Source of the DNA: Candidatus Omnitrophota bacterium
GTDB taxonomy: Bacteria; Omnitrophota; Gorgyraeia; Gygaellales; Profunditerraquicolaceae
Assembly: GCA_963805065.1 (NCBI GenBank)
Contig: CAWDSS010000010.1
Location: 211,696 to 275,695, forward strand
Direction of reading: 5' to 3'
Length of the DNA stretch: 64,000 nt
Both the position numbers and the translations under genes were made by a program. Position 1 is the stretch's first letter. Each line of letters opens with the position of its first letter. Of the stretch, positions 1 through 64,000 are shown piece by piece. The notes under the pieces were generated by a model. The model was not told where the DNA came from, did not search any database, and saw only the letters and a program-made list of their open reading frames with translations.

Positions 1-877
1 ACCATGGATAACAACTCAATGGTTTCCTGGCTGGAAATGATGCGCGCGCTTTTTAAAATCCCCAGGCTTCTGTTTATCCTGTCTTCCAGGAGCGGTTTAT
101 TTTTAGAAACCAACATCTCCCTTGCCTGATTTTCCTGCTCGATAATCTGCCTGATCAGGCCTCGATATTTTCGATTATTTCGTATTCGCCATGGCCCATG
201 GAAACCTGGTTGGAAATCTGAAAGAAATTGCCTGTTGCCTGTGTGCCTTCTCCGTAAAGTCCGCGAGTGGTAAAACTTAATTTTGCGATTGCAGCTAAGA
301 CACGGTCGATAGCGCGCGTCATAACCAATGCCGGCAAATGCAGCATCACCGAACCGCGCATCCCCGTCCCGGCATTAGTAGGACAGGCGGTTAAATAACC
401 CCAATCAGGTAAAAATGCAAAAGGCAGTTCCTTACTTAAGGAATCGTCTATCTTATTAATGATATTCCAGGCTTCAAAAAGATTAAAACCCGACTGCATA
501 ACCTGCATGCGCAGATGGTCTTCCTCGTTAATCATAATTGCCACAATCTCATCATCGTCAATGGCAACTGCCCTGTGGTCTGCTTTCTGACTATGCTCCA
601 AAGACATGAGGTGCCTTTCCACCAAAAATTGTTTATCCACGTTATCCACATCCGCCAGCTTAAAAATTGTTGTCTTCTTCAGATAGTCGTCCTTGGATAT
701 GGCGCCTTCTATCGCGGCTAAGACATCCTCTCCCTGTTTTTTATTCGCCCAATGGGGAAAGGAAAGTTTCTCCAGATTCCTGGCTAACCTGATGCGGCTG
801 GAAATAACTATATCTGCATTAGGGCCTGTGCCTTTGAGCCACTCGCTGGTATGATTTAAAAGATCGTTAAGCTGCAT
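1..877 (-). pseudogene. mcsB: protein arginine kinase McsB with the reading frame broken near 155-158; the C-terminal part continues in a second frame to the window edge
   Basis: ORF 155..877 has guanido-kinase motifs (RIRLARNL, NEEDHLR, CPTNAGTGMR). Hand translation of the reverse strand of 1..158 in the neighbouring frame gives LIRQIIEQENQAREMLVSKNKPLLEDRINRSLGILKSARIISSQETIELLSM, the expected McsB C-terminus. It lies directly downstream of mcsA. Confidence 0.75.
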
Positions 878-893
878 ACTACTCCTTTTAGGT

Positions 894-1391
894 TTACTCT
901 GACTTTTTTTCCAGTTCTTTTATCTGGTCGCGGATTCTTGCTGCCTCTTCAAAAGCTTCCATCTCGATTGCTTTCTGAAGGCGGGTACGCAATTCCTGTA
1001 AATCCCCTTTCTTTCTAGGGGCCTTAGCAGACCTAAGCGGAGATTTTCCCGTATGCTGGTTTGAACCGTGAATTCTCTTTAAAAGCGGACCCAGGTATTT
1101 TTTAAAGGAAATATAACATTCTCCGCATCCGAGCCTGCCTATCTTTTTAAAATCTGCGTAAGTCAAACCGCAGTTTGCGCATTTAACTGCTACAGTCTCT
1201 GATTCTTTGCTGGCCGGCTTTTCGAATTCCGCTAACCCAGCCAAAAGATCGCTTAAGCCAAATTGCTGCTCCATCTGTTCGCTTTTTTGGCGGGCACACT
1301 CTTCGCACAAATGCAATTCATTCATCTGATTATCAATTATCTCAGTCAAATGAACTGTCGCGGGATTCTTACCACATACGTTACACAGCAT
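894..1391 (-). CDS. mcsA: McsA, zinc-finger and UVR-domain activator of protein arginine kinase
   Basis: Paired CxxC motifs (CNVCG, CEEC, CANCG, CGEC) and a C-terminal UVR-like helix (AIEMEAFEEAARIRDQIKELE). Adjacent to mcsB. Confidence 0.8.
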   Translation of the reverse strand: MLCNVCGKNPATVHLTEIIDNQMNELHLCEECARQKSEQMEQQFGLSDLLAGLAEFEKPASKESETVAVKCANCGLTYADFKKIGRLGCGECYISFKKYLGPLLKRIHGSNQHTGKSPLRSAKAPRKKGDLQELRTRLQKAIEMEAFEEAARIRDQIKELEKKSE

Positions 1392-1393
1392 AA

Positions 1394-2263
1394 TTAATAT
1401 TTCACTCCTTCTTTTTTCGTGAGCTCCTTAAACTTCTTCATCAGACTAAGAGTGAGTTTCCCCGGCTTTCCATTACCGATACTCCTGCCATCCACCGTTA
1501 CAACCGGCACGATTTCCGCAGCTGTCCCGGTAAGGAAGCATTCATCAGAAATATATACTTCGTGCCTGGTAATCACATGTTCATGCACAGCCACTTTTAA
1601 TTTGCGCGCGATTTCTAAAACCGCATCGCGGGTTATGCCCCTTAAAGTGCCCATGCATTGAGGCGGGGTATACAGGTGCCCTGCCTTTACAATAAAAAGA
1701 TTATCCCCGGTACATTCAGCAACATAGCCTAGCGAATCCAGCATAATCGCTTCGTCACAACCGGCATTCACTGCCTCAATCTTGGCTAAAATATTATTCA
1801 GGTAGTTAAGCGATTTGATCTGGGGATTCAACGCTTCCGGCAAATTCCTCACCGTTGGCACTGTAACAATCTTTAAACCCTCTTTGTAAAACTTTTCAGG
1901 ATACAAAACTATTTTATCGGTGATGATTATGACAGTAGCATTGCCTTTGCATTTACGCGGGTCAAGCCCGAGGTCTCCTTCTCCCCGTGTAACCACAAGC
2001 CTTATATAAGCATCCTCAAGATTATTCGCCTTCAAGGTAGAGACCACTGCTTTAATCAATTGCTCTTTTGTCAGGGGGATAGCAAGCATTATGCTTTTTG
2101 CTGACTCAAATAACCTGTCGATATGCTCGTTTAATTTGAAAACCAGGCGGTTATAAGAACGGATACCTTCAAACACACCATCCCCGTAAAGAAGCCCGTG
2201 GTCAAATACGGAAATCTTTGCTTCGCTCTTCTCGTAGAATTTCCCGTTTATATATATTTTCAT
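1394..2263 (-). CDS. ilvE: branched-chain amino acid aminotransferase (class IV PLP aminotransferase)
   Basis: N-terminal FDHGLLYGDGVFEGIR and overall class IV fold pattern; 289 aa. Confidence 0.8.
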   Translation of the reverse strand: MKIYINGKFYEKSEAKISVFDHGLLYGDGVFEGIRSYNRLVFKLNEHIDRLFESAKSIMLAIPLTKEQLIKAVVSTLKANNLEDAYIRLVVTRGEGDLGLDPRKCKGNATVIIITDKIVLYPEKFYKEGLKIVTVPTVRNLPEALNPQIKSLNYLNNILAKIEAVNAGCDEAIMLDSLGYVAECTGDNLFIVKAGHLYTPPQCMGTLRGITRDAVLEIARKLKVAVHEHVITRHEVYISDECFLTGTAAEIVPVVTVDGRSIGNGKPGKLTLSLMKKFKELTKKEGVKY

Positions 2264-2335
2264 ATTCTAAGCCTCCCCGTTAGTTATAATTATATATAGG
2301 ATAACTCCTTACTTTTTCCTTTTTGCTTTTTACTT

Positions 2336-3010
2336 TTAACTTTCTAAGACTCCGTCTATTAAATGATAAACTTTATCAGCAGTTTTTGCCAGCTCTACGT
2401 TATGCGTAACTAAGACGACTGTCATTCCATTTTGCGAATTTATTTTTTTAATCAGGGAGATTATTTCATCCCCTGTTTTAGAATCGAGGTTACCAGTAGG
2501 CTCATCGCATAAAAGCATTGCCGGGTTATTTATCAGGCCTCTTGCAATAGCGACCCTCTGTTTTTCTCCGCCTGATAATTCGCTGGGAAAATGGGTCATT
2601 CTCTCACTCAAGCCTACCTGTTTTAGTAAACCCATTGCTCTTGCTTTAGGTTCTAGGTTCTCGGTTCTGGGTTCTAGGCTTATTAATGCCGGCATAAGCA
2701 CGTTTTCCAGGACATTAAACTCCGATAGTAAATGATAAAACTGAAATACAAAGCCTATTTGCGTATTCCTTATCTTAGAAATCTCATTATCAGGCAAGGC
2801 ATAAATATCCTGTTTTTCAAAAAACACATTTCCTTCTGTTGGGCTATCCAGGCCGCCCAAAATATGCAGTAGCGTAGACTTGCCTGCACCCGAAGGCCCG
2901 GCAATTACCGCAAATTCGCCTTTTTTTATTTCAAGATCCACGCCTTTTAATACGCGCAGCTCTTTCTTACCGTTGTTATAAACCTTGTGGATGTTTTTAG
3001 CTTGCAACAT
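2336..3010 (-). CDS. lolD: lipoprotein-releasing ABC transporter ATP-binding protein LolD
   Basis: Walker A GPSGAGKST, signature LSGGEKQRVAIARGL, Walker B LLCDEPTGNLD. Paired with a LolC/E-like permease. Start placed at the internal Met (MLQAKNIHKVY). Confidence 0.75.
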   Translation of the reverse strand: MLQAKNIHKVYNNGKKELRVLKGVDLEIKKGEFAVIAGPSGAGKSTLLHILGGLDSPTEGNVFFEKQDIYALPDNEISKIRNTQIGFVFQFYHLLSEFNVLENVLMPALISLEPRTENLEPKARAMGLLKQVGLSERMTHFPSELSGGEKQRVAIARGLINNPAMLLCDEPTGNLDSKTGDEIISLIKKINSQNGMTVVLVTHNVELAKTADKVYHLIDGVLES

Positions 3011-3124
3011 ATAAAACTCAAATCTCAAAACGCAAATCTCAAAACCAAAACTTAAAACGCAAAAGTTTTAAAAGTTTTGAGTTTTGCGTTGCAGTTTTGA
3101 CTTTTGCCTTTTGACTTTTTACTT

Positions 3125-4315
3125 TTACTCGTACCTAAGTGCATCTACCGGTTTTAATTGACTTGCCTTATTAGCAGGATAAAGCGTTGAAATCAAGACT
3201 ATTGCCATGGCGGAAAGAACAATCAAAGTTATATCCGGCCAAAGCTGCAGAGAAACCGGTAGCTTATCAATATAATAAATATCCTGAGGCAATTTTATAA
3301 ACTGGTATTTTTTAAGCAACAGGCATAAAATTATGCCGGTTAAAGCTCCCAGGAAAGTGCCCAATATACCGATAATCAGGCCTTCGTAAGTAAAGATTTT
3401 TCTTATACCTGATGAATTCATGCCCGTGGCTTTTAATACGCCTATATCCTTGGTCTTTTCAACTACCATCACGATTAGGGTGCTGATGATATTAAAAGAT
3501 GCGACCAGTATGATTAAGGTTAGGATAATAAACATGGTAATCTTTTCCAGCTTGAGTGCCGCAAAAAAATTCTGGTTAGCCTCTGTCCAGGTTTTTAAAT
3601 TGTATTTATAACCCAAAGCGGAGGATAATTCCTCTTTAACTTTATCAGCCAGGTAAAGATTATCCAGTTTTATGGCAATAGCGCTAACCTGGTCAGGTAA
3701 CCCTAAGATATCCTGTGCCGGCTTTAAATTGCTAAATATAAGATTCAAATCGTACTCATACATTCCCGAAGCAAAAATCCCTGCTACCCTTAACTTATAG
3801 AGCTTACCTAAAGGCGAAATAATTGAAAAATATGAACCGGGCCCCAAACCGAAATTCAAAGCCAATTCTTTTCCGACTATCACCCCATCCTGGCCTAAAT
3901 TATTAATCTCTCCGGAAACAATGTATTGTTTTATTTTGGTTACCTGGGATTCTGTGTCCGGATTAATCCCTTTTAAGCCCACGGCAAAATAACGGTTGGC
4001 CTCTTTAATCAAAACCTGTCCTTGTACATAGGGGCTTATACCTTTTACGTGAGGATTAAGCGCGATTTTTTTTAAAATACCTTCTGACTCCCTATCATTT
4101 ATAGCCTTGAATCCGGATAAGGTTATATTAGAGTAATTGCCTACGATTTTTTCCCGCAGATCCTGGTCAAACCCTGTCATTACTGCGATGACTATTATCA
4201 GGGCTGCCACGCCTATTGCTATACCCAAGACTGAAATCACGCTGATTAAAGAAATGAATTTCTCTTTTCTTTTGGTAACCAAGTAACGCCAACTTATAAA
4301 TAGCTCTGTTTTCAT
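3125..4315 (-). CDS. lolC: lipoprotein-releasing system permease, LolC/LolE (FtsX/MacB-type)
   Basis: 396 aa with an N-terminal TM segment, a large periplasmic domain and a C-terminal FtsX-like 3-TM bundle. Ends with the typical ...PANKASQLKPVDALRYE. Confidence 0.75.
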   Translation of the reverse strand: MKTELFISWRYLVTKRKEKFISLISVISVLGIAIGVAALIIVIAVMTGFDQDLREKIVGNYSNITLSGFKAINDRESEGILKKIALNPHVKGISPYVQGQVLIKEANRYFAVGLKGINPDTESQVTKIKQYIVSGEINNLGQDGVIVGKELALNFGLGPGSYFSIISPLGKLYKLRVAGIFASGMYEYDLNLIFSNLKPAQDILGLPDQVSAIAIKLDNLYLADKVKEELSSALGYKYNLKTWTEANQNFFAALKLEKITMFIILTLIILVASFNIISTLIVMVVEKTKDIGVLKATGMNSSGIRKIFTYEGLIIGILGTFLGALTGIILCLLLKKYQFIKLPQDIYYIDKLPVSLQLWPDITLIVLSAMAIVLISTLYPANKASQLKPVDALRYE

Positions 4316-4319
4316 AATA

Positions 4320-4380
4320 AATGGGGACGTTTCTATTTTTCCATTGCCATGGAGACGTTAAAAATAGAAACGTCCCCATT
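4320..4380 (-). terminator. perfect 21-bp stem hairpin between lysS and lolC (terminator or processing element)
   Basis: AATGGGGACGTTTCTATTTTT (4320-4340) is the exact reverse complement of 4360-4380. It lies 17 nt after the lysS stop and 4 nt before the lolC ATG. Confidence 0.5.
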
Positions 4381-4397
4381 TATTTTAACATTTGTCA

Positions 4398-5843
4398 TTA
4401 CACAACCTCAGGCCGTAATAATGGAAATAGAATCACATCTCTTATCGAAGGCTGGTCCGTAAGTAACATCACTAATCTATCTATGCCTATGCCAAGGCCT
4501 CCTGCATTAGGCATACCGTGCTCCAATGCCAGGCAATAATCTTCATCAACGTTCTTTTGCTCGTCAGCATCCAGCTCCTTAATCTCCTCTTCGAATCGTT
4601 TTCTCTGTTCAATGGGATTATTTAACTCTGAATATGCATTACCTATTTCCATTCCTGCCATATACAATTCAAACCTTTCAGAGATTAATGGATTCTCCTG
4701 TCTTGTTTTTGCCAAAGGGCACAGATACGTAAAGTAATCAGTAACCAATGTGGGATTTACGCTCATATCCTCTTCTAATATTTCCTCAATTATCTTATTA
4801 ATCTGCGAGCGGGTAAGGCGATCCTTATCCTTAGCAAATCCTTTTGCCTTTAGTTTCTTTAACATTGCCGGCACTTCATCCGATGGCTCAATATTGAATT
4901 TTTCCTTAACCATAGTGGCAAAAGATTTTTGCTGCCAGGGAGGAGTTAAATCAATAAGCTTTCCCTGATAGGTAATTTGCTCTTTACCCAGGACTTCTTT
5001 TGCTACAGAAACAATCAAATCCTGAGAGAGCTTCATCATATCTTCATAATTTGCATAAGCCTGATAAACTTCCAGCATGGTAAATTCCGGGTTATGCCGC
5101 GTAGACACCCCTTCATTCCTGAAACTGCGGTTTATTTCATATACCCTGTCTAAACCTCCTACTAAAAGGCGTTTCAAATACAGTTCGGGCGCAATCCTCA
5201 AGAATAAATCTATGTCATATTCGTTGTGGTGCGTCTTAAAAGGCCGCCCAGCTGCGCCTCCTGCAATAGAATGCATCATGGGAGTCTCAACTTCCAAGAA
5301 ACCTCTCTCTTCGAGGAAATTTCTTATTGCCTTAATGATTTTTGAGCGTATAACAAAGACTTTTCTTACTTCCTCATTGGCAATTAAGTCTAAGTAGCGC
5401 TGGCGGTAACGTATTTCCACGTCTTTTAAGCCATGCCATTTTTCCGGTAAGGGCCTTAATGCTTTGGCAAGCACTGTGAATTCTTCAACTTTAACCGTCG
5501 GTTCGCCTGTATGCGTCTTAAATAATTCGCCTTTAACCGCAATAATATCGGCTATATCCATATCTCTAAGTGTATCAAATTTATCCTGGCCCAGGTAATC
5601 TGCCTTGGCATAAAGCTGAATCCTGGCAGTAACATCCCTTAAATCCAGGAATTCCACTTTACCATGCGTGCGCTTGGCAGTAATCCTTCCGCAAAGGCTG
5701 ACTTTCTGGCCTTCCTGAAAGCTATTTACAACCTCTCCTATAGCCTCACAAGAAGCAGGAATACTGGGGAAAACAGGTATGCCTTTTGCTTTAAGAGACT
5801 CTAATTTAGCCCTTCTTTGCTGGATAATTTCATTGAGTTCCAT
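4398..5843 (-). CDS. lysS: lysyl-tRNA synthetase, class II
   Basis: 481 aa with an OB-fold N-terminal domain and class II core motifs (FLEVETPMM, YEINRSFRNEG, GLGIGIDRLVMLL). Confidence 0.9.
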   Translation of the reverse strand: MELNEIIQQRRAKLESLKAKGIPVFPSIPASCEAIGEVVNSFQEGQKVSLCGRITAKRTHGKVEFLDLRDVTARIQLYAKADYLGQDKFDTLRDMDIADIIAVKGELFKTHTGEPTVKVEEFTVLAKALRPLPEKWHGLKDVEIRYRQRYLDLIANEEVRKVFVIRSKIIKAIRNFLEERGFLEVETPMMHSIAGGAAGRPFKTHHNEYDIDLFLRIAPELYLKRLLVGGLDRVYEINRSFRNEGVSTRHNPEFTMLEVYQAYANYEDMMKLSQDLIVSVAKEVLGKEQITYQGKLIDLTPPWQQKSFATMVKEKFNIEPSDEVPAMLKKLKAKGFAKDKDRLTRSQINKIIEEILEEDMSVNPTLVTDYFTYLCPLAKTRQENPLISERFELYMAGMEIGNAYSELNNPIEQRKRFEEEIKELDADEQKNVDEDYCLALEHGMPNAGGLGIGIDRLVMLLTDQPSIRDVILFPLLRPEVV

Positions 5844-5852
5844 AGATTAATA

Positions 5853-5881
5853 ATTATATAGGAGAATTGAGGTTGTGTCAA
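5853..5881 (-). promoter_or_regulatory. consensus sigma70-type promoter of lysS with almost no leader
   Basis: Reverse strand reads TTGACA-17 nt-TATAAT, then 9 nt (tattaatct), then ATG. No SD is possible in the 9 nt. Confidence 0.5.
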
Positions 5882-5937
5882 TTAAATTAGGAAAAAACAG
5901 AGGCAGGACAAAGGTTATATGTGTATCTATAGGGGTT

Positions 5938-6387
5938 TTATTGGTATGTTTTAATCTTCTTTAGGATTTTAATATCTTCTTTATCAATCAATCTGGCAGT
6001 GGCCTTCTTTGAGCTTATAAGGTCATCCAGAGAAATGACATTTATCTTAACTCCTTTAAGAGACTTTACCTGCCTTTTTCGCCACGCGTTGTCAAAAACA
6101 AGCCCTTTAACCTTGGTTAAAATATCCAATCTTATAACATCTCCAAAAATAGTAATTTCATTTGCAATTATTTTATCAGGCGTGGTTAAGTATGCCGTGC
6201 CAAACTTTGCCTCTTTCAATGCGGCCAACAATCTCTTGGCATTCTGGGTAGTTGCCCTGATAACAATATCCAAATCTTTTGTGGCCCTGGGAGAGCCGTA
6301 AATCCCACAAGCTATGCCTCCGATAATTAAATATTCTACCTTATTTCTTTTTAATGACCTGAACAGTGCTAAATGCCTTTCTATCAT
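5938..6387 (-). CDS. minimal nucleotidyltransferase-fold protein (possible toxin-antitoxin component)
   Basis: YLIIGGIACGIYGSPRATKDLDIVI resembles the G-x-[GS]...D-x-D pattern of minimal NTases; 149 aa. Confidence 0.45.
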   Translation of the reverse strand: MIERHLALFRSLKRNKVEYLIIGGIACGIYGSPRATKDLDIVIRATTQNAKRLLAALKEAKFGTAYLTTPDKIIANEITIFGDVIRLDILTKVKGLVFDNAWRKRQVKSLKGVKINVISLDDLISSKKATARLIDKEDIKILKKIKTYQ

Positions 6388-6547
6388 CCTGGTATCCTTT
6401 ATTTTTCCCGCCTAACCCCATAAGTTCGCTGAAAATCAAATTTTGGGCATATCTTTCTGACAACGGCAAGGAAAGCATATAGCGAATCTTCTCCCCTAAT
6501 GTTTCGTATCGAAACCCCTGCATTAATCTTTTATTCTTCTTTATCAT
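6341..6547 (-). CDS. small hypothetical protein, upstream partner of the NTase-like gene
   Basis: 68-aa ORF overlapping the next gene by 47 nt. It has its own consensus promoter. No recognisable domain. Confidence 0.3.
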   Translation of the reverse strand: MIKKNKRLMQGFRYETLGEKIRYMLSLPLSERYAQNLIFSELMGLGGKNKGYQDDRKAFSTVQVIKKK

Positions 6548-6557
6548 AATTATTAAA

Positions 6558-6586
6558 ATTATATCGTATAATTGAGGTTATGTCAA
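6558..6586 (-). promoter_or_regulatory. second copy of the consensus promoter, driving the 2-gene cassette
   Basis: Reverse strand reads TTGACA-17-TATAAT, then 10 nt, then ATG. It shares TTGACAYAACCTCAATT with the lysS promoter. Confidence 0.45.
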
Positions 6587-6726
6587 TGATTGGATTACTT
6601 CTACCATTGATACTGAACAAAGCGAGGTATCAATTAAATTAGGCAGAAATTCCGCTTAAAACGAGAGGCAATTTTTGAGGTATTTAGGGTAATATATCTT
6701 AAGGAAAATGGTTACAGAAAACAGTT

Positions 6727-7842
6727 TTAGTTTTTAGGATGCCACATTGACCAACTTTCAACTAATACGGAAGTTTCGGCAGCACAAATATGATTTTGCG
6801 TTTCTCCAGCACAAACCTCCTTCAAAAATGGGTTAGAATAGCCAGAACGAGGCCAGGATGTAATACTCAAAATCCAAGCGCAAGCTCCTGTAGCAACAGC
6901 TGGGGATTTAGCAATATGCAATGGACAAGGTATCCAAAATGCTGAACCTGAACCTGGACCTGAACATGGAATAATATAAAGAGAGCAGGTGCCATTTAAA
7001 TTATGAACTACATTCCAATCACCCGTAATGAATTCTGGGGCGGTTGAGGGACAGCTAATAGCATCATAAGGAGCTGGTTGTTCTGTACAACTCGCATAGT
7101 CTGGGTTTGGAGGAGACGGCGTCATCGCGCCATTGTAACAGTAAATTGAATAACTACTGGCTGCGCAAGTCGTACAACCAGGAGCATTGCAACCAGGGTA
7201 TTGAACTCCATTCCCACATACTGAAGCCCAAGGTATATTACTGCGGGAATAAACTGCTACTGTACTTCCCAATCCACTCATTACTCTTCCATCGGGCAAT
7301 GTGCAATTAGTAAAACACTGCCCACTACCGCTACATACCTGATTGCCTCCGCAGCCTGGGCAGGTTATTGTTCCGCCACAACCATCAGAATAAGGCCCGC
7401 CGCAGTTTTTACCAAGGCTTGCGCAGGTCGCAGGAGTACAGCCCCCGCCGCATGCTCCACCGCAGACAGCAGTTTGCCCACCACAACCATCAGAATAAGG
7501 CCCGCCGCAGTTTTTACCAAGGCTTACGCAAGTTGCCGGAGTACATCCTCCGCCACATGCAGAAACTGTAATATCTGACGGATGATTATTGAAAAAAGCA
7601 TTCCATTCTCCCGTAGACAAAATGGGTATAAAATAGGTATTAGGGCCACTATTGACTATACTCCAGCATGAAGGAGATGTATATGGAGCGCTTATCGTCC
7701 AATTGCCAGGAGTACATTCCCATCCTTCTCCGTTGTCTACGCTGGTACACTGGGCGTAAACATAGGATACCGGGAAAATAATAATAACGACTAGCATGAA
7801 TAAATTTAGGGAATAAAAAGGCAGCTTTCTGTTTGACTCCAT
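6727..7842 (-). CDS. secreted cysteine-rich repeat protein, unknown function
   Basis: N-terminal hydrophobic signal (LFMLVVIIIFPVSYVYA). Very high Cys content. Internal tandem repeat GGGCTPATC[VA]SLGKNCGGPYSDGCGG, with DNA copies near 7375 and 7482. Confidence 0.6.
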   Translation of the reverse strand: MESNRKLPFYSLNLFMLVVIIIFPVSYVYAQCTSVDNGEGWECTPGNWTISAPYTSPSCWSIVNSGPNTYFIPILSTGEWNAFFNNHPSDITVSACGGGCTPATCVSLGKNCGGPYSDGCGGQTAVCGGACGGGCTPATCASLGKNCGGPYSDGCGGTITCPGCGGNQVCSGSGQCFTNCTLPDGRVMSGLGSTVAVYSRSNIPWASVCGNGVQYPGCNAPGCTTCAASSYSIYCYNGAMTPSPPNPDYASCTEQPAPYDAISCPSTAPEFITGDWNVVHNLNGTCSLYIIPCSGPGSGSAFWIPCPLHIAKSPAVATGACAWILSITSWPRSGYSNPFLKEVCAGETQNHICAAETSVLVESWSMWHPKN

Positions 7843-7870
7843 AGGGTATTTTAGGATATTTTAGAAAAGG

Positions 7871-9157
7871 CTATTTTGCCTTTTCTAATTCCTCTATTCT
7901 TTTCTCTAACTTTTCAATCTGTTTCTGCTGTTGTTTGACTGCCTCAACCAAAGGCGCTATGAGGTTGCCGTATTTAACTGACTTTAGCCCTGTGTTTTTA
8001 TTTGTGACTACCAATTCGGGAAAAACTTTTTCTACTTCCTGGGCTGTTAGCCCGAGCTCTACCTCATTGTTTTTTCTCCATCTAAAATTAACGCCGTGCA
8101 GCTTAGTAACTTTATTAAGCGCATCGGGGATATCCCTGACATCTTTCTTTAAACTTGCGTCTGAATTATAAATAAAAGCATCGGCATACACGTATCCATC
8201 AAAATGGCCGTGTCCTTGAACATCCAAGGTATATGCCGGACTTGTTGTCCCAATACCGACATTGCCTGGTTGTGTTATAGTTAATAGTTTGTTTGACCAT
8301 AATTGACTTGTAATGTAAAAATTACTAGGGCCAAGATCATTTCCAACTCCTACAACAAATGACTGAAGTGGATCATTATTAATTCTGTATACAGTATTAG
8401 CACGACCACCAGTAGCAATCAAGTAATGTCCTGCCTGAGGGCCAACAGTACTAAAATCCGAACAATGAGTAAAAGGTGGACAAGTCCCAAGGATAGTTAA
8501 CGCTTCTGGTTGTATCATCCCAACTGTCCATGTCGGTGGCGTCCCCATTCCCATGCTAATATTGCTATTGGCATAATCTATTGTCATTAGCGGAGTTGTA
8601 CTATTATTTCCAGCACTTGTACTTGGTCCTCTAAAATAATGTTTACCAGAATCATAGTATATTGTATTTACAATCGAGCTTCCATTACCATCTTTGCCGT
8701 TTTGTCCGTATAATACTACATCTGATGTAACAGCGTCTATGGCTGCTATATCATTAAATGTCGCACTGCCAGTATTGGGATTAATGAGCAACCTTCTATC
8801 AGTTCCCACCTGCAGTAAACCTAGAGGACTAGCCGTTCCAATACCGACTGGATTTTCTACAACTAGAGACGCAGTACCGGGATCAGTCCCACCAGAACAA
8901 GCGCCCGAAGCTGCCCAGCAGACAGTTGAATTATTAACGTAGTTTGGTCCTATTGCTACGCGTACTGACCTTAATTCGTTATAATTTCCGTATGGAGAAG
9001 GATAGTAGGTGGTAATGGTGAGGCTTTCGTTTCCCTGGGCAAAGGCATTAAAGCTCAAAGCGCAAAGCGCAAAGAGCAAGACTGCGGAAATAATAATAAA
9101 GTTTTTAGTTTTGAGTTGCAGTTTTACGTTTTGCATTTTACGTTTTGAGTTTTTCAT
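7871..9157 (-). CDS. secreted tail-fibre-like protein with a C-terminal intramolecular chaperone (peptidase S74-type) domain
   Basis: Signal-like N-terminus. C-terminus SDASLKKDV...LHGVNFRWRK...GLTAQEVEKVFPELV...VKYGNLIAPLVEAVKQQQKQIEKLEKRIEELE matches the auto-processing chaperone domain of phage tail spikes and fibres. Confidence 0.65.
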   Translation of the reverse strand: MKNSKRKMQNVKLQLKTKNFIIISAVLLFALCALSFNAFAQGNESLTITTYYPSPYGNYNELRSVRVAIGPNYVNNSTVCWAASGACSGGTDPGTASLVVENPVGIGTASPLGLLQVGTDRRLLINPNTGSATFNDIAAIDAVTSDVVLYGQNGKDGNGSSIVNTIYYDSGKHYFRGPSTSAGNNSTTPLMTIDYANSNISMGMGTPPTWTVGMIQPEALTILGTCPPFTHCSDFSTVGPQAGHYLIATGGRANTVYRINNDPLQSFVVGVGNDLGPSNFYITSQLWSNKLLTITQPGNVGIGTTSPAYTLDVQGHGHFDGYVYADAFIYNSDASLKKDVRDIPDALNKVTKLHGVNFRWRKNNEVELGLTAQEVEKVFPELVVTNKNTGLKSVKYGNLIAPLVEAVKQQQKQIEKLEKRIEELEKAK

Positions 9158-9173
9158 CGCTTCTCCTTTGCGA

Positions 9174-10133
9174 TTACGCCTTATACTCCGAAAGCCTCTT
9201 TATCCGTTTTAACATATTAGGATGAGTGCTTAATAATTCCATTAATTTATCACCCACGCTTAAACTGATTGTTTTAGTTCTTAACATCTCTAATTCTGAA
9301 GCATCAATTGTGCCGCTTTTATCCAAATCCAACTGGCTTAATTCCCTGATATCGTTCATCGCCTGGGAAGGATCATTTACAAAAAAAGCCTTCAGGCCTT
9401 CTACTTCCTTTAAAGATTCTTTATTCATGCGTGCCGAGCCATAAACAAGTTTATACAGGCTGGAAGCAAGGCTTGAGGGTTGATTACCTAGCTCAACAGA
9501 ACCTTTATCCGCAAAATATTCCCTTATGCGGGAAGCATAAAGCACCAAAAGATTAGTGATGAAATAAAATATAAAAGCAACCAGGCCGATTAAGACAGTG
9601 CTACCTCCTCTTTCATCGCGCCTACGGCCAAAGAATAAAAACTGCCAGGCCAGGCGGTACATAATCATAGGTATAACTGAAAGAAGCGTTATAGTCAGCA
9701 CATCGTGATTCTTAAGATGCGTTAATTCATGACCAAGGACCGCTTTTAACTCTTGTTCGTTAAGCAAATTTAAAATTCCTTCAGTTACGCAAACCCTGCC
9801 GTCTCTGGTACTCCTTCCGAATGCAAAGGCATTGGGCAAAGGTATTTGGGCAATACAAACTCTTGGCATGGGAATGTTTGCTCTTACTGCCAGGCTTTCT
9901 ACCATTTGAAAAAGCCTGGGGTATTCAGTTCTCTTTACATATTTAACCCGCATGGTCCATTCTACAATCTTCGGGCCAATCATATACTGGATAAACATCA
10001 TCGCTAGAGAAATTATGAGGTAAAAATAGAAGTTCGATATGCCAAAATAAGTTCCTATCATTACTACCACTGCATAAACAATGGCAAAAAGCACCGCCAC
10101 CAGAAGCATCATTCTTAGTTTCAGGAAAAACAT
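9174..10133 (-). CDS. htpX: M48 family zinc metalloprotease HtpX
   Basis: HELTHL zinc motif, four TM segments and a C-terminal STHPNMLKRIKRL. Confidence 0.8.
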   Translation of the reverse strand: MFFLKLRMMLLVAVLFAIVYAVVVMIGTYFGISNFYFYLIISLAMMFIQYMIGPKIVEWTMRVKYVKRTEYPRLFQMVESLAVRANIPMPRVCIAQIPLPNAFAFGRSTRDGRVCVTEGILNLLNEQELKAVLGHELTHLKNHDVLTITLLSVIPMIMYRLAWQFLFFGRRRDERGGSTVLIGLVAFIFYFITNLLVLYASRIREYFADKGSVELGNQPSSLASSLYKLVYGSARMNKESLKEVEGLKAFFVNDPSQAMNDIRELSQLDLDKSGTIDASELEMLRTKTISLSVGDKLMELLSTHPNMLKRIKRLSEYKA

Positions 10134-10155
10134 TTCACTTAGCCTCCTTCAAACC

Positions 10156-10182
10156 ATTAACGATTAACCATTAACTATTAAC
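10156..10182. repeat. four tandem heptamers ATTAACN (GTTAATN on the coding strand) just upstream of the htpX RBS
   Basis: cATTAACgATTAACcATTAACtATTAACt read directly. Confidence 0.8.
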
Positions 10183-10604
10183 TACTTCACTATCTCCGCC
10201 TTAATTATAAGCCTTATGACGGGGTTGTCAAGGTTATCTGTATTAACATAGATAAATTTCTTTACTGCTCCGGCATAGCCTTTGGAATTAAATTTAACCT
10301 CTATATTAGTGCTTTCTCCTGGCTTAAGGCTATTTTTTTTAACTGCGGATGTAGTGCAACCGCATGTTGTGGTTACGTTTTTTATATTCAAGATCTTTGA
10401 GGATTCATTCTTGAATGCAAATGTATGCGCCAAGACCTCTCCTTGTTTTGCCTTGCCGAAATCCCAGGTGTATTTTTTATCTTCCTGTGTTTGGGGTGCC
10501 TTCGGCATTGGTGCGCTTGCCATCGGATCTGCATTTACCTTTACGAAACAGGATATTGCAAATAAAAAACTTAAGCCCGCCAAAATAAGACATATTTTTT
10601 TCAT
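10182..10604 (-). CDS. DUF1573 domain protein (secreted or lipoprotein-like)
   Basis: Hallmark NVTTTCGCTTSAV...KPGESTNIEVKF. Start placed at MKKICLILAG, which follows AAGGAGG. Confidence 0.7.
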   Translation of the reverse strand: MKKICLILAGLSFLFAISCFVKVNADPMASAPMPKAPQTQEDKKYTWDFGKAKQGEVLAHTFAFKNESSKILNIKNVTTTCGCTTSAVKKNSLKPGESTNIEVKFNSKGYAGAVKKFIYVNTDNLDNPVIRLIIKAEIVK

Positions 10605-10683
10605 CGCTATTTCCTCCTTTTCTAGATAATATACACCTGTCAATGCAAAAATTCAAGACTATTATACTATCCCCTATCTTTTA

Positions 10684-11215
10684 ATGAATCTGCTGATTTT
10701 CTCGTCAAGCGGTTTTTTGCGGGTCCTGCCGAGGCACGTTCTTCGCGTCATCGCTCGCAATTCCCCAGCGTGGAATTGCTTCGCTCAAGCGGAAGCCTTC
10801 GCTCTTGGATACTTGTCTAACGAGGCAAACCATGCCCGCTTCGGCTTCCTTATGTGCCGCTCGTAACATGCCTCGTCACCCGCAAAAAATCCATTTCGAT
10901 GCTCGAAAATCCGTCAGGTTCATTCTCCGAGCGCCTTGTATATTAGCGGGTGACTTGGCTGCACCTTGCCTTAAAGGATAGGCAAGTGCGTCCTTCTGGA
11001 CTGATTTCCGAGCAGGGCATGGAGGCAAGGAGCGGGCAAGGTTCCCGCATCCGGCTCCTTAATTAAAAAAAAGGATTTATATACGGCCCGGATGCGGGAG
11101 AGCGACGCAGCCGACCTGAGCGAAGTTTTGCCACGCTGGGGCAAAACGAGCGTCCCTGCGAGGAAACAGCCAAGTCAGGCCCCGCGTAAAGTAGGGCGCG
11201 AGAGAAACTAATGGA
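10684..11215. other. GC-rich, hairpin-dense non-coding island (candidate structured RNA or foreign palindromic element)
   Basis: Visibly GC-richer than the flanks, with no credible ORF. Nested long-range complementarities: 10683-10704/10904-10924, 10713-10736/10869-10889, 10951-10961/11167-11177. Local hairpins: 10757-10779, 11044-11098, 11125-11147. Confidence 0.4.
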
Positions 11216-11222
11216 CTTATTG

Positions 11223-12038
11223 CTATGGGTGGTGGTCGAGGTGCTGATGAGGATGGACATGCACCTGGCCTTTGTGCCTGTGGCTATGAATGTGGATAAG
11301 GTTGTTATCACGCAGGAATTGCTCGTCTTGAAGGAGCGCCTGAGGGCTGCCGGTCCTGATAATTTTCTTTTCACGCCCCAATACGTAAACTGTATCCGAT
11401 ATTTCTTCTATGATATACAGGTCATGCGTCGCGGTAATTATAGTTCTTCCGTCGAGATTTGCCTGAACGATGATATCCACGACCTGCCTTACTGTAGCCG
11501 GATCCAATCCTGCCGTAGGCTCATCAAGAATCAGGACGTCCGGATCTATTACTAAGACTGAGGCGATGGAAACTTTACGCTTCTCCCCTACGCTCAATTG
11601 ATGCGGAGATCTATCTAGTAAATCTTTGATGTTTAAAATTTCAGCGAGTTTTTCCAGGCGCTTTTTGATTTCTGCTTTCTTGACTCCCAGTTGTAATGGC
11701 CCAAAAACAATATCCTCTTCTACAGTAGGGCAAAATAGCTGGACATCGGGATTCTGAAACACAAACCCCACCATGCTTCTAAATTTTCTGGAAAAATCCA
11801 CATCGTTAAATATCCCTTCCTTTAATTCCCGGCCAAACGCCAAGACGATACCTTTATCAGGAAATATTAGCCCGTCCAACATCTGTAAAAGCGTAGACTT
11901 ACCTGAACCATTAGCTCCCAATATTGCGATCTTGCTTCCTTTTTCAATGCTTATAGTGACACCGCCCAGTGCCAGAAATTTTCCCAGGTAAGAAAACCAC
12001 ACATCTTTTAACTCAAAAATTAAATTATCCATTTGCAA
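11223..12038 (-). CDS. cbiO: ECF/Cbi-type cobalt or nickel transporter ATPase CbiO with a His-rich C-terminal tail
   Basis: Walker A GANGSGKST, signature LSVGEKRKVSIASVL, Walker B LILDEPTAGLD. Tail HIHSHRHKGQVHVHPHQHLDHHP. Confidence 0.8.
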   Translation of the reverse strand: MQMDNLIFELKDVWFSYLGKFLALGGVTISIEKGSKIAILGANGSGKSTLLQMLDGLIFPDKGIVLAFGRELKEGIFNDVDFSRKFRSMVGFVFQNPDVQLFCPTVEEDIVFGPLQLGVKKAEIKKRLEKLAEILNIKDLLDRSPHQLSVGEKRKVSIASVLVIDPDVLILDEPTAGLDPATVRQVVDIIVQANLDGRTIITATHDLYIIEEISDTVYVLGREKKIIRTGSPQALLQDEQFLRDNNLIHIHSHRHKGQVHVHPHQHLDHHP

Positions 12039-12855
12039 AATAAACTAATACTGCACAAATTAATACTGACAAACATAAAAATGACCAGTCTTTAAAACCT
12101 GCACGAAATTCTTTAAATACAACCGGCTCGCCGCTATAACCCCTTGAAAGCATGGCCTTATAAACCTCTTCATTCAGGTTACTTGATCTTTGCCAGAGGC
12201 TGCCAATATTCCAGGCAACTAACCTTTGGCCTTTTTCATACTGCACACCTACGCCTACGCGGCTTTTAATTGCAAGATACGTATTCTCTATAATCTCCAC
12301 AAAAAGATAAATATACCTGTAACACATACTCAGCGTCATTACGAAAACCTGCGGAATTTTAAAAATCCTCAAAACCGACAACAACTGCGCATGCCTCGTA
12401 ACTATGCCCAGAAGCACTACAAAAGATACGCTGGTTACAACTCGTGTCACGAATAAAACCGCGCCAAAAAACCCCTGCCTGCTGATAATTAATTTTAAAC
12501 CCCAAAAATTTAAACTAAATAATGCCTCACCCGGGGTAAACGTATCGAATAGAGCCGGAATAGCGATAAACAGAGAAAATAAAGGTATGAATATCCATGT
12601 CCTCTTTAAAAAGAATAGCAAATCAATCCGGGATAAGAGTGCTGATAAAAGGCACAATAAATAAAGGCACAAAAGTAAGGGTATGCTTTTTATGAACAGG
12701 ACCGCGATCAAAATCGCAGCAAATGCCAGAAGTTTAAACCTGGGGTCGATAGACTGCAGAAAACCTTTCCTTAAGGCGTATTCTTCGCTGAATAAGGAAT
12801 CCTTCATAAAAGACAAGACGCCGAATATAGATTTTTCAATAAAATTATGCTTCAT
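12025..12855 (-). CDS. cbiQ: CbiQ/EcfT transmembrane component
   Basis: Polytopic, with SIDPRFKLL near the N-terminus typical of CbiQ. Its position in cbiMNQO order also supports the call. Confidence 0.75.
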   Translation of the reverse strand: MKHNFIEKSIFGVLSFMKDSLFSEEYALRKGFLQSIDPRFKLLAFAAILIAVLFIKSIPLLLCLYLLCLLSALLSRIDLLFFLKRTWIFIPLFSLFIAIPALFDTFTPGEALFSLNFWGLKLIISRQGFFGAVLFVTRVVTSVSFVVLLGIVTRHAQLLSVLRIFKIPQVFVMTLSMCYRYIYLFVEIIENTYLAIKSRVGVGVQYEKGQRLVAWNIGSLWQRSSNLNEEVYKAMLSRGYSGEPVVFKEFRAGFKDWSFLCLSVLICAVLVYFANG

Positions 12856-12859
12856 AACA

Positions 12860-13144
12860 CTATTCGCCTTTTTTAGTTAATGGCCTTACGATTAAGAAAA
12901 CTATTGATACCGTTATTACTATGCCCAGGAATGCCGAGATTATGTAGCTGATGCTAAGATGTCCCAATCCTTTGTCCGCATGGATTTTTAGGACATAATC
13001 AGGGATAGGCGCTTTCCAGAGATTTAAAATTTTTTCTTCTCCCCAAGCGCCTTTGGATTTAAAAAATTTCGGCAGGAATAAGCCCAAAGGAGAAAGAATC
13101 GCAAGTAAGAAAATACCAATCCATAATTTAGAGAAAAGTTTCAC
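12860..13144 (-). CDS. small two-TM component, CbiN-like
   Basis: 94 aa with a TM segment at each end. It sits between cbiM and cbiQ and overlaps the cbiM stop. Confidence 0.45.
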   Translation of the reverse strand: MKLFSKLWIGIFLLAILSPLGLFLPKFFKSKGAWGEEKILNLWKAPIPDYVLKIHADKGLGHLSISYIISAFLGIVITVSIVFLIVRPLTKKGE

Positions 13145-13809
13145 TTTAAAAGACTAAAATCCTGTTTCTGTAAATATTTAATTACCAAAGCAGTCACAAT
13201 TGCTTCAATCCAGCCAAAAATTAAAAGATGTTCTCCCGTCATGGCAGGCACAGCTACATTCAAACCGTAAGGAGAATATAAAGGCTGGCCCGATGCGCTA
13301 TGATAGAGCATTGGCTGTATTCCTAATTCAACGCTTGTCAATAATGCAGCGATATTGATGCCTATATAGCCGGCGATTCCCGCTGCAACAACTCTCCTTG
13401 CTGAATTTAAAGGTGACTTAAAAGCAATCGCCCGGTAAACATAATAACCGCTAAACACCAAAGCAAATGCCATGTTAAAACAATTTGCGCCTATCGCGGT
13501 AATCCCTCCGTCGCCAAATAACAAAGCCTGTACTACTAAAGCAACGGTCACTGCAATACAAGCTGCCCATGGCCCCAAAAGTATTGCCACAAGCACTCCT
13601 CCTACCGCATGGCCCGTTGAACCGCCGGGTATGGGAACATTAAACATCATTATCACAAAACTGAATGCCGCGCCTATCGCAAGCATAGGCACCTGTTTTG
13701 CTTTTAATGTTTTCCTGACTATCCTCGAAGAGGCTATCCATACAGGGGCCATCGCTGCGTAAAAAAATCCACAGGTAGACGGCCCCAAATACCCATCAGG
13801 AATATGCAT
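13141..13809 (-). CDS. cbiM: CbiM/NikM substrate-capture component
   Basis: N-terminal MHIPDGYL metal-binding motif; 222-aa polytopic protein. Confidence 0.85.
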   Translation of the reverse strand: MHIPDGYLGPSTCGFFYAAMAPVWIASSRIVRKTLKAKQVPMLAIGAAFSFVIMMFNVPIPGGSTGHAVGGVLVAILLGPWAACIAVTVALVVQALLFGDGGITAIGANCFNMAFALVFSGYYVYRAIAFKSPLNSARRVVAAGIAGYIGINIAALLTSVELGIQPMLYHSASGQPLYSPYGLNVAVPAMTGEHLLIFGWIEAIVTALVIKYLQKQDFSLLK

Positions 13810-13810
13810 A

Positions 13811-14206
13811 TTAAAATTTTTGCATCGTGCTAAATTTGCCAGGGCCTAAAAGCAATAATGCCAGCAAAGCACAGATGACTACAAAATTATATTCATAACC
13901 TCCGTTAGTAATGAAGAAACCTTTACTAATATGGACCTTTAATATCGCTACTAACATAAATATAATCAAGGCTACGGATGATAAGCGCGTAAGAATTCCC
14001 AAAATCAAAAATAAACCTCCTATCAAAGCTGAATAAGCTGCCACATATGCCCAGAATAACGCAGGGCTAAGTCCTAAACCCGATAGCATCTTGGAAAATC
14101 CCTGTACACCCGGACCACCGAGCTTACCGAGTGCCATTTGTATTCCATGCGCGAAAAACATAATTCCCAAACCCAGCCTTAAGATTAAAATCCCCCAGTC
14201 CATCAT
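13811..14206 (-). CDS. DoxX family membrane protein
   Basis: ILRLGLGIMFFAHG...LIGGLFLILGILTR pattern. Start at MMDWG forms an ATGA overlap with the upstream stop. Confidence 0.7.
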   Translation of the reverse strand: MMDWGILILRLGLGIMFFAHGIQMALGKLGGPGVQGFSKMLSGLGLSPALFWAYVAAYSALIGGLFLILGILTRLSSVALIIFMLVAILKVHISKGFFITNGGYEYNFVVICALLALLLLGPGKFSTMQKF

Positions 14207-15330
14207 TTTACACCTCCCGTTATCAAATCTCTCAATATCCCCAACTGATTTTTCAGGCAACATGAACGGTAAATACACATGGTAAAGTGGAGTATTGTAG
14301 GCAAAATTCCTTTCAATTGCACACCGAATACGTTTCCGCAGGATTTATTATTTGCCATAGGAATTATGAAACCCAAATCACGAGGAATATATTTATGGAG
14401 CTTTTCGCCTTTAATGCTATCGATTACGTTTAAAGCAGCACAACTTCCTTGAGCAATAGAGAATTGCACGGCCATACGTAGATTCGAGCATCTATATGAA
14501 ACAAATGCGGCATCACCGACTGCAAAACAGTTTTCGCTTAACCTCAAATATTCATCGACTTGTAATCTCCCCTGCGGGTTCTTATCAGCTTTTAAATCCT
14601 GGATAAAACCAGAAGTTTTTACTCCCGCTGCCCAAATAACCATAGCCCTGTTAAAAACTTTTCCGCCGGTGACATAAGCCCTGGAATCTTCTAATTTCTC
14701 CAAAGAACTATTAACCAGAATATCTACATTCAAACTTTTTAAGTTTTGGGTGACATAATTTTTCATCCATTCAGTAAGGGGCCCTAAAATTGCGGGAGCG
14801 CGCTCAACAATGATTATTTTGCCGCTTTTTTTGTTTTTGGTTAAGAATAGACTCAAATTAGTAGCTAACTCAATACCTGTGTAACCGCCGCCACCGATTA
14901 TGTAATTATCAAACTTTCTGTTCTTCAATGCTTCTATGATTTTTTCTGCATCCATTGCTTCGTCCAATTTAAAGGCGAATTCTGCGATGTTTTTATTTCC
15001 GTAGAAATTTGTTTCCGAACCGCTGGCGATAATCAAATAATCATAATTAAACCTTCTGGTTCTAGTCAAAACCTCATTCTTGCCTGTATCTATTGAATCT
15101 ACCTCGTCTTTGACAAATTTAAAACCATTCTTTCTGCCTGTCTCTTCTATCTTGCATGTCAAATGCGTAAGCTTAATCCCTCTACCGATTGCATCCGGCA
15201 AGGCAGGTAGAAAATCGAATGTGTCTTTTCTGTCTATAAGAACGACTTCTAGCCCCAGCCCTCGCCTGGAAAGAATCCTAAGCGCTGATAATCCGGCAAA
15301 ACCTCCTCCTATAATTATAATTTTTTTCAT
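14203..15330 (-). CDS. FAD/NAD(P)-binding oxidoreductase, type II NADH:quinone oxidoreductase-like
   Basis: Two Rossmann motifs: IIIIGGGFAGLSA and IIGGGGYTGIELA. Confidence 0.7.
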   Translation of the reverse strand: MKKIIIIGGGFAGLSALRILSRRGLGLEVVLIDRKDTFDFLPALPDAIGRGIKLTHLTCKIEETGRKNGFKFVKDEVDSIDTGKNEVLTRTRRFNYDYLIIASGSETNFYGNKNIAEFAFKLDEAMDAEKIIEALKNRKFDNYIIGGGGYTGIELATNLSLFLTKNKKSGKIIIVERAPAILGPLTEWMKNYVTQNLKSLNVDILVNSSLEKLEDSRAYVTGGKVFNRAMVIWAAGVKTSGFIQDLKADKNPQGRLQVDEYLRLSENCFAVGDAAFVSYRCSNLRMAVQFSIAQGSCAALNVIDSIKGEKLHKYIPRDLGFIIPMANNKSCGNVFGVQLKGILPTILHFTMCIYRSCCLKNQLGILRDLITGGVK

Positions 15331-15331
15331 T

Positions 15332-16246
15332 TCATATTATCAAACTTAGGATTAAAATAATCCCTACAATTGCCTGAAGGGCAATTGTTAACTTGGAAGA
15401 CCCGACTAAGCGCATTTTATCTTCCGGATGCTTTTCTACGATTTTTAGAGCGCTGTAAGCCAACAATATACATACGTAAGAGGCAAAGGCAAGTTTGTCC
15501 AGGTAACCCTTTTTTTGGTTAACTGCTATGGACAAAAACGCAAAACTTACTAATAAATAATATATTATGTATGCATATTTTGTCCCGGTTAAACTTACCC
15601 AGGTAAACTTTCCGGATTTAGAGTCTTCGGGGTAATCGGGAATTTCATTCACGAACAAAATAGCTGTGGTTAAAAATCCGAAAGGCAAAGACAGCATAAA
15701 ACTCTTTAAATCCGGGAAAATCCCCGTCTGGATAAAATATCCTCCCATAACCGGCACCGGGCCAAAAAGTAAAAAGATAATTAATTCCCCCAGCCTGCGA
15801 TATGAGAACTGCAGAGGCTTTGCAGAATACATCCAACCCAGGATGATTATGGCAATATATAAGGTAACCACTAATATGCTATGCAAGATTAAGGCAAGCA
15901 TAAACACACAAACAGCAGCAACTGCCGCAAATAGTAATGCCAGATTCAGGTAAAATTCTTGCGTAACTACTTTTTCCTGAATAAGTTTTGAACCTCCAAA
16001 AAAATTATAGTATTTCCTATCTTGCCAATCTACCCCGCTCCTGGAATCAGCATAGTCATTAATTAAATTCGCGCTTAAATGTGTTGAGACTACCGCAGCA
16101 AACCCCAGCAAAAAACCCAAAAAATTAAAATTGGAATTATGGATTAGTGAGCCAAACAAAAAAGGCAGCACGCTAGCACAGACAAAGGGAAATCTTAGAG
16201 CTCTAACAATATTCTTAAACCCAATATATTTTATTGCTTTGGCCAT
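15332..16246 (-). CDS. UbiA-family aromatic prenyltransferase (MenA-like)
   Basis: Polytopic, with NLINDYADSRSGVD (NxxxDxxxD-type motif). Confidence 0.7.
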   Translation of the reverse strand: MAKAIKYIGFKNIVRALRFPFVCASVLPFLFGSLIHNSNFNFLGFLLGFAAVVSTHLSANLINDYADSRSGVDWQDRKYYNFFGGSKLIQEKVVTQEFYLNLALLFAAVAAVCVFMLALILHSILVVTLYIAIIILGWMYSAKPLQFSYRRLGELIIFLLFGPVPVMGGYFIQTGIFPDLKSFMLSLPFGFLTTAILFVNEIPDYPEDSKSGKFTWVSLTGTKYAYIIYYLLVSFAFLSIAVNQKKGYLDKLAFASYVCILLAYSALKIVEKHPEDKMRLVGSSKLTIALQAIVGIILILSLII

Positions 16247-16268
16247 GCCTATATGTTAACATATTCCC

Positions 16269-17306
16269 ATGTTTTTGAAAATAAAAAACAATATAGAAAA
16301 AGAGCTGCTGGGCTACCTCAAAGACGCCGACAAATCATACGGCCTAAGAAAGATTTCCCCCCTCTTGTTTAACAACATAAAAGAATTCATATCCAGGAAA
16401 GGAAAACGAGTGCGGCCCACCCTTTTTGTAATAGGCTACCTTGGTTTCAAAAACAAACCTGCCGCCGGACTATACAGGACAGCCTTGTCCTTAGAGCTTT
16501 TGCATGATTTTATGCTGGTGCATGATGATATCATCGATAAATCTCCAACCCGAAGAGGAAAACCTTCTGTTCATGCAGCGCTGAACAAATACCTTAAAGC
16601 TCATAGGCATATTAAATTCAACGGCGAGGACATGGCTATTGTCGTAGGCGATGTAATATACGCCATGGCAATAAATGCATTTTTATCCGTAAAAGAAGAT
16701 ATGCGGCGCAAACAAATGGCTCTGAGTAAACTTACAGAAGCTGCCTTCTATACGGGCAGCGGTGAATTTATTGAATTGATATACGGGATTAAGCCAATCG
16801 AGAAAATCACCAAAGAGGACATTTACAAAATATATGATTTAAAAACCGCTACCTATACCTTTGCCGCTCCGCTTGCAATCGGAGCAACCCTGGCCGGAGC
16901 TAGAGAAAACGAAATAAATAAACTTTTTAATTACGGAATCTATCTGGGCAGGGCCTTTCAGATAAAAGACGATATTTTGGGCATATTCGGCACGCAGGCA
17001 AAAATGGGAAAATCAAATTTAACTGATTTGCAGGAAGCCAAAAAAACAATTCTTATCTGGCATGCTTATCGCAAATCTGACGATTTGAACAGGGCGAAAA
17101 TAAAAAAAATCTTATCAAAAGCCAGAGTTAATAATTATGATTCGAGAGAAATCCGCAGGATCATTACTTCTGCAGGCTCTTTAAACTACGCCAGGAATGA
17201 AATTGACGCACTTATCAAAAAAGCTGAAACCCTTAATAAAACATTCCGCATGCCCCAAAAATACAAAGATTTACTCAACTCTTATTCAAGAAAACTTCTC
17301 AGTTAA
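16269..17306 (+). CDS. polyprenyl diphosphate synthase (trans-IPPS)
   Basis: FARM LVHDDIIDKS and SARM FQIKDDILG. Confidence 0.8.
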   Translation: MFLKIKNNIEKELLGYLKDADKSYGLRKISPLLFNNIKEFISRKGKRVRPTLFVIGYLGFKNKPAAGLYRTALSLELLHDFMLVHDDIIDKSPTRRGKPSVHAALNKYLKAHRHIKFNGEDMAIVVGDVIYAMAINAFLSVKEDMRRKQMALSKLTEAAFYTGSGEFIELIYGIKPIEKITKEDIYKIYDLKTATYTFAAPLAIGATLAGARENEINKLFNYGIYLGRAFQIKDDILGIFGTQAKMGKSNLTDLQEAKKTILIWHAYRKSDDLNRAKIKKILSKARVNNYDSREIRRIITSAGSLNYARNEIDALIKKAETLNKTFRMPQKYKDLLNSYSRKLLS

Positions 17307-17313
17307 TTGTATA

Positions 17314-18153
17314 ATGAAAATAAATCTGGCTAAATCTGCGGGTTTTTGTTTCGGTGTAAGACGGGCACTTCAAATCGCCCTGGAGACGGCAGCCTCAAAT
17401 AAAAAAGTCTGCATGCTGGGGGATATTGTACATAATGAAGCAGTGGCAAGACAGATAAAAAATACGGGGATAAAAAAGATTAAGAAAATGTCCGCTGGAA
17501 TTGGCAAGGTGTTTCTTATTCGTGCCCACGGCACATGCCTTGAGACTGAAAAAAGAGCGCGTAAATTAGGCTACGCCGTTATTGATGCCACCTGCCCAAT
17601 GGTAAAAGAAATTCACAGGATTGTGCGGGATATGGAACGCAAAGGCTATGAGATTATTATTATCGGAGACAAAGGGCATGATGAAGTGCACGGTGTCATC
17701 GGGCAGTTGGATAAAAAAGCTCTGGTAATCGACACTGCCAAACATATCCCGTGGAGAAAAATTAAACAGGCAAAAAAAACTTGCGTAGTTGCTCAGTCTA
17801 CGCAAAACATAGATAAAGTAATTGAAATCGTAAGAATTTTAAAATCCCGCATTAAAGAATTGAAATTCTTCAACACTATCTGTGTGCCTACCAGGATAAA
17901 ACAGCAGGAAATAAAAAAAATGCCGCTATCTAATGATGCCATGCTTATCATAGGCTCAAAAATGAGCGCCAATACCAAGCGGCTGTATCAGATATCGAAA
18001 TCCCTTAATAAAAAGACTTACTGGATCAGCACTAAAAAAGAAATCAGGCCTCACTGGTTTAAGAATGTCCAAAAAATAGGAGTGGCTGCAGGCGCTTCCA
18101 CTCCTGATTTCATTACGCAGGATATTATAAACTACCTTAAAAATTTAGCTTAA
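17314..18153 (+). CDS. ispH: 4-hydroxy-3-methylbut-2-enyl diphosphate reductase
   Basis: MKINLAKSAGFCFGVRRA, TCPMV and ASTP motifs. Start taken at the internal Met after the upstream stop. Confidence 0.85.
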   Translation: MKINLAKSAGFCFGVRRALQIALETAASNKKVCMLGDIVHNEAVARQIKNTGIKKIKKMSAGIGKVFLIRAHGTCLETEKRARKLGYAVIDATCPMVKEIHRIVRDMERKGYEIIIIGDKGHDEVHGVIGQLDKKALVIDTAKHIPWRKIKQAKKTCVVAQSTQNIDKVIEIVRILKSRIKELKFFNTICVPTRIKQQEIKKMPLSNDAMLIIGSKMSANTKRLYQISKSLNKKTYWISTKKEIRPHWFKNVQKIGVAAGASTPDFITQDIINYLKNLA

Positions 18154-18168
18154 TTATCTTCTTTGCAA

Positions 18169-18909
18169 TCAACCTAAGAGCACTTTTAATAAATACATAA
18201 GGGCAATACCGATGGTAAAAATCAACATGGTAAGCGCGGATTTTCCCAATTCATTTTCTTTATGTAATTCCGGAATCAAATCGCAAGCAGCGATGTAAAT
18301 AAAACCTCCTGCTGCCATCGGTAGTAGTATGCTGGAAAAACCGCTGACTCTGTTGGCAAAATAAAAACCAAATAGAGTCCCCAATACCGCAAATAAAGCC
18401 GAGACAAAATTAAAAATGAGCGCTTTAAATTTAGAGAACCCGCCATAAACCAAAACCATAAAGTTACCTAATTCATGGGGAATTTCATGGGAAATAATTG
18501 CCAGGGTCGCGGCAAATCCAAGTTTTATGTCTACCATAAAAAGCGTCCCCATAATCATCCCATCACTGAAATTATGGACTATGTCTCCCACAATATTCAA
18601 ATAAGTAAACATGTGCAATTCGCATTCCTTCTCATGGCAATGGCGCCAATACAGGTACTTCTCCATCACAAAAAATAGCATGAAACCTGCAACGACATAA
18701 AGAAATAATTGTATAGGGTCTTTTATGCGCTCCATTGACTCAGGCAAAATATGCAAGAATGCGCCCCCAATCAAACCTCCGGCAGCAAACGCCACCAAAA
18801 ATATGATTATTTTTCTTAGCAATTTGTCTTCGATTATCAGGGCAATAATGCCGATAAGCGAAATCAGGCTCACAATGAAACTGGCGGCAAGCGCAATTAA
18901 CAAATTCAT
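18169..18909 (-). CDS. ZIP family metal (zinc) transporter
   Basis: HEIPHELGNF signature in TM5 and HNFSDG in TM4. Confidence 0.8.
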   Translation of the reverse strand: MNLLIALAASFIVSLISLIGIIALIIEDKLLRKIIIFLVAFAAGGLIGGAFLHILPESMERIKDPIQLFLYVVAGFMLFFVMEKYLYWRHCHEKECELHMFTYLNIVGDIVHNFSDGMIMGTLFMVDIKLGFAATLAIISHEIPHELGNFMVLVYGGFSKFKALIFNFVSALFAVLGTLFGFYFANRVSGFSSILLPMAAGGFIYIAACDLIPELHKENELGKSALTMLIFTIGIALMYLLKVLLG

Positions 18910-19445
18910 ATCCTCACTCCTTTTCGCTGCTTCTTGTCATACGCCCTGGCCAATAGAAAACATAAATCCGAAAGCCGGTTTAGATAAACCAAAATAAAAT
19001 CATTCAGCAATGTGCCTTTTTTCTTTAACTTGACTGTCAGCCTTTCTGCCCTGCGGCATACGGTCCTGGCAACATCTAGACTCCCGGAAACGGTATTTCC
19101 TCCCGGCAGGCAAAAACAACTTTGTTTTAATGCCTTCTCCTTTTCCAGTTGAGCAATAATTTTTTCCAGGTTCACCACGTAACTTTTGTTTACTTTTTTC
19201 CCCAGCCTTGTAAGAAATTCCGGCTTAGTGGCAATCTCAGCGCACATGACAAATAAATCCCGCTGGATATCTTCAATTATTAATCTGTCCTTGCGTTCTT
19301 TAATCAGGCTCTTGGATAAACCCAGGAATGAAGACAGCTCATCCAGAGTGCCGCAGGCATCAACCCTTACGCTATCTTTACTTACCCTCTCTCCGCAATA
19401 TAGCGAGGTCATTCCCCTGTCTCCTGTTTTAGTGACTATGCTCAT
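18906..19445 (-). CDS. pduO: ATP:cob(I)alamin adenosyltransferase, PduO type
   Basis: TKTGDRGMTSL...RV..D..RV.A.GTLDELSS N-terminal pattern; 179 aa. Confidence 0.8.
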   Translation of the reverse strand: MSIVTKTGDRGMTSLYCGERVSKDSVRVDACGTLDELSSFLGLSKSLIKERKDRLIIEDIQRDLFVMCAEIATKPEFLTRLGKKVNKSYVVNLEKIIAQLEKEKALKQSCFCLPGGNTVSGSLDVARTVCRRAERLTVKLKKKGTLLNDFILVYLNRLSDLCFLLARAYDKKQRKGVRI

Positions 19446-19458
19446 AATTCTTTATTTT

Positions 19459-19950
19459 TTAGAATCGGCTGATGACCCACCTGCCGATAAAGTGGCTGGC
19501 TATAATTACGATAATTGCAATTCCTATGTGCTCGGATATCACGCGAAACGGCTTAGCCCCTCTATTCTTTGCTATCGTATAACTCATTGCAGTTAACAAC
19601 GCTAACCCCCATGATATTGAACAAAGCACTGCTAACTTTATGGACAGTGCCGCTACTAAAATAATGAATACCAGACAAACAAATAGACGCGCAAGGAAAT
19701 TGGTTAACGTAGAAAGCCAGACTTCTTTCTCATTGATGCATTCTGATTCCTGATAAATATGAATTCCCAGCGAATCAGCTATATTATCAGCCAAAGCAAT
19801 AACCAATATCCCTCCTATAATGCTTAACTTAGGATGCGCCAAAGTATCCAAACCGGTAATAAGCCCAAGGTTTGTTATAACGGCTGATGTGACGCCAAAA
19901 CTGAATTTAGTTTGATAAAGCCGCTGATTGCTTTTAAGTATTTTTAACAT
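19459..19950 (-). CDS. VIT1/CCC1-like membrane protein (putative Fe/Mn transporter, short form)
   Basis: FGVTSAVITNLGLITGL and a C-terminal 3-TM pattern. Confidence 0.55.
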   Translation of the reverse strand: MLKILKSNQRLYQTKFSFGVTSAVITNLGLITGLDTLAHPKLSIIGGILVIALADNIADSLGIHIYQESECINEKEVWLSTLTNFLARLFVCLVFIILVAALSIKLAVLCSISWGLALLTAMSYTIAKNRGAKPFRVISEHIGIAIIVIIASHFIGRWVISRF

Positions 19951-20193
19951 AAGACAATTGTATCTAATTCTAAACCGTGGAAGGAAATCTTTATTTTTTA
20001 ACTATGATACTAAAGAACAAAGCCCAAACAAATAATCTTCGTTCAATCATACTATCTCCTTTTTAGGTGTATTTTAGTCTAAATAAAAACTTTCTGCAAT
20101 ATCTTTAGGAAATAATACCTGTTCATATTTTTATCATATCACCGTTAATCAAGAAGTCAAGAAAACCCTATCTTTTTGATATATGCTTTTCTC

Positions 20194-20221
20194 TTGACTG
20201 GAAACCGATTTAATGTAAAAT
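20194..20221 (+). promoter_or_regulatory. candidate promoter for the tRNA-Asn gene
   Basis: TTGACT-16-TAAAAT, about 48 nt upstream of the tRNA 5' end. Confidence 0.35.
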
Positions 20222-20269
20222 ATCTTCTACAATTCCCACTCATTTAAGTTTTGCTCTTTATAACTCAAT

Positions 20270-20600
20270 TCCCCCTTAGCTCAGTTGGTAGAGCGAGTGG
20301 CTGTGCGAGGCCAAAGGCCGAAAAGCGCAGCTCCCGCGGGAAACCGCGGCTGAAACTGCAGGAGAATTGCTGGAAGCCCATAGAAAAATATGGGTAATCA
20401 GCAGCCGAGCCTCGCAGAAAGCGAAGCACCAAACCATCCGATAGGTTTGGGTGCCTAACGCAGAAAACGAGGAAGGTTCAGAGACTATGCACCTGCTGCC
20501 TAAAGGGAAACCTATGGTAAAGATATAGTCCACTTCCGAAAGTAATTTCGGGTCAAGTGTAACCACCAGGTCCGAGGTTCGAGTCCTCGAGGGGGAGCCA
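20270..20600 (+). tRNA. tRNA-Asn(GUU) interrupted in the anticodon loop by a group I intron
   Basis: Exon 1 is 20270-20304: TCCCCCT TA GCTC AGTTGGTA GAGC G AGTGG CTGT. Exon 2 is 20560-20600: TAA CCACC AGGTC CGAGG TTCGAGT CCTCG AGGGGGA G CCA. Joined, they give a 76-nt cloverleaf with loop CTGTTAA, U1-A72, G73 and an encoded CCA. Confidence 0.8.
20305..20559 (+). ncRNA. group I intron (IC3-like, tRNA-intron type), 255 nt, no ORF
   Basis: P1 is GCUGU|GC pairing with GCGCAGC, with U.G at the splice site. P2 is CCGCGG-GAAA-CCGCGG, P7 is GACUAU/AUAGUC, J8/7 is AAGAUAUAGUC, P8 is CCUAAAGG-GAAA-CCUAUGG. The terminal nucleotide is G. The core string CAGAGACUAUGCACCUGCUGCCUAAAGGGAAACCUAUGG resembles known bacterial tRNA introns. 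Confidence 0.8.
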
Positions 20601-22244
20601 ATTCTTGTGAAAATCCGAACCTGCTTTTTTCTGGGATAGAGAGCGATAATACGTCTCAATTTCGGGAATTTGGTAAAGGGTAAGCTTAATTTTAAACCAC
20701 TTAGTTCGGATTTTAGTAATAAAAGCCCCACGTTCTTTTGGGGCTTTTTCTTTGGTAGGGTCAAATCCCCATACAGTTATCTCTTTGATCAGCAACTGGA
20801 AGAGCTCTTTTTGATCTTCTATGGGGAGAGAATTAATAATCTTGTCAAAGGAAAGCAGTGTTTTCTTAATCATCTCGGCATCAAGTATGTCCTGTTTACA
20901 GCGCTCAATATCTAAAAGCAGTTTTTCTTTTTGATTCTCAAGTAAGCCCTTTTCTTTGAGTAATGTTTTGTATTCCTCAGTAATTTCTTTTCCTACCATA
21001 TCAGCAGATTTCATAATCTTAATTAGCCTATTAACTTCGGCAGTTGTTTTACCAAGTAAATTATCGGTTTTATTCAAATCTTCTTGAAGCGGTTTAATTT
21101 TCTTTTTATTGATTTGCGTAGAATTCCTGATAGATGATTCTATTAGCGCTTTGTTTTGCCCTAAGTCTACGAGACATTTCTTAATAATATTTTCAAAATC
21201 CCTTGCCGGAAGTGCTCTTACTCTACAGGCTGAATGTTTGCCGTTATCCACAACCTTACCGCAGGCATAATAAAGGTAAGGTATGCCATTTCTATCTTTC
21301 TTACCCGCAGGATAAGGAGTCAGCAAAGTGTCGCATTCGCCGCATTTAGCAAGGCCTTTTAAAAGATGGACATGGGTATCTTTGCTGTATTCTTCCTTTT
21401 TTGGCTTTATAGGCTTTAAAAGCTTATTAGCCTTTTCCCATGTATTAGCGCTTATTATTCCTTGGTGTTCGCCTTTAAATTCTTCATTGTCAAATTGTAT
21501 AAAACCTTTATAGATAGGGTTCGCTATGACTTTCTTAATAAAGTCCTCATTGAGGCGATTCTCGCCAATATTTTTCTTATCTCCATTTTTAGTAGTTATT
21601 GTCCGGGTTTTTGTCCTGAAGCCCTTTGCATTAAGGAAATTTGCAATTTCGCTGGCTTTTCTGCCTTCAATGAAAAGATTAAAAATCTTTTTTACAGCTT
21701 GAGTCTCATGTTTATTAATCAATAATTTTTTTGTTTCTTTGTTGTAATCATAGCCAAAAGGCAACCATCCACCATGCCATTTGCCTAGACGGGCGCGCTG
21801 TTTCATTTTATCCTTTGTTTTCTCAGCAGTATTTTCCCTTTCAAATTGAGCAAAGCTAAGCAAAACATTAAGCATTAGCTTTCCCATTGCATTGGAACTA
21901 TCGAATTGCTGGGTTGCTGAAACAAACGTTACATTATGAGCTTCAAATAGATCCCATAAGCTATAAAAATCTTTAATGCTTCTGACTAAGCGTTCTATCT
22001 TATAAACTATAACAACATCAATTTTGCCGGATTTTATATCTGAAATTAGATTTTGGATACCCGGTCTTTCAAGGTCCTTACCTGAGAAACCCGGATCAGT
22101 ATAGGCGTGGATAAATTTCCAGTCTTTTTCCTTTTGGATCTCAATATAATGTTTACAGATGTCTATCTGTGAATCAATAGAGCTGTATTGTCCTGAGGCC
22201 TGTTCGTCAGTTGAGACCCTTGCATATATGAAACATTTGACCAC
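20553..22244 (-). CDS. large serine recombinase (integrase)
   Basis: N-terminal resolvase domain YARVSTDEQ...SIDSQ, a recombinase domain, a zinc ribbon CGECD...YYACG and a long coiled coil. GTG start after AAGGGGGA. The last 14 codons overlap the tRNA exon 2 on the opposite strand. Confidence 0.9.
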   Translation of the reverse strand: MVKCFIYARVSTDEQASGQYSSIDSQIDICKHYIEIQKEKDWKFIHAYTDPGFSGKDLERPGIQNLISDIKSGKIDVVIVYKIERLVRSIKDFYSLWDLFEAHNVTFVSATQQFDSSNAMGKLMLNVLLSFAQFERENTAEKTKDKMKQRARLGKWHGGWLPFGYDYNKETKKLLINKHETQAVKKIFNLFIEGRKASEIANFLNAKGFRTKTRTITTKNGDKKNIGENRLNEDFIKKVIANPIYKGFIQFDNEEFKGEHQGIISANTWEKANKLLKPIKPKKEEYSKDTHVHLLKGLAKCGECDTLLTPYPAGKKDRNGIPYLYYACGKVVDNGKHSACRVRALPARDFENIIKKCLVDLGQNKALIESSIRNSTQINKKKIKPLQEDLNKTDNLLGKTTAEVNRLIKIMKSADMVGKEITEEYKTLLKEKGLLENQKEKLLLDIERCKQDILDAEMIKKTLLSFDKIINSLPIEDQKELFQLLIKEITVWGFDPTKEKAPKERGAFITKIRTKWFKIKLTLYQIPEIETYYRSLSQKKAGSDFHKNWLPLEDSNLGPGGYT

Positions 22245-22267
22245 GATATCCCCCTTTTTATGGAGGC

Positions 22268-22295
22268 ATTATAGCATTTATTAAGAGGTAGTCAA
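22268..22295 (-). promoter_or_regulatory. promoter of the serine recombinase gene
   Basis: Reverse strand reads TTGACT-16-TATAAT, about 24 nt upstream of the GTG. Confidence 0.5.
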
Positions 22296-22318
22296 CTATA
22301 TTCTACCCGAACTTTTAT

Positions 22319-22449
22319 ATAAGGCTGTGTCCTTTCTTTTGGCTTTAGGGTTTTGGGTGATTTTTTGTTGGGTAAGGTATGCGGTAGCCTTCGGCAGGAT
22401 TGTTGGAAAAACCGCCTGAAGGCTTACCGCAAGCCATTAACTTTAAGCG
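22319..22449. repeat. left copy of the 131-bp inverted repeat
   Basis: Reverse complement of 28832-28962. Two mismatches lie in the central part (22396-22425) and divergence appears only in the innermost ~10 nt. Confidence 0.85.
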
Positions 22450-22474
22450 CTTCCTATAACCTACTGAATAAATC

Positions 22475-22502
22475 TTGACTACGATAACAGATTGTATATA
22501 AT
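22475..22502 (+). promoter_or_regulatory. promoter of the HTH operon
   Basis: TTGACT-16-TATAAT upstream of 22534. Confidence 0.45.
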
Positions 22503-22533
22503 GGTATTAAATCATATACGGATAGGGGTGACT

Positions 22534-22728
22534 ATGGGAAATATATTAGTTACTAAAGAAGTGGCTGAAATGCTGCGAGTGAGCGAAGAATATGTTAGGG
22601 AACTAATTCGCCGAAGAAAACTAAAAGCCTACAAAGAAGGCAGACGCGGAGGCTTTAGAGTGACGATAAAGGCGGTCGAGGACTACATAAATAAAAAACA
22701 CAGAGAAATGGAGGTTTGCAAGAGATGA
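22534..22728 (+). CDS. excisionase-family helix-turn-helix DNA-binding protein
   Basis: LVTKEVAEMLRVSEEYVRELIRRRKLKAYKEGRRGGFRV is the typical HTH_17/Xis-like pattern. Confidence 0.65.
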   Translation: MGNILVTKEVAEMLRVSEEYVRELIRRRKLKAYKEGRRGGFRVTIKAVEDYINKKHREMEVCKR

Positions 22729-22937
22729 AATATGCATATTTCATAGGTGGGTTGGTGGGATTTGGTTTGAGCTTTATAGTTCATAGGTTTTTTATTCAGT
22801 TTATCGTGCTCGCTGTATTTCTCATAATCCTTTATGTTATAGAAAAGAATAGCTGCGATGTAGCAGCATTAAAGAAATCCATTGAAGAGCATAATGAGTT
22901 AATAAAGAAAGACATAGAGGAGATGAAGAGAAAATGA
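22716..22937 (+). CDS. small membrane protein
   Basis: 73 aa with two hydrophobic helices and a charged C-terminal helix. It overlaps both neighbours. Confidence 0.45.
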   Translation: MQEMKYAYFIGGLVGFGLSFIVHRFFIQFIVLAVFLIILYVIEKNSCDVAALKKSIEEHNELIKKDIEEMKRK

Positions 22938-23722
22938 TGGTGAATCTTCGATCTGATTTTTTTCGAGTTTTAGAAGAGAAAAAGTGCTGGTGGGTTATTA
23001 AGTCATTAGAAAGTCAAAATCCTGATGTTAACAGGCAGTTAGAAGAATTTGATAGTGTTGCTTACGATATAGAAACATCTTCTTGCCATAATAAGAGGCT
23101 CTTACATACAAAATGTGAACATGTAATTAACCGAATTACACCAGGAAGAATTGATTTTGTAATTTCACGTGAACTACAGCCGATATCGCTTCCTGAACTT
23201 TATGAACATCAACCGGGAGTAAGGAATATCTTGGAGAGTGCTTATGCTGAGAATGTGTTTCGTGCTTCCGTTCTTTCTGAGATTAAAGTGTTTGATGAAT
23301 TAACTAAATTGAATATAAAGGAAATTAAATTTCTGGAAGAAGAGCCTAAGCGTAAAACACCAGATTTCAAGGTACTGCATAATGGTCAAAATATTTTTGT
23401 GGAAGTTAAATGTATTAACCCAGAGAAAGAAGAAGAACAAAGGATGATGTTTGGTCTTGTTGAATTTGTCGAGCTTAATTCAGGTTGGTGGGAGAAAGTG
23501 AAGAAGAAGCTTTCGGATGCCTTAAAAGATGCTAGGGCTAAATTTGAGGCTGTGAATGCGTATGCTGAAAATTGTAAAAGATGGGTATATGTTTCTATTA
23601 TTTGGTGGAGTGCCGATGCTAGTTCTCAACATGAAGCCCCCGAAAAGCTAATCACTGCTACGTTAATTCATGAGTTTGAAATGGAGTTTGGAGTCGAACT
23701 TAAATTTTTTAAAACATTTTAA
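22934..23722 (+). CDS. hypothetical protein with a possible PD-(D/E)xK nuclease core
   Basis: KTPDFKVLHNGQNIFVEVKC gives a D...E-x-K arrangement. ATGA overlap with the upstream gene. Confidence 0.4.
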   Translation: MMVNLRSDFFRVLEEKKCWWVIKSLESQNPDVNRQLEEFDSVAYDIETSSCHNKRLLHTKCEHVINRITPGRIDFVISRELQPISLPELYEHQPGVRNILESAYAENVFRASVLSEIKVFDELTKLNIKEIKFLEEEPKRKTPDFKVLHNGQNIFVEVKCINPEKEEEQRMMFGLVEFVELNSGWWEKVKKKLSDALKDARAKFEAVNAYAENCKRWVYVSIIWWSADASSQHEAPEKLITATLIHEFEMEFGVELKFFKTF

Positions 23723-23852
23723 GAAAATGATCACTCAGGGATGTAGGATTGTTCTGATGAAAAAATGAATGAAGATCAATTAATTAAATAAGTAATTAGG
23801 GCGCTGGGTAGATACAAAATGAATACGAGTAAATAACATAAGGATAAACGCT

Positions 23853-24170
23853 ATGAAACAAAATGCCTTTCTAATTAAAACCCTATTAGTCAGTTCAATA
23901 ATAATGCTACTCCTTTGTTTCATAACCAGACTCCCTCACGGTTATTACACATTACTTCGCCTCGTTATATTTATTACAAGTGTTATAATAGCCATAGCTG
24001 CTTTTAAGTTTAAGAAAAAGGCGTGGAGTATAACAGTGGGGTTGATTGCTTTTTTGTTTAATCCCATAGTCCCTGTTTATCTAAATAAATCAACTTGGAA
24101 ATTAATTGATTTAGCGGTTGTAGTTCTATTTATTATTTTATTACTTAAGATAAATAAAGACGGCATATGA
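23853..24170 (+). CDS. small three-TM membrane protein
   Basis: 105 aa, hydrophobic throughout. Overlaps the next gene. Confidence 0.5.
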   Translation: MKQNAFLIKTLLVSSIIMLLLCFITRLPHGYYTLLRLVIFITSVIIAIAAFKFKKKAWSITVGLIAFLFNPIVPVYLNKSTWKLIDLAVVVLFIILLLKINKDGI

Positions 24171-24799
24171 GCTGGCTAAATAGTTTTAAAAAAGATGAGC
24201 TTGAAATATGTAAGCTATCAAATCTTATTTTTAAAGCTTCCGCTTCATTGGTAGAAATAATAAAGCCTGACTTAAAAATGAAATTTGGAAAAGACGATAA
24301 AGAATATCATATGAAATATTTTATAGTCTTTAATGAATTTTTGTTCTTTTTTCTTCATATGGCAAATAGATGTACATTTAATCAATTTGGTAATGAAAAA
24401 AAGAATAGGTTAGAGGAAGAACTGCTTCCAATTACTGCTGTAACTTCAATTGCAACTTTATGTAAAGGATGGCCGCAGGAGTTAATAAAGAAAATTGAGA
24501 ATGAATTTTATCAGAATTTTTCTACCGCCGACCAAGAATATAGTGAGGCAAAAGAATGGTTTTTAACATCAGAAGAAAATAAGACTGGTGAAAAATTTCT
24601 TGAAAGTCTAATAAATAACACCCCAAGAAAAAAGAGCAATGGTGTTCTTAATCGTTTAATTGATAATATATCAGTCATTCTTTTTGAGAAAGAGATAGTG
24701 GATTATGTTTTTTCAATACGCATCATCGAGGGCGTAAATGAATTTTTCAACAAAGATTTTCAGGCCTTGGTTTTAAAATCGGTTAAGGAGTTAAAATAG
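24167..24799 (+). CDS. hypothetical protein
   Basis: 210-aa ORF, translationally coupled to its neighbours. No recognisable motif. Confidence 0.5.
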   Translation: MSWLNSFKKDELEICKLSNLIFKASASLVEIIKPDLKMKFGKDDKEYHMKYFIVFNEFLFFFLHMANRCTFNQFGNEKKNRLEEELLPITAVTSIATLCKGWPQELIKKIENEFYQNFSTADQEYSEAKEWFLTSEENKTGEKFLESLINNTPRKKSNGVLNRLIDNISVILFEKEIVDYVFSIRIIEGVNEFFNKDFQALVLKSVKELK

Positions 24800-24802
24800 T
24801 TT

Positions 24803-25309
24803 ATGTGGCCATTTGGTGATGAAATAAGCTTACCTCGGTTTAAAAAAGATATTCGGGGAAACTTAATATTTGAGTTAACAGAAGAAGAGGATCTGGCAGT
24901 ACAAAAACAGTTCGATTCTTTTAAAAGACCGGTAGAGGTATTCGCAGTTAGAAAAGAAGTAGTTGATGAGACAAATCGGGGGATAACAGCGCAAGCGTTA
25001 TTCCATTACGCTACGCTTCAGATAACATTGTCTGGATTTGATTCAAATAAGAATAATAGCAAAGAATTTATTGATAAAGCCATTGCTTCAATAGCGAAGG
25101 CGTACAGTTTTTGTCCCCTGCCTATTTTTATATACGATTTAGCTTGTTTTATAGAAATGAATGGAAGAACAAAAGAGGCAAAAGGCGTGTTTAAAAGTTT
25201 TTTGGATTTGCAAAATAATTTCAAACCAAGTCAGATGCAGGAAATATTTCTAAATACACTAGGAAGAGATATTGATGAAGCGATAAAGGATGCAAAAGTA
25301 AAGCTGTAA
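24803..25309 (+). CDS. hypothetical protein (helical, TPR-like C-terminal half)
   Basis: 168-aa ORF starting 4 nt after the previous stop. Confidence 0.45.
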   Translation: MWPFGDEISLPRFKKDIRGNLIFELTEEEDLAVQKQFDSFKRPVEVFAVRKEVVDETNRGITAQALFHYATLQITLSGFDSNKNNSKEFIDKAIASIAKAYSFCPLPIFIYDLACFIEMNGRTKEAKGVFKSFLDLQNNFKPSQMQEIFLNTLGRDIDEAIKDAKVKL

Positions 25310-25354
25310 AATTACAAGGAATTAGGCCAAAAATATTGAAAAAGAAGGGGGGCT

Positions 25355-25885
25355 ATGAAGAATATAATCAAGTTTTTAAAAAACTCGTCTTTAAGCATTT
25401 TAGGCTTTTCCGTAATCATTTTAATAATGCTTGTAGGGTTAATTGTAATTATTGGACTCGCAAAGATTTCTGAAAAAGTTATGCCATATTTAATGGCGAC
25501 TTCTGTATGGTGTTTGGTCATCTTTGTTCTTTTAATCCTCCCCTTGTCGTTGATTAAGCCCTTAAGAAGCATCTTGTCCATAATTTCTTATATTTTCTCT
25601 TTCGTTTTCGGAATTTTTACTTGGTCATTAGCCCTAGTATCGCTATGGTTCTATTGGGGGTTCTTATCAATATTCTTAATTTTGTTCTTACATGCGTTCG
25701 TTCCGGCTGCCATGATAGTGCTTTTATTTAAAGGGCAATTCTCTGTAATATTGACACTTCTAATCGGTTTAATCTTAACTTACGGTATGCGATTTTATAG
25801 CCTATGGTTAGGAAGCTTGCAGTATAAGAATCAAAAAAGCAAAACTGATATCATTGATATTAGCTCGTCATCTATAAACGAATAG
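25355..25885 (+). CDS. polytopic membrane protein
   Basis: 176 aa with about five hydrophobic helices. GGGGGC-type RBS region upstream. Confidence 0.5.
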   Translation: MKNIIKFLKNSSLSILGFSVIILIMLVGLIVIIGLAKISEKVMPYLMATSVWCLVIFVLLILPLSLIKPLRSILSIISYIFSFVFGIFTWSLALVSLWFYWGFLSIFLILFLHAFVPAAMIVLLFKGQFSVILTLLIGLILTYGMRFYSLWLGSLQYKNQKSKTDIIDISSSSINE

Positions 25886-26077
25886 ATATTAATGTTGTAG
25901 AAAGTTTATTGTGGAAAATGAATAAAACCCAGTTAACAGCTGCTTGTATTATTGCAATCTCGCTATCAATAATCTCTCAAAAAAACCTTGACGACAACAG
26001 AATTATAATGTATAGTTAAATTGTCTTAAGTTTTTGATAATTTGGTGAAGATTCAAACAGCCTTATTGGAAGAACCA

Positions 26078-26126
26078 AGGGGCTGGTTTTCGAATATCTC
26101 AAGTTCGGAAGCCAGCCCCTTTTTTT
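26078..26126 (+). terminator. rho-independent terminator of the cargo operon
   Basis: AGGGGCTGGTTTTCGAA...TTCGGAAGCCAGCCCCT followed by TTTTTT. The two non-Watson-Crick positions are U.G only on the + strand. Confidence 0.65.
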
Positions 26127-26129
26127 GTG

Positions 26130-26158
26130 TTGACAAAGGTAAAATCACGATGTATATT
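26130..26158 (+). promoter_or_regulatory. promoter of the replication-module leader
   Basis: TTGACA-17-TATATT. Confidence 0.5.
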
Positions 26159-26164
26159 TTAACT

Positions 26165-26287
26165 AGTAGTAAACAAATTAGTTTTATCCAGTCGCAGTAT
26201 ACTCGGTCTCGTAACTTAAGTGGATCAGAGCAAAACCGGGCTGGCATTTCCGAATTAAAAAGCGGAAGTGCCAGCCTTTTTGTTTTT
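26165..26287 (+). ncRNA. candidate ~120-nt leader or small RNA ending in an intrinsic terminator upstream of the replication genes
   Basis: The promoter at 26130-26158 is followed by the hairpin GGCTGGCATTTCCG...CGGAAGTGCCAGCC (26239-26276) plus TTTTTGTTTTT. The single wobble is U.G only on the + strand. Confidence 0.35.
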
Positions 26288-26312
26288 GGCCAAGTAGGAG
26301 ATTTATGAAAAC

Positions 26313-26546
26313 ATGAATAATAACACCTATTCAACAAACGACCTCTGGCTTTCAGCTTTCCTAAAGGCAAAAGGCTTAAAGATTATCCGCATTGAAGGCA
26401 ATAACCGAAGAGCTGTCTTTGTTTTTGAGGATACCCCAGATAGAAAAGACTTAATCGAAGAATTCTACAATAACGGCTCTATAGGCATAACTTTAATTAA
26501 AAACGCCATGGCAGATTTGAAATCTGCCATTTTTAACATGGAGTAA
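26313..26546 (+). CDS. small phage/plasmid-associated protein (DUF5659-like)
   Basis: TNDLWLSAFLKAKGLKIIRIEG..RRAVFVFED matches the pattern I recall for that family. Confidence 0.45.
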   Translation: MNNNTYSTNDLWLSAFLKAKGLKIIRIEGNNRRAVFVFEDTPDRKDLIEEFYNNGSIGITLIKNAMADLKSAIFNME

Positions 26547-26559
26547 ACAGGAGCAAAAA

Positions 26560-28590
26560 ATGCAAGATGAAAAGATTAATGAATTAGTCGAACAGTATCA
26601 TAAAGCTTTACCTGAACGAATCCGCACCTATCTTAACCAGCGCTGTCTTCCTAACGAAATCATCAATAAATTCAAGATCGGCTGGACCGACTCAGCAATC
26701 AGCATACCTATTTATAATAAAGATAATCAATATACCTTCTTCAAATTCCGCAAGGACCCTTTTTCGGATTCAAGTAAGCCAAAATACTTATTTACTAAAG
26801 GAGCTGAAGCTGACCTCTATGGCTGGGAGAATATAACTAATCCGGGGCCTTTCTTGGTAATCTGCGAAGGTGAATTTGACCGCTTAGTCCTTGAAGCTAG
26901 AGGTATTCCGGCAATAACCTCTACAGCTGGGGTAGGGACCTTTAAAGATGAATGGATTGTTTGTTTAAAAGATATCTCTAATCTCTATATCTGCTTTGAT
27001 AGGGATGAAACAAGCATGGCTGCTGCTCAAAATATGATTGAAAAATTGCCACATGCCAAATATGTTTCTTTATCAAAACTGCCTCAAGGCAAAAAAGATA
27101 TTACGGATTTCTTTGTTGCAGGAAATACTACAGCTGATTTTAACCGGCTCTTAAGAGAAGCTAAAAGCCTTGATGAATTCCATTTCTGCTTTAACGCGCT
27201 AGGCTCAAACGAAGTTAATTTTCTTCACCCCTCACAGGACTTCTTGGGCAATACTGCTTATTTTACTATTCCCTTTACCGAGTACACCAAAGACGCAAAA
27301 AATCCCTTTAAGCAGCTCTATTATGTACTAACCAGCGAAAGAAAGCTCTTGAAGCTAGAAGACAAAGCCGAATTCTACAATAAATACGGCAAAGTCATTA
27401 AAGAGCTGCCCTTTATAAGGAATCCCGAGCCTCGCTGGCAGGCTGAGGCAATAAAAGAATTTATCTTTAACGGCTATACTCCCACGCCTTATAGGGTTCA
27501 TGCTGAAATAGAACGCATCTATTACAAGTATTCTGAAATAAAAGACCCTGGCTGGTATTTAGTGCTTCCTCTTTGGGTTATCGGCACCTACCTTTACTAC
27601 CTTTTTGAAACTTACCCATATCTAGCTTTTGAAGGCTTAAAGAACACCGGAAAATCCAAAACTGCCCGGCTTACCACACGTATGTCCTTTAACGGCATCT
27701 TCTCGGTAAATGCCTCAGAAGCTACTCTCTACAGAGATATTGAGAACTTAAGGCCTACCTTTGGTATAGATGAGGCTGAGATCTTAAAAGACCCGGAAAA
27801 ATCCAAGTCTATCCGCGCAATCCTAAATGCCGGCCACTTTAAAGGCGCCTGCGTCTTAAGGCAGGAGAAAACCCCTAAGGGAGAGTTTTACACCCGTAAA
27901 TACAGCGTATACTCACCTAAACTTATTGCTAACACCAAAGGCCTGGAAGATACCCTGGAAAGTCGGACCATTAAGATAATCATGCTTCGGGCCAAGACCG
28001 AGAAAGGCCTTCTTCTTGACACGGAAACCTCTGAAAACTGGAACTATATTCGGCACCTCTGTTATACATTCGCCCTCTGCTTCTTTAAGGAAATAAGGAA
28101 TATTTACCTGAATGATCCTCAGGTAAAAATCGCTAACAATAGATTTAACGACCTCTGGTGTCCTCTCCTCTCAATAGCCAGGTTTATCTTTCTTAACCAC
28201 GATCAGGATAAATTTAAGCAGATTAAGGATTTTGCCCTTGAACAGATAGGCTTTTCCCAAGATGACAGCCTGGATGACCGCACAAGTGCCTTTCTTAAGG
28301 CTTTAAAAGACTTAACTTTAGCTACCGATACTGCCAGCTCAAGTGAGCAGATAAAGAAGGCAATGCAGCCCTATTTAGAGGATGAAGATTTCCTGGGAAT
28401 AACTGGCAAATGGATCGGCTGGAAGATGCGCTCTTTTGGCTTAAATAAAGATAAACATAGAATAAATAAAGGGTACCTCTATCATCTCTCTAAGAAGGAT
28501 ATAGATGACGTCTTAGGAAGGTATCTTGAGCCAGACTATCTACCTCAAGAAAAAACTACATCAACTACACAAACTACACCAACTGCATAG
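26560..28590 (+). CDS. Toprim-domain primase fused to a C-terminal P-loop-like replication domain
   Basis: Toprim motifs VICEGEFD and FDRDETS. Later GLKNTGKSKT is Walker A-like. 676 aa. Confidence 0.7.
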   Translation: MQDEKINELVEQYHKALPERIRTYLNQRCLPNEIINKFKIGWTDSAISIPIYNKDNQYTFFKFRKDPFSDSSKPKYLFTKGAEADLYGWENITNPGPFLVICEGEFDRLVLEARGIPAITSTAGVGTFKDEWIVCLKDISNLYICFDRDETSMAAAQNMIEKLPHAKYVSLSKLPQGKKDITDFFVAGNTTADFNRLLREAKSLDEFHFCFNALGSNEVNFLHPSQDFLGNTAYFTIPFTEYTKDAKNPFKQLYYVLTSERKLLKLEDKAEFYNKYGKVIKELPFIRNPEPRWQAEAIKEFIFNGYTPTPYRVHAEIERIYYKYSEIKDPGWYLVLPLWVIGTYLYYLFETYPYLAFEGLKNTGKSKTARLTTRMSFNGIFSVNASEATLYRDIENLRPTFGIDEAEILKDPEKSKSIRAILNAGHFKGACVLRQEKTPKGEFYTRKYSVYSPKLIANTKGLEDTLESRTIKIIMLRAKTEKGLLLDTETSENWNYIRHLCYTFALCFFKEIRNIYLNDPQVKIANNRFNDLWCPLLSIARFIFLNHDQDKFKQIKDFALEQIGFSQDDSLDDRTSAFLKALKDLTLATDTASSSEQIKKAMQPYLEDEDFLGITGKWIGWKMRSFGLNKDKHRINKGYLYHLSKKDIDDVLGRYLEPDYLPQEKTTSTTQTTPTA

Positions 28591-28672
28591 GTGTAGTTTT
28601 AGTGTAGTTTTTGTGCAGTTTTTAAAAGAGCTTTGTGCTTAAAGTGTAGTTAATGCAGTTTATGCAGTTTTT
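28563..28672. repeat. iteron cluster (candidate replication origin)
   Basis: About nine copies of GTGYAGTT/TGCAGTT. Three are inverted (AACTACAC, AACTACAC, AACTGCA) inside the end of the primase ORF and six are direct after its stop. An AT-rich stretch follows, with AAATTAATTC repeated twice around 28727-28750. Confidence 0.6.
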
Positions 28673-28831
28673 AAGGGAGGCTGACGGGGATTTAGAATAG
28701 CAAGACTCGAAAATGGTAAAATTAATTCACAAATTAATTCTCAAGGATTTAAAAGGTCAATGCACATTATCGCTGGTTACGGATGCTAATTATTTTGCGC
28801 ATTATTTTTTAACGATGTTCTTTTATTACAA

Positions 28832-28962
28832 ACGGTTAAGTTAATGGCTTGCGGTAAGCCTTCAGGCAGTTTTTCCAACAACCCTGCCGAAGGCTACCGC
28901 ATACCTTACCCAACAAAAAATCACCCAAAACCCTAAAGCCAAAAGAAAGGACACAGCCTTAT
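28832..28962. repeat. right copy of the 131-bp inverted repeat
   Basis: See 22319-22449. The outer end includes the AT of the ATG of ORF 28961. Confidence 0.85.
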
Positions 28963-29728
28963 GAGCAAAGGAAGAATTACCAGAAAAGAGCAGGAATATA
29001 GGATTAGCGCATTGCTTAGGTTTATCTTTATTTTTAGGTTTGCTACCAGAGAGCAGCTTTATGAGTTTAGTCAAAAGAGACTTGGATTAACCTATCCGCG
29101 CTGGCTAGTTGATTACTCCACGAAACGAAACTTTATTACCTCATACCAAGAGTCAAACTTAGGGCTTAAGGTCTATTATTTAACCCAGAGAGGCCAGGGT
29201 TTTATCCACAGATACGAGCCTTTTAGCAACCGCTATTATTTCAACCACAGGCATACGGGTTTTAATACCTTTGAGCACCAAAAAGCCGTAATTGAAAGCT
29301 ACTATATCCTTTATGAGCAATCCGCTATAAAAGAATGGGCTCCAGAGTGGGTTATCAGGAAAAAATTCAGGCTGAAATCCAAGATTCCTGATGCCTTAAT
29401 AGTCTTAAATTCTGGCATGAAAATAGCCCTTGAAGTTGAAACGTGGTATAAACAGCGGGGCGAGTGGAAAGTCGTAGTCTATAAATACAAGCATGAAATG
29501 CCCAGATATGATGCTGTTTTAATCATAGCTTATTCCAGCTCTAATTATGAAGGCATCCGGGATAGGCTATTCTATATCCTGCCAGAATTCTCTGTAAAAC
29601 TATTTATTATTACGGATTTGGCTTTACTTAAACAGGGCCAGTGCTTTTACCACGGCAAACTTAGGCAGTTAGAAGAAGCCCTTAGTCTAATTAGCCAGCA
29701 GTTTAGCGATCAGCAAAGCAAGGGTTAA
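28961..29728 (+). CDS. replication-relaxation family protein (wHTH plus PD-(D/E)xK-like C-terminus)
   Basis: N-terminal RFATREQLYEF...YYLTQRGQGF and C-terminal IPDALIV...IALEVETW. Confidence 0.5.
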   Translation: MSKGRITRKEQEYRISALLRFIFIFRFATREQLYEFSQKRLGLTYPRWLVDYSTKRNFITSYQESNLGLKVYYLTQRGQGFIHRYEPFSNRYYFNHRHTGFNTFEHQKAVIESYYILYEQSAIKEWAPEWVIRKKFRLKSKIPDALIVLNSGMKIALEVETWYKQRGEWKVVVYKYKHEMPRYDAVLIIAYSSSNYEGIRDRLFYILPEFSVKLFIITDLALLKQGQCFYHGKLRQLEEALSLISQQFSDQQSKG

Positions 29729-29754
29729 AATTGGGTATGTACAGAAATATTTCT

Positions 29755-29907
29755 ATGACTCAAAGGTTAGACAGGATTGGTGAATTATTAGCCAAAGGAG
29801 TATTTCTGTATTTGAAGAACGAGCAAGGAAAATCCGCAAAGGAAGAAAATAAAGAAAATGCTGAGGAAGAAAATAAATCAGCAAATTTCAAATCTAAAAT
29901 TGATTGA
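29755..29907 (+). CDS. possible small ORF (50 aa, or 56 aa from 29737), not in the ORF track
   Basis: Hand translation MTQRLDRIGELLAKGVFLYLKNEQGKSAKEENKENAEEENKSANFKSKID. No clear RBS. Confidence 0.2.
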   Translation: MTQRLDRIGELLAKGVFLYLKNEQGKSAKEENKENAEEENKSANFKSKID

Positions 29908-29931
29908 CAAATACATTGGAAGGTGTATATT
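29904..29931 (+). promoter_or_regulatory. promoter of the fic gene
   Basis: TTGACA-16-TATATT, followed by a tandem CTCATATAAT duplication and AAAGGAG before the ATG. Confidence 0.45.
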
Positions 29932-29990
29932 TGGTATATAATCTCATATAATCTCATATAGTTGAAATACGAGTTTAAAAAGGAGCTTTC

Positions 29991-31043
29991 ATGCCCAATG
30001 TCTTTAACCAAAGGTTAGAAAATCTTCCGCCAGAAATCTGGTCAAAAATCACCAAGATAGAAGAATTAAAAGGTCAATGGATTATAGGCGCGCGGTTAAG
30101 CCCCCAGGTATTAGGCCGGCTCAAGAGGTCGGTCTTGGTTACCTCAACCGGAGCTTCCACGCGCATTGAAGGCGCCAGGCTTTCCGATGAAGACATAGAA
30201 AAGCTTATGCGCGGGATTTCAATACACAAATTTGCCGACCGCGACAAGCAGGAAGTAAAAGGATACTATGAGTTGCTGCAGAATGTCTTTGATTCTTGGA
30301 AGCACATCCGTTTTTCCGAAAATACAGTCAAGCATTTCCATAAAGAGCTTCTAAAATACGTCCAAAAAGACAGGCTTCATCGGGGCGAGTATAAGAAAAC
30401 CGAGAATAAAGTCCATATGATTGATGCCGAAGGAAAATCTGTCGCCATTCTTTTTGATACCACGCCGGCATATCTTACGCCTAAAGAGATGCAGGAATTA
30501 GTTGAGGCAGCGCAAAATGCCTTTAAGGAAAATAAATATCCCCCTTTGTTGATCATAGGGAATTTCCTGGTTGAATTCTTGAAGATCCATCCTTTCCAAG
30601 ACGGCAATGGACGCATTTCGCGCATCCTTACGAATTTACTTTTATTGCAGGCCGGTTATCAGTATATGCCTTATGTCTCACACGAAAAATTAATAGAAGA
30701 CAACAAGGCCGACTACTATATGGCTTTAAGAAAAAGCCAGAAAACGTTAAAAACCAAACCCGATATTGTTCCTTGGCTGGATTTTTTTCTCTCAGTGGTT
30801 TATAAACAGTCACAATTGGCAGTTGAGCTATTGTCTAAAGAAAACATTGAAAAATTATTATCGCCGAAACAAATCGCGGTCTGGGAATATTTACAGACTG
30901 TTGCCGAGGCATCACCGAAAGATATCTCGAAGAATGCCAAAGTCGCCCTGCCAACGGTAGCCCAGGCCTTGGATAAGCTAATTCGCCTTAAAAAAGTTGA
31001 GCGCATCGGGCTTGGTAGGAGCACAAGATATAGGAAGATCTAA
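29991..31043 (+). CDS. fic: Fic family protein (AMPylase-type), class II with an internal inhibitory helix and a C-terminal wHTH
   Basis: Active site HPFQDGNGRISR. N-terminal STRIEG fits [ST]xxxE[GN]. Confidence 0.9.
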   Translation: MPNVFNQRLENLPPEIWSKITKIEELKGQWIIGARLSPQVLGRLKRSVLVTSTGASTRIEGARLSDEDIEKLMRGISIHKFADRDKQEVKGYYELLQNVFDSWKHIRFSENTVKHFHKELLKYVQKDRLHRGEYKKTENKVHMIDAEGKSVAILFDTTPAYLTPKEMQELVEAAQNAFKENKYPPLLIIGNFLVEFLKIHPFQDGNGRISRILTNLLLLQAGYQYMPYVSHEKLIEDNKADYYMALRKSQKTLKTKPDIVPWLDFFLSVVYKQSQLAVELLSKENIEKLLSPKQIAVWEYLQTVAEASPKDISKNAKVALPTVAQALDKLIRLKKVERIGLGRSTRYRKI

Positions 31044-31303
31044 GAAAAAATAATTTATGGGAACTACGACATTTTTTCTAAGGCATAATGATTTGACTAA
31101 GCCCTTAAACAAAATGGGCAAGAAAGAATTAGAAAAACTCAGTAATTTTTCACCTTATGTTAAGACGCCTAATTATGCTGGCTGGCAGGTACCATTAGAG
31201 CTTCATAATGGTAATGTATATCTCTTAGTATTTTAGAATGGCAGGTTAATGAAAATCGAAGAGGCGCCCAGGATTCTAAATAAAAAATATTACAGCAGAC
31301 ATC

Positions 31304-31576
31304 GTGGTAAAGAAGTCAACGAGTATGAATGGACTGTTTTTAAAAAATACGTCTTGGCAGAAATACAGAGGCTTGATAAAGAATTTAAGAAATCGTTACG
31401 AAAAAATTAAAGCCAATATTCGTATATACGATTATGTTGATCGGAAAATTTCTGTGTTGGCTGCAATGTATAAAAAGCGATTAATAGCTTATAGGGTTAT
31501 GGGCTACAAGATTAAGGATGATACATCTCCTGTTAGAGAATTAATAGACAACAAGCCATCGCTGGCCGTTTCTTGA
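31304..31576 (+). pseudogene. probable remnant of the C-terminus of an SF2 (SSL2/COG1061-like) helicase
   Basis: Only the last ~55 aa look helicase-like (ANIRIYDYVDRKISVLAAMYKKRLIAYRVMGYKI). The region upstream has overlapping short ORFs in other frames. Confidence 0.25.
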
Positions 31577-31630
31577 GTTATTTAAACCGGCTATTAGCTC
31601 TACAGAAAAGTTCGGGAATCTACCCCTATC

Positions 31631-31788
31631 GGGGAGCCAATCGTAAAAATGCCCATTGTTAAACAGTGGGCATTTTTATTTAGGGCTCCCCCTCGAGGAT
31701 CCCCGAAGTGCCGCAGGCACGAAGGGGATCTTAGTTCAGGGGAGCTTGATTTTCCAACCCTCTGTGATAGAATATATTGCAGAGGGTT
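31631..31788. repeat. 158-bp composite repeat, copy 1: tRNA-end remnant, bidirectional terminator, tRNA-end inverted copy in a hairpin, promoter plus palindrome
   Basis: Near-identical to 33891-34048, with about 8 differences by eye. Confidence 0.85.
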
Positions 31789-31825
31789 ATGTTTTGGAAT
31801 AAACTAATAATAAGGAAATAGGTCT

Positions 31826-32059
31826 ATGGAAATCATAACTGGTATTATTCTTGTGATATTAGGATGCCTTATAATTAAATTTGGCGATAGGCAATTCGGT
31901 AAATACGGCTCTATTTCAAAATGGTTATTTAACCCACCTTGGTATAATGATGGCTACATTAAATTTAGCAAAAAACTAACGAAGTGGGTATTAGGTTGTG
32001 TATTAATCTATTTGGGAATTGTTCTTATTTTCAATAAAATGTCTTGGATTGGTCTATAG
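31826..32059 (+). CDS. small two-TM membrane protein
   Basis: 77 aa. RBS AAGGAAATAGG. Follows repeat copy 1. Confidence 0.45.
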   Translation: MEIITGIILVILGCLIIKFGDRQFGKYGSISKWLFNPPWYNDGYIKFSKKLTKWVLGCVLIYLGIVLIFNKMSWIGL

Positions 32060-32125
32060 TAAGATAAATAGGTTCTAACTAATAACCAGTAGTTCTTGGT
32101 ATAATTTTTCTGCCCCTTCTGACAT

Positions 32126-32202
32126 CAGAAAAGTTCTAAACTCGTCCACGATGGGGAGCTTGTATTTCCAACCCTCTGTGATAGAATATATTGCAGAGGG
32201 TT
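32126..32202. repeat. short version of the repeat module (CAGAAAAGTT...GGGGAGC plus promoter and palindrome)
   Basis: CAGAAAAGTTCTAAACTCGTCCACGATGGGGAGC, then AACCCTCTGTGATAGAATATATTGCAGAGGGTT. Confidence 0.8.
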
Positions 32203-32249
32203 TTTATTGCTGGAAGCAGTGGAGAGGGAGAAAAAGATAGGAGGAGAAA

Positions 32250-32528
32250 ATGGCAATATGTCCTATGTGTAATAAAAAATTTTACCCTTGGGGTTATTGG
32301 TTTTTAAGAGGTATTACTTGGTGTTCTTGTGGAGCACAATTAAGATTGAAGAATTGGATTTTTTGGCAATTCGTTCCTCTTACCCTCGCCCTGGGAAGCA
32401 TATTCGTAATTGTTTGGTTATCCTCTGCGTTTAATGTTTCTTTAAAAATGCTCTCTTTATGTTGGTTATTATTTATTATTGGGTTGTATCTTATGACAGT
32501 TTTATTTGCTAAATTTATAAAATATTAA
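32250..32528 (+). CDS. small membrane protein with an N-terminal zinc-ribbon-like CxxC...CxC
   Basis: CPMCNKKF...CSCG followed by two TM helices. RBS AGGAGGAG. Confidence 0.5.
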   Translation: MAICPMCNKKFYPWGYWFLRGITWCSCGAQLRLKNWIFWQFVPLTLALGSIFVIVWLSSAFNVSLKMLSLCWLLFIIGLYLMTVLFAKFIKY

Positions 32529-32618
32529 AATACTATATGGTACCCAATCGCTCTTATTTTTGTTATGGCTATTTATTTTCTTGCACGCCCTCAAAATAAA
32601 GGAGCAGTTTAAGTAACA

Positions 32619-32815
32619 GCGCTAATTTAGCTAAATTAGCGCAAATTCCTTTGCAAGGTCATAAAAGAGATTAGCCTCCGCACTCATCAAAAAGTTATTA
32701 AACTCGTCCAATAGGGGGAGTAAATTCTTTTTTCAGGGCTGAACTTAAAACGTTACAGCCCTTTTTGTTTGCTTGTAATTTTATGATTTGTGATAGAATA
32801 TATTGAGGAGGGTTT
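32619..32815. repeat. repeat module, copy 3: 24-nt perfect palindrome, att-like remnant, terminator, degenerate promoter and palindrome
   Basis: GCGCTAATTTAGCTAAATTAGCGC lies at 32619-32642. 32643-32720 resembles 33817-33897. The TGATAGAATATATTG core lies at 32791-32805. Confidence 0.75.
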
Positions 32816-32919
32816 GTTACTATATTAACAATCTGTCACTAAAGAGCGGCGGCGGGGTCAAAATAGTTCTAATTTTTGCGATATTTACAGGTTAAGGACT
32901 AAATCTACGGGGTATAAAA

Positions 32920-33699
32920 ATGGCGAATCAAATTTCGCTCTCAGCAATATTGCTCGTTAAAAATGAAGAGGCAAAGATTGAGGAATGTCTTAAATCTATT
33001 TATGGATGGGCTGATGAGATTATTTTGGTAGATGATTTTAGTAGTGATAAAACAGTTAAAATTACTGAGCGATATACCGATAAAATCTTCCAGAGGAAAA
33101 TGGATAAGTATGGTACACAGGCTAACTGGGCATTTACTAAGACGAAAAATGACTGGATATTATCTTTGGATGGTCATGAAATTGTAACTGAGGAATTAAA
33201 AAAAGAGATAGCTATTATCTTACCTACAGATACCGAGCATGTCGCTTTTGATATACCCATACGAAATTACATCGGTAACTACTGGGTAAGATATGGCGGT
33301 TGGTATCCTGGTTCAAAGGTTAGACTTTTCAGAAAAGATAAATTCAAATATGAAGAAGCAGAAGTTCATCCACGTGTATTTATTAACGGGAAGTGTGGTC
33401 ATCTACACGGGGATATTATCCATAAAGGATACCTTGACATTGAAAACTTCGTGAGTACCGTAAATCGCCAGTCTACTTTAGAAGCAATCAAGTGGATAAA
33501 TACTGACAGAAAAATGACTTTGGTGCATATTATTTGGCGTACAGTTGACCGATTTTTTCGCAGATTCCTGCGTAAGAAAGCCTATAAGGATGGAATATAC
33601 GGGTTCGTTATTGCCTATTGCGACAGTCTCTATCAGGTTCTAAGTTATATCAAATATCTAGAGATGAAGAATAAGAGGAACACATCGACCTCAGAGTAA
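32920..33699 (+). CDS. family 2 glycosyltransferase
   Basis: SAILLVKNEE...EIILVDDFSSDKT is a typical GT2 N-terminus. DGHE may be the DxD-like site. Confidence 0.8.
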   Translation: MANQISLSAILLVKNEEAKIEECLKSIYGWADEIILVDDFSSDKTVKITERYTDKIFQRKMDKYGTQANWAFTKTKNDWILSLDGHEIVTEELKKEIAIILPTDTEHVAFDIPIRNYIGNYWVRYGGWYPGSKVRLFRKDKFKYEEAEVHPRVFINGKCGHLHGDIIHKGYLDIENFVSTVNRQSTLEAIKWINTDRKMTLVHIIWRTVDRFFRRFLRKKAYKDGIYGFVIAYCDSLYQVLSYIKYLEMKNKRNTSTSE

Positions 33700-33890
33700 A
33701 GTAACAATTTAAGTAATCACAGTAAATTCTTGATACAGCTTTTCCGCTTTCCCTGAAGCCAGAAAAGTTATAACCTCTTCCAATAGTACAAATTAGCGTA
33801 AATTTAGTTAAATTAGCGCAAATTCCTTTGAAAGGTCATAAAATAGAGTAGCTTCTGTGCTCAGTAAGAAGTTATTAAACTCGTCCAATA

Positions 33891-34048
33891 GGGGAGCCAA
33901 TCGTAAAAATGCCCATTGTTAAACAGTGGGCATTTTTATTTAGGGCTCCCCCTCGAGGATCCCCGAAGTGCCGAAGGCACGAAGGGGATCTTAGTTCAGG
34001 GGAGTTTGACTTCCTAACCCTCTGTGATAGAATATATTGCAGAGGGTT
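33891..34048. repeat. 158-bp composite repeat, copy 2
   Basis: See 31631-31788. Its promoter reads TTGACT-16-TAGAAT with TG at the extended -10 position. Confidence 0.85.
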
Positions 34049-34109
34049 TTTGTTACCATTTTGAGATGTAAGTGGTATAATTAGCGGAAAAGAAGGAGGT
34101 GAATCTAAG

Positions 34110-34451
34110 ATGAAAAAATTGTTAGCGGTTATTTTAATGAGCTTATTTTTGATTTCGGGGTTATTGCTAATGCCTTATGTCTTTGCTCAGAGTTCTCCCC
34201 AAACAATAAGTTCAGGAAATGCTCCAGCTGCGGGCCCAACAATCTCTACACCTATGGTGCAAAAAGCTGAACATCGTGAACGTAATGAACGACATCCGGC
34301 TATCCATGCAGCCATAAGGAAATTAAGGGCAGCCAAGGAAGATTTAGAGAAAGCAGCTCATGATTATGGTGGACATAGGAGCAAAGCTATTCAAGCGATT
34401 GACGTAGCTTTAAAAGAATTGGAAGAAGCATTGCGATTTGATAAGAAATAA
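34110..34451 (+). CDS. small secreted protein
   Basis: Signal peptide LLLMPYVFAQ and a helical His/Lys-rich mature part. RBS GAAGGAGG. Confidence 0.55.
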   Translation: MKKLLAVILMSLFLISGLLLMPYVFAQSSPQTISSGNAPAAGPTISTPMVQKAEHRERNERHPAIHAAIRKLRAAKEDLEKAAHDYGGHRSKAIQAIDVALKELEEALRFDKK

Positions 34452-34589
34452 TAAATCTGGTGACAACAATCACAGGGGCTGGACTTAACTGTTCAGCCCT
34501 TTTTGTTTTTTGCTCACTAAATTGCTTACAATTTTGGAATGGTAGTGGTATAATTAAAGATAATAGGATTATAGTAAAAGGAGACAATC

Positions 34590-34973
34590 ATGAAACTCAA
34601 TGGTATTCTTTTAGCAATAGCATTGGTAATGTTATTAGCCGGGCCATTACAAAGAACATATGCGAAGGATACAACTCAAGGAGGCAGCAATATAATTCAG
34701 GATAAAAATGATATTACAAAAGATGCAGCGGCTCTTCAAAATGATGTAATAGATCACAAGGAAGATAATGCAGATATTAAGCATGACCGCCAAGCGTTAA
34801 GAGATGCGATGCAGTCTAAAAATCAAGATAAAATACAGCGGGCAAGAGATAAATTACACAAGGACCTTATAAGTGCGGAGAAGGAAAAAAAGGCCAAAAC
34901 AAAAAAGCCCCGTGCTTTTAAATTCAAGAAACATCATGGCAACTCTGTACCTAAACCAGGGGTGTTAGATTAG
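34590..34973 (+). CDS. small secreted protein, Lys/Asp-rich
   Basis: Signal peptide LAGPLQRTYA. RBS AAAGGAG. Confidence 0.55.
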   Translation: MKLNGILLAIALVMLLAGPLQRTYAKDTTQGGSNIIQDKNDITKDAAALQNDVIDHKEDNADIKHDRQALRDAMQSKNQDKIQRARDKLHKDLISAEKEKKAKTKKPRAFKFKKHHGNSVPKPGVLD

Positions 34974-35010
34974 TTTAACCAAGAGGCGCCAAATAACAGG
35001 AGGGAAAAAA

Positions 35011-35388
35011 ATGAAGAAGCTATTCTGTTTGCTTGTTCTGGCGATTTTCGTTTGTGGATGCGCAGTATCAGAAAGTAGAATAAAGACTAATGAAAAAATA
35101 GCTCAACAACTCTGCATGGTGTATGCTAAAGCACTAAATTCATATAAGAAGAATAATCAACAGTTCCCTCATACTCTTCAACAGTTGAGTGACAAAGGCT
35201 ATCTTCTTGTCCATTCCGGACATAACTGGCTGATACTACATTCTAAGCCTGTACAAGGATATACTTATACTTATACTTATGTTGATAATAACCATTTTAT
35301 ATTAGAAGCTAAACCTGTGGTTAAAAGAGCAACAGGAAATGCTGAGTTCAAAATTAATGAAACCGGAGAACTAAAAGTTTCTTATTAG
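35011..35388 (+). CDS. lipoprotein
   Basis: Lipobox LAIFVCGC. RBS AGGAGGG. Confidence 0.55.
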   Translation: MKKLFCLLVLAIFVCGCAVSESRIKTNEKIAQQLCMVYAKALNSYKKNNQQFPHTLQQLSDKGYLLVHSGHNWLILHSKPVQGYTYTYTYVDNNHFILEAKPVVKRATGNAEFKINETGELKVSY

Positions 35389-35403
35389 CAGGGACAGCCC
35401 ATA

Positions 35404-37323
35404 TTACATAATCTGCGCTTCAAGCCTCTTTATCTCGCTATTGATTTCAGCGATTTCTTTGGTAATTTCTTTTAATCTGCGGCCGTAATTCCTGGCTGTT
35501 TCTTCATCACGAAAAATCTTCGGGTTAGATAAGGCGCGTGATTTTGCGTAACTTTCAAGTTCAAACTTTTCTTTCCTTTTTTCAAGCTTATTTATATCTT
35601 CTCGTAGTGACGCATTGTGGGATTTACGCTTCTTCTCTTCTTCTTTGTGTTTTTTCTCCTCTTCCTTTGCTTTTTGTTTAGCAATATCAACTTCTGATTT
35701 TATAATTTCTTGTTTGGGTTTATGCGCCGTAACTTCCTGGAAGGTATCCTTCTTTTCCAGATAGTAGTCAAATTCTCCGGGAAATTTACTGATTTTACCG
35801 TTCTTCACCTCAAAAACCACATTGGCAATAGAACGCACGAAATAAATATCGTGGCTGATAAATACAATCGTTCCCTCATAATTTGTAAGCGCTTTAACCA
35901 ATGCATCCACGGCATCCACATCCAAATGCGTAGTTGGCTCATCCAATAACAAACAATTAGGAGGATTAATCAAAAGCTTAGCCAGGATTAGCCTGCTCTT
36001 CTCTCCTCCTGAAAGCACTTTTACTTTTTTATCCGCATCGTCTCCCGTAAATAAAAATGCTCCCAGTATTGTCCTTAGGGTTTCCTCTGCCATATACCCA
36101 GGCGCGGCAGAATATGCCTCCTGCAACACTGTATTTTCGGGATTTAATACATCGGTGCGCGTCTGGGAGAAATAACCCGTCTGGACGTTATGCCCCACGA
36201 TGCGTTCGCCGCTATCAATATCAATTACTCCGGCTAAAATTTTTAAGAGGGTAGACTTACCCGCTCCGTTCTCTCCGGCTAAGACAGCTTTTTCTCCGGA
36301 TGCAATTTCAAAGTCAACGCCTTTGTATACCTGGATATCCTGATAGGATTTGGAAATCTGCAGAAGAGAAATCACTTTATAGCCGCTTCTTTGCGCCCGT
36401 GGAAAATGAAAATCCTTTATACTTTCCCGCGGATCAGGAGGGATAATAATTTCCTGCAATTTCTCCAGCTGTGTACGTTTGGCGCGCACAGATGCTGCTT
36501 TGTTTGGCTGCGCGTGGAACCTTGCCACAAAAGTCTCTAACTGCTGGCGTTTTTTCTCCTGCTCTTTAAACTGTTTTAACAGGTGCTTGCGTTTTTCTTC
36601 CTTTATCTGCTCATAATGCTTGAAATTTCCCCGCACCTTAAAAATTGAGCCGTTTTCAAGTACAAGAGTGTAATTAGTTACGTCATTTAAAAATGCTTTA
36701 TCGTGGGAAATCATAATAAAGGTACCGTGGAAACCGGCTAAATAATCTTTCAGCCAAAGCGCAGCATTCAAATCCAGGTAATTTGTAGGCTCATCTAAAA
36801 GCAACAAATCGTAATGATAGGTTAACAGTTTTGCCAGTAAAGTCCGCATCTGCCATCCGCCGCTCATTTGTACAATGGGACGGGAAAAATCCTTTTCTTT
36901 AAACCCTAAGCCCATTAAGATTTTCTTTGCTTTATGTTCCAGCTCAAAATATCCCAGAGATTCCAGGTTATGCAATATTTCTCCGTAACGTTTGGAGCCT
37001 GCGTTATTATTTTCTTCCAACTCTTCCTTATCTTTTAATAGCTGCATAATCTTTGCATCCCCTTCAGTCAATTCTGATAACACTGTGCGCTCGGATTGGA
37101 AACTTGCTTCCTGGGGAAGGTATCCGATACTTGTGTTTTTGTTTACCCGGATATCTCCTACAGAGGGTTCTATTTCTCCTAATATCAGCGAAAAAAGCGT
37201 GGTCTTTCCCGTGCCATTAGGCCCGATCAACCCGATTTTTTCTCCCTGATTGATATTAAGAGAGATATCCTCAAACAGGGTTTTCTTTCCGTAATTTTTC
37301 GATAGGTTATTTATGGTAATCAT
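35404..37323 (-). CDS. ABC-F family ATPase (two ABC domains, C-terminal coiled coil)
   Basis: Two Walker A motifs (GPNGTGKTT, GENGAGKST) and two signatures (MSGGWQMR, LSGGEKSR). No TM domain. Confidence 0.85.
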   Translation of the reverse strand: MITINNLSKNYGKKTLFEDISLNINQGEKIGLIGPNGTGKTTLFSLILGEIEPSVGDIRVNKNTSIGYLPQEASFQSERTVLSELTEGDAKIMQLLKDKEELEENNNAGSKRYGEILHNLESLGYFELEHKAKKILMGLGFKEKDFSRPIVQMSGGWQMRTLLAKLLTYHYDLLLLDEPTNYLDLNAALWLKDYLAGFHGTFIMISHDKAFLNDVTNYTLVLENGSIFKVRGNFKHYEQIKEEKRKHLLKQFKEQEKKRQQLETFVARFHAQPNKAASVRAKRTQLEKLQEIIIPPDPRESIKDFHFPRAQRSGYKVISLLQISKSYQDIQVYKGVDFEIASGEKAVLAGENGAGKSTLLKILAGVIDIDSGERIVGHNVQTGYFSQTRTDVLNPENTVLQEAYSAAPGYMAEETLRTILGAFLFTGDDADKKVKVLSGGEKSRLILAKLLINPPNCLLLDEPTTHLDVDAVDALVKALTNYEGTIVFISHDIYFVRSIANVVFEVKNGKISKFPGEFDYYLEKKDTFQEVTAHKPKQEIIKSEVDIAKQKAKEEEKKHKEEEKKRKSHNASLREDINKLEKRKEKFELESYAKSRALSNPKIFRDEETARNYGRRLKEITKEIAEINSEIKRLEAQIM

Positions 37324-37326
37324 AAA

Positions 37327-37926
37327 CTAAATAGAACGGCGAGATTCCAGTGCTTTAGAGATAGTGGTTGAGTCTGCGTATTCTAAATTAGAACCGAACG
37401 GCAGGCCTAAACCAATGCGGGTTAAGTTTACTCCCAATGGCTTGATAATCTTGGTAAGGTACAGCGCTGTGGTTTCACCTTCTGTATCTGCATCTGTTGC
37501 GATAATTACTTCTTTTATGTTATCCTGTTTTATGCGCTGCAAGAGGCTATCAATTTTTAAATCACTGGGGCCTCTACCTTCCAGGGGGGATATTGAGCCC
37601 ATCAATACGTGATATATCCCGTGGAAATTCCCTGTTTTTTCTACAGCTGCTACGTCACTGGGCTTTTCTACGATACAGACTATTTCGTGGTTACGCCGGC
37701 TATCCTGGCAGATATTGCAAAGTTCTTCTTCGCTTAAGTTATTGCAGACCTTACAGAATCTTACATTTTCTTTTACCTGGGCTATTGATTCGGATAAAGT
37801 TTTTATATCATTCTTAGGAGCTCCCAGGATATATGCCACAATGCGTTCGGCGCTACGCCTTCCTATACCAGGCACTTTGATTAAGCTCTCTATTAATTTT
37901 TCTATTGACTGGGTATAATTTGCCAT
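37327..37926 (-). CDS. recR: recombination protein RecR
   Basis: HhH PGIGRRSAERI, a C4 zinc finger CKVCNNLSEEELCNIC and a Toprim domain. Confidence 0.9.
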   Translation of the reverse strand: MANYTQSIEKLIESLIKVPGIGRRSAERIVAYILGAPKNDIKTLSESIAQVKENVRFCKVCNNLSEEELCNICQDSRRNHEIVCIVEKPSDVAAVEKTGNFHGIYHVLMGSISPLEGRGPSDLKIDSLLQRIKQDNIKEVIIATDADTEGETTALYLTKIIKPLGVNLTRIGLGLPFGSNLEYADSTTISKALESRRSI

Positions 37927-39467
37927 TATTCTTCCTTTATTATCCTCCCATTAAACATTTCTAAAGCAGATTTGATAACCGGATTGTTTTTATTGTCTTC
38001 CCGCTGCTTCCCTTGCGCAGAAAGTATGAAATTTACCCTTACCGAGGCATTAAGCATCCCGGATAAACATTTTTCAATCAGGGCCTTATTTTCCCTGCCC
38101 TCCAAAGATTCTTTGTGCAAGGAATAATTTTTGGGGAAAGATACTGTAAGGACATTGCCCTGCATTTTTATGGGCTCGCCCTCATTAAGATAGGTGGCTA
38201 CTGACATTTTGATACGGCTGAGGTTCTCTATGAGATGCTTCCATGAACTACTTACGCTATCCAAAGACACATCTTTATCATCTTTCTTTGTATCTACGTC
38301 TTCTTCTTTCTTAACTTCAGCGGGGACTACTTTTTCCTTCGGTGGTATATATTTTTGCTCAGCAGTATGCGCTGCCCGTTTATCATGGGCTAATTTCACC
38401 AGATTTATCTCTAAAGGTATGCGTTGCGACTCAAGCCTCCTGGACATCTCCTGGGTTACTGCCAGCGTATTAAATGCGTTGAATATTTCCTCCAAAGTAA
38501 ATGCCTCGCTTTGGGATAATATCCTCACGCACAAATCATCCGGCAAATCAATTATTTTAGAGTCGCCTTTCGTAACCTTGGCAATCATCAGGTTACGAAA
38601 ATGCTCTATGAGGTTTGACAATAATACGCCTGTGTCTTTTCCCTGGTCCATCAATTCATTAAGCAATGTTAATACCCCGCGGGCATCTTTTTGTATGATT
38701 CTATCGGTCATCAACAATAACGACTCCTGCTCAACCAGGCCCAATACGGAAATTACATCTTTTAATGATACCTTACCTTTTGAAAAAGATACCAGCTGAT
38801 CTAATATTGACTCGGCATCCCTTAGGGAACCATCGCTGCTCCTGGCAATTGCATAGAGCACTTCTTTATCTACTTCTATATTCTCATCCCTGATAATACG
38901 CTCCAGTTGCGCAATTATTTCCATTGCCGGTATGCGGCGGAAATCAAGGCGCTGGCACCTGGAAAGGATAGTAGATATAACCTTATGAGGCTGAGTAGTG
39001 GCAAAGATAAATTTTACAAACTCAGGAGGCTCTTCTAAGGTCTTAAGCAGCGCATTGAATGCTTCTGTAGTAAGCATGTGCACTTCATCAATTATATAAA
39101 TCTTGAATTTTCCCTGCACAGGAGCGAATTTTACATTCTCACGAAGCGTCCTTATCTCGTCTATCCCGCGGTTTGAGGCGCCGTCAATTTCAATGACGTC
39201 AAGTGAGCGCCCCTGGCTTATTTCCATGCAGGAAGAACACTTCTGGCAGGGTTTTACGGTAGGGCTGTCTTTGCAGTTTAATGCCTTAGCTAAAATCCGG
39301 GCAGTGGAAGTCTTGCCTACGCCTCTTGGCCCGGCAAATAAATACGCGTGCGCTAATCTATTTTTTTGAATGGCGTTCTTAAGGGTGGCAACTATGTGGT
39401 CCTGGCCTATAATCTCATCAAAATCCTTAGGCCGCCATTTTAAAGCAAAAACAGTGTAGGAAGGCAT
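37926..39467 (-). CDS. dnaX: DNA polymerase III subunit gamma/tau
   Basis: GPRGVGKTS Walker A, zinc module CQKCSSC, DEVHML and SRCQRLDF. Confidence 0.9.
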   Translation of the reverse strand: MPSYTVFALKWRPKDFDEIIGQDHIVATLKNAIQKNRLAHAYLFAGPRGVGKTSTARILAKALNCKDSPTVKPCQKCSSCMEISQGRSLDVIEIDGASNRGIDEIRTLRENVKFAPVQGKFKIYIIDEVHMLTTEAFNALLKTLEEPPEFVKFIFATTQPHKVISTILSRCQRLDFRRIPAMEIIAQLERIIRDENIEVDKEVLYAIARSSDGSLRDAESILDQLVSFSKGKVSLKDVISVLGLVEQESLLLMTDRIIQKDARGVLTLLNELMDQGKDTGVLLSNLIEHFRNLMIAKVTKGDSKIIDLPDDLCVRILSQSEAFTLEEIFNAFNTLAVTQEMSRRLESQRIPLEINLVKLAHDKRAAHTAEQKYIPPKEKVVPAEVKKEEDVDTKKDDKDVSLDSVSSSWKHLIENLSRIKMSVATYLNEGEPIKMQGNVLTVSFPKNYSLHKESLEGRENKALIEKCLSGMLNASVRVNFILSAQGKQREDNKNNPVIKSALEMFNGRIIKEE

Positions 39468-40823
39468 TTATCTTTTCTCGTGAAGCAACTCTGCCCTGTT
39501 TAATCCCAGCTCTGCAAGCACCTTGGAAGAATCCTCAGAATAGCTGCGGCAGAAATTCTTGACATCCTTAAAATCAACTATATTCTTTTCTACAAGTTTA
39601 TTAAGCACGTGCGTGCGGACTTTCACTTCATCCAGAATTTCCTTTGGTGATTTTCCGCTGACCTGGGCAAGCCTGTCCCGGTAGACGCTGCCTACGGCTG
39701 ATTCAATAAATTTAGAACTGGAAAAATCATAAGACCGCAGCGAAGACAGCAATACCATTTTTTCCTCCATGCCTGCGGTTTCTACCAGTTCTCCTACCAC
39801 GCGGTGAATCCTTTTGTCCTGATTAAACCGGCGCATAATTACTATTACGTCTACTAAATTTACCAGGACCTCCGGGACATTCATCGGCTCATTCTGAAGG
39901 CGCAGTATCATCTCTCTGGGAGTAGAGGCATGTAAAGTACCGATACAATATTTACCGATATTCATTGCCGTCATTAAATCCTGAGCTTCTCTACCCCTTA
40001 CTTCCCCTACGATTACCCTGTCAGGGCGCATGCGCAAAGAATTTTTTACCAGGTCTGCCAAAGTAACTTCTTCACCGCTCTCAAGCCGCGAACAATTGTC
40101 TTCAAAATCAGTATTTAATTCCAATGTGTCTTCAATGACTACAATTCGTTCGTTGGGGGGAATGAAATTTAACAAGGCGTTCAACAAAGTTGTTTTGCCC
40201 GTGCCAGGGCCGCCGGCAATGAGAATGTTTGCGGGTTTAATGCGCAGACCCTCCACGTAAAGCCAAAATTGGGCTGCTACCTCGGCATTAAGGGTTCCGT
40301 TGTTAACAAGCTCTGTCATGCTCAATGGTCTTTCTTTCGCCCTGGTTATAGTTATCTGAGGGCCAAACGGAGAATATACTATGTTAGCCCTGCCCTTAAT
40401 ATTAGAAAGCTCAACATTATTTATCGGCTTTAGAGTCTCCCTGCCTGAAAAAATTATCAATTTTCTAATAAACAAATCTATCTCTTCTTTGCTGGAAAAC
40501 CGCTTGTCCGTCATTGTCATCCCGGTTTTTGTTTTATGGATATAGATTGGAGAAAGGTAGTTTATCATGATATCTTCTACATCCGGGTCAGCCAGGAACT
40601 CTTCAATGAGGCCGTAAGACATGAATTCGTTAAAAAAGATTTCTAATTCCAGGCCCTTGGTTTTCTTGATAAACCGCTGGCATTGGGCGGATTTGTATAT
40701 TTCCATAAATGTCTGAAATATTGCATCACGCTTCTCCGTGGGCTCCTGCAACAAAGAAATCTTACCCGGTAGCTTGTCCAAAATATTATTTTCAATATCA
40801 ATTCTTTCTTTATCCATATTCAT
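39468..40823 (-). CDS. type II/IV secretion-family hexameric ATPase, archaeal FlaI/ArlI-like in its C-terminal region
   Basis: GGPGTGKTTLLNAL, IVVIEDTLEL, RMRPDRVIVGEVRG, GTLHA. The C-terminal helical extension is of the type seen in FlaI. Confidence 0.7.
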   Translation of the reverse strand: MNMDKERIDIENNILDKLPGKISLLQEPTEKRDAIFQTFMEIYKSAQCQRFIKKTKGLELEIFFNEFMSYGLIEEFLADPDVEDIMINYLSPIYIHKTKTGMTMTDKRFSSKEEIDLFIRKLIIFSGRETLKPINNVELSNIKGRANIVYSPFGPQITITRAKERPLSMTELVNNGTLNAEVAAQFWLYVEGLRIKPANILIAGGPGTGKTTLLNALLNFIPPNERIVVIEDTLELNTDFEDNCSRLESGEEVTLADLVKNSLRMRPDRVIVGEVRGREAQDLMTAMNIGKYCIGTLHASTPREMILRLQNEPMNVPEVLVNLVDVIVIMRRFNQDKRIHRVVGELVETAGMEEKMVLLSSLRSYDFSSSKFIESAVGSVYRDRLAQVSGKSPKEILDEVKVRTHVLNKLVEKNIVDFKDVKNFCRSYSEDSSKVLAELGLNRAELLHEKR

Positions 40824-40847
40824 TTCCCCTTTGGCAATGATAAAAGA

Positions 40848-42086
40848 CTATTTATTTTGCTCAAAATCCTTGTTCTCGTAGCCTGCCTGTTCCTTAAGCC
40901 TGTGGTAAAAGCTGGGAACTGTCCCGGTATACTTTAACCTTCCTTCTTCAAGTACAAAGATGTCCTGCAGCTGATAATCTTTGGTCTTTAATACCTCGCT
41001 GATGCGGGTAATTTTTCTGGCACCATCGGGAAACCTGGTCATATCAATTACAAGCTGCACTGCGCTGATAATTTGCCTCTTGGCTACCTCACTGGATATA
41101 TTAGCGCTACCCATAAGAGCTAATACCTCCAAGCGATCGAGCGCCTCCAGGACAGAATTTGCATGCAGCGTAGTCATAGACCCTTCATGGCCTACGTTCA
41201 TCGCCTGGATCATATCCAATACTTCATCGCCCCTGACTTCGCCTACAATAATGCGGTCGGGACGCATATGTAGCGCATTGCGCAGTAAATCTCTGATAGT
41301 AATCTCTCCCTTACCTTCGATATTATGCTCACGCGTCTCCAGGGGGACAACGTGGTCATTAGAGATCCTTAACTCCAGGGTATCTTCAATAGTTATAATC
41401 CTTTCATTTTTGGGTATAAATGAACCTAAAATATTCAAGAGTGATGATTTTCCGGCGCTGGTACTGCCGCAGACTAATATGTTAAGCCTGGCCATTACGC
41501 AAGCCTTCAAAAACTCTGCCACTTCGTTAGTAATGCTGCCTAACTTAATAAAGTCATCTACAGTTAATACGCGGTGAGAAAACTTTCTAATAGTTAAAAT
41601 GGGGCCGATGGATGACACGGGAGATTTCACTACATTGACCCGCGAGCCGTCTTTAAGCCGGGCGTCAACAAAAGGCTCATAGGTTGTAACGCGCCTGCCC
41701 AAAGGAGAAAGGATCTTTTCTATAAAATAAAAAAGGTGCTGCTCGTCCCTGAAGGTTATATTCGTAAGTTCCAGGTGCCCTTGTTTTTCTATGTAAACCT
41801 GTTTTGGGCCATTTACCATGATTTCTGTAACATCCTGATCCCTTAATACGTTTTCTATGGGGCCTAGCCCCAAAAGAAATGAAATTATATCGCTTAAAAC
41901 TTCTTCCTGCTGTTCACGGTTAAGAGAAATATCTTTGTTTTCCCGCAGAATAGATTTGAATATTGCATCCAGTTTGTGGCGGAATTGAAACTCCGAAATC
42001 TGGGCATAATCGATGTTTAATTCTCTGCACTTATCGATTAATTGGCCAAAGATTGTGTTTGTTATTTCGTTTAAATTATTTTCCAT
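40848..42086 (-). CDS. CpaF/TadA-like type IV secretion-family ATPase
   Basis: GSTSAGKSSLLNIL, IITIEDTLEL, HMRPDRIIVGEVRG, TTLHA. The ORF extends to 42137, but the Met at 42086 is the preferred start. Confidence 0.7.
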   Translation of the reverse strand: MENNLNEITNTIFGQLIDKCRELNIDYAQISEFQFRHKLDAIFKSILRENKDISLNREQQEEVLSDIISFLLGLGPIENVLRDQDVTEIMVNGPKQVYIEKQGHLELTNITFRDEQHLFYFIEKILSPLGRRVTTYEPFVDARLKDGSRVNVVKSPVSSIGPILTIRKFSHRVLTVDDFIKLGSITNEVAEFLKACVMARLNILVCGSTSAGKSSLLNILGSFIPKNERIITIEDTLELRISNDHVVPLETREHNIEGKGEITIRDLLRNALHMRPDRIIVGEVRGDEVLDMIQAMNVGHEGSMTTLHANSVLEALDRLEVLALMGSANISSEVAKRQIISAVQLVIDMTRFPDGARKITRISEVLKTKDYQLQDIFVLEEGRLKYTGTVPSFYHRLKEQAGYENKDFEQNK

Positions 42087-42212
42087 AACTGTTAAGATAC
42101 CAAAATAGATTGTTTTGTGGCAAAGATCCCAAATCACATTGATTTGGGGCGATAGGCACTGGAATAATGTATTCCAGTGCCGTAGTCTTTTTTCATTAAT
42201 GAAAAAAGACTA

Positions 42213-42303
42213 CGGAGAGGCTGGGATTTGAACCCAGGGACCCAGTTTTGACCAGGTCAACTCATTAGCAGTGAGTTGCTTTCAACCGCTCAGCCACCTC
42301 TCC
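42213..42303 (-). tRNA. tRNA-Ser(GCU)
   Basis: Reverse strand GGAGAGGTGGCTGAGCGG...ACTCA CTGCTAA TGAGT, long variable arm, GGTTCAAATCC T-loop. No encoded CCA. Two hairpins follow downstream (42150-42212). Confidence 0.85.
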
Positions 42304-42453
42304 AAAAAATTTTACATTAAAATTTTTTGGATTCTGTAGGCAATGCTTAGATTAATCTAAGCATTGCCGCAAGAATCTTCAAAGCTATAATAATTTCTTC
42401 CGCTTCTTCTTTCCCGCCAGACTATTCAATAGCAGGCGGGATCCCGCACGGTA

Positions 42454-42909
42454 TCAAAAACGCTTGCGGGAGAAGAATTCTTTCAGCAAAGACGCACACT
42501 CTTGTTCCAAGATCCCTTTGGTTATTCTTATACGGTGATTTAATTTTTTATGATTAGCAATGTTAAATACTGAACCACAAGCGCCTGTCTTGGGGTCTTT
42601 TGCCCCGAAGTACAAGCTTTTGATGCGCGCAAGCACTAATGCGCCGGCGCACATGCTACACGGTTCAATTGTAACATACATAGATGCATCGTTCAACCAC
42701 TTTGTATTTAAATAGTTTACAGCAGAGGTTATGGCGATTATTTCGGCGTGGGCAGTAGGGTCCTTAAGGCTTTCAATTTGATTATGCCCGCGGGCGATTA
42801 TTTTATCCTTATAAACCACCACGGCCCCTACGGGGACTTCGTCTTTTTCAAAGGCCTTCCTTGCCTCTTTTAATGCCTCCTGCATATATAAAATGTGTTT
42901 CTGTGTCAT
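42454..42909 (-). CDS. tadA: tRNA adenosine(34) deaminase
   Basis: HAEIIAI and PCSMCAGAL zinc-binding motifs; 151 aa. Confidence 0.85.
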   Translation of the reverse strand: MTQKHILYMQEALKEARKAFEKDEVPVGAVVVYKDKIIARGHNQIESLKDPTAHAEIIAITSAVNYLNTKWLNDASMYVTIEPCSMCAGALVLARIKSLYFGAKDPKTGACGSVFNIANHKKLNHRIRITKGILEQECASLLKEFFSRKRF

Positions 42910-42922
42910 AATTTAAATTAAA

Positions 42923-42996
42923 TGCGCCCAGCAGGAATCGAACCTGCAACAACCAGCTCCGTAGGCTGATGCTCTATCCAATTGAGCTATGGGCGC
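42923..42996 (-). tRNA. tRNA-Arg(ACG)
   Basis: Reverse strand GCGCCCA TA GCTC AATTGGATA GAGC A TCAGC CTACGGA GCTGG TTGTT GCAGG TTCGATT CCTGC TGGGCGC A; 74 nt. Confidence 0.9.
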
Positions 42997-43003
42997 AATA
43001 AGA

Positions 43004-43291
43004 TTACAGGGACCTGATGATATCGAAAAATAGCTTCAAATCAATAAGGGATAATACGATTATAGCGGGGCCTAATACAACATTGTTCCTCATTGCCCAA
43101 TTATCAAACCAATCTATGCTTCTTTCAATGGGAGAAAGGATAGGCGTAGAAAAAACATAGAAATTCAGCGCGTCGTGTATCTTGATGTAGGCATCTATGG
43201 AGAATGTAAAAACGACGGCGATAAAACAAATGGCTCCGTAAATACAGAAAGCGATTAAGCTAAATAATACTTCAAAGATATCAATTCCCAC
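43004..43291 (-). CDS. small three-TM membrane protein
   Basis: 95-aa hydrophobic ORF. Confidence 0.4.
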   Translation of the reverse strand: MGIDIFEVLFSLIAFCIYGAICFIAVVFTFSIDAYIKIHDALNFYVFSTPILSPIERSIDWFDNWAMRNNVVLGPAIIVLSLIDLKLFFDIIRSL

Positions 43292-43374
43292 AGTCCACCT
43301 CCTTATTCTTTAGAAAAATAATAGCATATTATACAGATTCTGTCTACGATTAACATAAGCTTATTTCTTATTTA

Positions 43375-44325
43375 TCACTCCAGACTCTGATAATACCTGT
43401 ATGTAAGCAATGCAATATCCGCTATAAACTCTTTTGCAGGCTTAGCGTACCTATCACCGTGTTTGACTAAGACGCAAATTATAAAATCACCTTTTTCGGT
43501 ATATACAATACCTACATCATGGCAAATATGGTTTTCCAGTCCTGTTTTATGCGCAATGGGGATATCCTTAGGAAGCTTTTTCGGGATGCGGTCATTGATT
43601 TTCTGCTGCATAAGTAAATCTAAACACTTGTTTGATACTTCCTTATTCACGAAACTGCCGCGATAAAGTATTTCTAACAAATAGGCCATGTCCTGGGCAG
43701 TTGTGTAATTTTCCACTCCCTGCCCTCGTAGGTTAAAATCCAGCATTTTGCGGGAAAGACTTGTATTCTTTAAGCCAATTTTTTTAAAGTATTCGTTAAG
43801 CGAATCATAGCCTAATAAATCTATAAGCGTGTTAGTAGCTACGTTATCGCTGTAAGTAATCATGGGGTTAAGTAATTCTTCCACCGAAGAGATAGAGCCG
43901 TTAGGGGTATCACCTGCAACTGTTTTTTCAGGGTATGTTAAATCCAGCGCATCACTTAACCTAAGCTTTCCCTCCTGATCCGCATAATAGAAAGAAAGCA
44001 GAATAGGAAGTTTGACGAGGCTTGCCGCTGGTATAGGCTTGTCTTTATTAAAAGCAATCTCCCAATCCATGTCCAAGTCTTTAATGACGATGCTGGCATT
44101 ACCCCTAAAATTCATGACTTTATTTACCAATACCCTGCTAAGATTTGCCCAATTGTCTTTTCTTTTTTGCAGTGAAACAACCCGGCTGTTTATTTCTTCA
44201 TTTATGTAAACCCTATAGGCAAAGAATCCAAATAATGGAAGCAAAATTACTAAAATAGCTACAAATAAAATATTTATCCTTTTAGAAGACATCGCCCTGC
44301 CCAATTTAACTATTCCCTCCTTCAA
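43375..44325 (-). CDS. class A beta-lactamase-fold serine hydrolase, membrane-anchored
   Basis: SxxK (ASLVK), SDN (YSDNV) and KTG (HKTG) motifs. N-terminal TM anchor. Overlaps the upstream gene by 20 nt. Confidence 0.65.
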   Translation of the reverse strand: MKEGIVKLGRAMSSKRINILFVAILVILLPLFGFFAYRVYINEEINSRVVSLQKRKDNWANLSRVLVNKVMNFRGNASIVIKDLDMDWEIAFNKDKPIPAASLVKLPILLSFYYADQEGKLRLSDALDLTYPEKTVAGDTPNGSISSVEELLNPMITYSDNVATNTLIDLLGYDSLNEYFKKIGLKNTSLSRKMLDFNLRGQGVENYTTAQDMAYLLEILYRGSFVNKEVSNKCLDLLMQQKINDRIPKKLPKDIPIAHKTGLENHICHDVGIVYTEKGDFIICVLVKHGDRYAKPAKEFIADIALLTYRYYQSLE

Positions 44326-45919
44326 AAAGATATAGTGATGCGTCTTTGAATTTAGCGTACCCTATTTCAGGAAGTATTTTTTTTAGTTCAAGAAGCACTG
44401 CATACTCGTTGTTTCTGGCAATAGGAAAATCCCAGGAGGAAAATACCAGCCAAAGCCTCTTGTTTTTAGCAACTCCCAAAAAATTGCTATATTCATTTTC
44501 CGTGGGGGTAACTGCGTATGAAAGGCTATAGTCAAAAGTAAGCAACTTATTACTGCCGAACGGAAGAAATACAACCGTGCCCCTATCCATTTCTTTAATT
44601 AGATCGCCATCAGTTGAGTATCGTCTTATGTATAGCTTTGAAGGGAATACCGCGTTCTTACAGGTATACATTATCCTGTCACTCTTACGATAATGCTTTC
44701 CCAGATATTTAATAATTTCCCTGAAGTCATGTTTTTGATAAACTGCCGTGTGTTGATTCGTATCGAAGGGAAAATGATTAGAATAGTATTTCTGCAAAGC
44801 AACGGCATTAAAAATAATAATGGCAACCAGGAAGAAAAATATAAGCTTTCTCTTAAAGAGACTTAAACCCACTGCTACAACAATTATAAAAAACGGCGAG
44901 GAAGCAAAAAGGTACCTATCAACATAACAAGTTTTGAATAATGATGCTGTGAATAAGACTATTACCGGAACAAACAAAACGGCTACAAAAATCTGCATTG
45001 CCAAGTTCTTGCGAAATACTGCCACCCCTAAGAAAAGCAATGCCCCGTAAAGAAAAGTTGAAGCCCTTCCTATCAAAGAGAAAAAATTTACATTATAACC
45101 GATACTGAAATTCTTTAAAGTAAACAGTAAGTATTTGAGGGTGACCCTGTCTCCTGCCCAAATAGGAAACTCGCTGAATGTAGAGGATATTTTATTTTTC
45201 ATGATAAAGAAAATGTTGGGAAGCATGTTTAATATTACGGGTAAAATGAAAACAAAGATAATAACATGGGTTATGATTAACTGTTTAAAATATCCTCTGT
45301 TTATCTTGTTTCTTATAATTAAAAAGAACAAGAATGCAAATAACACCAATAACATAATATAGTGGAAGTAAATTCCCAATATATTCAATACTGCATAGGT
45401 AAATAAATATTTAATCTTCCTCTTATGTATCCAGGCCAGCAAGGAATAAGCTGATAATAAAGATAACAGAGCAATTGCAGCATACGGCCTTAATTCCTGG
45501 GCATAGTGAATTTGAAACGGCGCAATACTGATTAATATCAGGGAAATCCAGGCAACCTTGTGGGAAATGTATTTTTTAACGATCAAGTATAAGGAAACAA
45601 TGCTTAATAATGAAAATATCACAGAGGAAGTCCTTAAGGCAAACTCACCACTTCCGACTAATAACTGATAATAATGCAGGAAGCCGTGGTTGTATAACAT
45701 AAGGTAATAGTGGTTATGTATTAAGAAGGCGGGGTCGAATAGCTTTAACGGATGAGGCAATTTATCAAGGCCGAAATTATTAAGCAAGGCAAATGACTCA
45801 TCATACCAAAAAGCATTACTTCCCAAATGATATAGCCGTAAGAACGCGGCCAATATGATTACCAGAATTATAAATGCCGTATTCTTTTGAGTTGCCTGTA
45901 ATGAACCTTGGTTATGCAT
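44306..45919 (-). CDS. GT39/ArnT-PMT-like polytopic glycosyltransferase
   Basis: About 12 TM segments. First-loop motif FWYDESF. C-terminal soluble domain. Confidence 0.6.
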   Translation of the reverse strand: MHNQGSLQATQKNTAFIILVIILAAFLRLYHLGSNAFWYDESFALLNNFGLDKLPHPLKLFDPAFLIHNHYYLMLYNHGFLHYYQLLVGSGEFALRTSSVIFSLLSIVSLYLIVKKYISHKVAWISLILISIAPFQIHYAQELRPYAAIALLSLLSAYSLLAWIHKRKIKYLFTYAVLNILGIYFHYIMLLVLFAFLFFLIIRNKINRGYFKQLIITHVIIFVFILPVILNMLPNIFFIMKNKISSTFSEFPIWAGDRVTLKYLLFTLKNFSIGYNVNFFSLIGRASTFLYGALLFLGVAVFRKNLAMQIFVAVLFVPVIVLFTASLFKTCYVDRYLFASSPFFIIVVAVGLSLFKRKLIFFFLVAIIIFNAVALQKYYSNHFPFDTNQHTAVYQKHDFREIIKYLGKHYRKSDRIMYTCKNAVFPSKLYIRRYSTDGDLIKEMDRGTVVFLPFGSNKLLTFDYSLSYAVTPTENEYSNFLGVAKNKRLWLVFSSWDFPIARNNEYAVLLELKKILPEIGYAKFKDASLYLFEGGNS

Positions 45920-45931
45920 AATGAATTTTTA

Positions 45932-46873
45932 TTAATAGTTACCAGTGTCAAGGAATTTATTGTCCTTTAAAAAATAAAACAGTGTTTCAGCAATAATCTT
46001 ATGCCCCCCTGCATTGGGATGGTAGTCTTTTGGAATCTCCATCGCTTGTGACCAGTGGGGGTAATTATTTATTACGAAAAAACTTGTATTATTTCGCTTG
46101 AAAGCTCTTTTTAGGTTTTCTAAGCCCGATATATCATCGTGCGCTATGTTATGAAACACAAAAATCAGCTTTATATTATTCTCTTTTAAAATTCTTGTCA
46201 GTGATTCAAAAATAGGCATGACTTTATTTGCTCCGCGGTAATAGTATGAATAATTCCCGAAACTTACATTAAACTTACCCAGTATCTTTCTGTAAGAAAA
46301 ATATGCCATCCTTATTATGTATGAGTGTTCAAACAACTTCCAGAAAATATTTTTTTCCATAACTGGTTCTTCAAAATCCCTGTTAATACAATATATCAGT
46401 ACATAATCAACATTAAACTTAAGTACCTTTTCCCGCAGAGTAATAAGTTCCTGTTCGAGATTATAACCGGGTACGGCAAAATTGAGGACTTGGAACTTGA
46501 CTTTTCCAAAAGAAAGGTTCAGCGTGTTTTCAAGGAGCCGGGGGAAACACTGGACATTCTCAACACCCCAGCCAAAGGCAATGGAATCACCTAATATGGC
46601 AATGCGTTTTGTATTCTTGAGTTTTGCATAACTATACTCGCAATCCCTTAATCCTTGGGATGAAATTTCAATAGTCGTTGGCGGTATCTTAACAAAAAGT
46701 CCCTCAAATTTAATTTTAGTATTGGGATTAAGCTCATTCACCAATCCGGGAATATTTGAATATCTTAACAATTTATGGGGGCTAAGATGCGGCATAGCGC
46801 TACGTAAATACAATTCCGCTATAGCTATAATAATTACGGCGCTAATAACAGGTATGAACTTTCTATTTAGCAC
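45932..46873 (-). CDS. SGNH/GDSL-type hydrolase or acyltransferase-esterase
   Basis: N-terminal TM anchor. Block I IAILGDSIAFGWG. Confidence 0.55.
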   Translation of the reverse strand: MLNRKFIPVISAVIIIAIAELYLRSAMPHLSPHKLLRYSNIPGLVNELNPNTKIKFEGLFVKIPPTTIEISSQGLRDCEYSYAKLKNTKRIAILGDSIAFGWGVENVQCFPRLLENTLNLSFGKVKFQVLNFAVPGYNLEQELITLREKVLKFNVDYVLIYCINRDFEEPVMEKNIFWKLFEHSYIIRMAYFSYRKILGKFNVSFGNYSYYYRGANKVMPIFESLTRILKENNIKLIFVFHNIAHDDISGLENLKRAFKRNNTSFFVINNYPHWSQAMEIPKDYHPNAGGHKIIAETLFYFLKDNKFLDTGNY

Positions 46874-47954
46874 AACAGAATCCGTTGTTACAGGAAATAC
46901 TCCTGATACTCCCCGGGAATAACTTAGAATAGCTTTTTATGCAATAAGCCTTGTAATTCTCTTTCGGGTTATCTATAGAATTGCTAATCAAGTCAATGCA
47001 GCCTTTAACAAATTTTACATTTTGTATTTTTTTCTTCAAGGAATTGTTCCTGCCTCCTAATTTTAAAGACCTTATGCCGCATCTGTGTAACTGCGGGATA
47101 AAACAAACATAACAACCAAATATTGTCTGCCTGATATCAAGGCAAGAAACAATGGAATCCTTTAATTGTTCTCTTTTTTCGCTGTCAAGCCCTTCGCTGA
47201 CTACTTTCACGTCTTTCTGCCTCAGATAACAAGGATAAACCATAAATTTTCTAAACAGCATGTTTTGCAGAGAATACGGAAAATAATTCTGAAATACGTG
47301 TTGGCAGAAAGAATCAATAAAGGAATTCCTTTTGACAATAGATACCGGCAGAATGCGCCTGTTATGGCCGTGCATAAAATTACATAAACCAACCTCATAA
47401 TGGCATAGTTCATTAAATATAAATGTTTCAAAGGTGATTTGCGGGAAATCGGATATTATTTGCCCCATTTCTTCAAAATCAAGATGATACGGTAATATTA
47501 TTCTCTTTATCGCGGGGTTTATTTCTTTTATCAAAGATACTGTTTGGCTATTGAATACCGAGGCCATAATGCTTACGGTGATTTCAAAATCGACGAACGT
47601 ATTTGTTATATATTTTAATAACCCCAAATCAGAAATAATTACTTTATTTATACCAATGGAATCGATTGCCTGCAAAAGAGACTTGACTCTCTCCAAGTGG
47701 GCTTGCGGATAGAATTCATTGAAAACTACTGCTAACCCCTTAGAATGCCTGTCAATTATTTTTTTTGCTTTATAAAGATTTCTAATATCTGTAAAATTTG
47801 CCCCATAATCTGGCCTTCGGTTTATCAGTTCAAAATCTCTGCGATTCTCTACCCATTCATTACTTGAAACAAGGCCGCAGTAGAATGAATCCGCCCCGGA
47901 TTTAATTAAGGGCAAAACCTCATTATGGCTACTCAGAGGGCTATTGATAATCAT
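46863..47954 (-). CDS. peptidase U32 family protein (UbiU/TrhP/RlhA-type, likely Fe-S)
   Basis: ETFIFNELCHYEVGLCNFM fits the core of the U32 signature (L-C-x4-G-x-C). N-terminal ...KSGADSFYCG... resembles the TIM-barrel start of U32 proteins. Confidence 0.55.
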   Translation of the reverse strand: MIINSPLSSHNEVLPLIKSGADSFYCGLVSSNEWVENRRDFELINRRPDYGANFTDIRNLYKAKKIIDRHSKGLAVVFNEFYPQAHLERVKSLLQAIDSIGINKVIISDLGLLKYITNTFVDFEITVSIMASVFNSQTVSLIKEINPAIKRIILPYHLDFEEMGQIISDFPQITFETFIFNELCHYEVGLCNFMHGHNRRILPVSIVKRNSFIDSFCQHVFQNYFPYSLQNMLFRKFMVYPCYLRQKDVKVVSEGLDSEKREQLKDSIVSCLDIRQTIFGCYVCFIPQLHRCGIRSLKLGGRNNSLKKKIQNVKFVKGCIDLISNSIDNPKENYKAYCIKSYSKLFPGSIRSISCNNGFCCAK

Positions 47955-48703
47955 GCTACTTCCTCATGGCTGAGCTTTTCAATAATAATCCTATCGATAT
48001 TCAACTCATTGAGATTATCCGGAATAACACTGTTTATATAAAAAATTGTGTTCCCCGAGATAATCTTATCTTTGCATACATTTAAATAAAAACTACGGCA
48101 TGTTTTTGTACAGCTACCGGAACACAATAGTTGACTGCTAAGGCATTTTCTGGATGTAGCAATATATACGTATGGCACATAAATGGAAGCTGGTAAGTCC
48201 GTTTCGCTATTTCCTCGGCAAATGCCCTGTTGTATATTGCTTAATTCTATCCGCTTTATCCCTTTTTCAAGAAAAAAATCTGACATATGTTGCTGATCCG
48301 CAGAAACTAATTTATAATCCATCAGCCTGCTGTTTCTTAGCTTGTCATCGGATTTCATTTTGGTAAGGAGCCTGCCCCAAGACAATTGCAACTTTGGAAA
48401 ATTATCTTTGATTATTTTTAAATGACCAAGGTCATTAATTACGATTTCCGTGTCTTCCTTCCAACCGTAGATAATCTCCAGGGCTTTATTCAATACCGCA
48501 GTATCTTTATTGGTAAAAAAGGGCAAAACCAGGCTCATAGTAATTCCGTACTCTTCGCATAATGAAAAACAAAGCTCTAAATCATCTTTACCAGGAATGA
48601 AACTAACACAAAATTCTGAACCCAGATAAATCCTGCTATAATCTTTTAATGAAGGCTTATTTTTAAGCTGCGATATTGTTTTTAGGTATAGGACTTTTTC
48701 CAT
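47951..48703 (-). CDS. short U32-like protein (UbiV-like partner)
   Basis: SRIYLGSEFCVSF N-terminal pattern and a C-terminal Cys cluster RKCLSSQLLCSGSCTKTC. ATGA-type overlap with the downstream U32 gene. Confidence 0.45.
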   Translation of the reverse strand: MEKVLYLKTISQLKNKPSLKDYSRIYLGSEFCVSFIPGKDDLELCFSLCEEYGITMSLVLPFFTNKDTAVLNKALEIIYGWKEDTEIVINDLGHLKIIKDNFPKLQLSWGRLLTKMKSDDKLRNSRLMDYKLVSADQQHMSDFFLEKGIKRIELSNIQQGICRGNSETDLPASIYVPYVYIATSRKCLSSQLLCSGSCTKTCRSFYLNVCKDKIISGNTIFYINSVIPDNLNELNIDRIIIEKLSHEEVA

Positions 48704-48715
48704 AAGCGCTTAAAC

Positions 48716-50158
48716 TTACACTTCTTGCCTCAACATATAGTAAAAACCTATTCTTATAAAAATCATTATTTCATTAAAGTCTAACTTTAGGCGGAATATC
48801 CACTTAAAAGTGAATAATTTAACGGTCTTAACTAAAAGAAAATATAATTTTTCCAGGGGTAAAACAAGAAGAAGCTTTGCAACCTTTAAAAGAACCGGAT
48901 ACTTTACGATAACGAAGAATAAAAGCTGCAATCTCTCTATCTGCTTTTTATTCGGGATATTAATGACACCTTTAGGAGACCTCATAGATGAAAATTGATT
49001 AATAGGCTTAATTTCAAAATTATTTTTTCCAGTGATTTGCGCAATCCTTGTGCCTGGAAAAGGATACATTAGAGAAGCAGCGGCAAAATCAGGTTGTATT
49101 TTAATATTCAGCTTCAATGTATCGAAGTCATTTTCCATACTGCTTCCGGGAATACCGAGAATGTTTCCCGTACAAACACTTATCTTGGCGTCTTTAAGGA
49201 TAGTGCAGGCAGTTTCTATTTCGCTGTTAGACATCTGCCTGTTAAGTATTTTCTCTCTGATGCCAGGGTCAGCTGACTCTATGCCTACACCTATCATGTG
49301 GCAATTAGCCTCTTTTAAATTAAGCGCGATATCCCTATCAATACACTTCACATGCGTATAAGCCCAAAAGGGAATCTTGATTTCCTTTTTATAAAGGCTC
49401 AAAAAATCAATAAGCCACTCTTTGTTCAGGGTAAACACATCGTCCTCAAAAATTAAATACTTTAACTTCCCCCATTTCGCTACATTCTGTATCTCAAGTA
49501 ATGCTTTTTCCGGGCTTTGCCGGCGGACAAATTCGCCTTTATTGGCATAAATATTACGCAATGGCTCACTATAACAATAACTGCAGCTAAAAGGGCACCC
49601 CCGGCTTACGATTACTGTTTTAATAGGAATATTGCGTTTTAGCTCATACTGATATAATAGCCCGCGATCAAGCAAAGGCAAGGTATCCACATTCTCTATT
49701 GGGGTCCGCAAATCATTCTTATGAACCTCGTCTCCTGTTTTTAGCCAGATATTTTTTATACCAGTTAAGTCTTGCCCGTGTTCCATCCGGTTGCACAGCT
49801 CTAATAAAGCAAGCTCTCCTTCTCCCATACAAATCGCATCAACACCCTCTTCTTCTATGCATTCAGGGAAAAAAGTTGCGTGGCTGCCTCCGAATATTGA
49901 AAACAGACTGCTATTATCTCTCTTAAGATCACGGTTAACCTTAAATTTAATTTTATGAAAACCGGTTCTAACTGAATAAGCCAATATTTGCGGTCTAAAC
50001 TCCTTTATTCTTCTTTTTATATATTTTATAGAGGATATATCTACCAGATCAGTTTCATGGCCGTGTTCCTTTAAGACGGATGATAATTGCATAATCCCTA
50101 ACGGTTCTCCCCTGATATTCGCTCCAGAAAAAATCTCTTCTATAAATAATACACGCAT
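48716..50158 (-). CDS. cobalamin-binding-domain radical SAM enzyme (class B type) 1
   Basis: N-terminal Rossmann-like B12-type domain (PLGIMQLSSVLKEHGHETDLVD), then SRGCPFSCSYC. Hydrophobic C-terminal tail. Confidence 0.75.
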   Translation of the reverse strand: MRVLFIEEIFSGANIRGEPLGIMQLSSVLKEHGHETDLVDISSIKYIKRRIKEFRPQILAYSVRTGFHKIKFKVNRDLKRDNSSLFSIFGGSHATFFPECIEEEGVDAICMGEGELALLELCNRMEHGQDLTGIKNIWLKTGDEVHKNDLRTPIENVDTLPLLDRGLLYQYELKRNIPIKTVIVSRGCPFSCSYCYSEPLRNIYANKGEFVRRQSPEKALLEIQNVAKWGKLKYLIFEDDVFTLNKEWLIDFLSLYKKEIKIPFWAYTHVKCIDRDIALNLKEANCHMIGVGIESADPGIREKILNRQMSNSEIETACTILKDAKISVCTGNILGIPGSSMENDFDTLKLNIKIQPDFAAASLMYPFPGTRIAQITGKNNFEIKPINQFSSMRSPKGVINIPNKKQIERLQLLFFVIVKYPVLLKVAKLLLVLPLEKLYFLLVKTVKLFTFKWIFRLKLDFNEIMIFIRIGFYYMLRQEV

Positions 50159-50161
50159 TTT

Positions 50162-51679
50162 TTAAGTATTTAAATCAGTGAGCACTCTATTAATATCATT
50201 CGTATTTATAAATTCTCTGCCAGCCCTTTTTAACAGCAACCACCCGTCCTTATAAACCTCTACCTTGAAATGCCCGCTCAATAAGATACTCCTGATTGTA
50301 ACTACATAATTTGCATAATTGAATTTCCAACCGGCGAATTCAAGATTTCTCATGGAAAATAGACAATAATCCCATTCATAATTTTCAAAAGGTGTGATAT
50401 TGTATATACCCAATGCCTTTAAATGCCCCAGCCTTTCTGCTAATGGTTTTATTGTAAAACAACTTGAAGTTTTAGGAATACTCTGGATTATTTTCAATCC
50501 AAGTTTATTCCTCTCTGTCGGCATGTATTCATTCATTGAAAATCCGCGTGAAAAAGGAATTATCCCGACGCTACGGTCAATGAACGTAAAGTGGTAAAGA
50601 TAGTGGCTTAGGGAGGCTGTACAAATAAGCAATACGCCCAGAATAATCTTAAATTTATTATTATTGTGCCGTTCTGACAGATACTTTACTGCGAATATAA
50701 CCGATGCGTAAACAAAGGAAAGGCTTGAAAAAATAGCCGTAGTATCGTTCCTGAAAACAAGCACGGGCAATAAACCAAACAGCGGCAATAATAATTGGGG
50801 TGAAAAAAAAGGTAGCAGCAAATTATGAATGATGTAAACCATAAACAGGCTTGGCAATTGGCGCAAAACAAAATTAAACGGGCCAAGAGGGTAACTTAAC
50901 AGATAACGAAGCGCATCTTTGAACGTTGCCCCGTATGAATCAGAAAACAGAAATGCAAGATCTGCCCGCGGGAGAACAAACAAAAATAAAACAAGCAGCC
51001 ATACGCAGGATACAGCCAATATAATTTTTGCCATTTTGCGTAAATCCCTAAAAAAAGCAAACAAAACGATAGCGAAAATAATATTGGAGATAATTAAATC
51101 TGCCTTGACGGAATTTACCAGAATGAGGAAAAACAAGGCTTGTTTTGTGTTTTTTGAGAAAACAAAGAACAATTCCAACATCAGAAACGGCAGGGCTACG
51201 CAGGTCAAGGTAAATCCTATTGTACTGCCTATGAAGACCAATTGGCTCATAAGATAAGAGGTGCAAATGCAGAATGACAGCCAGCGATTTTTTATAATAA
51301 AAAAACTAAATTTATAGATTATAATTGCCGTGGCTATAAAAAATAACGGCTGTACAATGAGAAGGATATCTGCATAGGTTAACGAGGGGATAAATTTATT
51401 TAAAACCCAGAATATTAATGTGAAAAAATAGCTTTCTATGAAAGAAAAGGGCATTAAAAGATATTCGACAATAGCGTTGGGGGAATGAAATGGTAAATTA
51501 CAAACATTTGTCCCCTGGACAACTGCCCTGAATAGCCTTTCATTGATACCTACCCCGATGAGAAGAGGATTAAGAGAATAGAATCTCAATACATTTAACA
51601 ATACAAACACGGCATAAAGAATTGCCGATAGAAAACATGTTAGGACAAAAAACAAGTCTGTGGACCTGCGATTCAACAT
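50162..51679 (-). CDS. polytopic membrane protein, unknown function (about 12 TM plus a C-terminal soluble domain)
   Basis: 505 aa, hydrophobic for ~370 aa. Embedded between rSAM genes, with a 3-nt gap on one side and a 7-nt overlap on the other. Confidence 0.6.
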   Translation of the reverse strand: MLNRRSTDLFFVLTCFLSAILYAVFVLLNVLRFYSLNPLLIGVGINERLFRAVVQGTNVCNLPFHSPNAIVEYLLMPFSFIESYFFTLIFWVLNKFIPSLTYADILLIVQPLFFIATAIIIYKFSFFIIKNRWLSFCICTSYLMSQLVFIGSTIGFTLTCVALPFLMLELFFVFSKNTKQALFFLILVNSVKADLIISNIIFAIVLFAFFRDLRKMAKIILAVSCVWLLVLFLFVLPRADLAFLFSDSYGATFKDALRYLLSYPLGPFNFVLRQLPSLFMVYIIHNLLLPFFSPQLLLPLFGLLPVLVFRNDTTAIFSSLSFVYASVIFAVKYLSERHNNNKFKIILGVLLICTASLSHYLYHFTFIDRSVGIIPFSRGFSMNEYMPTERNKLGLKIIQSIPKTSSCFTIKPLAERLGHLKALGIYNITPFENYEWDYCLFSMRNLEFAGWKFNYANYVVTIRSILLSGHFKVEVYKDGWLLLKRAGREFINTNDINRVLTDLNT

Positions 51680-53223
51680 AATGCTCCCGGGGTATATTTG
51701 TAGAAAATGTATGGAGAACGTAACACCACTCCTACCGCACAGAATAATTTAGGGATCAGCCTGCGCCTATCCCTGTTAGCTTTCAGAAATATCCCCAAAT
51801 AATTATTATTTAAATAACATTGATAAAAAACATCCAATTTGATTTTCTGTAGATCCGTTTCACTAAACTGCGAGGTTTCATATCCCATGGGATGCCTAGG
51901 ATACTTAATATTAGCCATATCTTTAGAGAATTCCAGGTAATCGAGCAGAGTTTTACGGAATATTTTTACGTTGAACCGTTCAGGGTAAACCGATAACGGG
52001 GATCCCGGTTCTATGGGTATTGTATTGATTATCACGTGGTTATTCTTCTTTCTCATTTTAAGCATAAGGTTAACCGTTTCTTGTATGTCGGCTTTGGTTT
52101 CGTTGGGCAAGCCAATAGTAAAGTGGACATTTGTAAATATACCCTTTCTATCAAGATAAACCAACAAATCCATAATTTGCTCATTCGTAACAGAGAATTT
52201 ATTGAATTGCCGGCGCATTTGCAATGAGCCGCTTTCTATGGTGAGCCCAAGGGCGCTGTAATTTAAATCAAAGGTATTACTAAACTCATCGATGAATTGC
52301 CTGGGAGGAATAAACCAGCTGTCAAAACTTACTCCTATTCTTATCTTCTCTTTTCTTATAATTTCAAATAATCTCAGATAATAGCTGTAGTCATCTTCAG
52401 GGTTGTAAACAATAGCAAAATTTCTGTATCCTAACTCAACAAAACTATTAATTTCTTTAATGACAACCTTGTGGTCACGGTATCTAACGCAAGGCTTAAA
52501 ATTGGTAGTACTCAAGGCCTGGCTACTTGCGCCGCAATTAAAACAGTTATTCCCGCACCCCCTCCCTGTTACAAGCTGAACAATGGAGTTTATCTTATTG
52601 GGCATGGGATAATAGGTAGCGATGGGAGAGGAAACTGCAAGGTTAAAATAACTCTTATGGTTTTTCAGGGCACAAATATCTGAATAATCGTAACTATTTA
52701 GTTCCTCAGAAGTAGCCTGAAATTGTTTATTGCTTCTTTCAATATGCCCACGATTATTTCTAAAAACAAGATTGGCAACATCGCTAAAATCAGTTTCTTC
52801 TTTAAGGACTTTGCGCACAAACGATAACATTGGTATTTCGCCTTCGCCGTCAATAACCGCGTCGATAAATGAATAATCCGTAAGGATATCCCGGGAAAAA
52901 ATAGAGGCTGTAAATCCTCCGAGGACAATTTTTACAGATGAGTTTTCCCTGATTTTCCTAGCCAATTCAATGACATTAAAAAGATGGACATACCAATGCA
53001 GGCCAATTCCTATGACGCGAGGAGATGTTTTATTGATATATTCTACAACTGAAAAGTTCCTATCCAGTGATTTTTCAACAGCGATGTTTAATATTTGGCA
53101 ATTTATGCCATTCCTACGCAACAGGTTTGCCATGCTGAATAAACCTATGGGGTGAGTATTATGAAAACAACCCCTCGGAGTTTCAAGCGGCTGATGCAAC
53201 AATAAAACGTCAATTTTTTCCAT
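51673..53223 (-). CDS. cobalamin-binding-domain radical SAM enzyme 2
   Basis: N-terminal HPIGLFSMANLLRRNGINCQILN, then GRGCGNNCFNC. Confidence 0.7.
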   Translation of the reverse strand: MEKIDVLLLHQPLETPRGCFHNTHPIGLFSMANLLRRNGINCQILNIAVEKSLDRNFSVVEYINKTSPRVIGIGLHWYVHLFNVIELARKIRENSSVKIVLGGFTASIFSRDILTDYSFIDAVIDGEGEIPMLSFVRKVLKEETDFSDVANLVFRNNRGHIERSNKQFQATSEELNSYDYSDICALKNHKSYFNLAVSSPIATYYPMPNKINSIVQLVTGRGCGNNCFNCGASSQALSTTNFKPCVRYRDHKVVIKEINSFVELGYRNFAIVYNPEDDYSYYLRLFEIIRKEKIRIGVSFDSWFIPPRQFIDEFSNTFDLNYSALGLTIESGSLQMRRQFNKFSVTNEQIMDLLVYLDRKGIFTNVHFTIGLPNETKADIQETVNLMLKMRKKNNHVIINTIPIEPGSPLSVYPERFNVKIFRKTLLDYLEFSKDMANIKYPRHPMGYETSQFSETDLQKIKLDVFYQCYLNNNYLGIFLKANRDRRRLIPKLFCAVGVVLRSPYIFYKYTPGALC

Positions 53224-53241
53224 ATGGCATTTTTCCCGCCC

Positions 53242-54660
53242 TTACCAGCTATAGATACTTTTGAGCATAAACGCAATATGGCTCATAAGCATGGAAAATT
53301 TAGGTTTCCTGAGATTTTTGAGAAAAATCAGAATATTTTTTATCCTTTTTAACTTAAAATAAGGAAATACGTATGCAATTAATAAAAACCATTTTAATTG
53401 TTTTCCGGATATGCCCGAGGTACCGAACTGCCGGTTAGATAACAAATAATAATCATCCCATTTACCTGGCTTTGCATTTGCATATTGCCGGTTAAATATA
53501 TCTGAGCCGGGAAAAGGCACTAAGCGCGCGAAACTTACAAAATCCAAATCAGATCCCCTGGAAAACCTGATCGTATCCATAATTGTCTTTTTAGTCTCTC
53601 CTGGCAACCCCAACATAAATTGTCCGATCGTCTGAATACCATATTTATTTACCAATTTGATCTTATCAATAACCTCGGTTTGAGTAATAGGCTTCCTGAT
53701 TTTACGGGTCATATCGACCGAGGAGGTCTCGATACCAAAGCCGAGCTTGTAGCAACCGCTTCTTTTGAATATCCGCAGCAAATCTTCATCGATGCTATCC
53801 AATCTTAAATCGCATACCGTTCCCCAGCTTATGTTTAAATTTCTTTTGATTATCTCATTACATACTTCCATGGCATGTTGTTTTTCTTCTGCAAAACTGA
53901 CGTCAAAAAAACCAAATTCTTTTATCCCGTAATTTTTAACCAGGAATTCCATTTCATCCCCAACAAGCTGGGGCGAACGCTTCCGGAAATTCCTGCCGTG
54001 GACGACATATTCGGAACAAAAAATGCATTTATAAGGACAACCCCTTGAAGTAAGAACAGGCGCAAACGGCGTGTCTCTGAAAAGCATGTCTCCTCCTGTT
54101 TGAGAATATTTCCTTAACGCCGCCCCCTCCCATTCCGGGAAAGGCAATTTATCCAGGTCTTCAATTATGTTACACCCGGCATTCAACACAGCCGCTCCTT
54201 TATCCCAATAGGCTATCCCCAAAATATCCTTAAAATTATCTGATTTTTCATCAAGGCGCCTAATAATCTCAAGACATACCTCCTCGCCTTCTCCAATTAC
54301 AACAATATCCGCTTTCAGGTCTTCAAGGCTTTCCCTGGGTAAAGCTGAGGCATGCGGGCCGCCTACTATAATTTTTATTCTTGGATTGCTCTTTTTTATT
54401 TCGCGTATCATCTCCTTTACAACATTATAGGTAAAAGTATGGCTGGTAAACCCGACAAATTGCGGATTTACCTTTACAACTTCTTTTGCGGCATCTAAAG
54501 GAGAATATTTCTTCTTTGAGAAATCTAATACCTTTACCTTATAATTATTTAATTTTAAAACAGCAGCCAAATAACCCAAACCCATAGGAAAGACAGTATT
54601 GAAGAATTTCATGGGTGGCAAAACGAGCGCTACTAAAGGTGATTGTTTATCAGTTCTCAT
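53242..54660 (-). CDS. cobalamin-binding-domain radical SAM enzyme 3
   Basis: FPMGLGYLAAVLKLNNYKVKVLDF, then SRGCPYKCIFC. Confidence 0.75.
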   Translation of the reverse strand: MRTDKQSPLVALVLPPMKFFNTVFPMGLGYLAAVLKLNNYKVKVLDFSKKKYSPLDAAKEVVKVNPQFVGFTSHTFTYNVVKEMIREIKKSNPRIKIIVGGPHASALPRESLEDLKADIVVIGEGEEVCLEIIRRLDEKSDNFKDILGIAYWDKGAAVLNAGCNIIEDLDKLPFPEWEGAALRKYSQTGGDMLFRDTPFAPVLTSRGCPYKCIFCSEYVVHGRNFRKRSPQLVGDEMEFLVKNYGIKEFGFFDVSFAEEKQHAMEVCNEIIKRNLNISWGTVCDLRLDSIDEDLLRIFKRSGCYKLGFGIETSSVDMTRKIRKPITQTEVIDKIKLVNKYGIQTIGQFMLGLPGETKKTIMDTIRFSRGSDLDFVSFARLVPFPGSDIFNRQYANAKPGKWDDYYLLSNRQFGTSGISGKQLKWFLLIAYVFPYFKLKRIKNILIFLKNLRKPKFSMLMSHIAFMLKSIYSW

Positions 54661-54666
54661 TTTAAA

Positions 54667-56007
54667 CTAAAGTTTTTTAGCTAAAAGCGATTCTCTCTCT
54701 TTCCTAAGGGCTGAATCATAGAAAGAAGGTAAAATCAAAAGGTTTTCCATTATCGTTGCCGTATTACAAACTTTATCCAATTCAGCAGTCAATGGGTCGC
54801 AGGACGAATCAAATTCAATGATTAAATATGCTTTACCGAATGAACTGTTAGAAAATATTTTACCTAATTTGTAACCGCCTACTGCTTTTAGAAAATCCAG
54901 CAAACAAGACAGGCTCTTTATGCATATTAAACCGGGAATTAATATTAAGAAAAGATACGCATTGCCTAATATCCTGTTATTCTGCATCAACTTTGAGAAC
55001 TTGATGAGCCGCTTATTTATTTTATCTACGTTAAAATAATCTGACATAGTTTGATATCCGCCATCTTTTGTTCTTTTCAGCATAAGGTAACGGTGCGAAA
55101 AACAACATTTAAACTTAAAGATGTAAGCAAGTACAAAGAGTAACTTAGTAAATACGAGGATCTCCGCTTTTGTGATTTTATCGTTTGTAAAGCGCGTAAA
55201 TTCCGAGATCATATCTTCTGTGCAAAGCCTGGGAAATTGCAGTTTTTTTCTGCCGAACATACTATAGCTTCTAAAACAGATGCCCCGGATAAAATTATTC
55301 TTAATCGCGTATTCAAAAATCGGCTGTATTTCCTTAAAATTATACTCCCTGCTTGTAGTCACTTCGAAGACTACCGGCATCTTAAGATTATTTATGTTTT
55401 CCAGAGCCCTAAATTTATAATCCAGCCAGTCAGCGCCCCTGGTCATTGCTTCTACCTGGCGGTCAAATCCGTCAAACTGTAAGTAAATATCTTTTAAACC
55501 ACTGTCTTTTAACTTTTGCAAATAAGATTTTTCTGCTAAACGAATGCCGTTGCTAAAAAGCGTTACACTATTTCCTGATTTTCTTATGGATGCAATCAGC
55601 TCTGGTAAATCCTCCCTTGTTGTCGGCTCTCCTCCGAATAAACTGATCTTTTTACCTCTGATGTTTCTTCTTTTAAACAACATCAAAATATCCGATATGG
55701 AGAATTCACGGCTGGGAGTGTCATTCGCGCTTATCACGCAGATAGGACAATTCATATTGCAGCGGCTGGTGCAATAAACAGTATAACGGTTATGTGCCTG
55801 ATGATATTTTTTGGGAATCCCTAAAGAATCATACAAAGAATATAATTCTTCATAACAATGGGCATCAGGTGAAATTAGGGTTGTTTTTTCCCCGTGGTCA
55901 GGGCAAACCTTTGTTAAATATACCTTATTGTCATTTACAACAATTGAAGCATCAATAGCCACAAGACATTCCGGGCAGACGCTTTTAGTTTTTCTTAAAG
56001 TTTTCAT
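54667..56007 (-). CDS. radical SAM enzyme with an N-terminal Cys/His knuckle and no B12 domain
   Basis: CPECLVAIDA...VYLTKVCPDHG, then TSRCNMNCPIC. The C-terminal half has hydrophobic segments. Confidence 0.7.
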   Translation of the reverse strand: MKTLRKTKSVCPECLVAIDASIVVNDNKVYLTKVCPDHGEKTTLISPDAHCYEELYSLYDSLGIPKKYHQAHNRYTVYCTSRCNMNCPICVISANDTPSREFSISDILMLFKRRNIRGKKISLFGGEPTTREDLPELIASIRKSGNSVTLFSNGIRLAEKSYLQKLKDSGLKDIYLQFDGFDRQVEAMTRGADWLDYKFRALENINNLKMPVVFEVTTSREYNFKEIQPIFEYAIKNNFIRGICFRSYSMFGRKKLQFPRLCTEDMISEFTRFTNDKITKAEILVFTKLLFVLAYIFKFKCCFSHRYLMLKRTKDGGYQTMSDYFNVDKINKRLIKFSKLMQNNRILGNAYLFLILIPGLICIKSLSCLLDFLKAVGGYKLGKIFSNSSFGKAYLIIEFDSSCDPLTAELDKVCNTATIMENLLILPSFYDSALRKERESLLAKKL

Positions 56008-56027
56008 AAGTTTTGACTAGCGCCATT

Positions 56028-57479
56028 TTATACGGATAGCGAATATTGCCTGTTTTTCAGCAATGATTTTTGCCTGCGATAGGACTTTTGAGCGCTGATC
56101 AATACGCGCCATAAGCCTAAGCGGCTGACCTTAGCATACGTAAAGATAAGAGACAAAAAATATACTGCATCAAACAGAGGATTCATCGGCAATGAAACTA
56201 ATATCTTTAACAATCTACGGATAGAGCTATTATAAATGGCAAGATAAAACAATCGGTGCAAAACCATAAGTTTCCTTTGATCCCTGACATTGACCTTAGG
56301 TTTTGTTAAACCTAAAATATCCGGATAGTCAAATTTAAAATCAGAAGAAAAATATCCGTTCTTTACAGAATATTCATAAATATCCGTTCCGGGAAACGGC
56401 CATAAAATATACACCCAGGGAAAATCTGACTTCATTTCGCGATTAAGGTCTATAGTCTTTATCGCCTTATTTATGTCTTCTCCCGGGATAAATAACATAT
56501 TGGAAGTCTTAACCTTAATGCCGAAATCATGAAGAATTCTTGAGGCTTTCACATATTGGGAATTAGGGATATCCTTGCCGAGGATGCCTTCCCTGAGGGA
56601 TTCATCTCCGGTTTCAAGTCCCAACGATAAACAAAAACAATTAGCCCTGGCTAAATTCTTTGCCACAAATTCATCTACAAAGTCAGCCCGAGAGCTGGTG
56701 TACCATGGCAAATTAATCTGTTGCGCGTAGGCATTGCAAAAATCTTCCAACCATTGTTTGTCATAGCCAATTACTGCATCATAAATCAATACTGAGCGCA
56801 TGTTTGCATAAATCTTTCGGGCAAATTGAATCTCATTAATAATGTCTTCTACCCTCCTGGTGCGCACATATTTACCTTTACCTTCATAAAGCCTGGATTT
56901 AATCTGGTTACAGCAAAATGAACATTTAAAACAACAGCCCCTCGTGGTATTGAAGGGAACTTGAGTTTGCCTGTAAAATAAAGGGTATTTTAAATAAAGG
57001 CTGTGGTCGGGATTAGGCAAAGAAGAAAGATCTTCTACTAATGAGGCAATATCATTACGATAAATAGTATTATCCTTTTTTACCCATAAACCCAAGATGT
57101 CAGTATAGTTTTCTTCTCTGTGCATCTTAGAGACTAACTCTAAGAAAGAAATCTCAGATTCTCCCCTGGCAACTACGTCTATGGGCCCTTCATCTAATAT
57201 TTCTGGAAAATATGTGGGGTGCGGCCCACCTAAGACAATTAAGGCCTGTGGCAAGATTTCTTTTAGCTGCCTGGCGGTATTAAGAACCCAACGATGCATT
57301 CCGGTAATAACGCTAAAACCAATGATATCCGGTTGATAGGATTTGACTGCCGATAAGAAATCTCCCTCTAGGGATTCTATGAATAATTCGCACGAATGCC
57401 CGTAGGATTTTAATACTGCAGAAAGCGACATTAAGCCGATGCTTTGGTCACAAGCTTCCTGTAAAAAAGCGATTCTCAT
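56028..57479 (-). CDS. cobalamin-binding-domain radical SAM enzyme 4
   Basis: IGLMSLSAVLKSYGHSCELF, then TRGCCFKCSFC. Confidence 0.75.
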   Translation of the reverse strand: MRIAFLQEACDQSIGLMSLSAVLKSYGHSCELFIESLEGDFLSAVKSYQPDIIGFSVITGMHRWVLNTARQLKEILPQALIVLGGPHPTYFPEILDEGPIDVVARGESEISFLELVSKMHREENYTDILGLWVKKDNTIYRNDIASLVEDLSSLPNPDHSLYLKYPLFYRQTQVPFNTTRGCCFKCSFCCNQIKSRLYEGKGKYVRTRRVEDIINEIQFARKIYANMRSVLIYDAVIGYDKQWLEDFCNAYAQQINLPWYTSSRADFVDEFVAKNLARANCFCLSLGLETGDESLREGILGKDIPNSQYVKASRILHDFGIKVKTSNMLFIPGEDINKAIKTIDLNREMKSDFPWVYILWPFPGTDIYEYSVKNGYFSSDFKFDYPDILGLTKPKVNVRDQRKLMVLHRLFYLAIYNSSIRRLLKILVSLPMNPLFDAVYFLSLIFTYAKVSRLGLWRVLISAQKSYRRQKSLLKNRQYSLSV

Positions 57480-57482
57480 ATT

Positions 57483-58913
57483 TTACCAGGCATTTTTCTT
57501 AAGCATATCGCTGTAATAATAAATCCCGCCTTTACATAAGTTAAGCCAGTCGTTTTTAGTTCTTAAACCCGAGAGTATATTTATCATTGCCCCGGCAGAT
57601 AAATAAAAGGATTTTGAAGCCTTATCCACCCATTTTTGCGCAAGTGACCGTGGAATACCGGAAATGGTTATTTCACTTAACCTGCTTTTTTCCTGATCGC
57701 CGAGATAAAACTCTTCTAAGTCAATTTCTCTAACAATATTATTTTTTATTGCTTCATTAACCAATGTTCCGTTAGGTATGGGCTTAACATGGTCATATAA
57801 CACATATGTCGGGCGAATCCTTCTTATCAGCCTGATTACCTCACCGAGAGCATCTTGGGAATCATATATCGTAGAAGCTAAAATTACGAAAGCACCTGTC
57901 CTTATCCCGGCCTTGCGGCAACCGTCAAAGGCTTCTATTGTATCCTTAACCGACTGCCTTTTGTTCATGGCTTCAAGGATTTTGGCAGTTGCAGACTCAA
58001 CTCCAAAATGAATAAGAGAACAACCCGCTGCTTTCATAAGATTCAATAAATCTCTATCCACACAATCCACGCGCGTCATACATGTCCAGCGTATTTTAAT
58101 ATTATTGTCAATTATGCTACGGCATAACTTGCGTGTCCTCTCTTTGTCTATTGAGAATGTGGGGTCAATAAAATACACTTCCCTTGCGCCAAAATCCTTC
58201 TGGAGCATTTTCAATTCATCCACCACCATCTCAATTGAACGCATGCGTAAGTTATTCTGTACAGCGCAAAAATTACATTTATAACTACATCCCCTCATTG
58301 TTTCAATAAGGTATGCGGGAGAATAACTACCCATAGGAGGATGAAGGTTATGCGACCAGTGGGGGAATGCTTCGCGTAACGGGAATCCCAGAGAATCCAG
58401 GTCTTTCGGATATTCTTCTACAGAGGAAAATACGCTTGAGTTATTCCGATATGAAATATTCGCTATGTTTTCAATAGACCCATTGTTCCTAAGAGCAAGT
58501 ACAAGCGAGAGGAATGCCTGCTCACCGCTACCCGTAACTACATAGTCTAAGTCTTGTGAATATTTAAAGATAGATTTTGCAGAAAAAGAGGTTATGGGTC
58601 CTCCGATTACTACAATATTCTTAGGATTTACGGTTTTTGCCGTCTTGGCAAGTTTGAGTGCCTCACGGGCACTGAATAAAGTTGCGGATATGCCGATAAT
58701 ATTAGGAGTATTTCTTTGCGATCCCAGGTAATTGCGGAATTTTAAAAAAAAGTCTTTTGATTCCCTGGGGAAGAAAATACTAAAATCTATATCATTGTCT
58801 TTTAGTTTTCTGGCTATGTAAGCTAACCCCAGAGGCAGAATCTTAAAATACCCCCCTATGTTAAATTTTATATTTTTAGCCGGGGCCTGGGTTAAAATTA
58901 CCTTCATAGACAA
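57483..58913 (-). CDS. cobalamin-binding-domain radical SAM enzyme 5
   Basis: LPLGLAYIARKLKDNDIDFSIF, then MRGCSYKCNFC. Confidence 0.75.
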   Translation of the reverse strand: MSMKVILTQAPAKNIKFNIGGYFKILPLGLAYIARKLKDNDIDFSIFFPRESKDFFLKFRNYLGSQRNTPNIIGISATLFSAREALKLAKTAKTVNPKNIVVIGGPITSFSAKSIFKYSQDLDYVVTGSGEQAFLSLVLALRNNGSIENIANISYRNNSSVFSSVEEYPKDLDSLGFPLREAFPHWSHNLHPPMGSYSPAYLIETMRGCSYKCNFCAVQNNLRMRSIEMVVDELKMLQKDFGAREVYFIDPTFSIDKERTRKLCRSIIDNNIKIRWTCMTRVDCVDRDLLNLMKAAGCSLIHFGVESATAKILEAMNKRQSVKDTIEAFDGCRKAGIRTGAFVILASTIYDSQDALGEVIRLIRRIRPTYVLYDHVKPIPNGTLVNEAIKNNIVREIDLEEFYLGDQEKSRLSEITISGIPRSLAQKWVDKASKSFYLSAGAMINILSGLRTKNDWLNLCKGGIYYYSDMLKKNAW

Positions 58914-60361
58914 CCACCTCTAGCCTTGTTTTTGAACATAGAAATAAAGGTCAGGGAAAGAAAAATTAACCCCTTAAGAATTGCTTCAAATTTAACAATG
59001 CGCTTAGTGATAATATTGTATATTGCAGCCGGCCTTACGTAATAACTAAGCAAAGCCCACCTTTGAATATCAAGCAATTTTGCAGTATCTACATTACTGA
59101 AATTGAATGAATTCTGGTCTTTATTTGATATCATATACCAACTGGTGAATAATTCCGGCCTATTATAGGCAGTGAGTTTATCCTCGACATAATTATCGTA
59201 AAGGCCCGATCCGGGATAAGGAGTAAGGGGATTGTATTTAACCAGGTCGCAACCCAGTTCTTTGGAATATCTGATGGTTTTATTGCATTCTTCCTCGGTC
59301 TCCCCGGGAAACCCCAGCATAAATAGGCCAAGAGTACGTATTCCGGCTTTACGCGTATCTTCCATAACTTTCCTGCCCATATCAAGAGTCGTATGCTTAT
59401 TTATCATCCTAAGAATCCTCTCACTGCCCGTTTCAAATCCGTACATTATCAAATAAACCCCCGCTTCTTTCATCCGTTTAAGCAACTCATAATTTACCAA
59501 ATCCACTTTTGTTTCCGTAATCCAACGAATTTTCTTCTGCAAGTTTCTTTTAATGATTTCATCGCAAAATTCCAAGCCGCTTTTTACGGAAAACGGGAAG
59601 TATGCATCCAGGAATATGAAATTCGGGACATTATATTTCTCATATAGGTACTCTATTTCATCTACGATGGATGTAAGTTGTCTTCTGCGCACATTCTTGA
59701 AAGTGGCATCCTGAGAACAATAAAAACAGTTGTAATTGCATCCGCGCGAGCCTTGTATCATCAACACCTGACCGTACAATGATAACATCGGAATTCTGCT
59801 ATATTTATCAAAATCTATCAAGTCCCAAGATGGATACGGCAATGAATCCAGATTATTTATCACTTCGGCAGACTGATTTTTTACTACACTGTTTCCTTCT
59901 TTAAAAGAAATCCCTTTTACATTCCTTAAATCCCCGCCATTGCCCATAATTTTTAAATATTGATCGAATGTGTATTCACCCTCCCCGTGCACAATCACAT
60001 CCGCAATATCGTCTTCCAATATTTTGCCATAGAATATAGAAGAGAACGAATTCCCTAGGACAATTTTCACTCCGGGGGAAGTGTTTCTTAGCGCCTTGCA
60101 TAACTGTTTAACTGAAATAAATGCCGGGGCTAATACGGAAATCCCTACCACGTCAGGATTAAACTTGAGAATATCATTTAATAATTCATTTTCTTCTTTG
60201 CATTCTATATATTGATCGATTAAACAAACTTCATGACCGCTTTTACGCAGGACGCTGGCTATCATAAGTAAACCATAAGGAGGTACTGAGCCGACAAAGT
60301 CCCTCATCATACGGGTATTACGGCTGTTTATGTCACTTGGATTCAATAAAACAACTCTCAT
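58904..60361 (-). CDS. cobalamin-binding-domain radical SAM enzyme 6
   Basis: PPYGLLMIASVLRKSGHEVCLID, then SRGCNYNCFYC. Confidence 0.75.
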   Translation of the reverse strand: MRVVLLNPSDINSRNTRMMRDFVGSVPPYGLLMIASVLRKSGHEVCLIDQYIECKEENELLNDILKFNPDVVGISVLAPAFISVKQLCKALRNTSPGVKIVLGNSFSSIFYGKILEDDIADVIVHGEGEYTFDQYLKIMGNGGDLRNVKGISFKEGNSVVKNQSAEVINNLDSLPYPSWDLIDFDKYSRIPMLSLYGQVLMIQGSRGCNYNCFYCSQDATFKNVRRRQLTSIVDEIEYLYEKYNVPNFIFLDAYFPFSVKSGLEFCDEIIKRNLQKKIRWITETKVDLVNYELLKRMKEAGVYLIMYGFETGSERILRMINKHTTLDMGRKVMEDTRKAGIRTLGLFMLGFPGETEEECNKTIRYSKELGCDLVKYNPLTPYPGSGLYDNYVEDKLTAYNRPELFTSWYMISNKDQNSFNFSNVDTAKLLDIQRWALLSYYVRPAAIYNIITKRIVKFEAILKGLIFLSLTFISMFKNKARGGCL

Positions 60362-60364
60362 AAT

Positions 60365-61900
60365 TTATCCATCGTACCATTTTGGTTTTACTAATCTTAC
60401 ATAATTCCTTGCCTTAAAAGGATTCACCAGATTTAAAACAGAATCCCAAAACATTCTGAATATAACCAATACCCACCATATATACATATTCCTTTTATAT
60501 AGGTACCTGTTAAATAATCCTTTTATCAACCAGGCGGGTCTGGCATATTTCTTGTTTAAAATATAAATCAATTGATCGATTTCGTATCTATCCAGATACT
60601 TTGAAGACATCACAGGAGTTGACCAATCATAATATGAAAAGTCTTCGATTTCAAGCCATCCGTTTTTTTTCGCATCTTCCCAGAGTTTCGTTCCGGGAAC
60701 TGGTGTCATGGCATGAAAAGCCGGATAATCCACCTGTAGACTCTGGGTATATTTTAACAATTTAAGCATAGAGGCCCTGGTTTCATCCCTGGTGCCGACA
60801 ATAAAAGTTACTTGCCTGAAAACCGACGGATATTTACGCCTCATTATGTCCATCGCTTCTCTTACCATATTAATGCTGTAACATTTTTTTCCTATATCAT
60901 CTAATTCCCGGTCGTCTGAACGCTCCCCTCCCACCGATATATGCGATAACCCTGATTTTACCAGCTTTTCCATGATGCCCAGTTTTTCATCCCTCAAAAT
61001 GAAGTCTGCCCTCATAAAAGCAAACCAGTGTAGTTTAATTTTTTTCTTTAAAATGGCTCCTGCAAATTTATCACTCCAGGAGGAATCAATATTCCAGGAA
61101 TCATCGACAAAGATTAGGGATTGTTTATTATATTCATGATACAACAACTCTATTTCTTCAATAGTGCGCTCTACGCTTTTAGTCCTCCAGCGTGGCTGTA
61201 GCGTAATCTTGCCATCCTTGATGCACCTTTGCGCCATCTGCACCCACCAGACACAGAAATCGCAATTACTTATACAGCCCCTGCTATGGTGGATAGTCGT
61301 TCCTCCGGGAGAAAAAAGGAATTTTGCTTTCCCGTATTCGCTCATAGGCATCAGGTCATAAGCGGGGATCGGCAATTTATCCAAATCATTGATTAACGGA
61401 CGAGGTTGAGTCTCAATTATGGTGCCGTCTTCCTTGAAGATTAGGCCTTTTACATTCCTTGGGTTAAAATTTGGTAGCGATAGCCCCTTAACCAGCTCAA
61501 CTAATGTTTCCTCTCCTTCTCCTTTGACTATAAAATCTATCGGATGCTGCTTGAGGCTTTCTTCGGATAAATTAGAAAAGTGAGCACCGCCTGCAACCGT
61601 AACTATTTGCGGATTAATTTCTTTTGCCATTCTGATAACCCGCAGGGCTTCATTTGAATATAATGATTCGCTGTCACCAATTCCTACAACATCCGGTTTC
61701 TCGGCTTTTATGGTATTGTATAATGTCTTCCAGCCCATCTTAAGCGGCATACAATCGAATACCTTTACCGGAATCTCGCTATCTCTTAATGCGGCAGCTA
61801 AACAGGGTAGTGATTGAGGCAGGAGAAAATTGTCATATTCGTTAATGAAAGGCCAGTAATAGCGGGGCGATCTTATTAATAAAACTTTCTTATTCGCCAT
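60365..61900 (-). CDS. cobalamin-binding-domain radical SAM enzyme 7 (first gene of the operon)
   Basis: LPQSLPCLAAALRDSEIPVKVFD, then SRGCISNCDFC. Confidence 0.75.
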   Translation of the reverse strand: MANKKVLLIRSPRYYWPFINEYDNFLLPQSLPCLAAALRDSEIPVKVFDCMPLKMGWKTLYNTIKAEKPDVVGIGDSESLYSNEALRVIRMAKEINPQIVTVAGGAHFSNLSEESLKQHPIDFIVKGEGEETLVELVKGLSLPNFNPRNVKGLIFKEDGTIIETQPRPLINDLDKLPIPAYDLMPMSEYGKAKFLFSPGGTTIHHSRGCISNCDFCVWWVQMAQRCIKDGKITLQPRWRTKSVERTIEEIELLYHEYNKQSLIFVDDSWNIDSSWSDKFAGAILKKKIKLHWFAFMRADFILRDEKLGIMEKLVKSGLSHISVGGERSDDRELDDIGKKCYSINMVREAMDIMRRKYPSVFRQVTFIVGTRDETRASMLKLLKYTQSLQVDYPAFHAMTPVPGTKLWEDAKKNGWLEIEDFSYYDWSTPVMSSKYLDRYEIDQLIYILNKKYARPAWLIKGLFNRYLYKRNMYIWWVLVIFRMFWDSVLNLVNPFKARNYVRLVKPKWYDG

Positions 61901-61962
61901 AATTTTAAAAAAAACTTGACTTTGTCCTTATTTAAATTATCATAATATCAAAGGAGTAATAT

Positions 61963-62019
61963 ATGAAAATAATTCATTGGCGGCCTGCCCCACGTAAACC
62001 ACTTCCCAGGCCATCTTAA
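61963..62019 (+). CDS. possible 18-aa Pro/Arg-rich micropeptide MKIIHWRPAPRKPLPRPS (not in the ORF track)
   Basis: TTGACT-16-TATCAT at 61916-61943 and AAGGAG 6 nt before the ATG. Divergent from the rSAM operon. Confidence 0.3.
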   Translation: MKIIHWRPAPRKPLPRPS

Positions 62020-62080
62020 AAAATAAGTGATCTTCGCTCGAATATAAAAGTTTCTATCGAACAAAGACCACTTATTTTTT
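62018..62080 (-). terminator. terminator hairpin flanked by A- and T-runs, best on the minus strand (end of the TPR gene)
   Basis: AATAAGTGATCTTCGCTCGA...TCGAACAAAGACCACTTATT. The three mismatched positions are G.U only on the minus strand. Confidence 0.55.
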
Positions 62081-62126
62081 ACCTCTGTTTCCGGTATAAC
62101 AATAATCTTACCAACATCTTTTCAGG

Positions 62127-62780
62127 TTATTTTTGCTCTTCAAGTAAGATTTCCGCAAAAAACGATTTTAACAAATTCTTATCGTATTTGCTTAATTCCA
62201 GGGCTTTTGACAAGTATTCTTCTGCTTTCTGCATATTCCCTAATTTTTTATAAACAGAACCCAGGCATAGATAAAAATCTACCTCATTAGGCTTTAGGTC
62301 AATCGCCTTATTAAAATTTAAGATTGCCTCGTCTGATTTTCCTGATTTATATAAACAAATCCCCTGCCCAAAATAATAGTAGGCGAGCCTTGGGTTATTA
62401 GAGCTTAATTCTATTATTCTCTGGAATGTTTTTGCCGCATTATCATAATCTTTGTTTGTAAAATACCGCTCTGCTTCCTTACCAAGCTGATCAGCAGAAG
62501 ATAACGCAGGAACAGACGTATTAATATTATTATTGATTAAAGAAGAACCTTCCTCTTCAATTTGTGCTATTTCATCGGCAGAATAAACTTCAGTAATGCC
62601 GTTGGCTTTTTCTATCCTGATATATTCCTCTGTCTCTTTAACAATCTTACCCTCTATCCTTTGACCAGACTTTAAAATAATGGTTTCAGCCAGGGCAGGA
62701 GCCAGGCTTATCAATAGAAATAATATGGTAAGTGAATAAAGGGATTGGTTCTTCTGGTAGGGTGGGCGTCTCTTAAGCAT
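62127..62780 (-). CDS. secreted or anchored TPR-repeat protein
   Basis: N-terminal hydrophobic segment, then TPR-like repeats (YDNAAKTFQRIIEL, SDEAILNFNKAIDLKP, MQKAEEYLSKALEL). Confidence 0.7.
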   Translation of the reverse strand: MLKRRPPYQKNQSLYSLTILFLLISLAPALAETIILKSGQRIEGKIVKETEEYIRIEKANGITEVYSADEIAQIEEEGSSLINNNINTSVPALSSADQLGKEAERYFTNKDYDNAAKTFQRIIELSSNNPRLAYYYFGQGICLYKSGKSDEAILNFNKAIDLKPNEVDFYLCLGSVYKKLGNMQKAEEYLSKALELSKYDKNLLKSFFAEILLEEQK

Positions 62781-62824
62781 TGTTTTTTATTATAGCTTAA
62801 GATGAATCAAATTTCAATGCTTTT

Positions 62825-62865
62825 AAAAAAGGCGGGCAACCTTTTTATTAAGGTTTGTGCCCGCC
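62825..62865 (-). terminator. rho-independent terminator
   Basis: GGCGGGCA...TGCCCGCC stem, with a T-run on the minus strand (AAAAAA on the plus strand at 62825-62830). Confidence 0.65.
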
Positions 62866-62914
62866 TTCCAGTTTCACGTAGCTGAAGTCAGCTTCTTTCG
62901 GGAGCGTCCTTCAT

Positions 62915-63079
62915 TTAACTCGCCCAAGCACTACGTAAATTTAATATGCCGATAATCTTTAAGATTTCCTGGGTTTCTTTATCACCCATTACATTTTGTT
63001 CTATGGGTTCGTCTCTGCCGACTTTTCTAATCACGATTTCATATTTGTCTTCGCAACTCTGCTCTTGTATTCTTATCAT
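62915..63079 (-). CDS. small 54-aa ORF downstream of the histidine kinase (not in the ORF track)
   Basis: Hand translation MIRIQEQSCEDKYEIVIRKVGRDEPIEQNVMGDKETQEILKIIGILNLRSAWAS, preceded by CAGGAGG. Confidence 0.4.
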   Translation of the reverse strand: MIRIQEQSCEDKYEIVIRKVGRDEPIEQNVMGDKETQEILKIIGILNLRSAWAS

Positions 63080-63151
63080 ATCTAGCCTCCTGGACGCAAT
63101 ATAACAAATACAGGATTAAGGGAAGATTAAATTAAAATTAAATTTTTTAAT

Positions 63152-64000
63152 CTATAGGGGAAGGCTGATACTGAAGGTAGAACCTTTTTCTGGCTGGCTT
63201 TTTACGGAAATAGTTGCGTGATGAATTTTCGCTATGGATTGCACGATACTCAAACCAAGGCCGCTGCTTCCTTGGCTTACGAAACCCGCGTGATCTATGT
63301 GGTAAAAACGGTCGAAGATTTTACCGATATCCTCAGGGGCTATGCCAATTCCCGTATCAGAAATCGAAACCGCTATTTCTTTTGCTTTAAGCTTGACTTC
63401 AAGGGTTATTTTGCCTCTTTCCGGAGTAAATTTAACGGCATTGTTTACAAGATTGATAAACAGCCTGCGTAAATGCAGCCAATCTGCCTGGATGTCTATG
63501 TGTTTATCCGGCATATGCAATTCAACTTTTATCTGTTTTGGCTGGGCAAGTTTTTGGGCCTGCTCAAAAATTTCCGTCATAAACAACGAAAAGTCGACCT
63601 GTTCGAATTTGAATGCATCGGGCTGATGTTCGAGTTTGCTTAACAAAAGCAGGTCTTCTACGATCTTAAACATATGGCCTGCCTCCCGAAGGTTCACTTC
63701 AAGCACCCGCTTATACTCCTGAATTTCGCGTTCCTGCATAAGCGCTAATTCAGACTCTCCAATCATGATAGTCAGGGGGGTTTTTAGCTCATGCGCGACA
63801 TTAGAACTAAATTCGTCAATGTAGCGAAAAGACTTCTCCAGGCGGGAAATCATTTCATTAAATGCATCGACCAGGTAACGCAGTTCTTCGTCAACATGCT
63901 CAATTTTTACTCTAGAAGTTAAATCCTTATAGGTAATGTTTTTAGCAGTATTGGTCAGCTGCATTACAGGCTTAAGTATACGCTGGGTAATTATACCGCC
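63152..64000 (-). CDS. sensor histidine kinase, C-terminal part (continues beyond the window)
   Basis: H-box SNVAHELKTPLT, N-box LINLVNNAVKFT, G-boxes DTGIGI and GLGLSIV. The frame stays open upstream of the annotated Met to position 64000 (GGIITQRILKPV). Confidence 0.85.
   Translation of the reverse strand, partial: GGIITQRILKPVMQLTNTAKNITYKDLTSRVKIEHVDEELRYLVDAFNEMISRLEKSFRYIDEFSSNVAHELKTPLTIMIGESELALMQEREIQEYKRVLEVNLREAGHMFKIVEDLLLLSKLEHQPDAFKFEQVDFSLFMTEIFEQAQKLAQPKQIKVELHMPDKHIDIQADWLHLRRLFINLVNNAVKFTPERGKITLEVKLKAKEIAVSISDTGIGIAPEDIGKIFDRFYHIDHAGFVSQGSSGLGLSIVQSIAKIHHATISVKSQPEKGSTFSISLPL

Follow-up and report, generated by a model that had tools for sequence, protein, structure and literature searches.

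RESULTS

Features of the tRNA-Asn locus

The window, the whole 64,000-nt stretch of Omnitrophota DNA that was analyzed, contains a tRNA-Asn gene followed by an integrated element and an array of small genes. The features are listed below; the promoter and terminator parts of the modules are predictions.

20271-20600, + strand: tRNA-Asn(GUU) gene, the anchor of the region (exon 1, 20271-20305; group I intron, 20306-20559; exon 2, 20560-20597; encoded CCA, 20598-20600)
20553-22244, - strand: large serine recombinase gene (563 aa)
20592-20602, + strand: attL core GGGGAGCCAAT, where the tRNA 3' end meets island DNA
20601-31630, + strand: integrated element with the recombinase, an HTH_17 excisionase-like protein, DUF6804, DUF5659, Toprim primase, Fic and unknown ORFs (Pfam)
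31600-31641, + strand: attR, a D2 family member, with an element-derived arm (CAGAAAAGTTCGGGAATCTACCCCTATC) mimicking the tRNA 3' end, then GGGGAGCCAAT
31631-31745, + strand: native tRNA-Asn trailer displaced by the island (second copy, 33891-34005)
31746-31788, + strand: module 1 (putative -35 box TTGATT, 31746-31751; hairpin with putative extended -10 in its loop, 31756-31788)
31826-32059, + strand: cassette gene 1, a 77-aa membrane protein with no family match
32083-32158, + strand: full-length pseudo-tRNA-Asn, 74 nt (D-arm remnant TAGTTCTTGGTATA, 3' end GTCCACGATGGGGAG)
32160-32202, + strand: module 2 (weak putative -35 box TTGTAT; putative terminator-promoter hairpin, 32170-32202)
32250-32528, + strand: cassette gene 2, a 92-aa zinc-ribbon membrane protein, ORFan
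32563-32720, + strand: composite junction (gene 3'-end remnant, to 32616; pseudo-tRNA 3' end, 32685-32720)
32735-32767, + strand: separate putative terminator hairpin, followed at 32789-32815 by a half module (putative promoter core and right arm)
32920-33699, + strand: cassette gene 3, a family-2 glycosyltransferase (259 aa)
33757-33897, + strand: two pseudo-tRNA 3' ends (33757-33792 and 33862-33897) with a second AAATTAGCGY region
34006-34048, + strand: module 4 (putative -35 box TTGACT, 34006-34011; putative terminator-promoter hairpin, 34016-34048)
34110-35388, + strand: three small secreted-protein genes (113, 127 and 125 aa)

The intron-containing tRNA-Asn gene was missed by ARAGORN when run on the window. 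It contains a match to the group I intron family (Rfam RF00028, 20295-20552), and its exons match the intronless tRNA-Asn genes that ARAGORN called in L003 and L011 (other loci carry the prefix L throughout).

The 11-kb integrated element

The recombinase gene overlaps the tRNA 3' exon by its last 45 nt, and its product has the catalytic, recombinase and zinc-ribbon domains of a large serine recombinase (Resolvase, PF00239; Recombinase, PF07508; Zn_ribbon_recom, PF13408). The boundaries of the island were set from attL, attR and comparison with an empty site. The 11-nt core GGGGAGCCAAT recurs at 31631-31641 and at 33891-33901, and in the empty-site relative, L024, the tRNA runs directly into the sequence found to the right of 31641, matching the excision product predicted for the island of the window. 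Remnants homologous to attR are present in L062, L082 and L092, and a close relative of the element occupies the same tRNA in L107 (94% aa and 86% DNA identity). In the reconstructed attP, read by eye, GTTCGG and CCGAAC lie about 50 bp apart, centred on GGGGAGCC.

A tDNA island as defined for Islander has a regenerated tRNA at one end, a displaced tRNA fragment at the other and an integrase inside (PMC4383910). The element has this form, with an intact tRNA at attL, the 11-nt core at 31631-31641, the recombinase beside attL and the empty site in L024, and with a displaced tRNA fragment of which only 11 nt are identical.

A repeated palindrome between small cassettes

An earlier, sequence-only reading of this DNA had reported three copies of a 33-nt palindrome, AACCCTCTGTGATAGAATATATTGCAGAGGGTT, and all three are exact (+ strand; 31756-31788, 32170-32202 and 34016-34048), with none expected by chance in 100 shuffles. 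A degenerate fourth copy had been placed at 32785-32815. The 17-nt core TGTGATAGAATATATTG does occur a fourth time, at 32789-32805, and through 32815 the copy retains its loop and a right arm of variant sequence (AGGAGGGTT), but the left arm is gone and the half copy therefore begins at 32789. Start codons had been put at roughly 40-105 nt downstream of the copies; the ATGs at 31826, 32250, 32920 and 34110 lie 38, 48, 105 and 62 nt away, and the association held over 57 modules from all loci, in which the next ORF is usually 13-76 nt downstream. The long direct repeat, described as an almost identical 158 bp, is real and 96% identical but measures 164 nt (31625-31788 versus 33885-34048). We also recovered the approximately 100 nt common to copies 3 and 4 (32618-32717 versus 33795-33894, 87% identity) and the perfect 24-nt palindrome at 32619-32642. 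A TAGAATATAGTTG variant is present beside the recombinase promoter as claimed (22293-22305, minus strand), but it has more than 3 mismatches to the 17-nt core and carries no weight.

The four copies in the window all fall inside 2.4 kb (31.7-34.1 kb) of the 64 kb, and dispersal of the REP/BIME type through the window was not seen. A degenerate tRNA-Asn 3' end lies ahead of every copy, and such ends mark each small-cassette junction between 31.7 and 34.0 kb, where the units lack an integrase. The five-copy D2 family motif, CAGAAAAGTT..AAACTCGTCCA..GGGGAG, occurs at 31600, 32123, 32685, 33757 and 33862.

The displaced trailer consists of the CCA end, a predicted terminator hairpin (about 31649-31677) and a second hairpin (31698-31730), together with an inverted 16-nt tRNA 3' fragment that matches the tRNA exactly (31684-31699); the same arrangement directly follows tRNA-Asn in L024 and many other loci. 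The pseudo-tRNA at 32083-32158 received no tRNA score in Rfam. It matches a profile at E=8e-32 and was aligned to the tRNA as well as to pseudo-tRNAs of L001, L013, L008 and L009. A search of 5.8 billion proteins with the product of cassette gene 2 returned itself as the sole match. Within the composite junction, three approximately 10-nt AAATTAGCGY repeats (32619-32648) form the 24-nt palindrome; in the homologous junctions of L013 and L059 the direct repeats survive, whereas the perfect palindrome is absent. The arrangement of a separate hairpin followed by a half module recurs in L010 and L013 (2919-2950). Module 4 is followed by a second promoter-like site (34053-34081), and the secreted-protein genes have their own putative terminator (34474-34501) and promoter (34525-34554). 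No pseudo-tRNA was found beyond these genes, so 34110-35388 is probably original flank.

Native position of the palindrome and arrays in other genomes

In L003, L011, L051 and L088, an intact tRNA-Asn(GUU) is followed 11 nt later by the exact palindrome, and variants of it occupy the same place in L084, L053, L099, L130, L132, L113, L108, L048 and L066. Alignment places the repeat unit in register with a real tRNA gene end. The palindrome is thus best read as the terminator hairpin that natively follows tRNA-Asn(GUU) in this lineage of Omnitrophota. The tRNA-Asn gene is an integration hot spot: among 120 tRNA-Asn loci from metagenomes, 26 have a gene for a large serine recombinase directly against the tRNA 3' end. 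L042 has two convergent tRNA-Asn genes that share one terminator. At least 12 loci share an identical palindrome, whereas the DNA of their neighbouring ABCF genes is only about 70% identical, and between L003 and L011 the palindrome is better conserved than the tRNA.

The proposed layout of repeat, gene and repeat holds up as a true cassette-like array that is not peculiar to the window. Co-oriented module-ORF-module arrays were found at at least 10 other loci (L013, L002, L012, L014, L050, L063, L082, L084, L053 and L040), usually anchored at tRNA-Asn, and several begin at the real gene. Copies elsewhere are likewise grouped downstream of tRNA-Asn, in the orientation of the tRNA and the genes. 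Two other placements were seen: in one MAG (JAPLLR01) the palindrome occurs on three contigs, with one copy (L010) away from tRNA-Asn, and in L007 it lies 2.2 kb from the tRNA without a pseudo-tRNA. Homology between L015 and L125 begins exactly at the boundary GGGGAG/TTGATTT, and that between L053 and L063 begins at the ribosome-binding site and covers the gene, the pseudo-tRNA and its terminator. No recombinase gene was found in the 8 kb covered at the arrays in L002, L008, L012, L013 and L014, and modules are present in genomes without the island or its HTH protein (L014 and L088). The degenerate pseudo-tRNA 3' end, CCAGTTGCGAAACTCGTCCAAnAGGGGAG, is conserved across species, unlike a decaying scar, which speaks against the explanation that we prefer below.

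The palindrome as a probable intrinsic terminator

To describe the helix, we used 49 distinct palindrome variants from many metagenomic genomes. The 14-bp helix, made up of the 9-nt arms and 5 loop-flanking pairs, is 97.2% paired over these variants, compared with 36-58% in slid controls, and 9 of its 14 pairs change on both sides. There were 36 compensatory cells against 4.6 in shuffles, and 0 of 500 shuffles reached 36, although the variants are related sequences and shuffle statistics overstate their independence. In its commonest form the helix contains U-G and G-U at two positions, pairings that exist on the sense strand only; the computed folding energy is -19.9 kcal/mol (14-bp stem, z -6.2) for the sense RNA and -14.6 for its antisense. 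A T-run (TTTTTG, TTTTAT or similar) directly follows the stem in nearly all variants, as in TTATGTTTT after copy 1 of the window, and a terminator scan called every palindrome in the window a terminator-like hairpin.

Two attributes of an intrinsic terminator, a stable G+C-rich sense hairpin and a U-tract 3' of the stem, are present. Arm covariation, sense-only G-U pairs and the U-tract are marks of such a terminator, and the palindrome is best read as behaving like one. In + strand RNA it would form the 14-bp stem (9-nt arms plus 5 pairs, including two G-U), a 5-nt loop and a U-tract, and transcripts from upstream would halt there.

A putative promoter nested in the hairpin

The loop had also been said to carry an extended -10, an idea that we find plausible. 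The copy at 34016 has TTGACT-16-TAGAAT with TG (34006-34033, 10 of 12 consensus matches) and that at 31756 has TTGATT-16-TAGAAT with TG (31746-31773), whereas copy 2 has only TTGTAT as its -35 box. The 16-nt spacing, inside the 16-18 nt typical of such sites, and the TG one base upstream of the -10 agree with a sigma-70 extended -10 promoter. Promoter-like sites in the region numbered 15 against a shuffle expectation of 15.1, so a consensus match alone proves nothing. The co-occurrence of the two boxes is what suggests a nested promoter: a TTGA[CT] -35 box lies 16-17 nt upstream in 22 of 35 variants with the loop -10 but in only 4 of 22 without it (Fisher p=0.001, a test that also overstates the independence of related variants). 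Three of these four exceptions have TGnTAAAAT, and in L014 loss of the TG goes with a better hexamer, TATAAT. TGTGrTAGAAT is kept where the left arm is lost (window 32789, L010 and L013 2919), and hairpins lacking both the -10 and the -35 also occur (L008 521-640, L013 5989-6115 and 6828-6951, L050 4987-5111).

A sigma-70-type promoter would thus sit on terminator DNA, with the TTGACT -35 box directly before the stem and the extended -10, TGaTAGAAT, placed in the loop and in the upper part of the 5' stem half. The transcript would begin inside the descending arm, and the new mRNA, having no left arm, would escape self-termination and read into the gene 40-100 nt downstream. We know of no described family in which a terminator and promoter are nested in this way.

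DISCUSSION

Origin of the array

On balance, we lean toward a tRNA-seeded genomic island in which the unusually conserved junctions are the tRNA-Asn terminator hairpin with its nested promoter. DNA would have been inserted repeatedly at the 3' end of tRNA-Asn, and we infer that insertion occurred by site-specific recombination. What would remain at each seam is a degenerate 3' end of tRNA-Asn, representing the element-side att arm and ending in GGGGAG, followed by TTTGAyTTCC and then the hairpin. The resulting array would read terminator/promoter, one gene, pseudo-tRNA, terminator/promoter and onward, and the 11-kb element would be its latest arrival, having recombined within GGGGAGCCAAT at the CCA end of the tRNA. 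This link to tRNA-Asn and site-specific integration, which the sequence-only reading missed, would explain the repeated unit. There is a precedent in Prochlorococcus, where serial integration at a tRNA gene leaves partial tRNAs through the island (bioRxiv 10.1101/2020.12.28.424599). Several points tell against our reading. Besides the conservation of the pseudo-tRNA end, the lack of a recombinase gene in the 8 kb covered at five other arrays and the L010 copy away from tRNA-Asn, the palindrome is conserved beyond the usual need of a terminator and promoter, and since a serine integrase destroys its own attB upon integration, a single enzyme of this kind could not have produced the array by simple serial integration.

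An unlikely but credible alternative is that the pseudo-tRNA end and hairpin are themselves a recombination site, which would make the array an integron-like cassette platform. Its unit of about 80 nt would comprise the pseudo-tRNA arm, GGGGAG, TTTGACTTCC and the hairpin, used for example by tRNA-targeting large serine recombinases; a trans-acting recombinase would work on two modules, or RecA on 80-160 nt of identity, and a circle of one gene and one module would re-insert at tRNA-Asn or at a module, possibly in another species, so that cassettes would each bring a built-in terminator and promoter. Such a platform fits the tight placement of single genes between modules, the degenerate but conserved pseudo-tRNA arm, and a module near-identical across species beside cassette genes that are unrelated or ORFans. 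It also fits the exact start of common-cassette homology at GGGGAG/TTGA and the direct repeats that flank a 2.26-kb block in the window (164 nt) and a 2.1-kb block in L131 (at least 47 nt). By eye, the distal GTTnCGA lies 4-5 bp further from GGGGAG in the pseudo-tRNA than in the real tRNA, and the attP half-sites of serine integrases differ from attB half-sites in such distal-motif spacing. Against this, we found no circular form, presence/absence polymorphism or dedicated recombinase; only two cassettes are common to loci, both possibly orthologous by descent; and the junctions are mosaics of gene-end remnants, extra hairpins and serial pseudo-tRNAs, closer to scars than to clean sites.

The remaining explanations fare worse. 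The sequence-only reading had likened the 9-nt arms to half-sites of a dimeric repressor around the -10; on this view, which is improbable, one regulator, perhaps the island HTH protein, would control all the cassettes jointly. The dyad symmetry around the promoter-like core is perfect, the arm sequence is very well conserved, and the island does encode an HTH_17 protein, although such proteins beside a recombinase gene are usually excisionase-like. The arms, however, vary in compensating pairs, and conservation of half-site sequence in place of pairing was not found across variants; even within one genome they are unlike (CCCTCTG/CCCACCG in L002, CCCTCTG/CTCCTTG in L013). The helix reaches into the loop through G-U pairs that are meaningless in duplex DNA, the distance of 24 bp between half-site centres does not correspond to whole helical turns, and the U-tract and the modules in loci without the island (L014 and L088) also disagree with an operator. 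Slightly less probable again is a REP- or MITE-like intergenic repeat that spreads by itself without a link to tRNA-Asn integration. A short palindromic unit between genes, the three copy-bearing contigs of one MAG with the L010 copy away from tRNA-Asn, and the L007 copy would suit it, but not the confinement of all window copies to 31.7-34.1 kb, the clustering and co-orientation downstream of tRNA-Asn elsewhere, or the register with the real tRNA gene end; the hairpin itself aside, neither terminal inverted repeats nor target duplications were seen. Least probable of all is local tandem duplication of tRNA-Asn and its flank, with decay of the tRNA and genes inserted otherwise. Full-length pseudo-tRNAs, the 164-nt repeats at 96% identity and the convergent pair in L042 might be expected from it, yet pseudo-tRNAs are far closer to those of other species than to the tRNA of their own genome (L001), and the genes between copies are mutually unrelated.

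Significance and comparison with known systems

Omnitrophota are uncultivated and often ultra-small, and how they gain genes is poorly understood. The locus is a concrete hot spot for such gain, with DNA accumulating at the tRNA-Asn 3' end, and tRNA-Asn followed by the palindrome is a simple marker for variable regions in Omnitrophota metagenomes. Because the same compact terminator with promoter stands at every seam, each acquired gene is predicted to be insulated and expressed alone, making the 45-60-nt module a candidate for a natural portable insulator part. If modules were active recombination sites, they would offer a second, independent way to gene-cassette arrays besides integrons; the platform, if real, would resemble integrons but differ from them in chemistry and have the opposite logic of expression.

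The closest parallels are the tycheposon islands of Prochlorococcus (bioRxiv 10.1101/2020.12.28.424599) and the tDNA islands of Islander (PMC4383910), which are also anchored at tRNA genes, with newer elements pushing older ones outward, partial tRNA copies at old junctions, element-associated inversions, and integrase, excisionase and primase on the elements. The hosts of tycheposons, like this one, have small, streamlined genomes. The recombinases at our site are serine rather than tyrosine enzymes, and large serine recombinases occur in a minority of tycheposons (bioRxiv 10.1101/2020.12.28.424599). Here, in addition, the repeat includes the tRNA terminator with its putative loop promoter, the unit is almost invariant across species, and mostly single genes lie between junctions.

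Integron arrays share the co-oriented single-gene cassettes between imperfect-palindrome sites and a content rich in ORFans that differs between genomes. The sequence-only reading had seen no match to integron attC structure, and the array is indeed not an integron: no IntI, attI or Pc was found, and the only recombinase among the ORFs scanned from 18.9 to 37.9 kb (all ORFs of at least 110 aa plus the listed small cassette and island ORFs) is serine-type. Read directly, the junctions are a pseudo-tRNA plus a 9-15-9 hairpin without attC architecture, and by this reading no GTTRRRY/RYYYAAC pair was seen. Moreover, the anchor is a tRNA gene, and the cassettes have their own promoter-like site and terminator, whereas those of integrons are promoterless.

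Staphylococcal SCC islands, which are moved by the large serine recombinases CcrAB and CcrC, likewise use the 3' end of a conserved gene, rlmH, as their insertion site and accrete in tandem, full and recombinase-less elements together, with the integration-site repeat at every junction. The target here is instead a tRNA gene, the units are much smaller, and the repeated junction spans 80-160 nt with a predicted transcriptional function. REP/BIME sequences are also short palindromic units between genes, but the copies here are few and clustered rather than hundreds and dispersed, and the pdif modules of Acinetobacter plasmids are also small gene modules bounded by recombinase sites, but with the 11-6-11 geometry of dif in place of 9-15-9. 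The hairpin resembles rho-independent terminators in its G+C-rich stem and U-tract, and the putative promoter resembles extended -10 sigma-70 promoters (TTGACT, 16 nt, TGnTAGAAT); unlike ordinary examples of either, the two appear nested in one 45-nt element that is copied as a unit. What is unusual here, on our best reading, is a tRNA-seeded island with junctions that would give each cassette its own terminator and promoter.

Gene context of the repeats

The array occupies the right side of a plus-strand gene block (~20.2-35.4 kb), which is surrounded by core genes on the minus strand. The tRNA-Asn gene and the recombinase gene beside it are listed here.

20271-20600, + strand: tRNA-Asn(GUU) gene with a group I intron inside (Rfam RF00028; exons read from the sequence)
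20306-20559, + strand: group I intron of 254 nt, between anticodon positions 35 and 36 of tRNA-Asn(GUU)
Adjoining and overlapping the tRNA-Asn 3' end: large serine recombinase, 563 aa

ARAGORN missed this tRNA in the window, and Rfam at gathering thresholds reported the group I intron and two tRNAs, but nothing else. Group I introns at this tRNA-Asn site have recently been reported to be typical of Patescibacteria and rare elsewhere (PMC13011429); here the intron is present in an Omnitrophota-like genome as well as in numerous tRNA-Asn loci from metagenomes (L014, L024, L034, L046, L070, and others; handles in L denote comparison loci). The recombinase gene is followed by genes for an HTH_17 protein, DUF6804, DUF5659, a Toprim primase, and a Fic protein. 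The cassettes, or gene segments of the array, encode two small membrane proteins, a family-2 glycosyltransferase, and three small secreted proteins.

In 33 of 34 other loci, an ABCF gene lies directly 5' of tRNA-Asn on the same strand. The ABCF gene of the window (35404-37323) is convergent with tRNA-Asn, 15 kb off, and beside the far end of the array, and in L084 the ORF at 19459-19950 has a weak homologue 3' of the array. Judging from this gene order, the whole tRNA-island-array block (20200-35400) seems to be inverted in the window; similar inversions are present in L062 and L018. Farther along the minus strand, 48716-61900 holds tandem ORFs of like size (446-516 aa), which include at least four B12-binding radical SAM paralogues and one DUF2079.

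Repeats in the window

The sequence-only reading had described a 33-nt palindrome linked to start codons, with two of its copies inside a long repeat, and this was borne out. Exact copies of AACCCTCTGTGATAGAATATATTGCAGAGGGTT occur on the plus strand at 31756, 32170, and 34016, where chance predicts none, the 17-nt core recurs at 32789 with the left arm gone, and every copy is followed by an ATG-initiated ORF 38-105 nt downstream. A 164-nt repeat (31625-31788 versus 33885-34048) is 96% identical and a 100-nt repeat (32618-32717 versus 33795-33894) is 87% identical. At the palindromes, a promoter scan found TTGACT or TTGATT separated by 16 nt from a TAGAAT with TG upstream, and a terminator scan scored the same palindromes as terminator-like hairpins. 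Ahead of the palindromes, the motif CAGAAAAGTT..AAACTCGTCCA..GGGGAG has five copies in the window. The last 11 nt of the tRNA, including its CCA end (GGGGAGCCAAT), are found again at 31631 and 33891, and 16 nt of the tRNA 3' end reappear in inverted orientation at 31684 (31684-31699) and 33944 (33944-33959). A permissive Rfam search of 31.4-34.6 kb returned chance matches only (e.g., Thr_leader and snoU18), and the pseudo-tRNAs in this interval, which are degenerate tRNA-Asn copies or 3' ends, received no tRNA score even at E up to 5.

The TAGAATATAGTTG-like site proposed beside the recombinase promoter showed a similarity below significance. The 24-nt perfect palindrome does exist, but homologous junctions do not preserve it as a palindrome; it is one local form of three ~10-nt direct repeats. 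These tandem repeats, AAATTAGCGY, lie in the arm 5' of the pseudo-tRNA end (window 32619-32648 and 33791-33822; L013 3278-3310; L059) and resemble arm-type or excisionase binding sites.

The palindrome and tRNA-Asn

A core-pattern scan with one genome per species returned 15 loci, nearly all from MAGs of Candidatus Omnitrophota. An intact tRNA-Asn is followed after 11 nt by the exact palindrome in L003 and L011 (...GGGGGAG TTTGATTTCCT AACCCTCTG...); the two tRNA sequences differ, whereas the palindrome is identical. In the window and the remaining loci, a degenerate tRNA-Asn occupies the position of the intact tRNA before the palindrome, and the cleanest of these pseudo-tRNAs align in register with tRNA-Asn over all 74 nt. 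A metagenome scan using the tRNA-Asn 3' half as the query gave 120 loci, and the palindrome or a variant hairpin stands directly 3' of the tRNA in L051, L088, L084, L053, L099, L130, L132, L113, L108, L048, and L066. These placements indicate that the palindrome belongs with tRNA-Asn. The idea that the pseudo-tRNA is a tRNA-like RNA processing signal was dropped because its cloverleaf is not conserved. Viral contigs contained neither the palindrome pattern nor a relative of the recombinase; the element is not represented there.

Terminator and promoter

We aligned 49 distinct variants and counted a 14-bp helix composed of the 9-nt arms and five pairs that extend into the "loop". Pairing holds in 97.2% of the cells of this helix, both sides vary at 9 of 14 pairs, and 36 compensatory cells were observed against 4.6 in shuffles (0 of 500 reached 36), although these statistics are indicative rather than exact because the variant sequences are related. 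Only 36-58% of cells were paired when partners were slid by 1-3 columns. In the commonest form, two positions hold U-G and G-U pairs where the other strand would have A-C mismatches, the folding energy is -19.9 kcal/mol for the sense RNA versus -14.6 for the antisense, and a T-run lies 3' of nearly every copy. The palindrome is, by this evidence, an RNA hairpin and a predicted terminator. The arms had been likened to a dimeric repressor operator; differing arms coexist within one genome in both L002 and L013, which speaks against a single protein binding them as an operator. A second terminator hairpin, GGGCTGnACTTAAnnGTTnCAGCCC plus a T-run, keeps its sequence across species (window 32735-32767 and 34474-34501; L006 and L010).

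The promoter placed in the loop fared better than the operator. The loop TGATAGAATATATTG is unchanged in most variants, even in those with altered arms, and TTGA[CT] occurs 16-17 nt upstream in 22 of 35 variants with the loop -10 versus 4 of 22 without it (p=0.001; the variants are related and the figures indicative). Three of the four exceptions carry TGnTAAAAT, and in L014 the TG is gone and the hexamer has changed to TATAAT. Copies without a left arm (window 32789, L010, and L013 2919) retain the right arm together with TGTGrTAGAAT, and hairpins with an unrelated loop have neither -10 nor -35 (L008 521, L013 5989 and 6828, and L050 4987). Because promoter-only and hairpin-only copies both exist, the two functions are separable, and both predicted functions appear to be under selection. 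A transcript would start 6-8 nt 3' of TAGAAT, in the descending arm, and would thus be unable to form the hairpin. Consensus sigma-70 signals are in use in the source genome, since the tRNA promoter reads TTGACT..TAAAAT and the recombinase promoter TTGACT-17-TGcTATAAT.

A second promoter-like unit that is conserved, TTACnATTTTGnnATGG...TGGTATAAT, follows some modules (window 34053-34081 and 34525-34554; L002 ~965-1000; L013; L053), a module being the hairpin with its -35 box. In many modules, the descending arm's TTGCAG is also followed ~17 nt later by TA(G/A)AAT, which could be a tandem second promoter.

An integration hot spot at tRNA-Asn

A large serine recombinase abuts the tRNA-Asn 3' end on the opposite strand in 26 of the 120 metagenomic loci, with an overlap of 35-41 nt in 15 of them, and L107 carries a close relative of the element in the window (94% aa). 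L024 represents an empty site: its tRNA-Asn leads directly into CCAATCGTAAAAATGCCC..., which the window has just right of 31641. This places the integration of the 11-kb element within GGGGAGCCAAT, and the native trailer of the tRNA, displaced by the element, corresponds to the 164-nt unit. On its element side, attR has an arm (31600-31630) that mimics a tRNA end and belongs to one family with the pseudo-tRNA ends of the cassette junctions; direct tRNA-end repeats 3' of recombinase genes, sought in the metagenomic loci as attR sites, were clear in L131 only. An inverted degenerate tRNA-Asn 3' half right after the trailer terminator is common in many loci, including the window, and L042 (5228-5343) has two convergent tRNA-Asn genes with one common bidirectional terminator.

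The recombinase ORF enters the tRNA 3' exon by ~45 nt on the opposite strand (window 20553-20600), so that host DNA at attL supplies the codons for its last ~15 residues; after excision, as reconstructed, the protein would have a different tail (580 aa versus 563 aa). The 35-41-nt tRNA overlap recurs in 15 other loci (L023, L049, L055, L127, and L129 among them), also with recombinases just 23-29% identical. A 125-nt inverted repeat, 98% complementary (22319-22443 and 28838-28962), flanks the 6.4-kb island core, which extends from HTH_17 to the primase and may be invertible. Some loci carry a conserved non-coding unit of ~290 nt (L063 7749-8040, L012 3850-3960, and L014 5100-5300) that separates tRNA-Asn from an almost perfect second copy of its last 33 nt. 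The unit combines a terminator with an inverted pseudo-tRNA and with several hairpins, CCATAGGGGAACCATCTGGGTTCCCCTATGG for example, and has the appearance of a very small integrative element or of what is left of a larger one.

Cassette arrays and their assembly

A module profile was used to find repeated copies across loci.

Modules in comparison loci
L013: 5 on one strand, 2 on the other
L002: 6
L012: 5
L014: 4
L050: 5, first at the tRNA
L063: 3
L082: 3

The layout over many loci is always module, 13-76 nt, ORF, and next module, all co-oriented. Such arrays are general and usually anchored at tRNA-Asn. Their products are mainly unknown membrane or secreted proteins, along with a ZIP transporter, a cupin, a GDSL hydrolase, and a glycosyltransferase. 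Cassette gene 2 matched only itself among 5.8 billion proteins, and the window cassette proteins have no homologue among the fetched loci. Exact-protein look-ups of the window cassette genes led only to short contigs of the same sample (L016 and L137), which end exactly at repeats, and two gave nothing. Two cassettes are common to more than one locus: in L015 and L125, homology runs from exactly GGGGAG|TTGATTT to the stop codon, and in L053 and L063 it spans the ribosome-binding site, the gene, the full pseudo-tRNA, the CCA end, and the terminator.

A serine integrase splits its own attB at integration, so one such enzyme cannot simply integrate serially. The small cassettes may instead have entered via several recombinases with offset sites, via a tyrosine recombinase encoded elsewhere, or via RecA-dependent Campbell-type insertion through 80-160 nt of identity, a route that fits the 164-nt direct repeats of the window and those of L131, which are at least 47 nt long. 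The palindrome is identical among species whose neighbouring ABCF genes share just ~70% DNA identity, and the degenerate pseudo-tRNA arm is itself conserved. Both features exceed what plain scars would be expected to show, and for this reason the module as a putative active recombination site stays in play.

Comparison with known systems

The mismatch with integron attC structure noted in the sequence-only reading holds, and the locus is not an integron: neither IntI nor attC architecture was found at the window locus, and, in contrast to integrons, the window cassettes bring their own predicted promoters. Hypervariable loci are described in two recent Omnitrophota preprints, and searching their text by terms gave no passage on this tRNA-Asn array. 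The closest described pattern is a tRNA-seeded island built by serial integration; islands seeded at tRNA genes are also the subject of Islander (PMC4383910). Prochlorococcus islands have partial tRNAs scattered throughout, and their elements encode integrase, excisionase, and primase, a minority of them with large serine recombinases, and have associated inversions (bioRxiv 10.1101/2020.12.28.424599).
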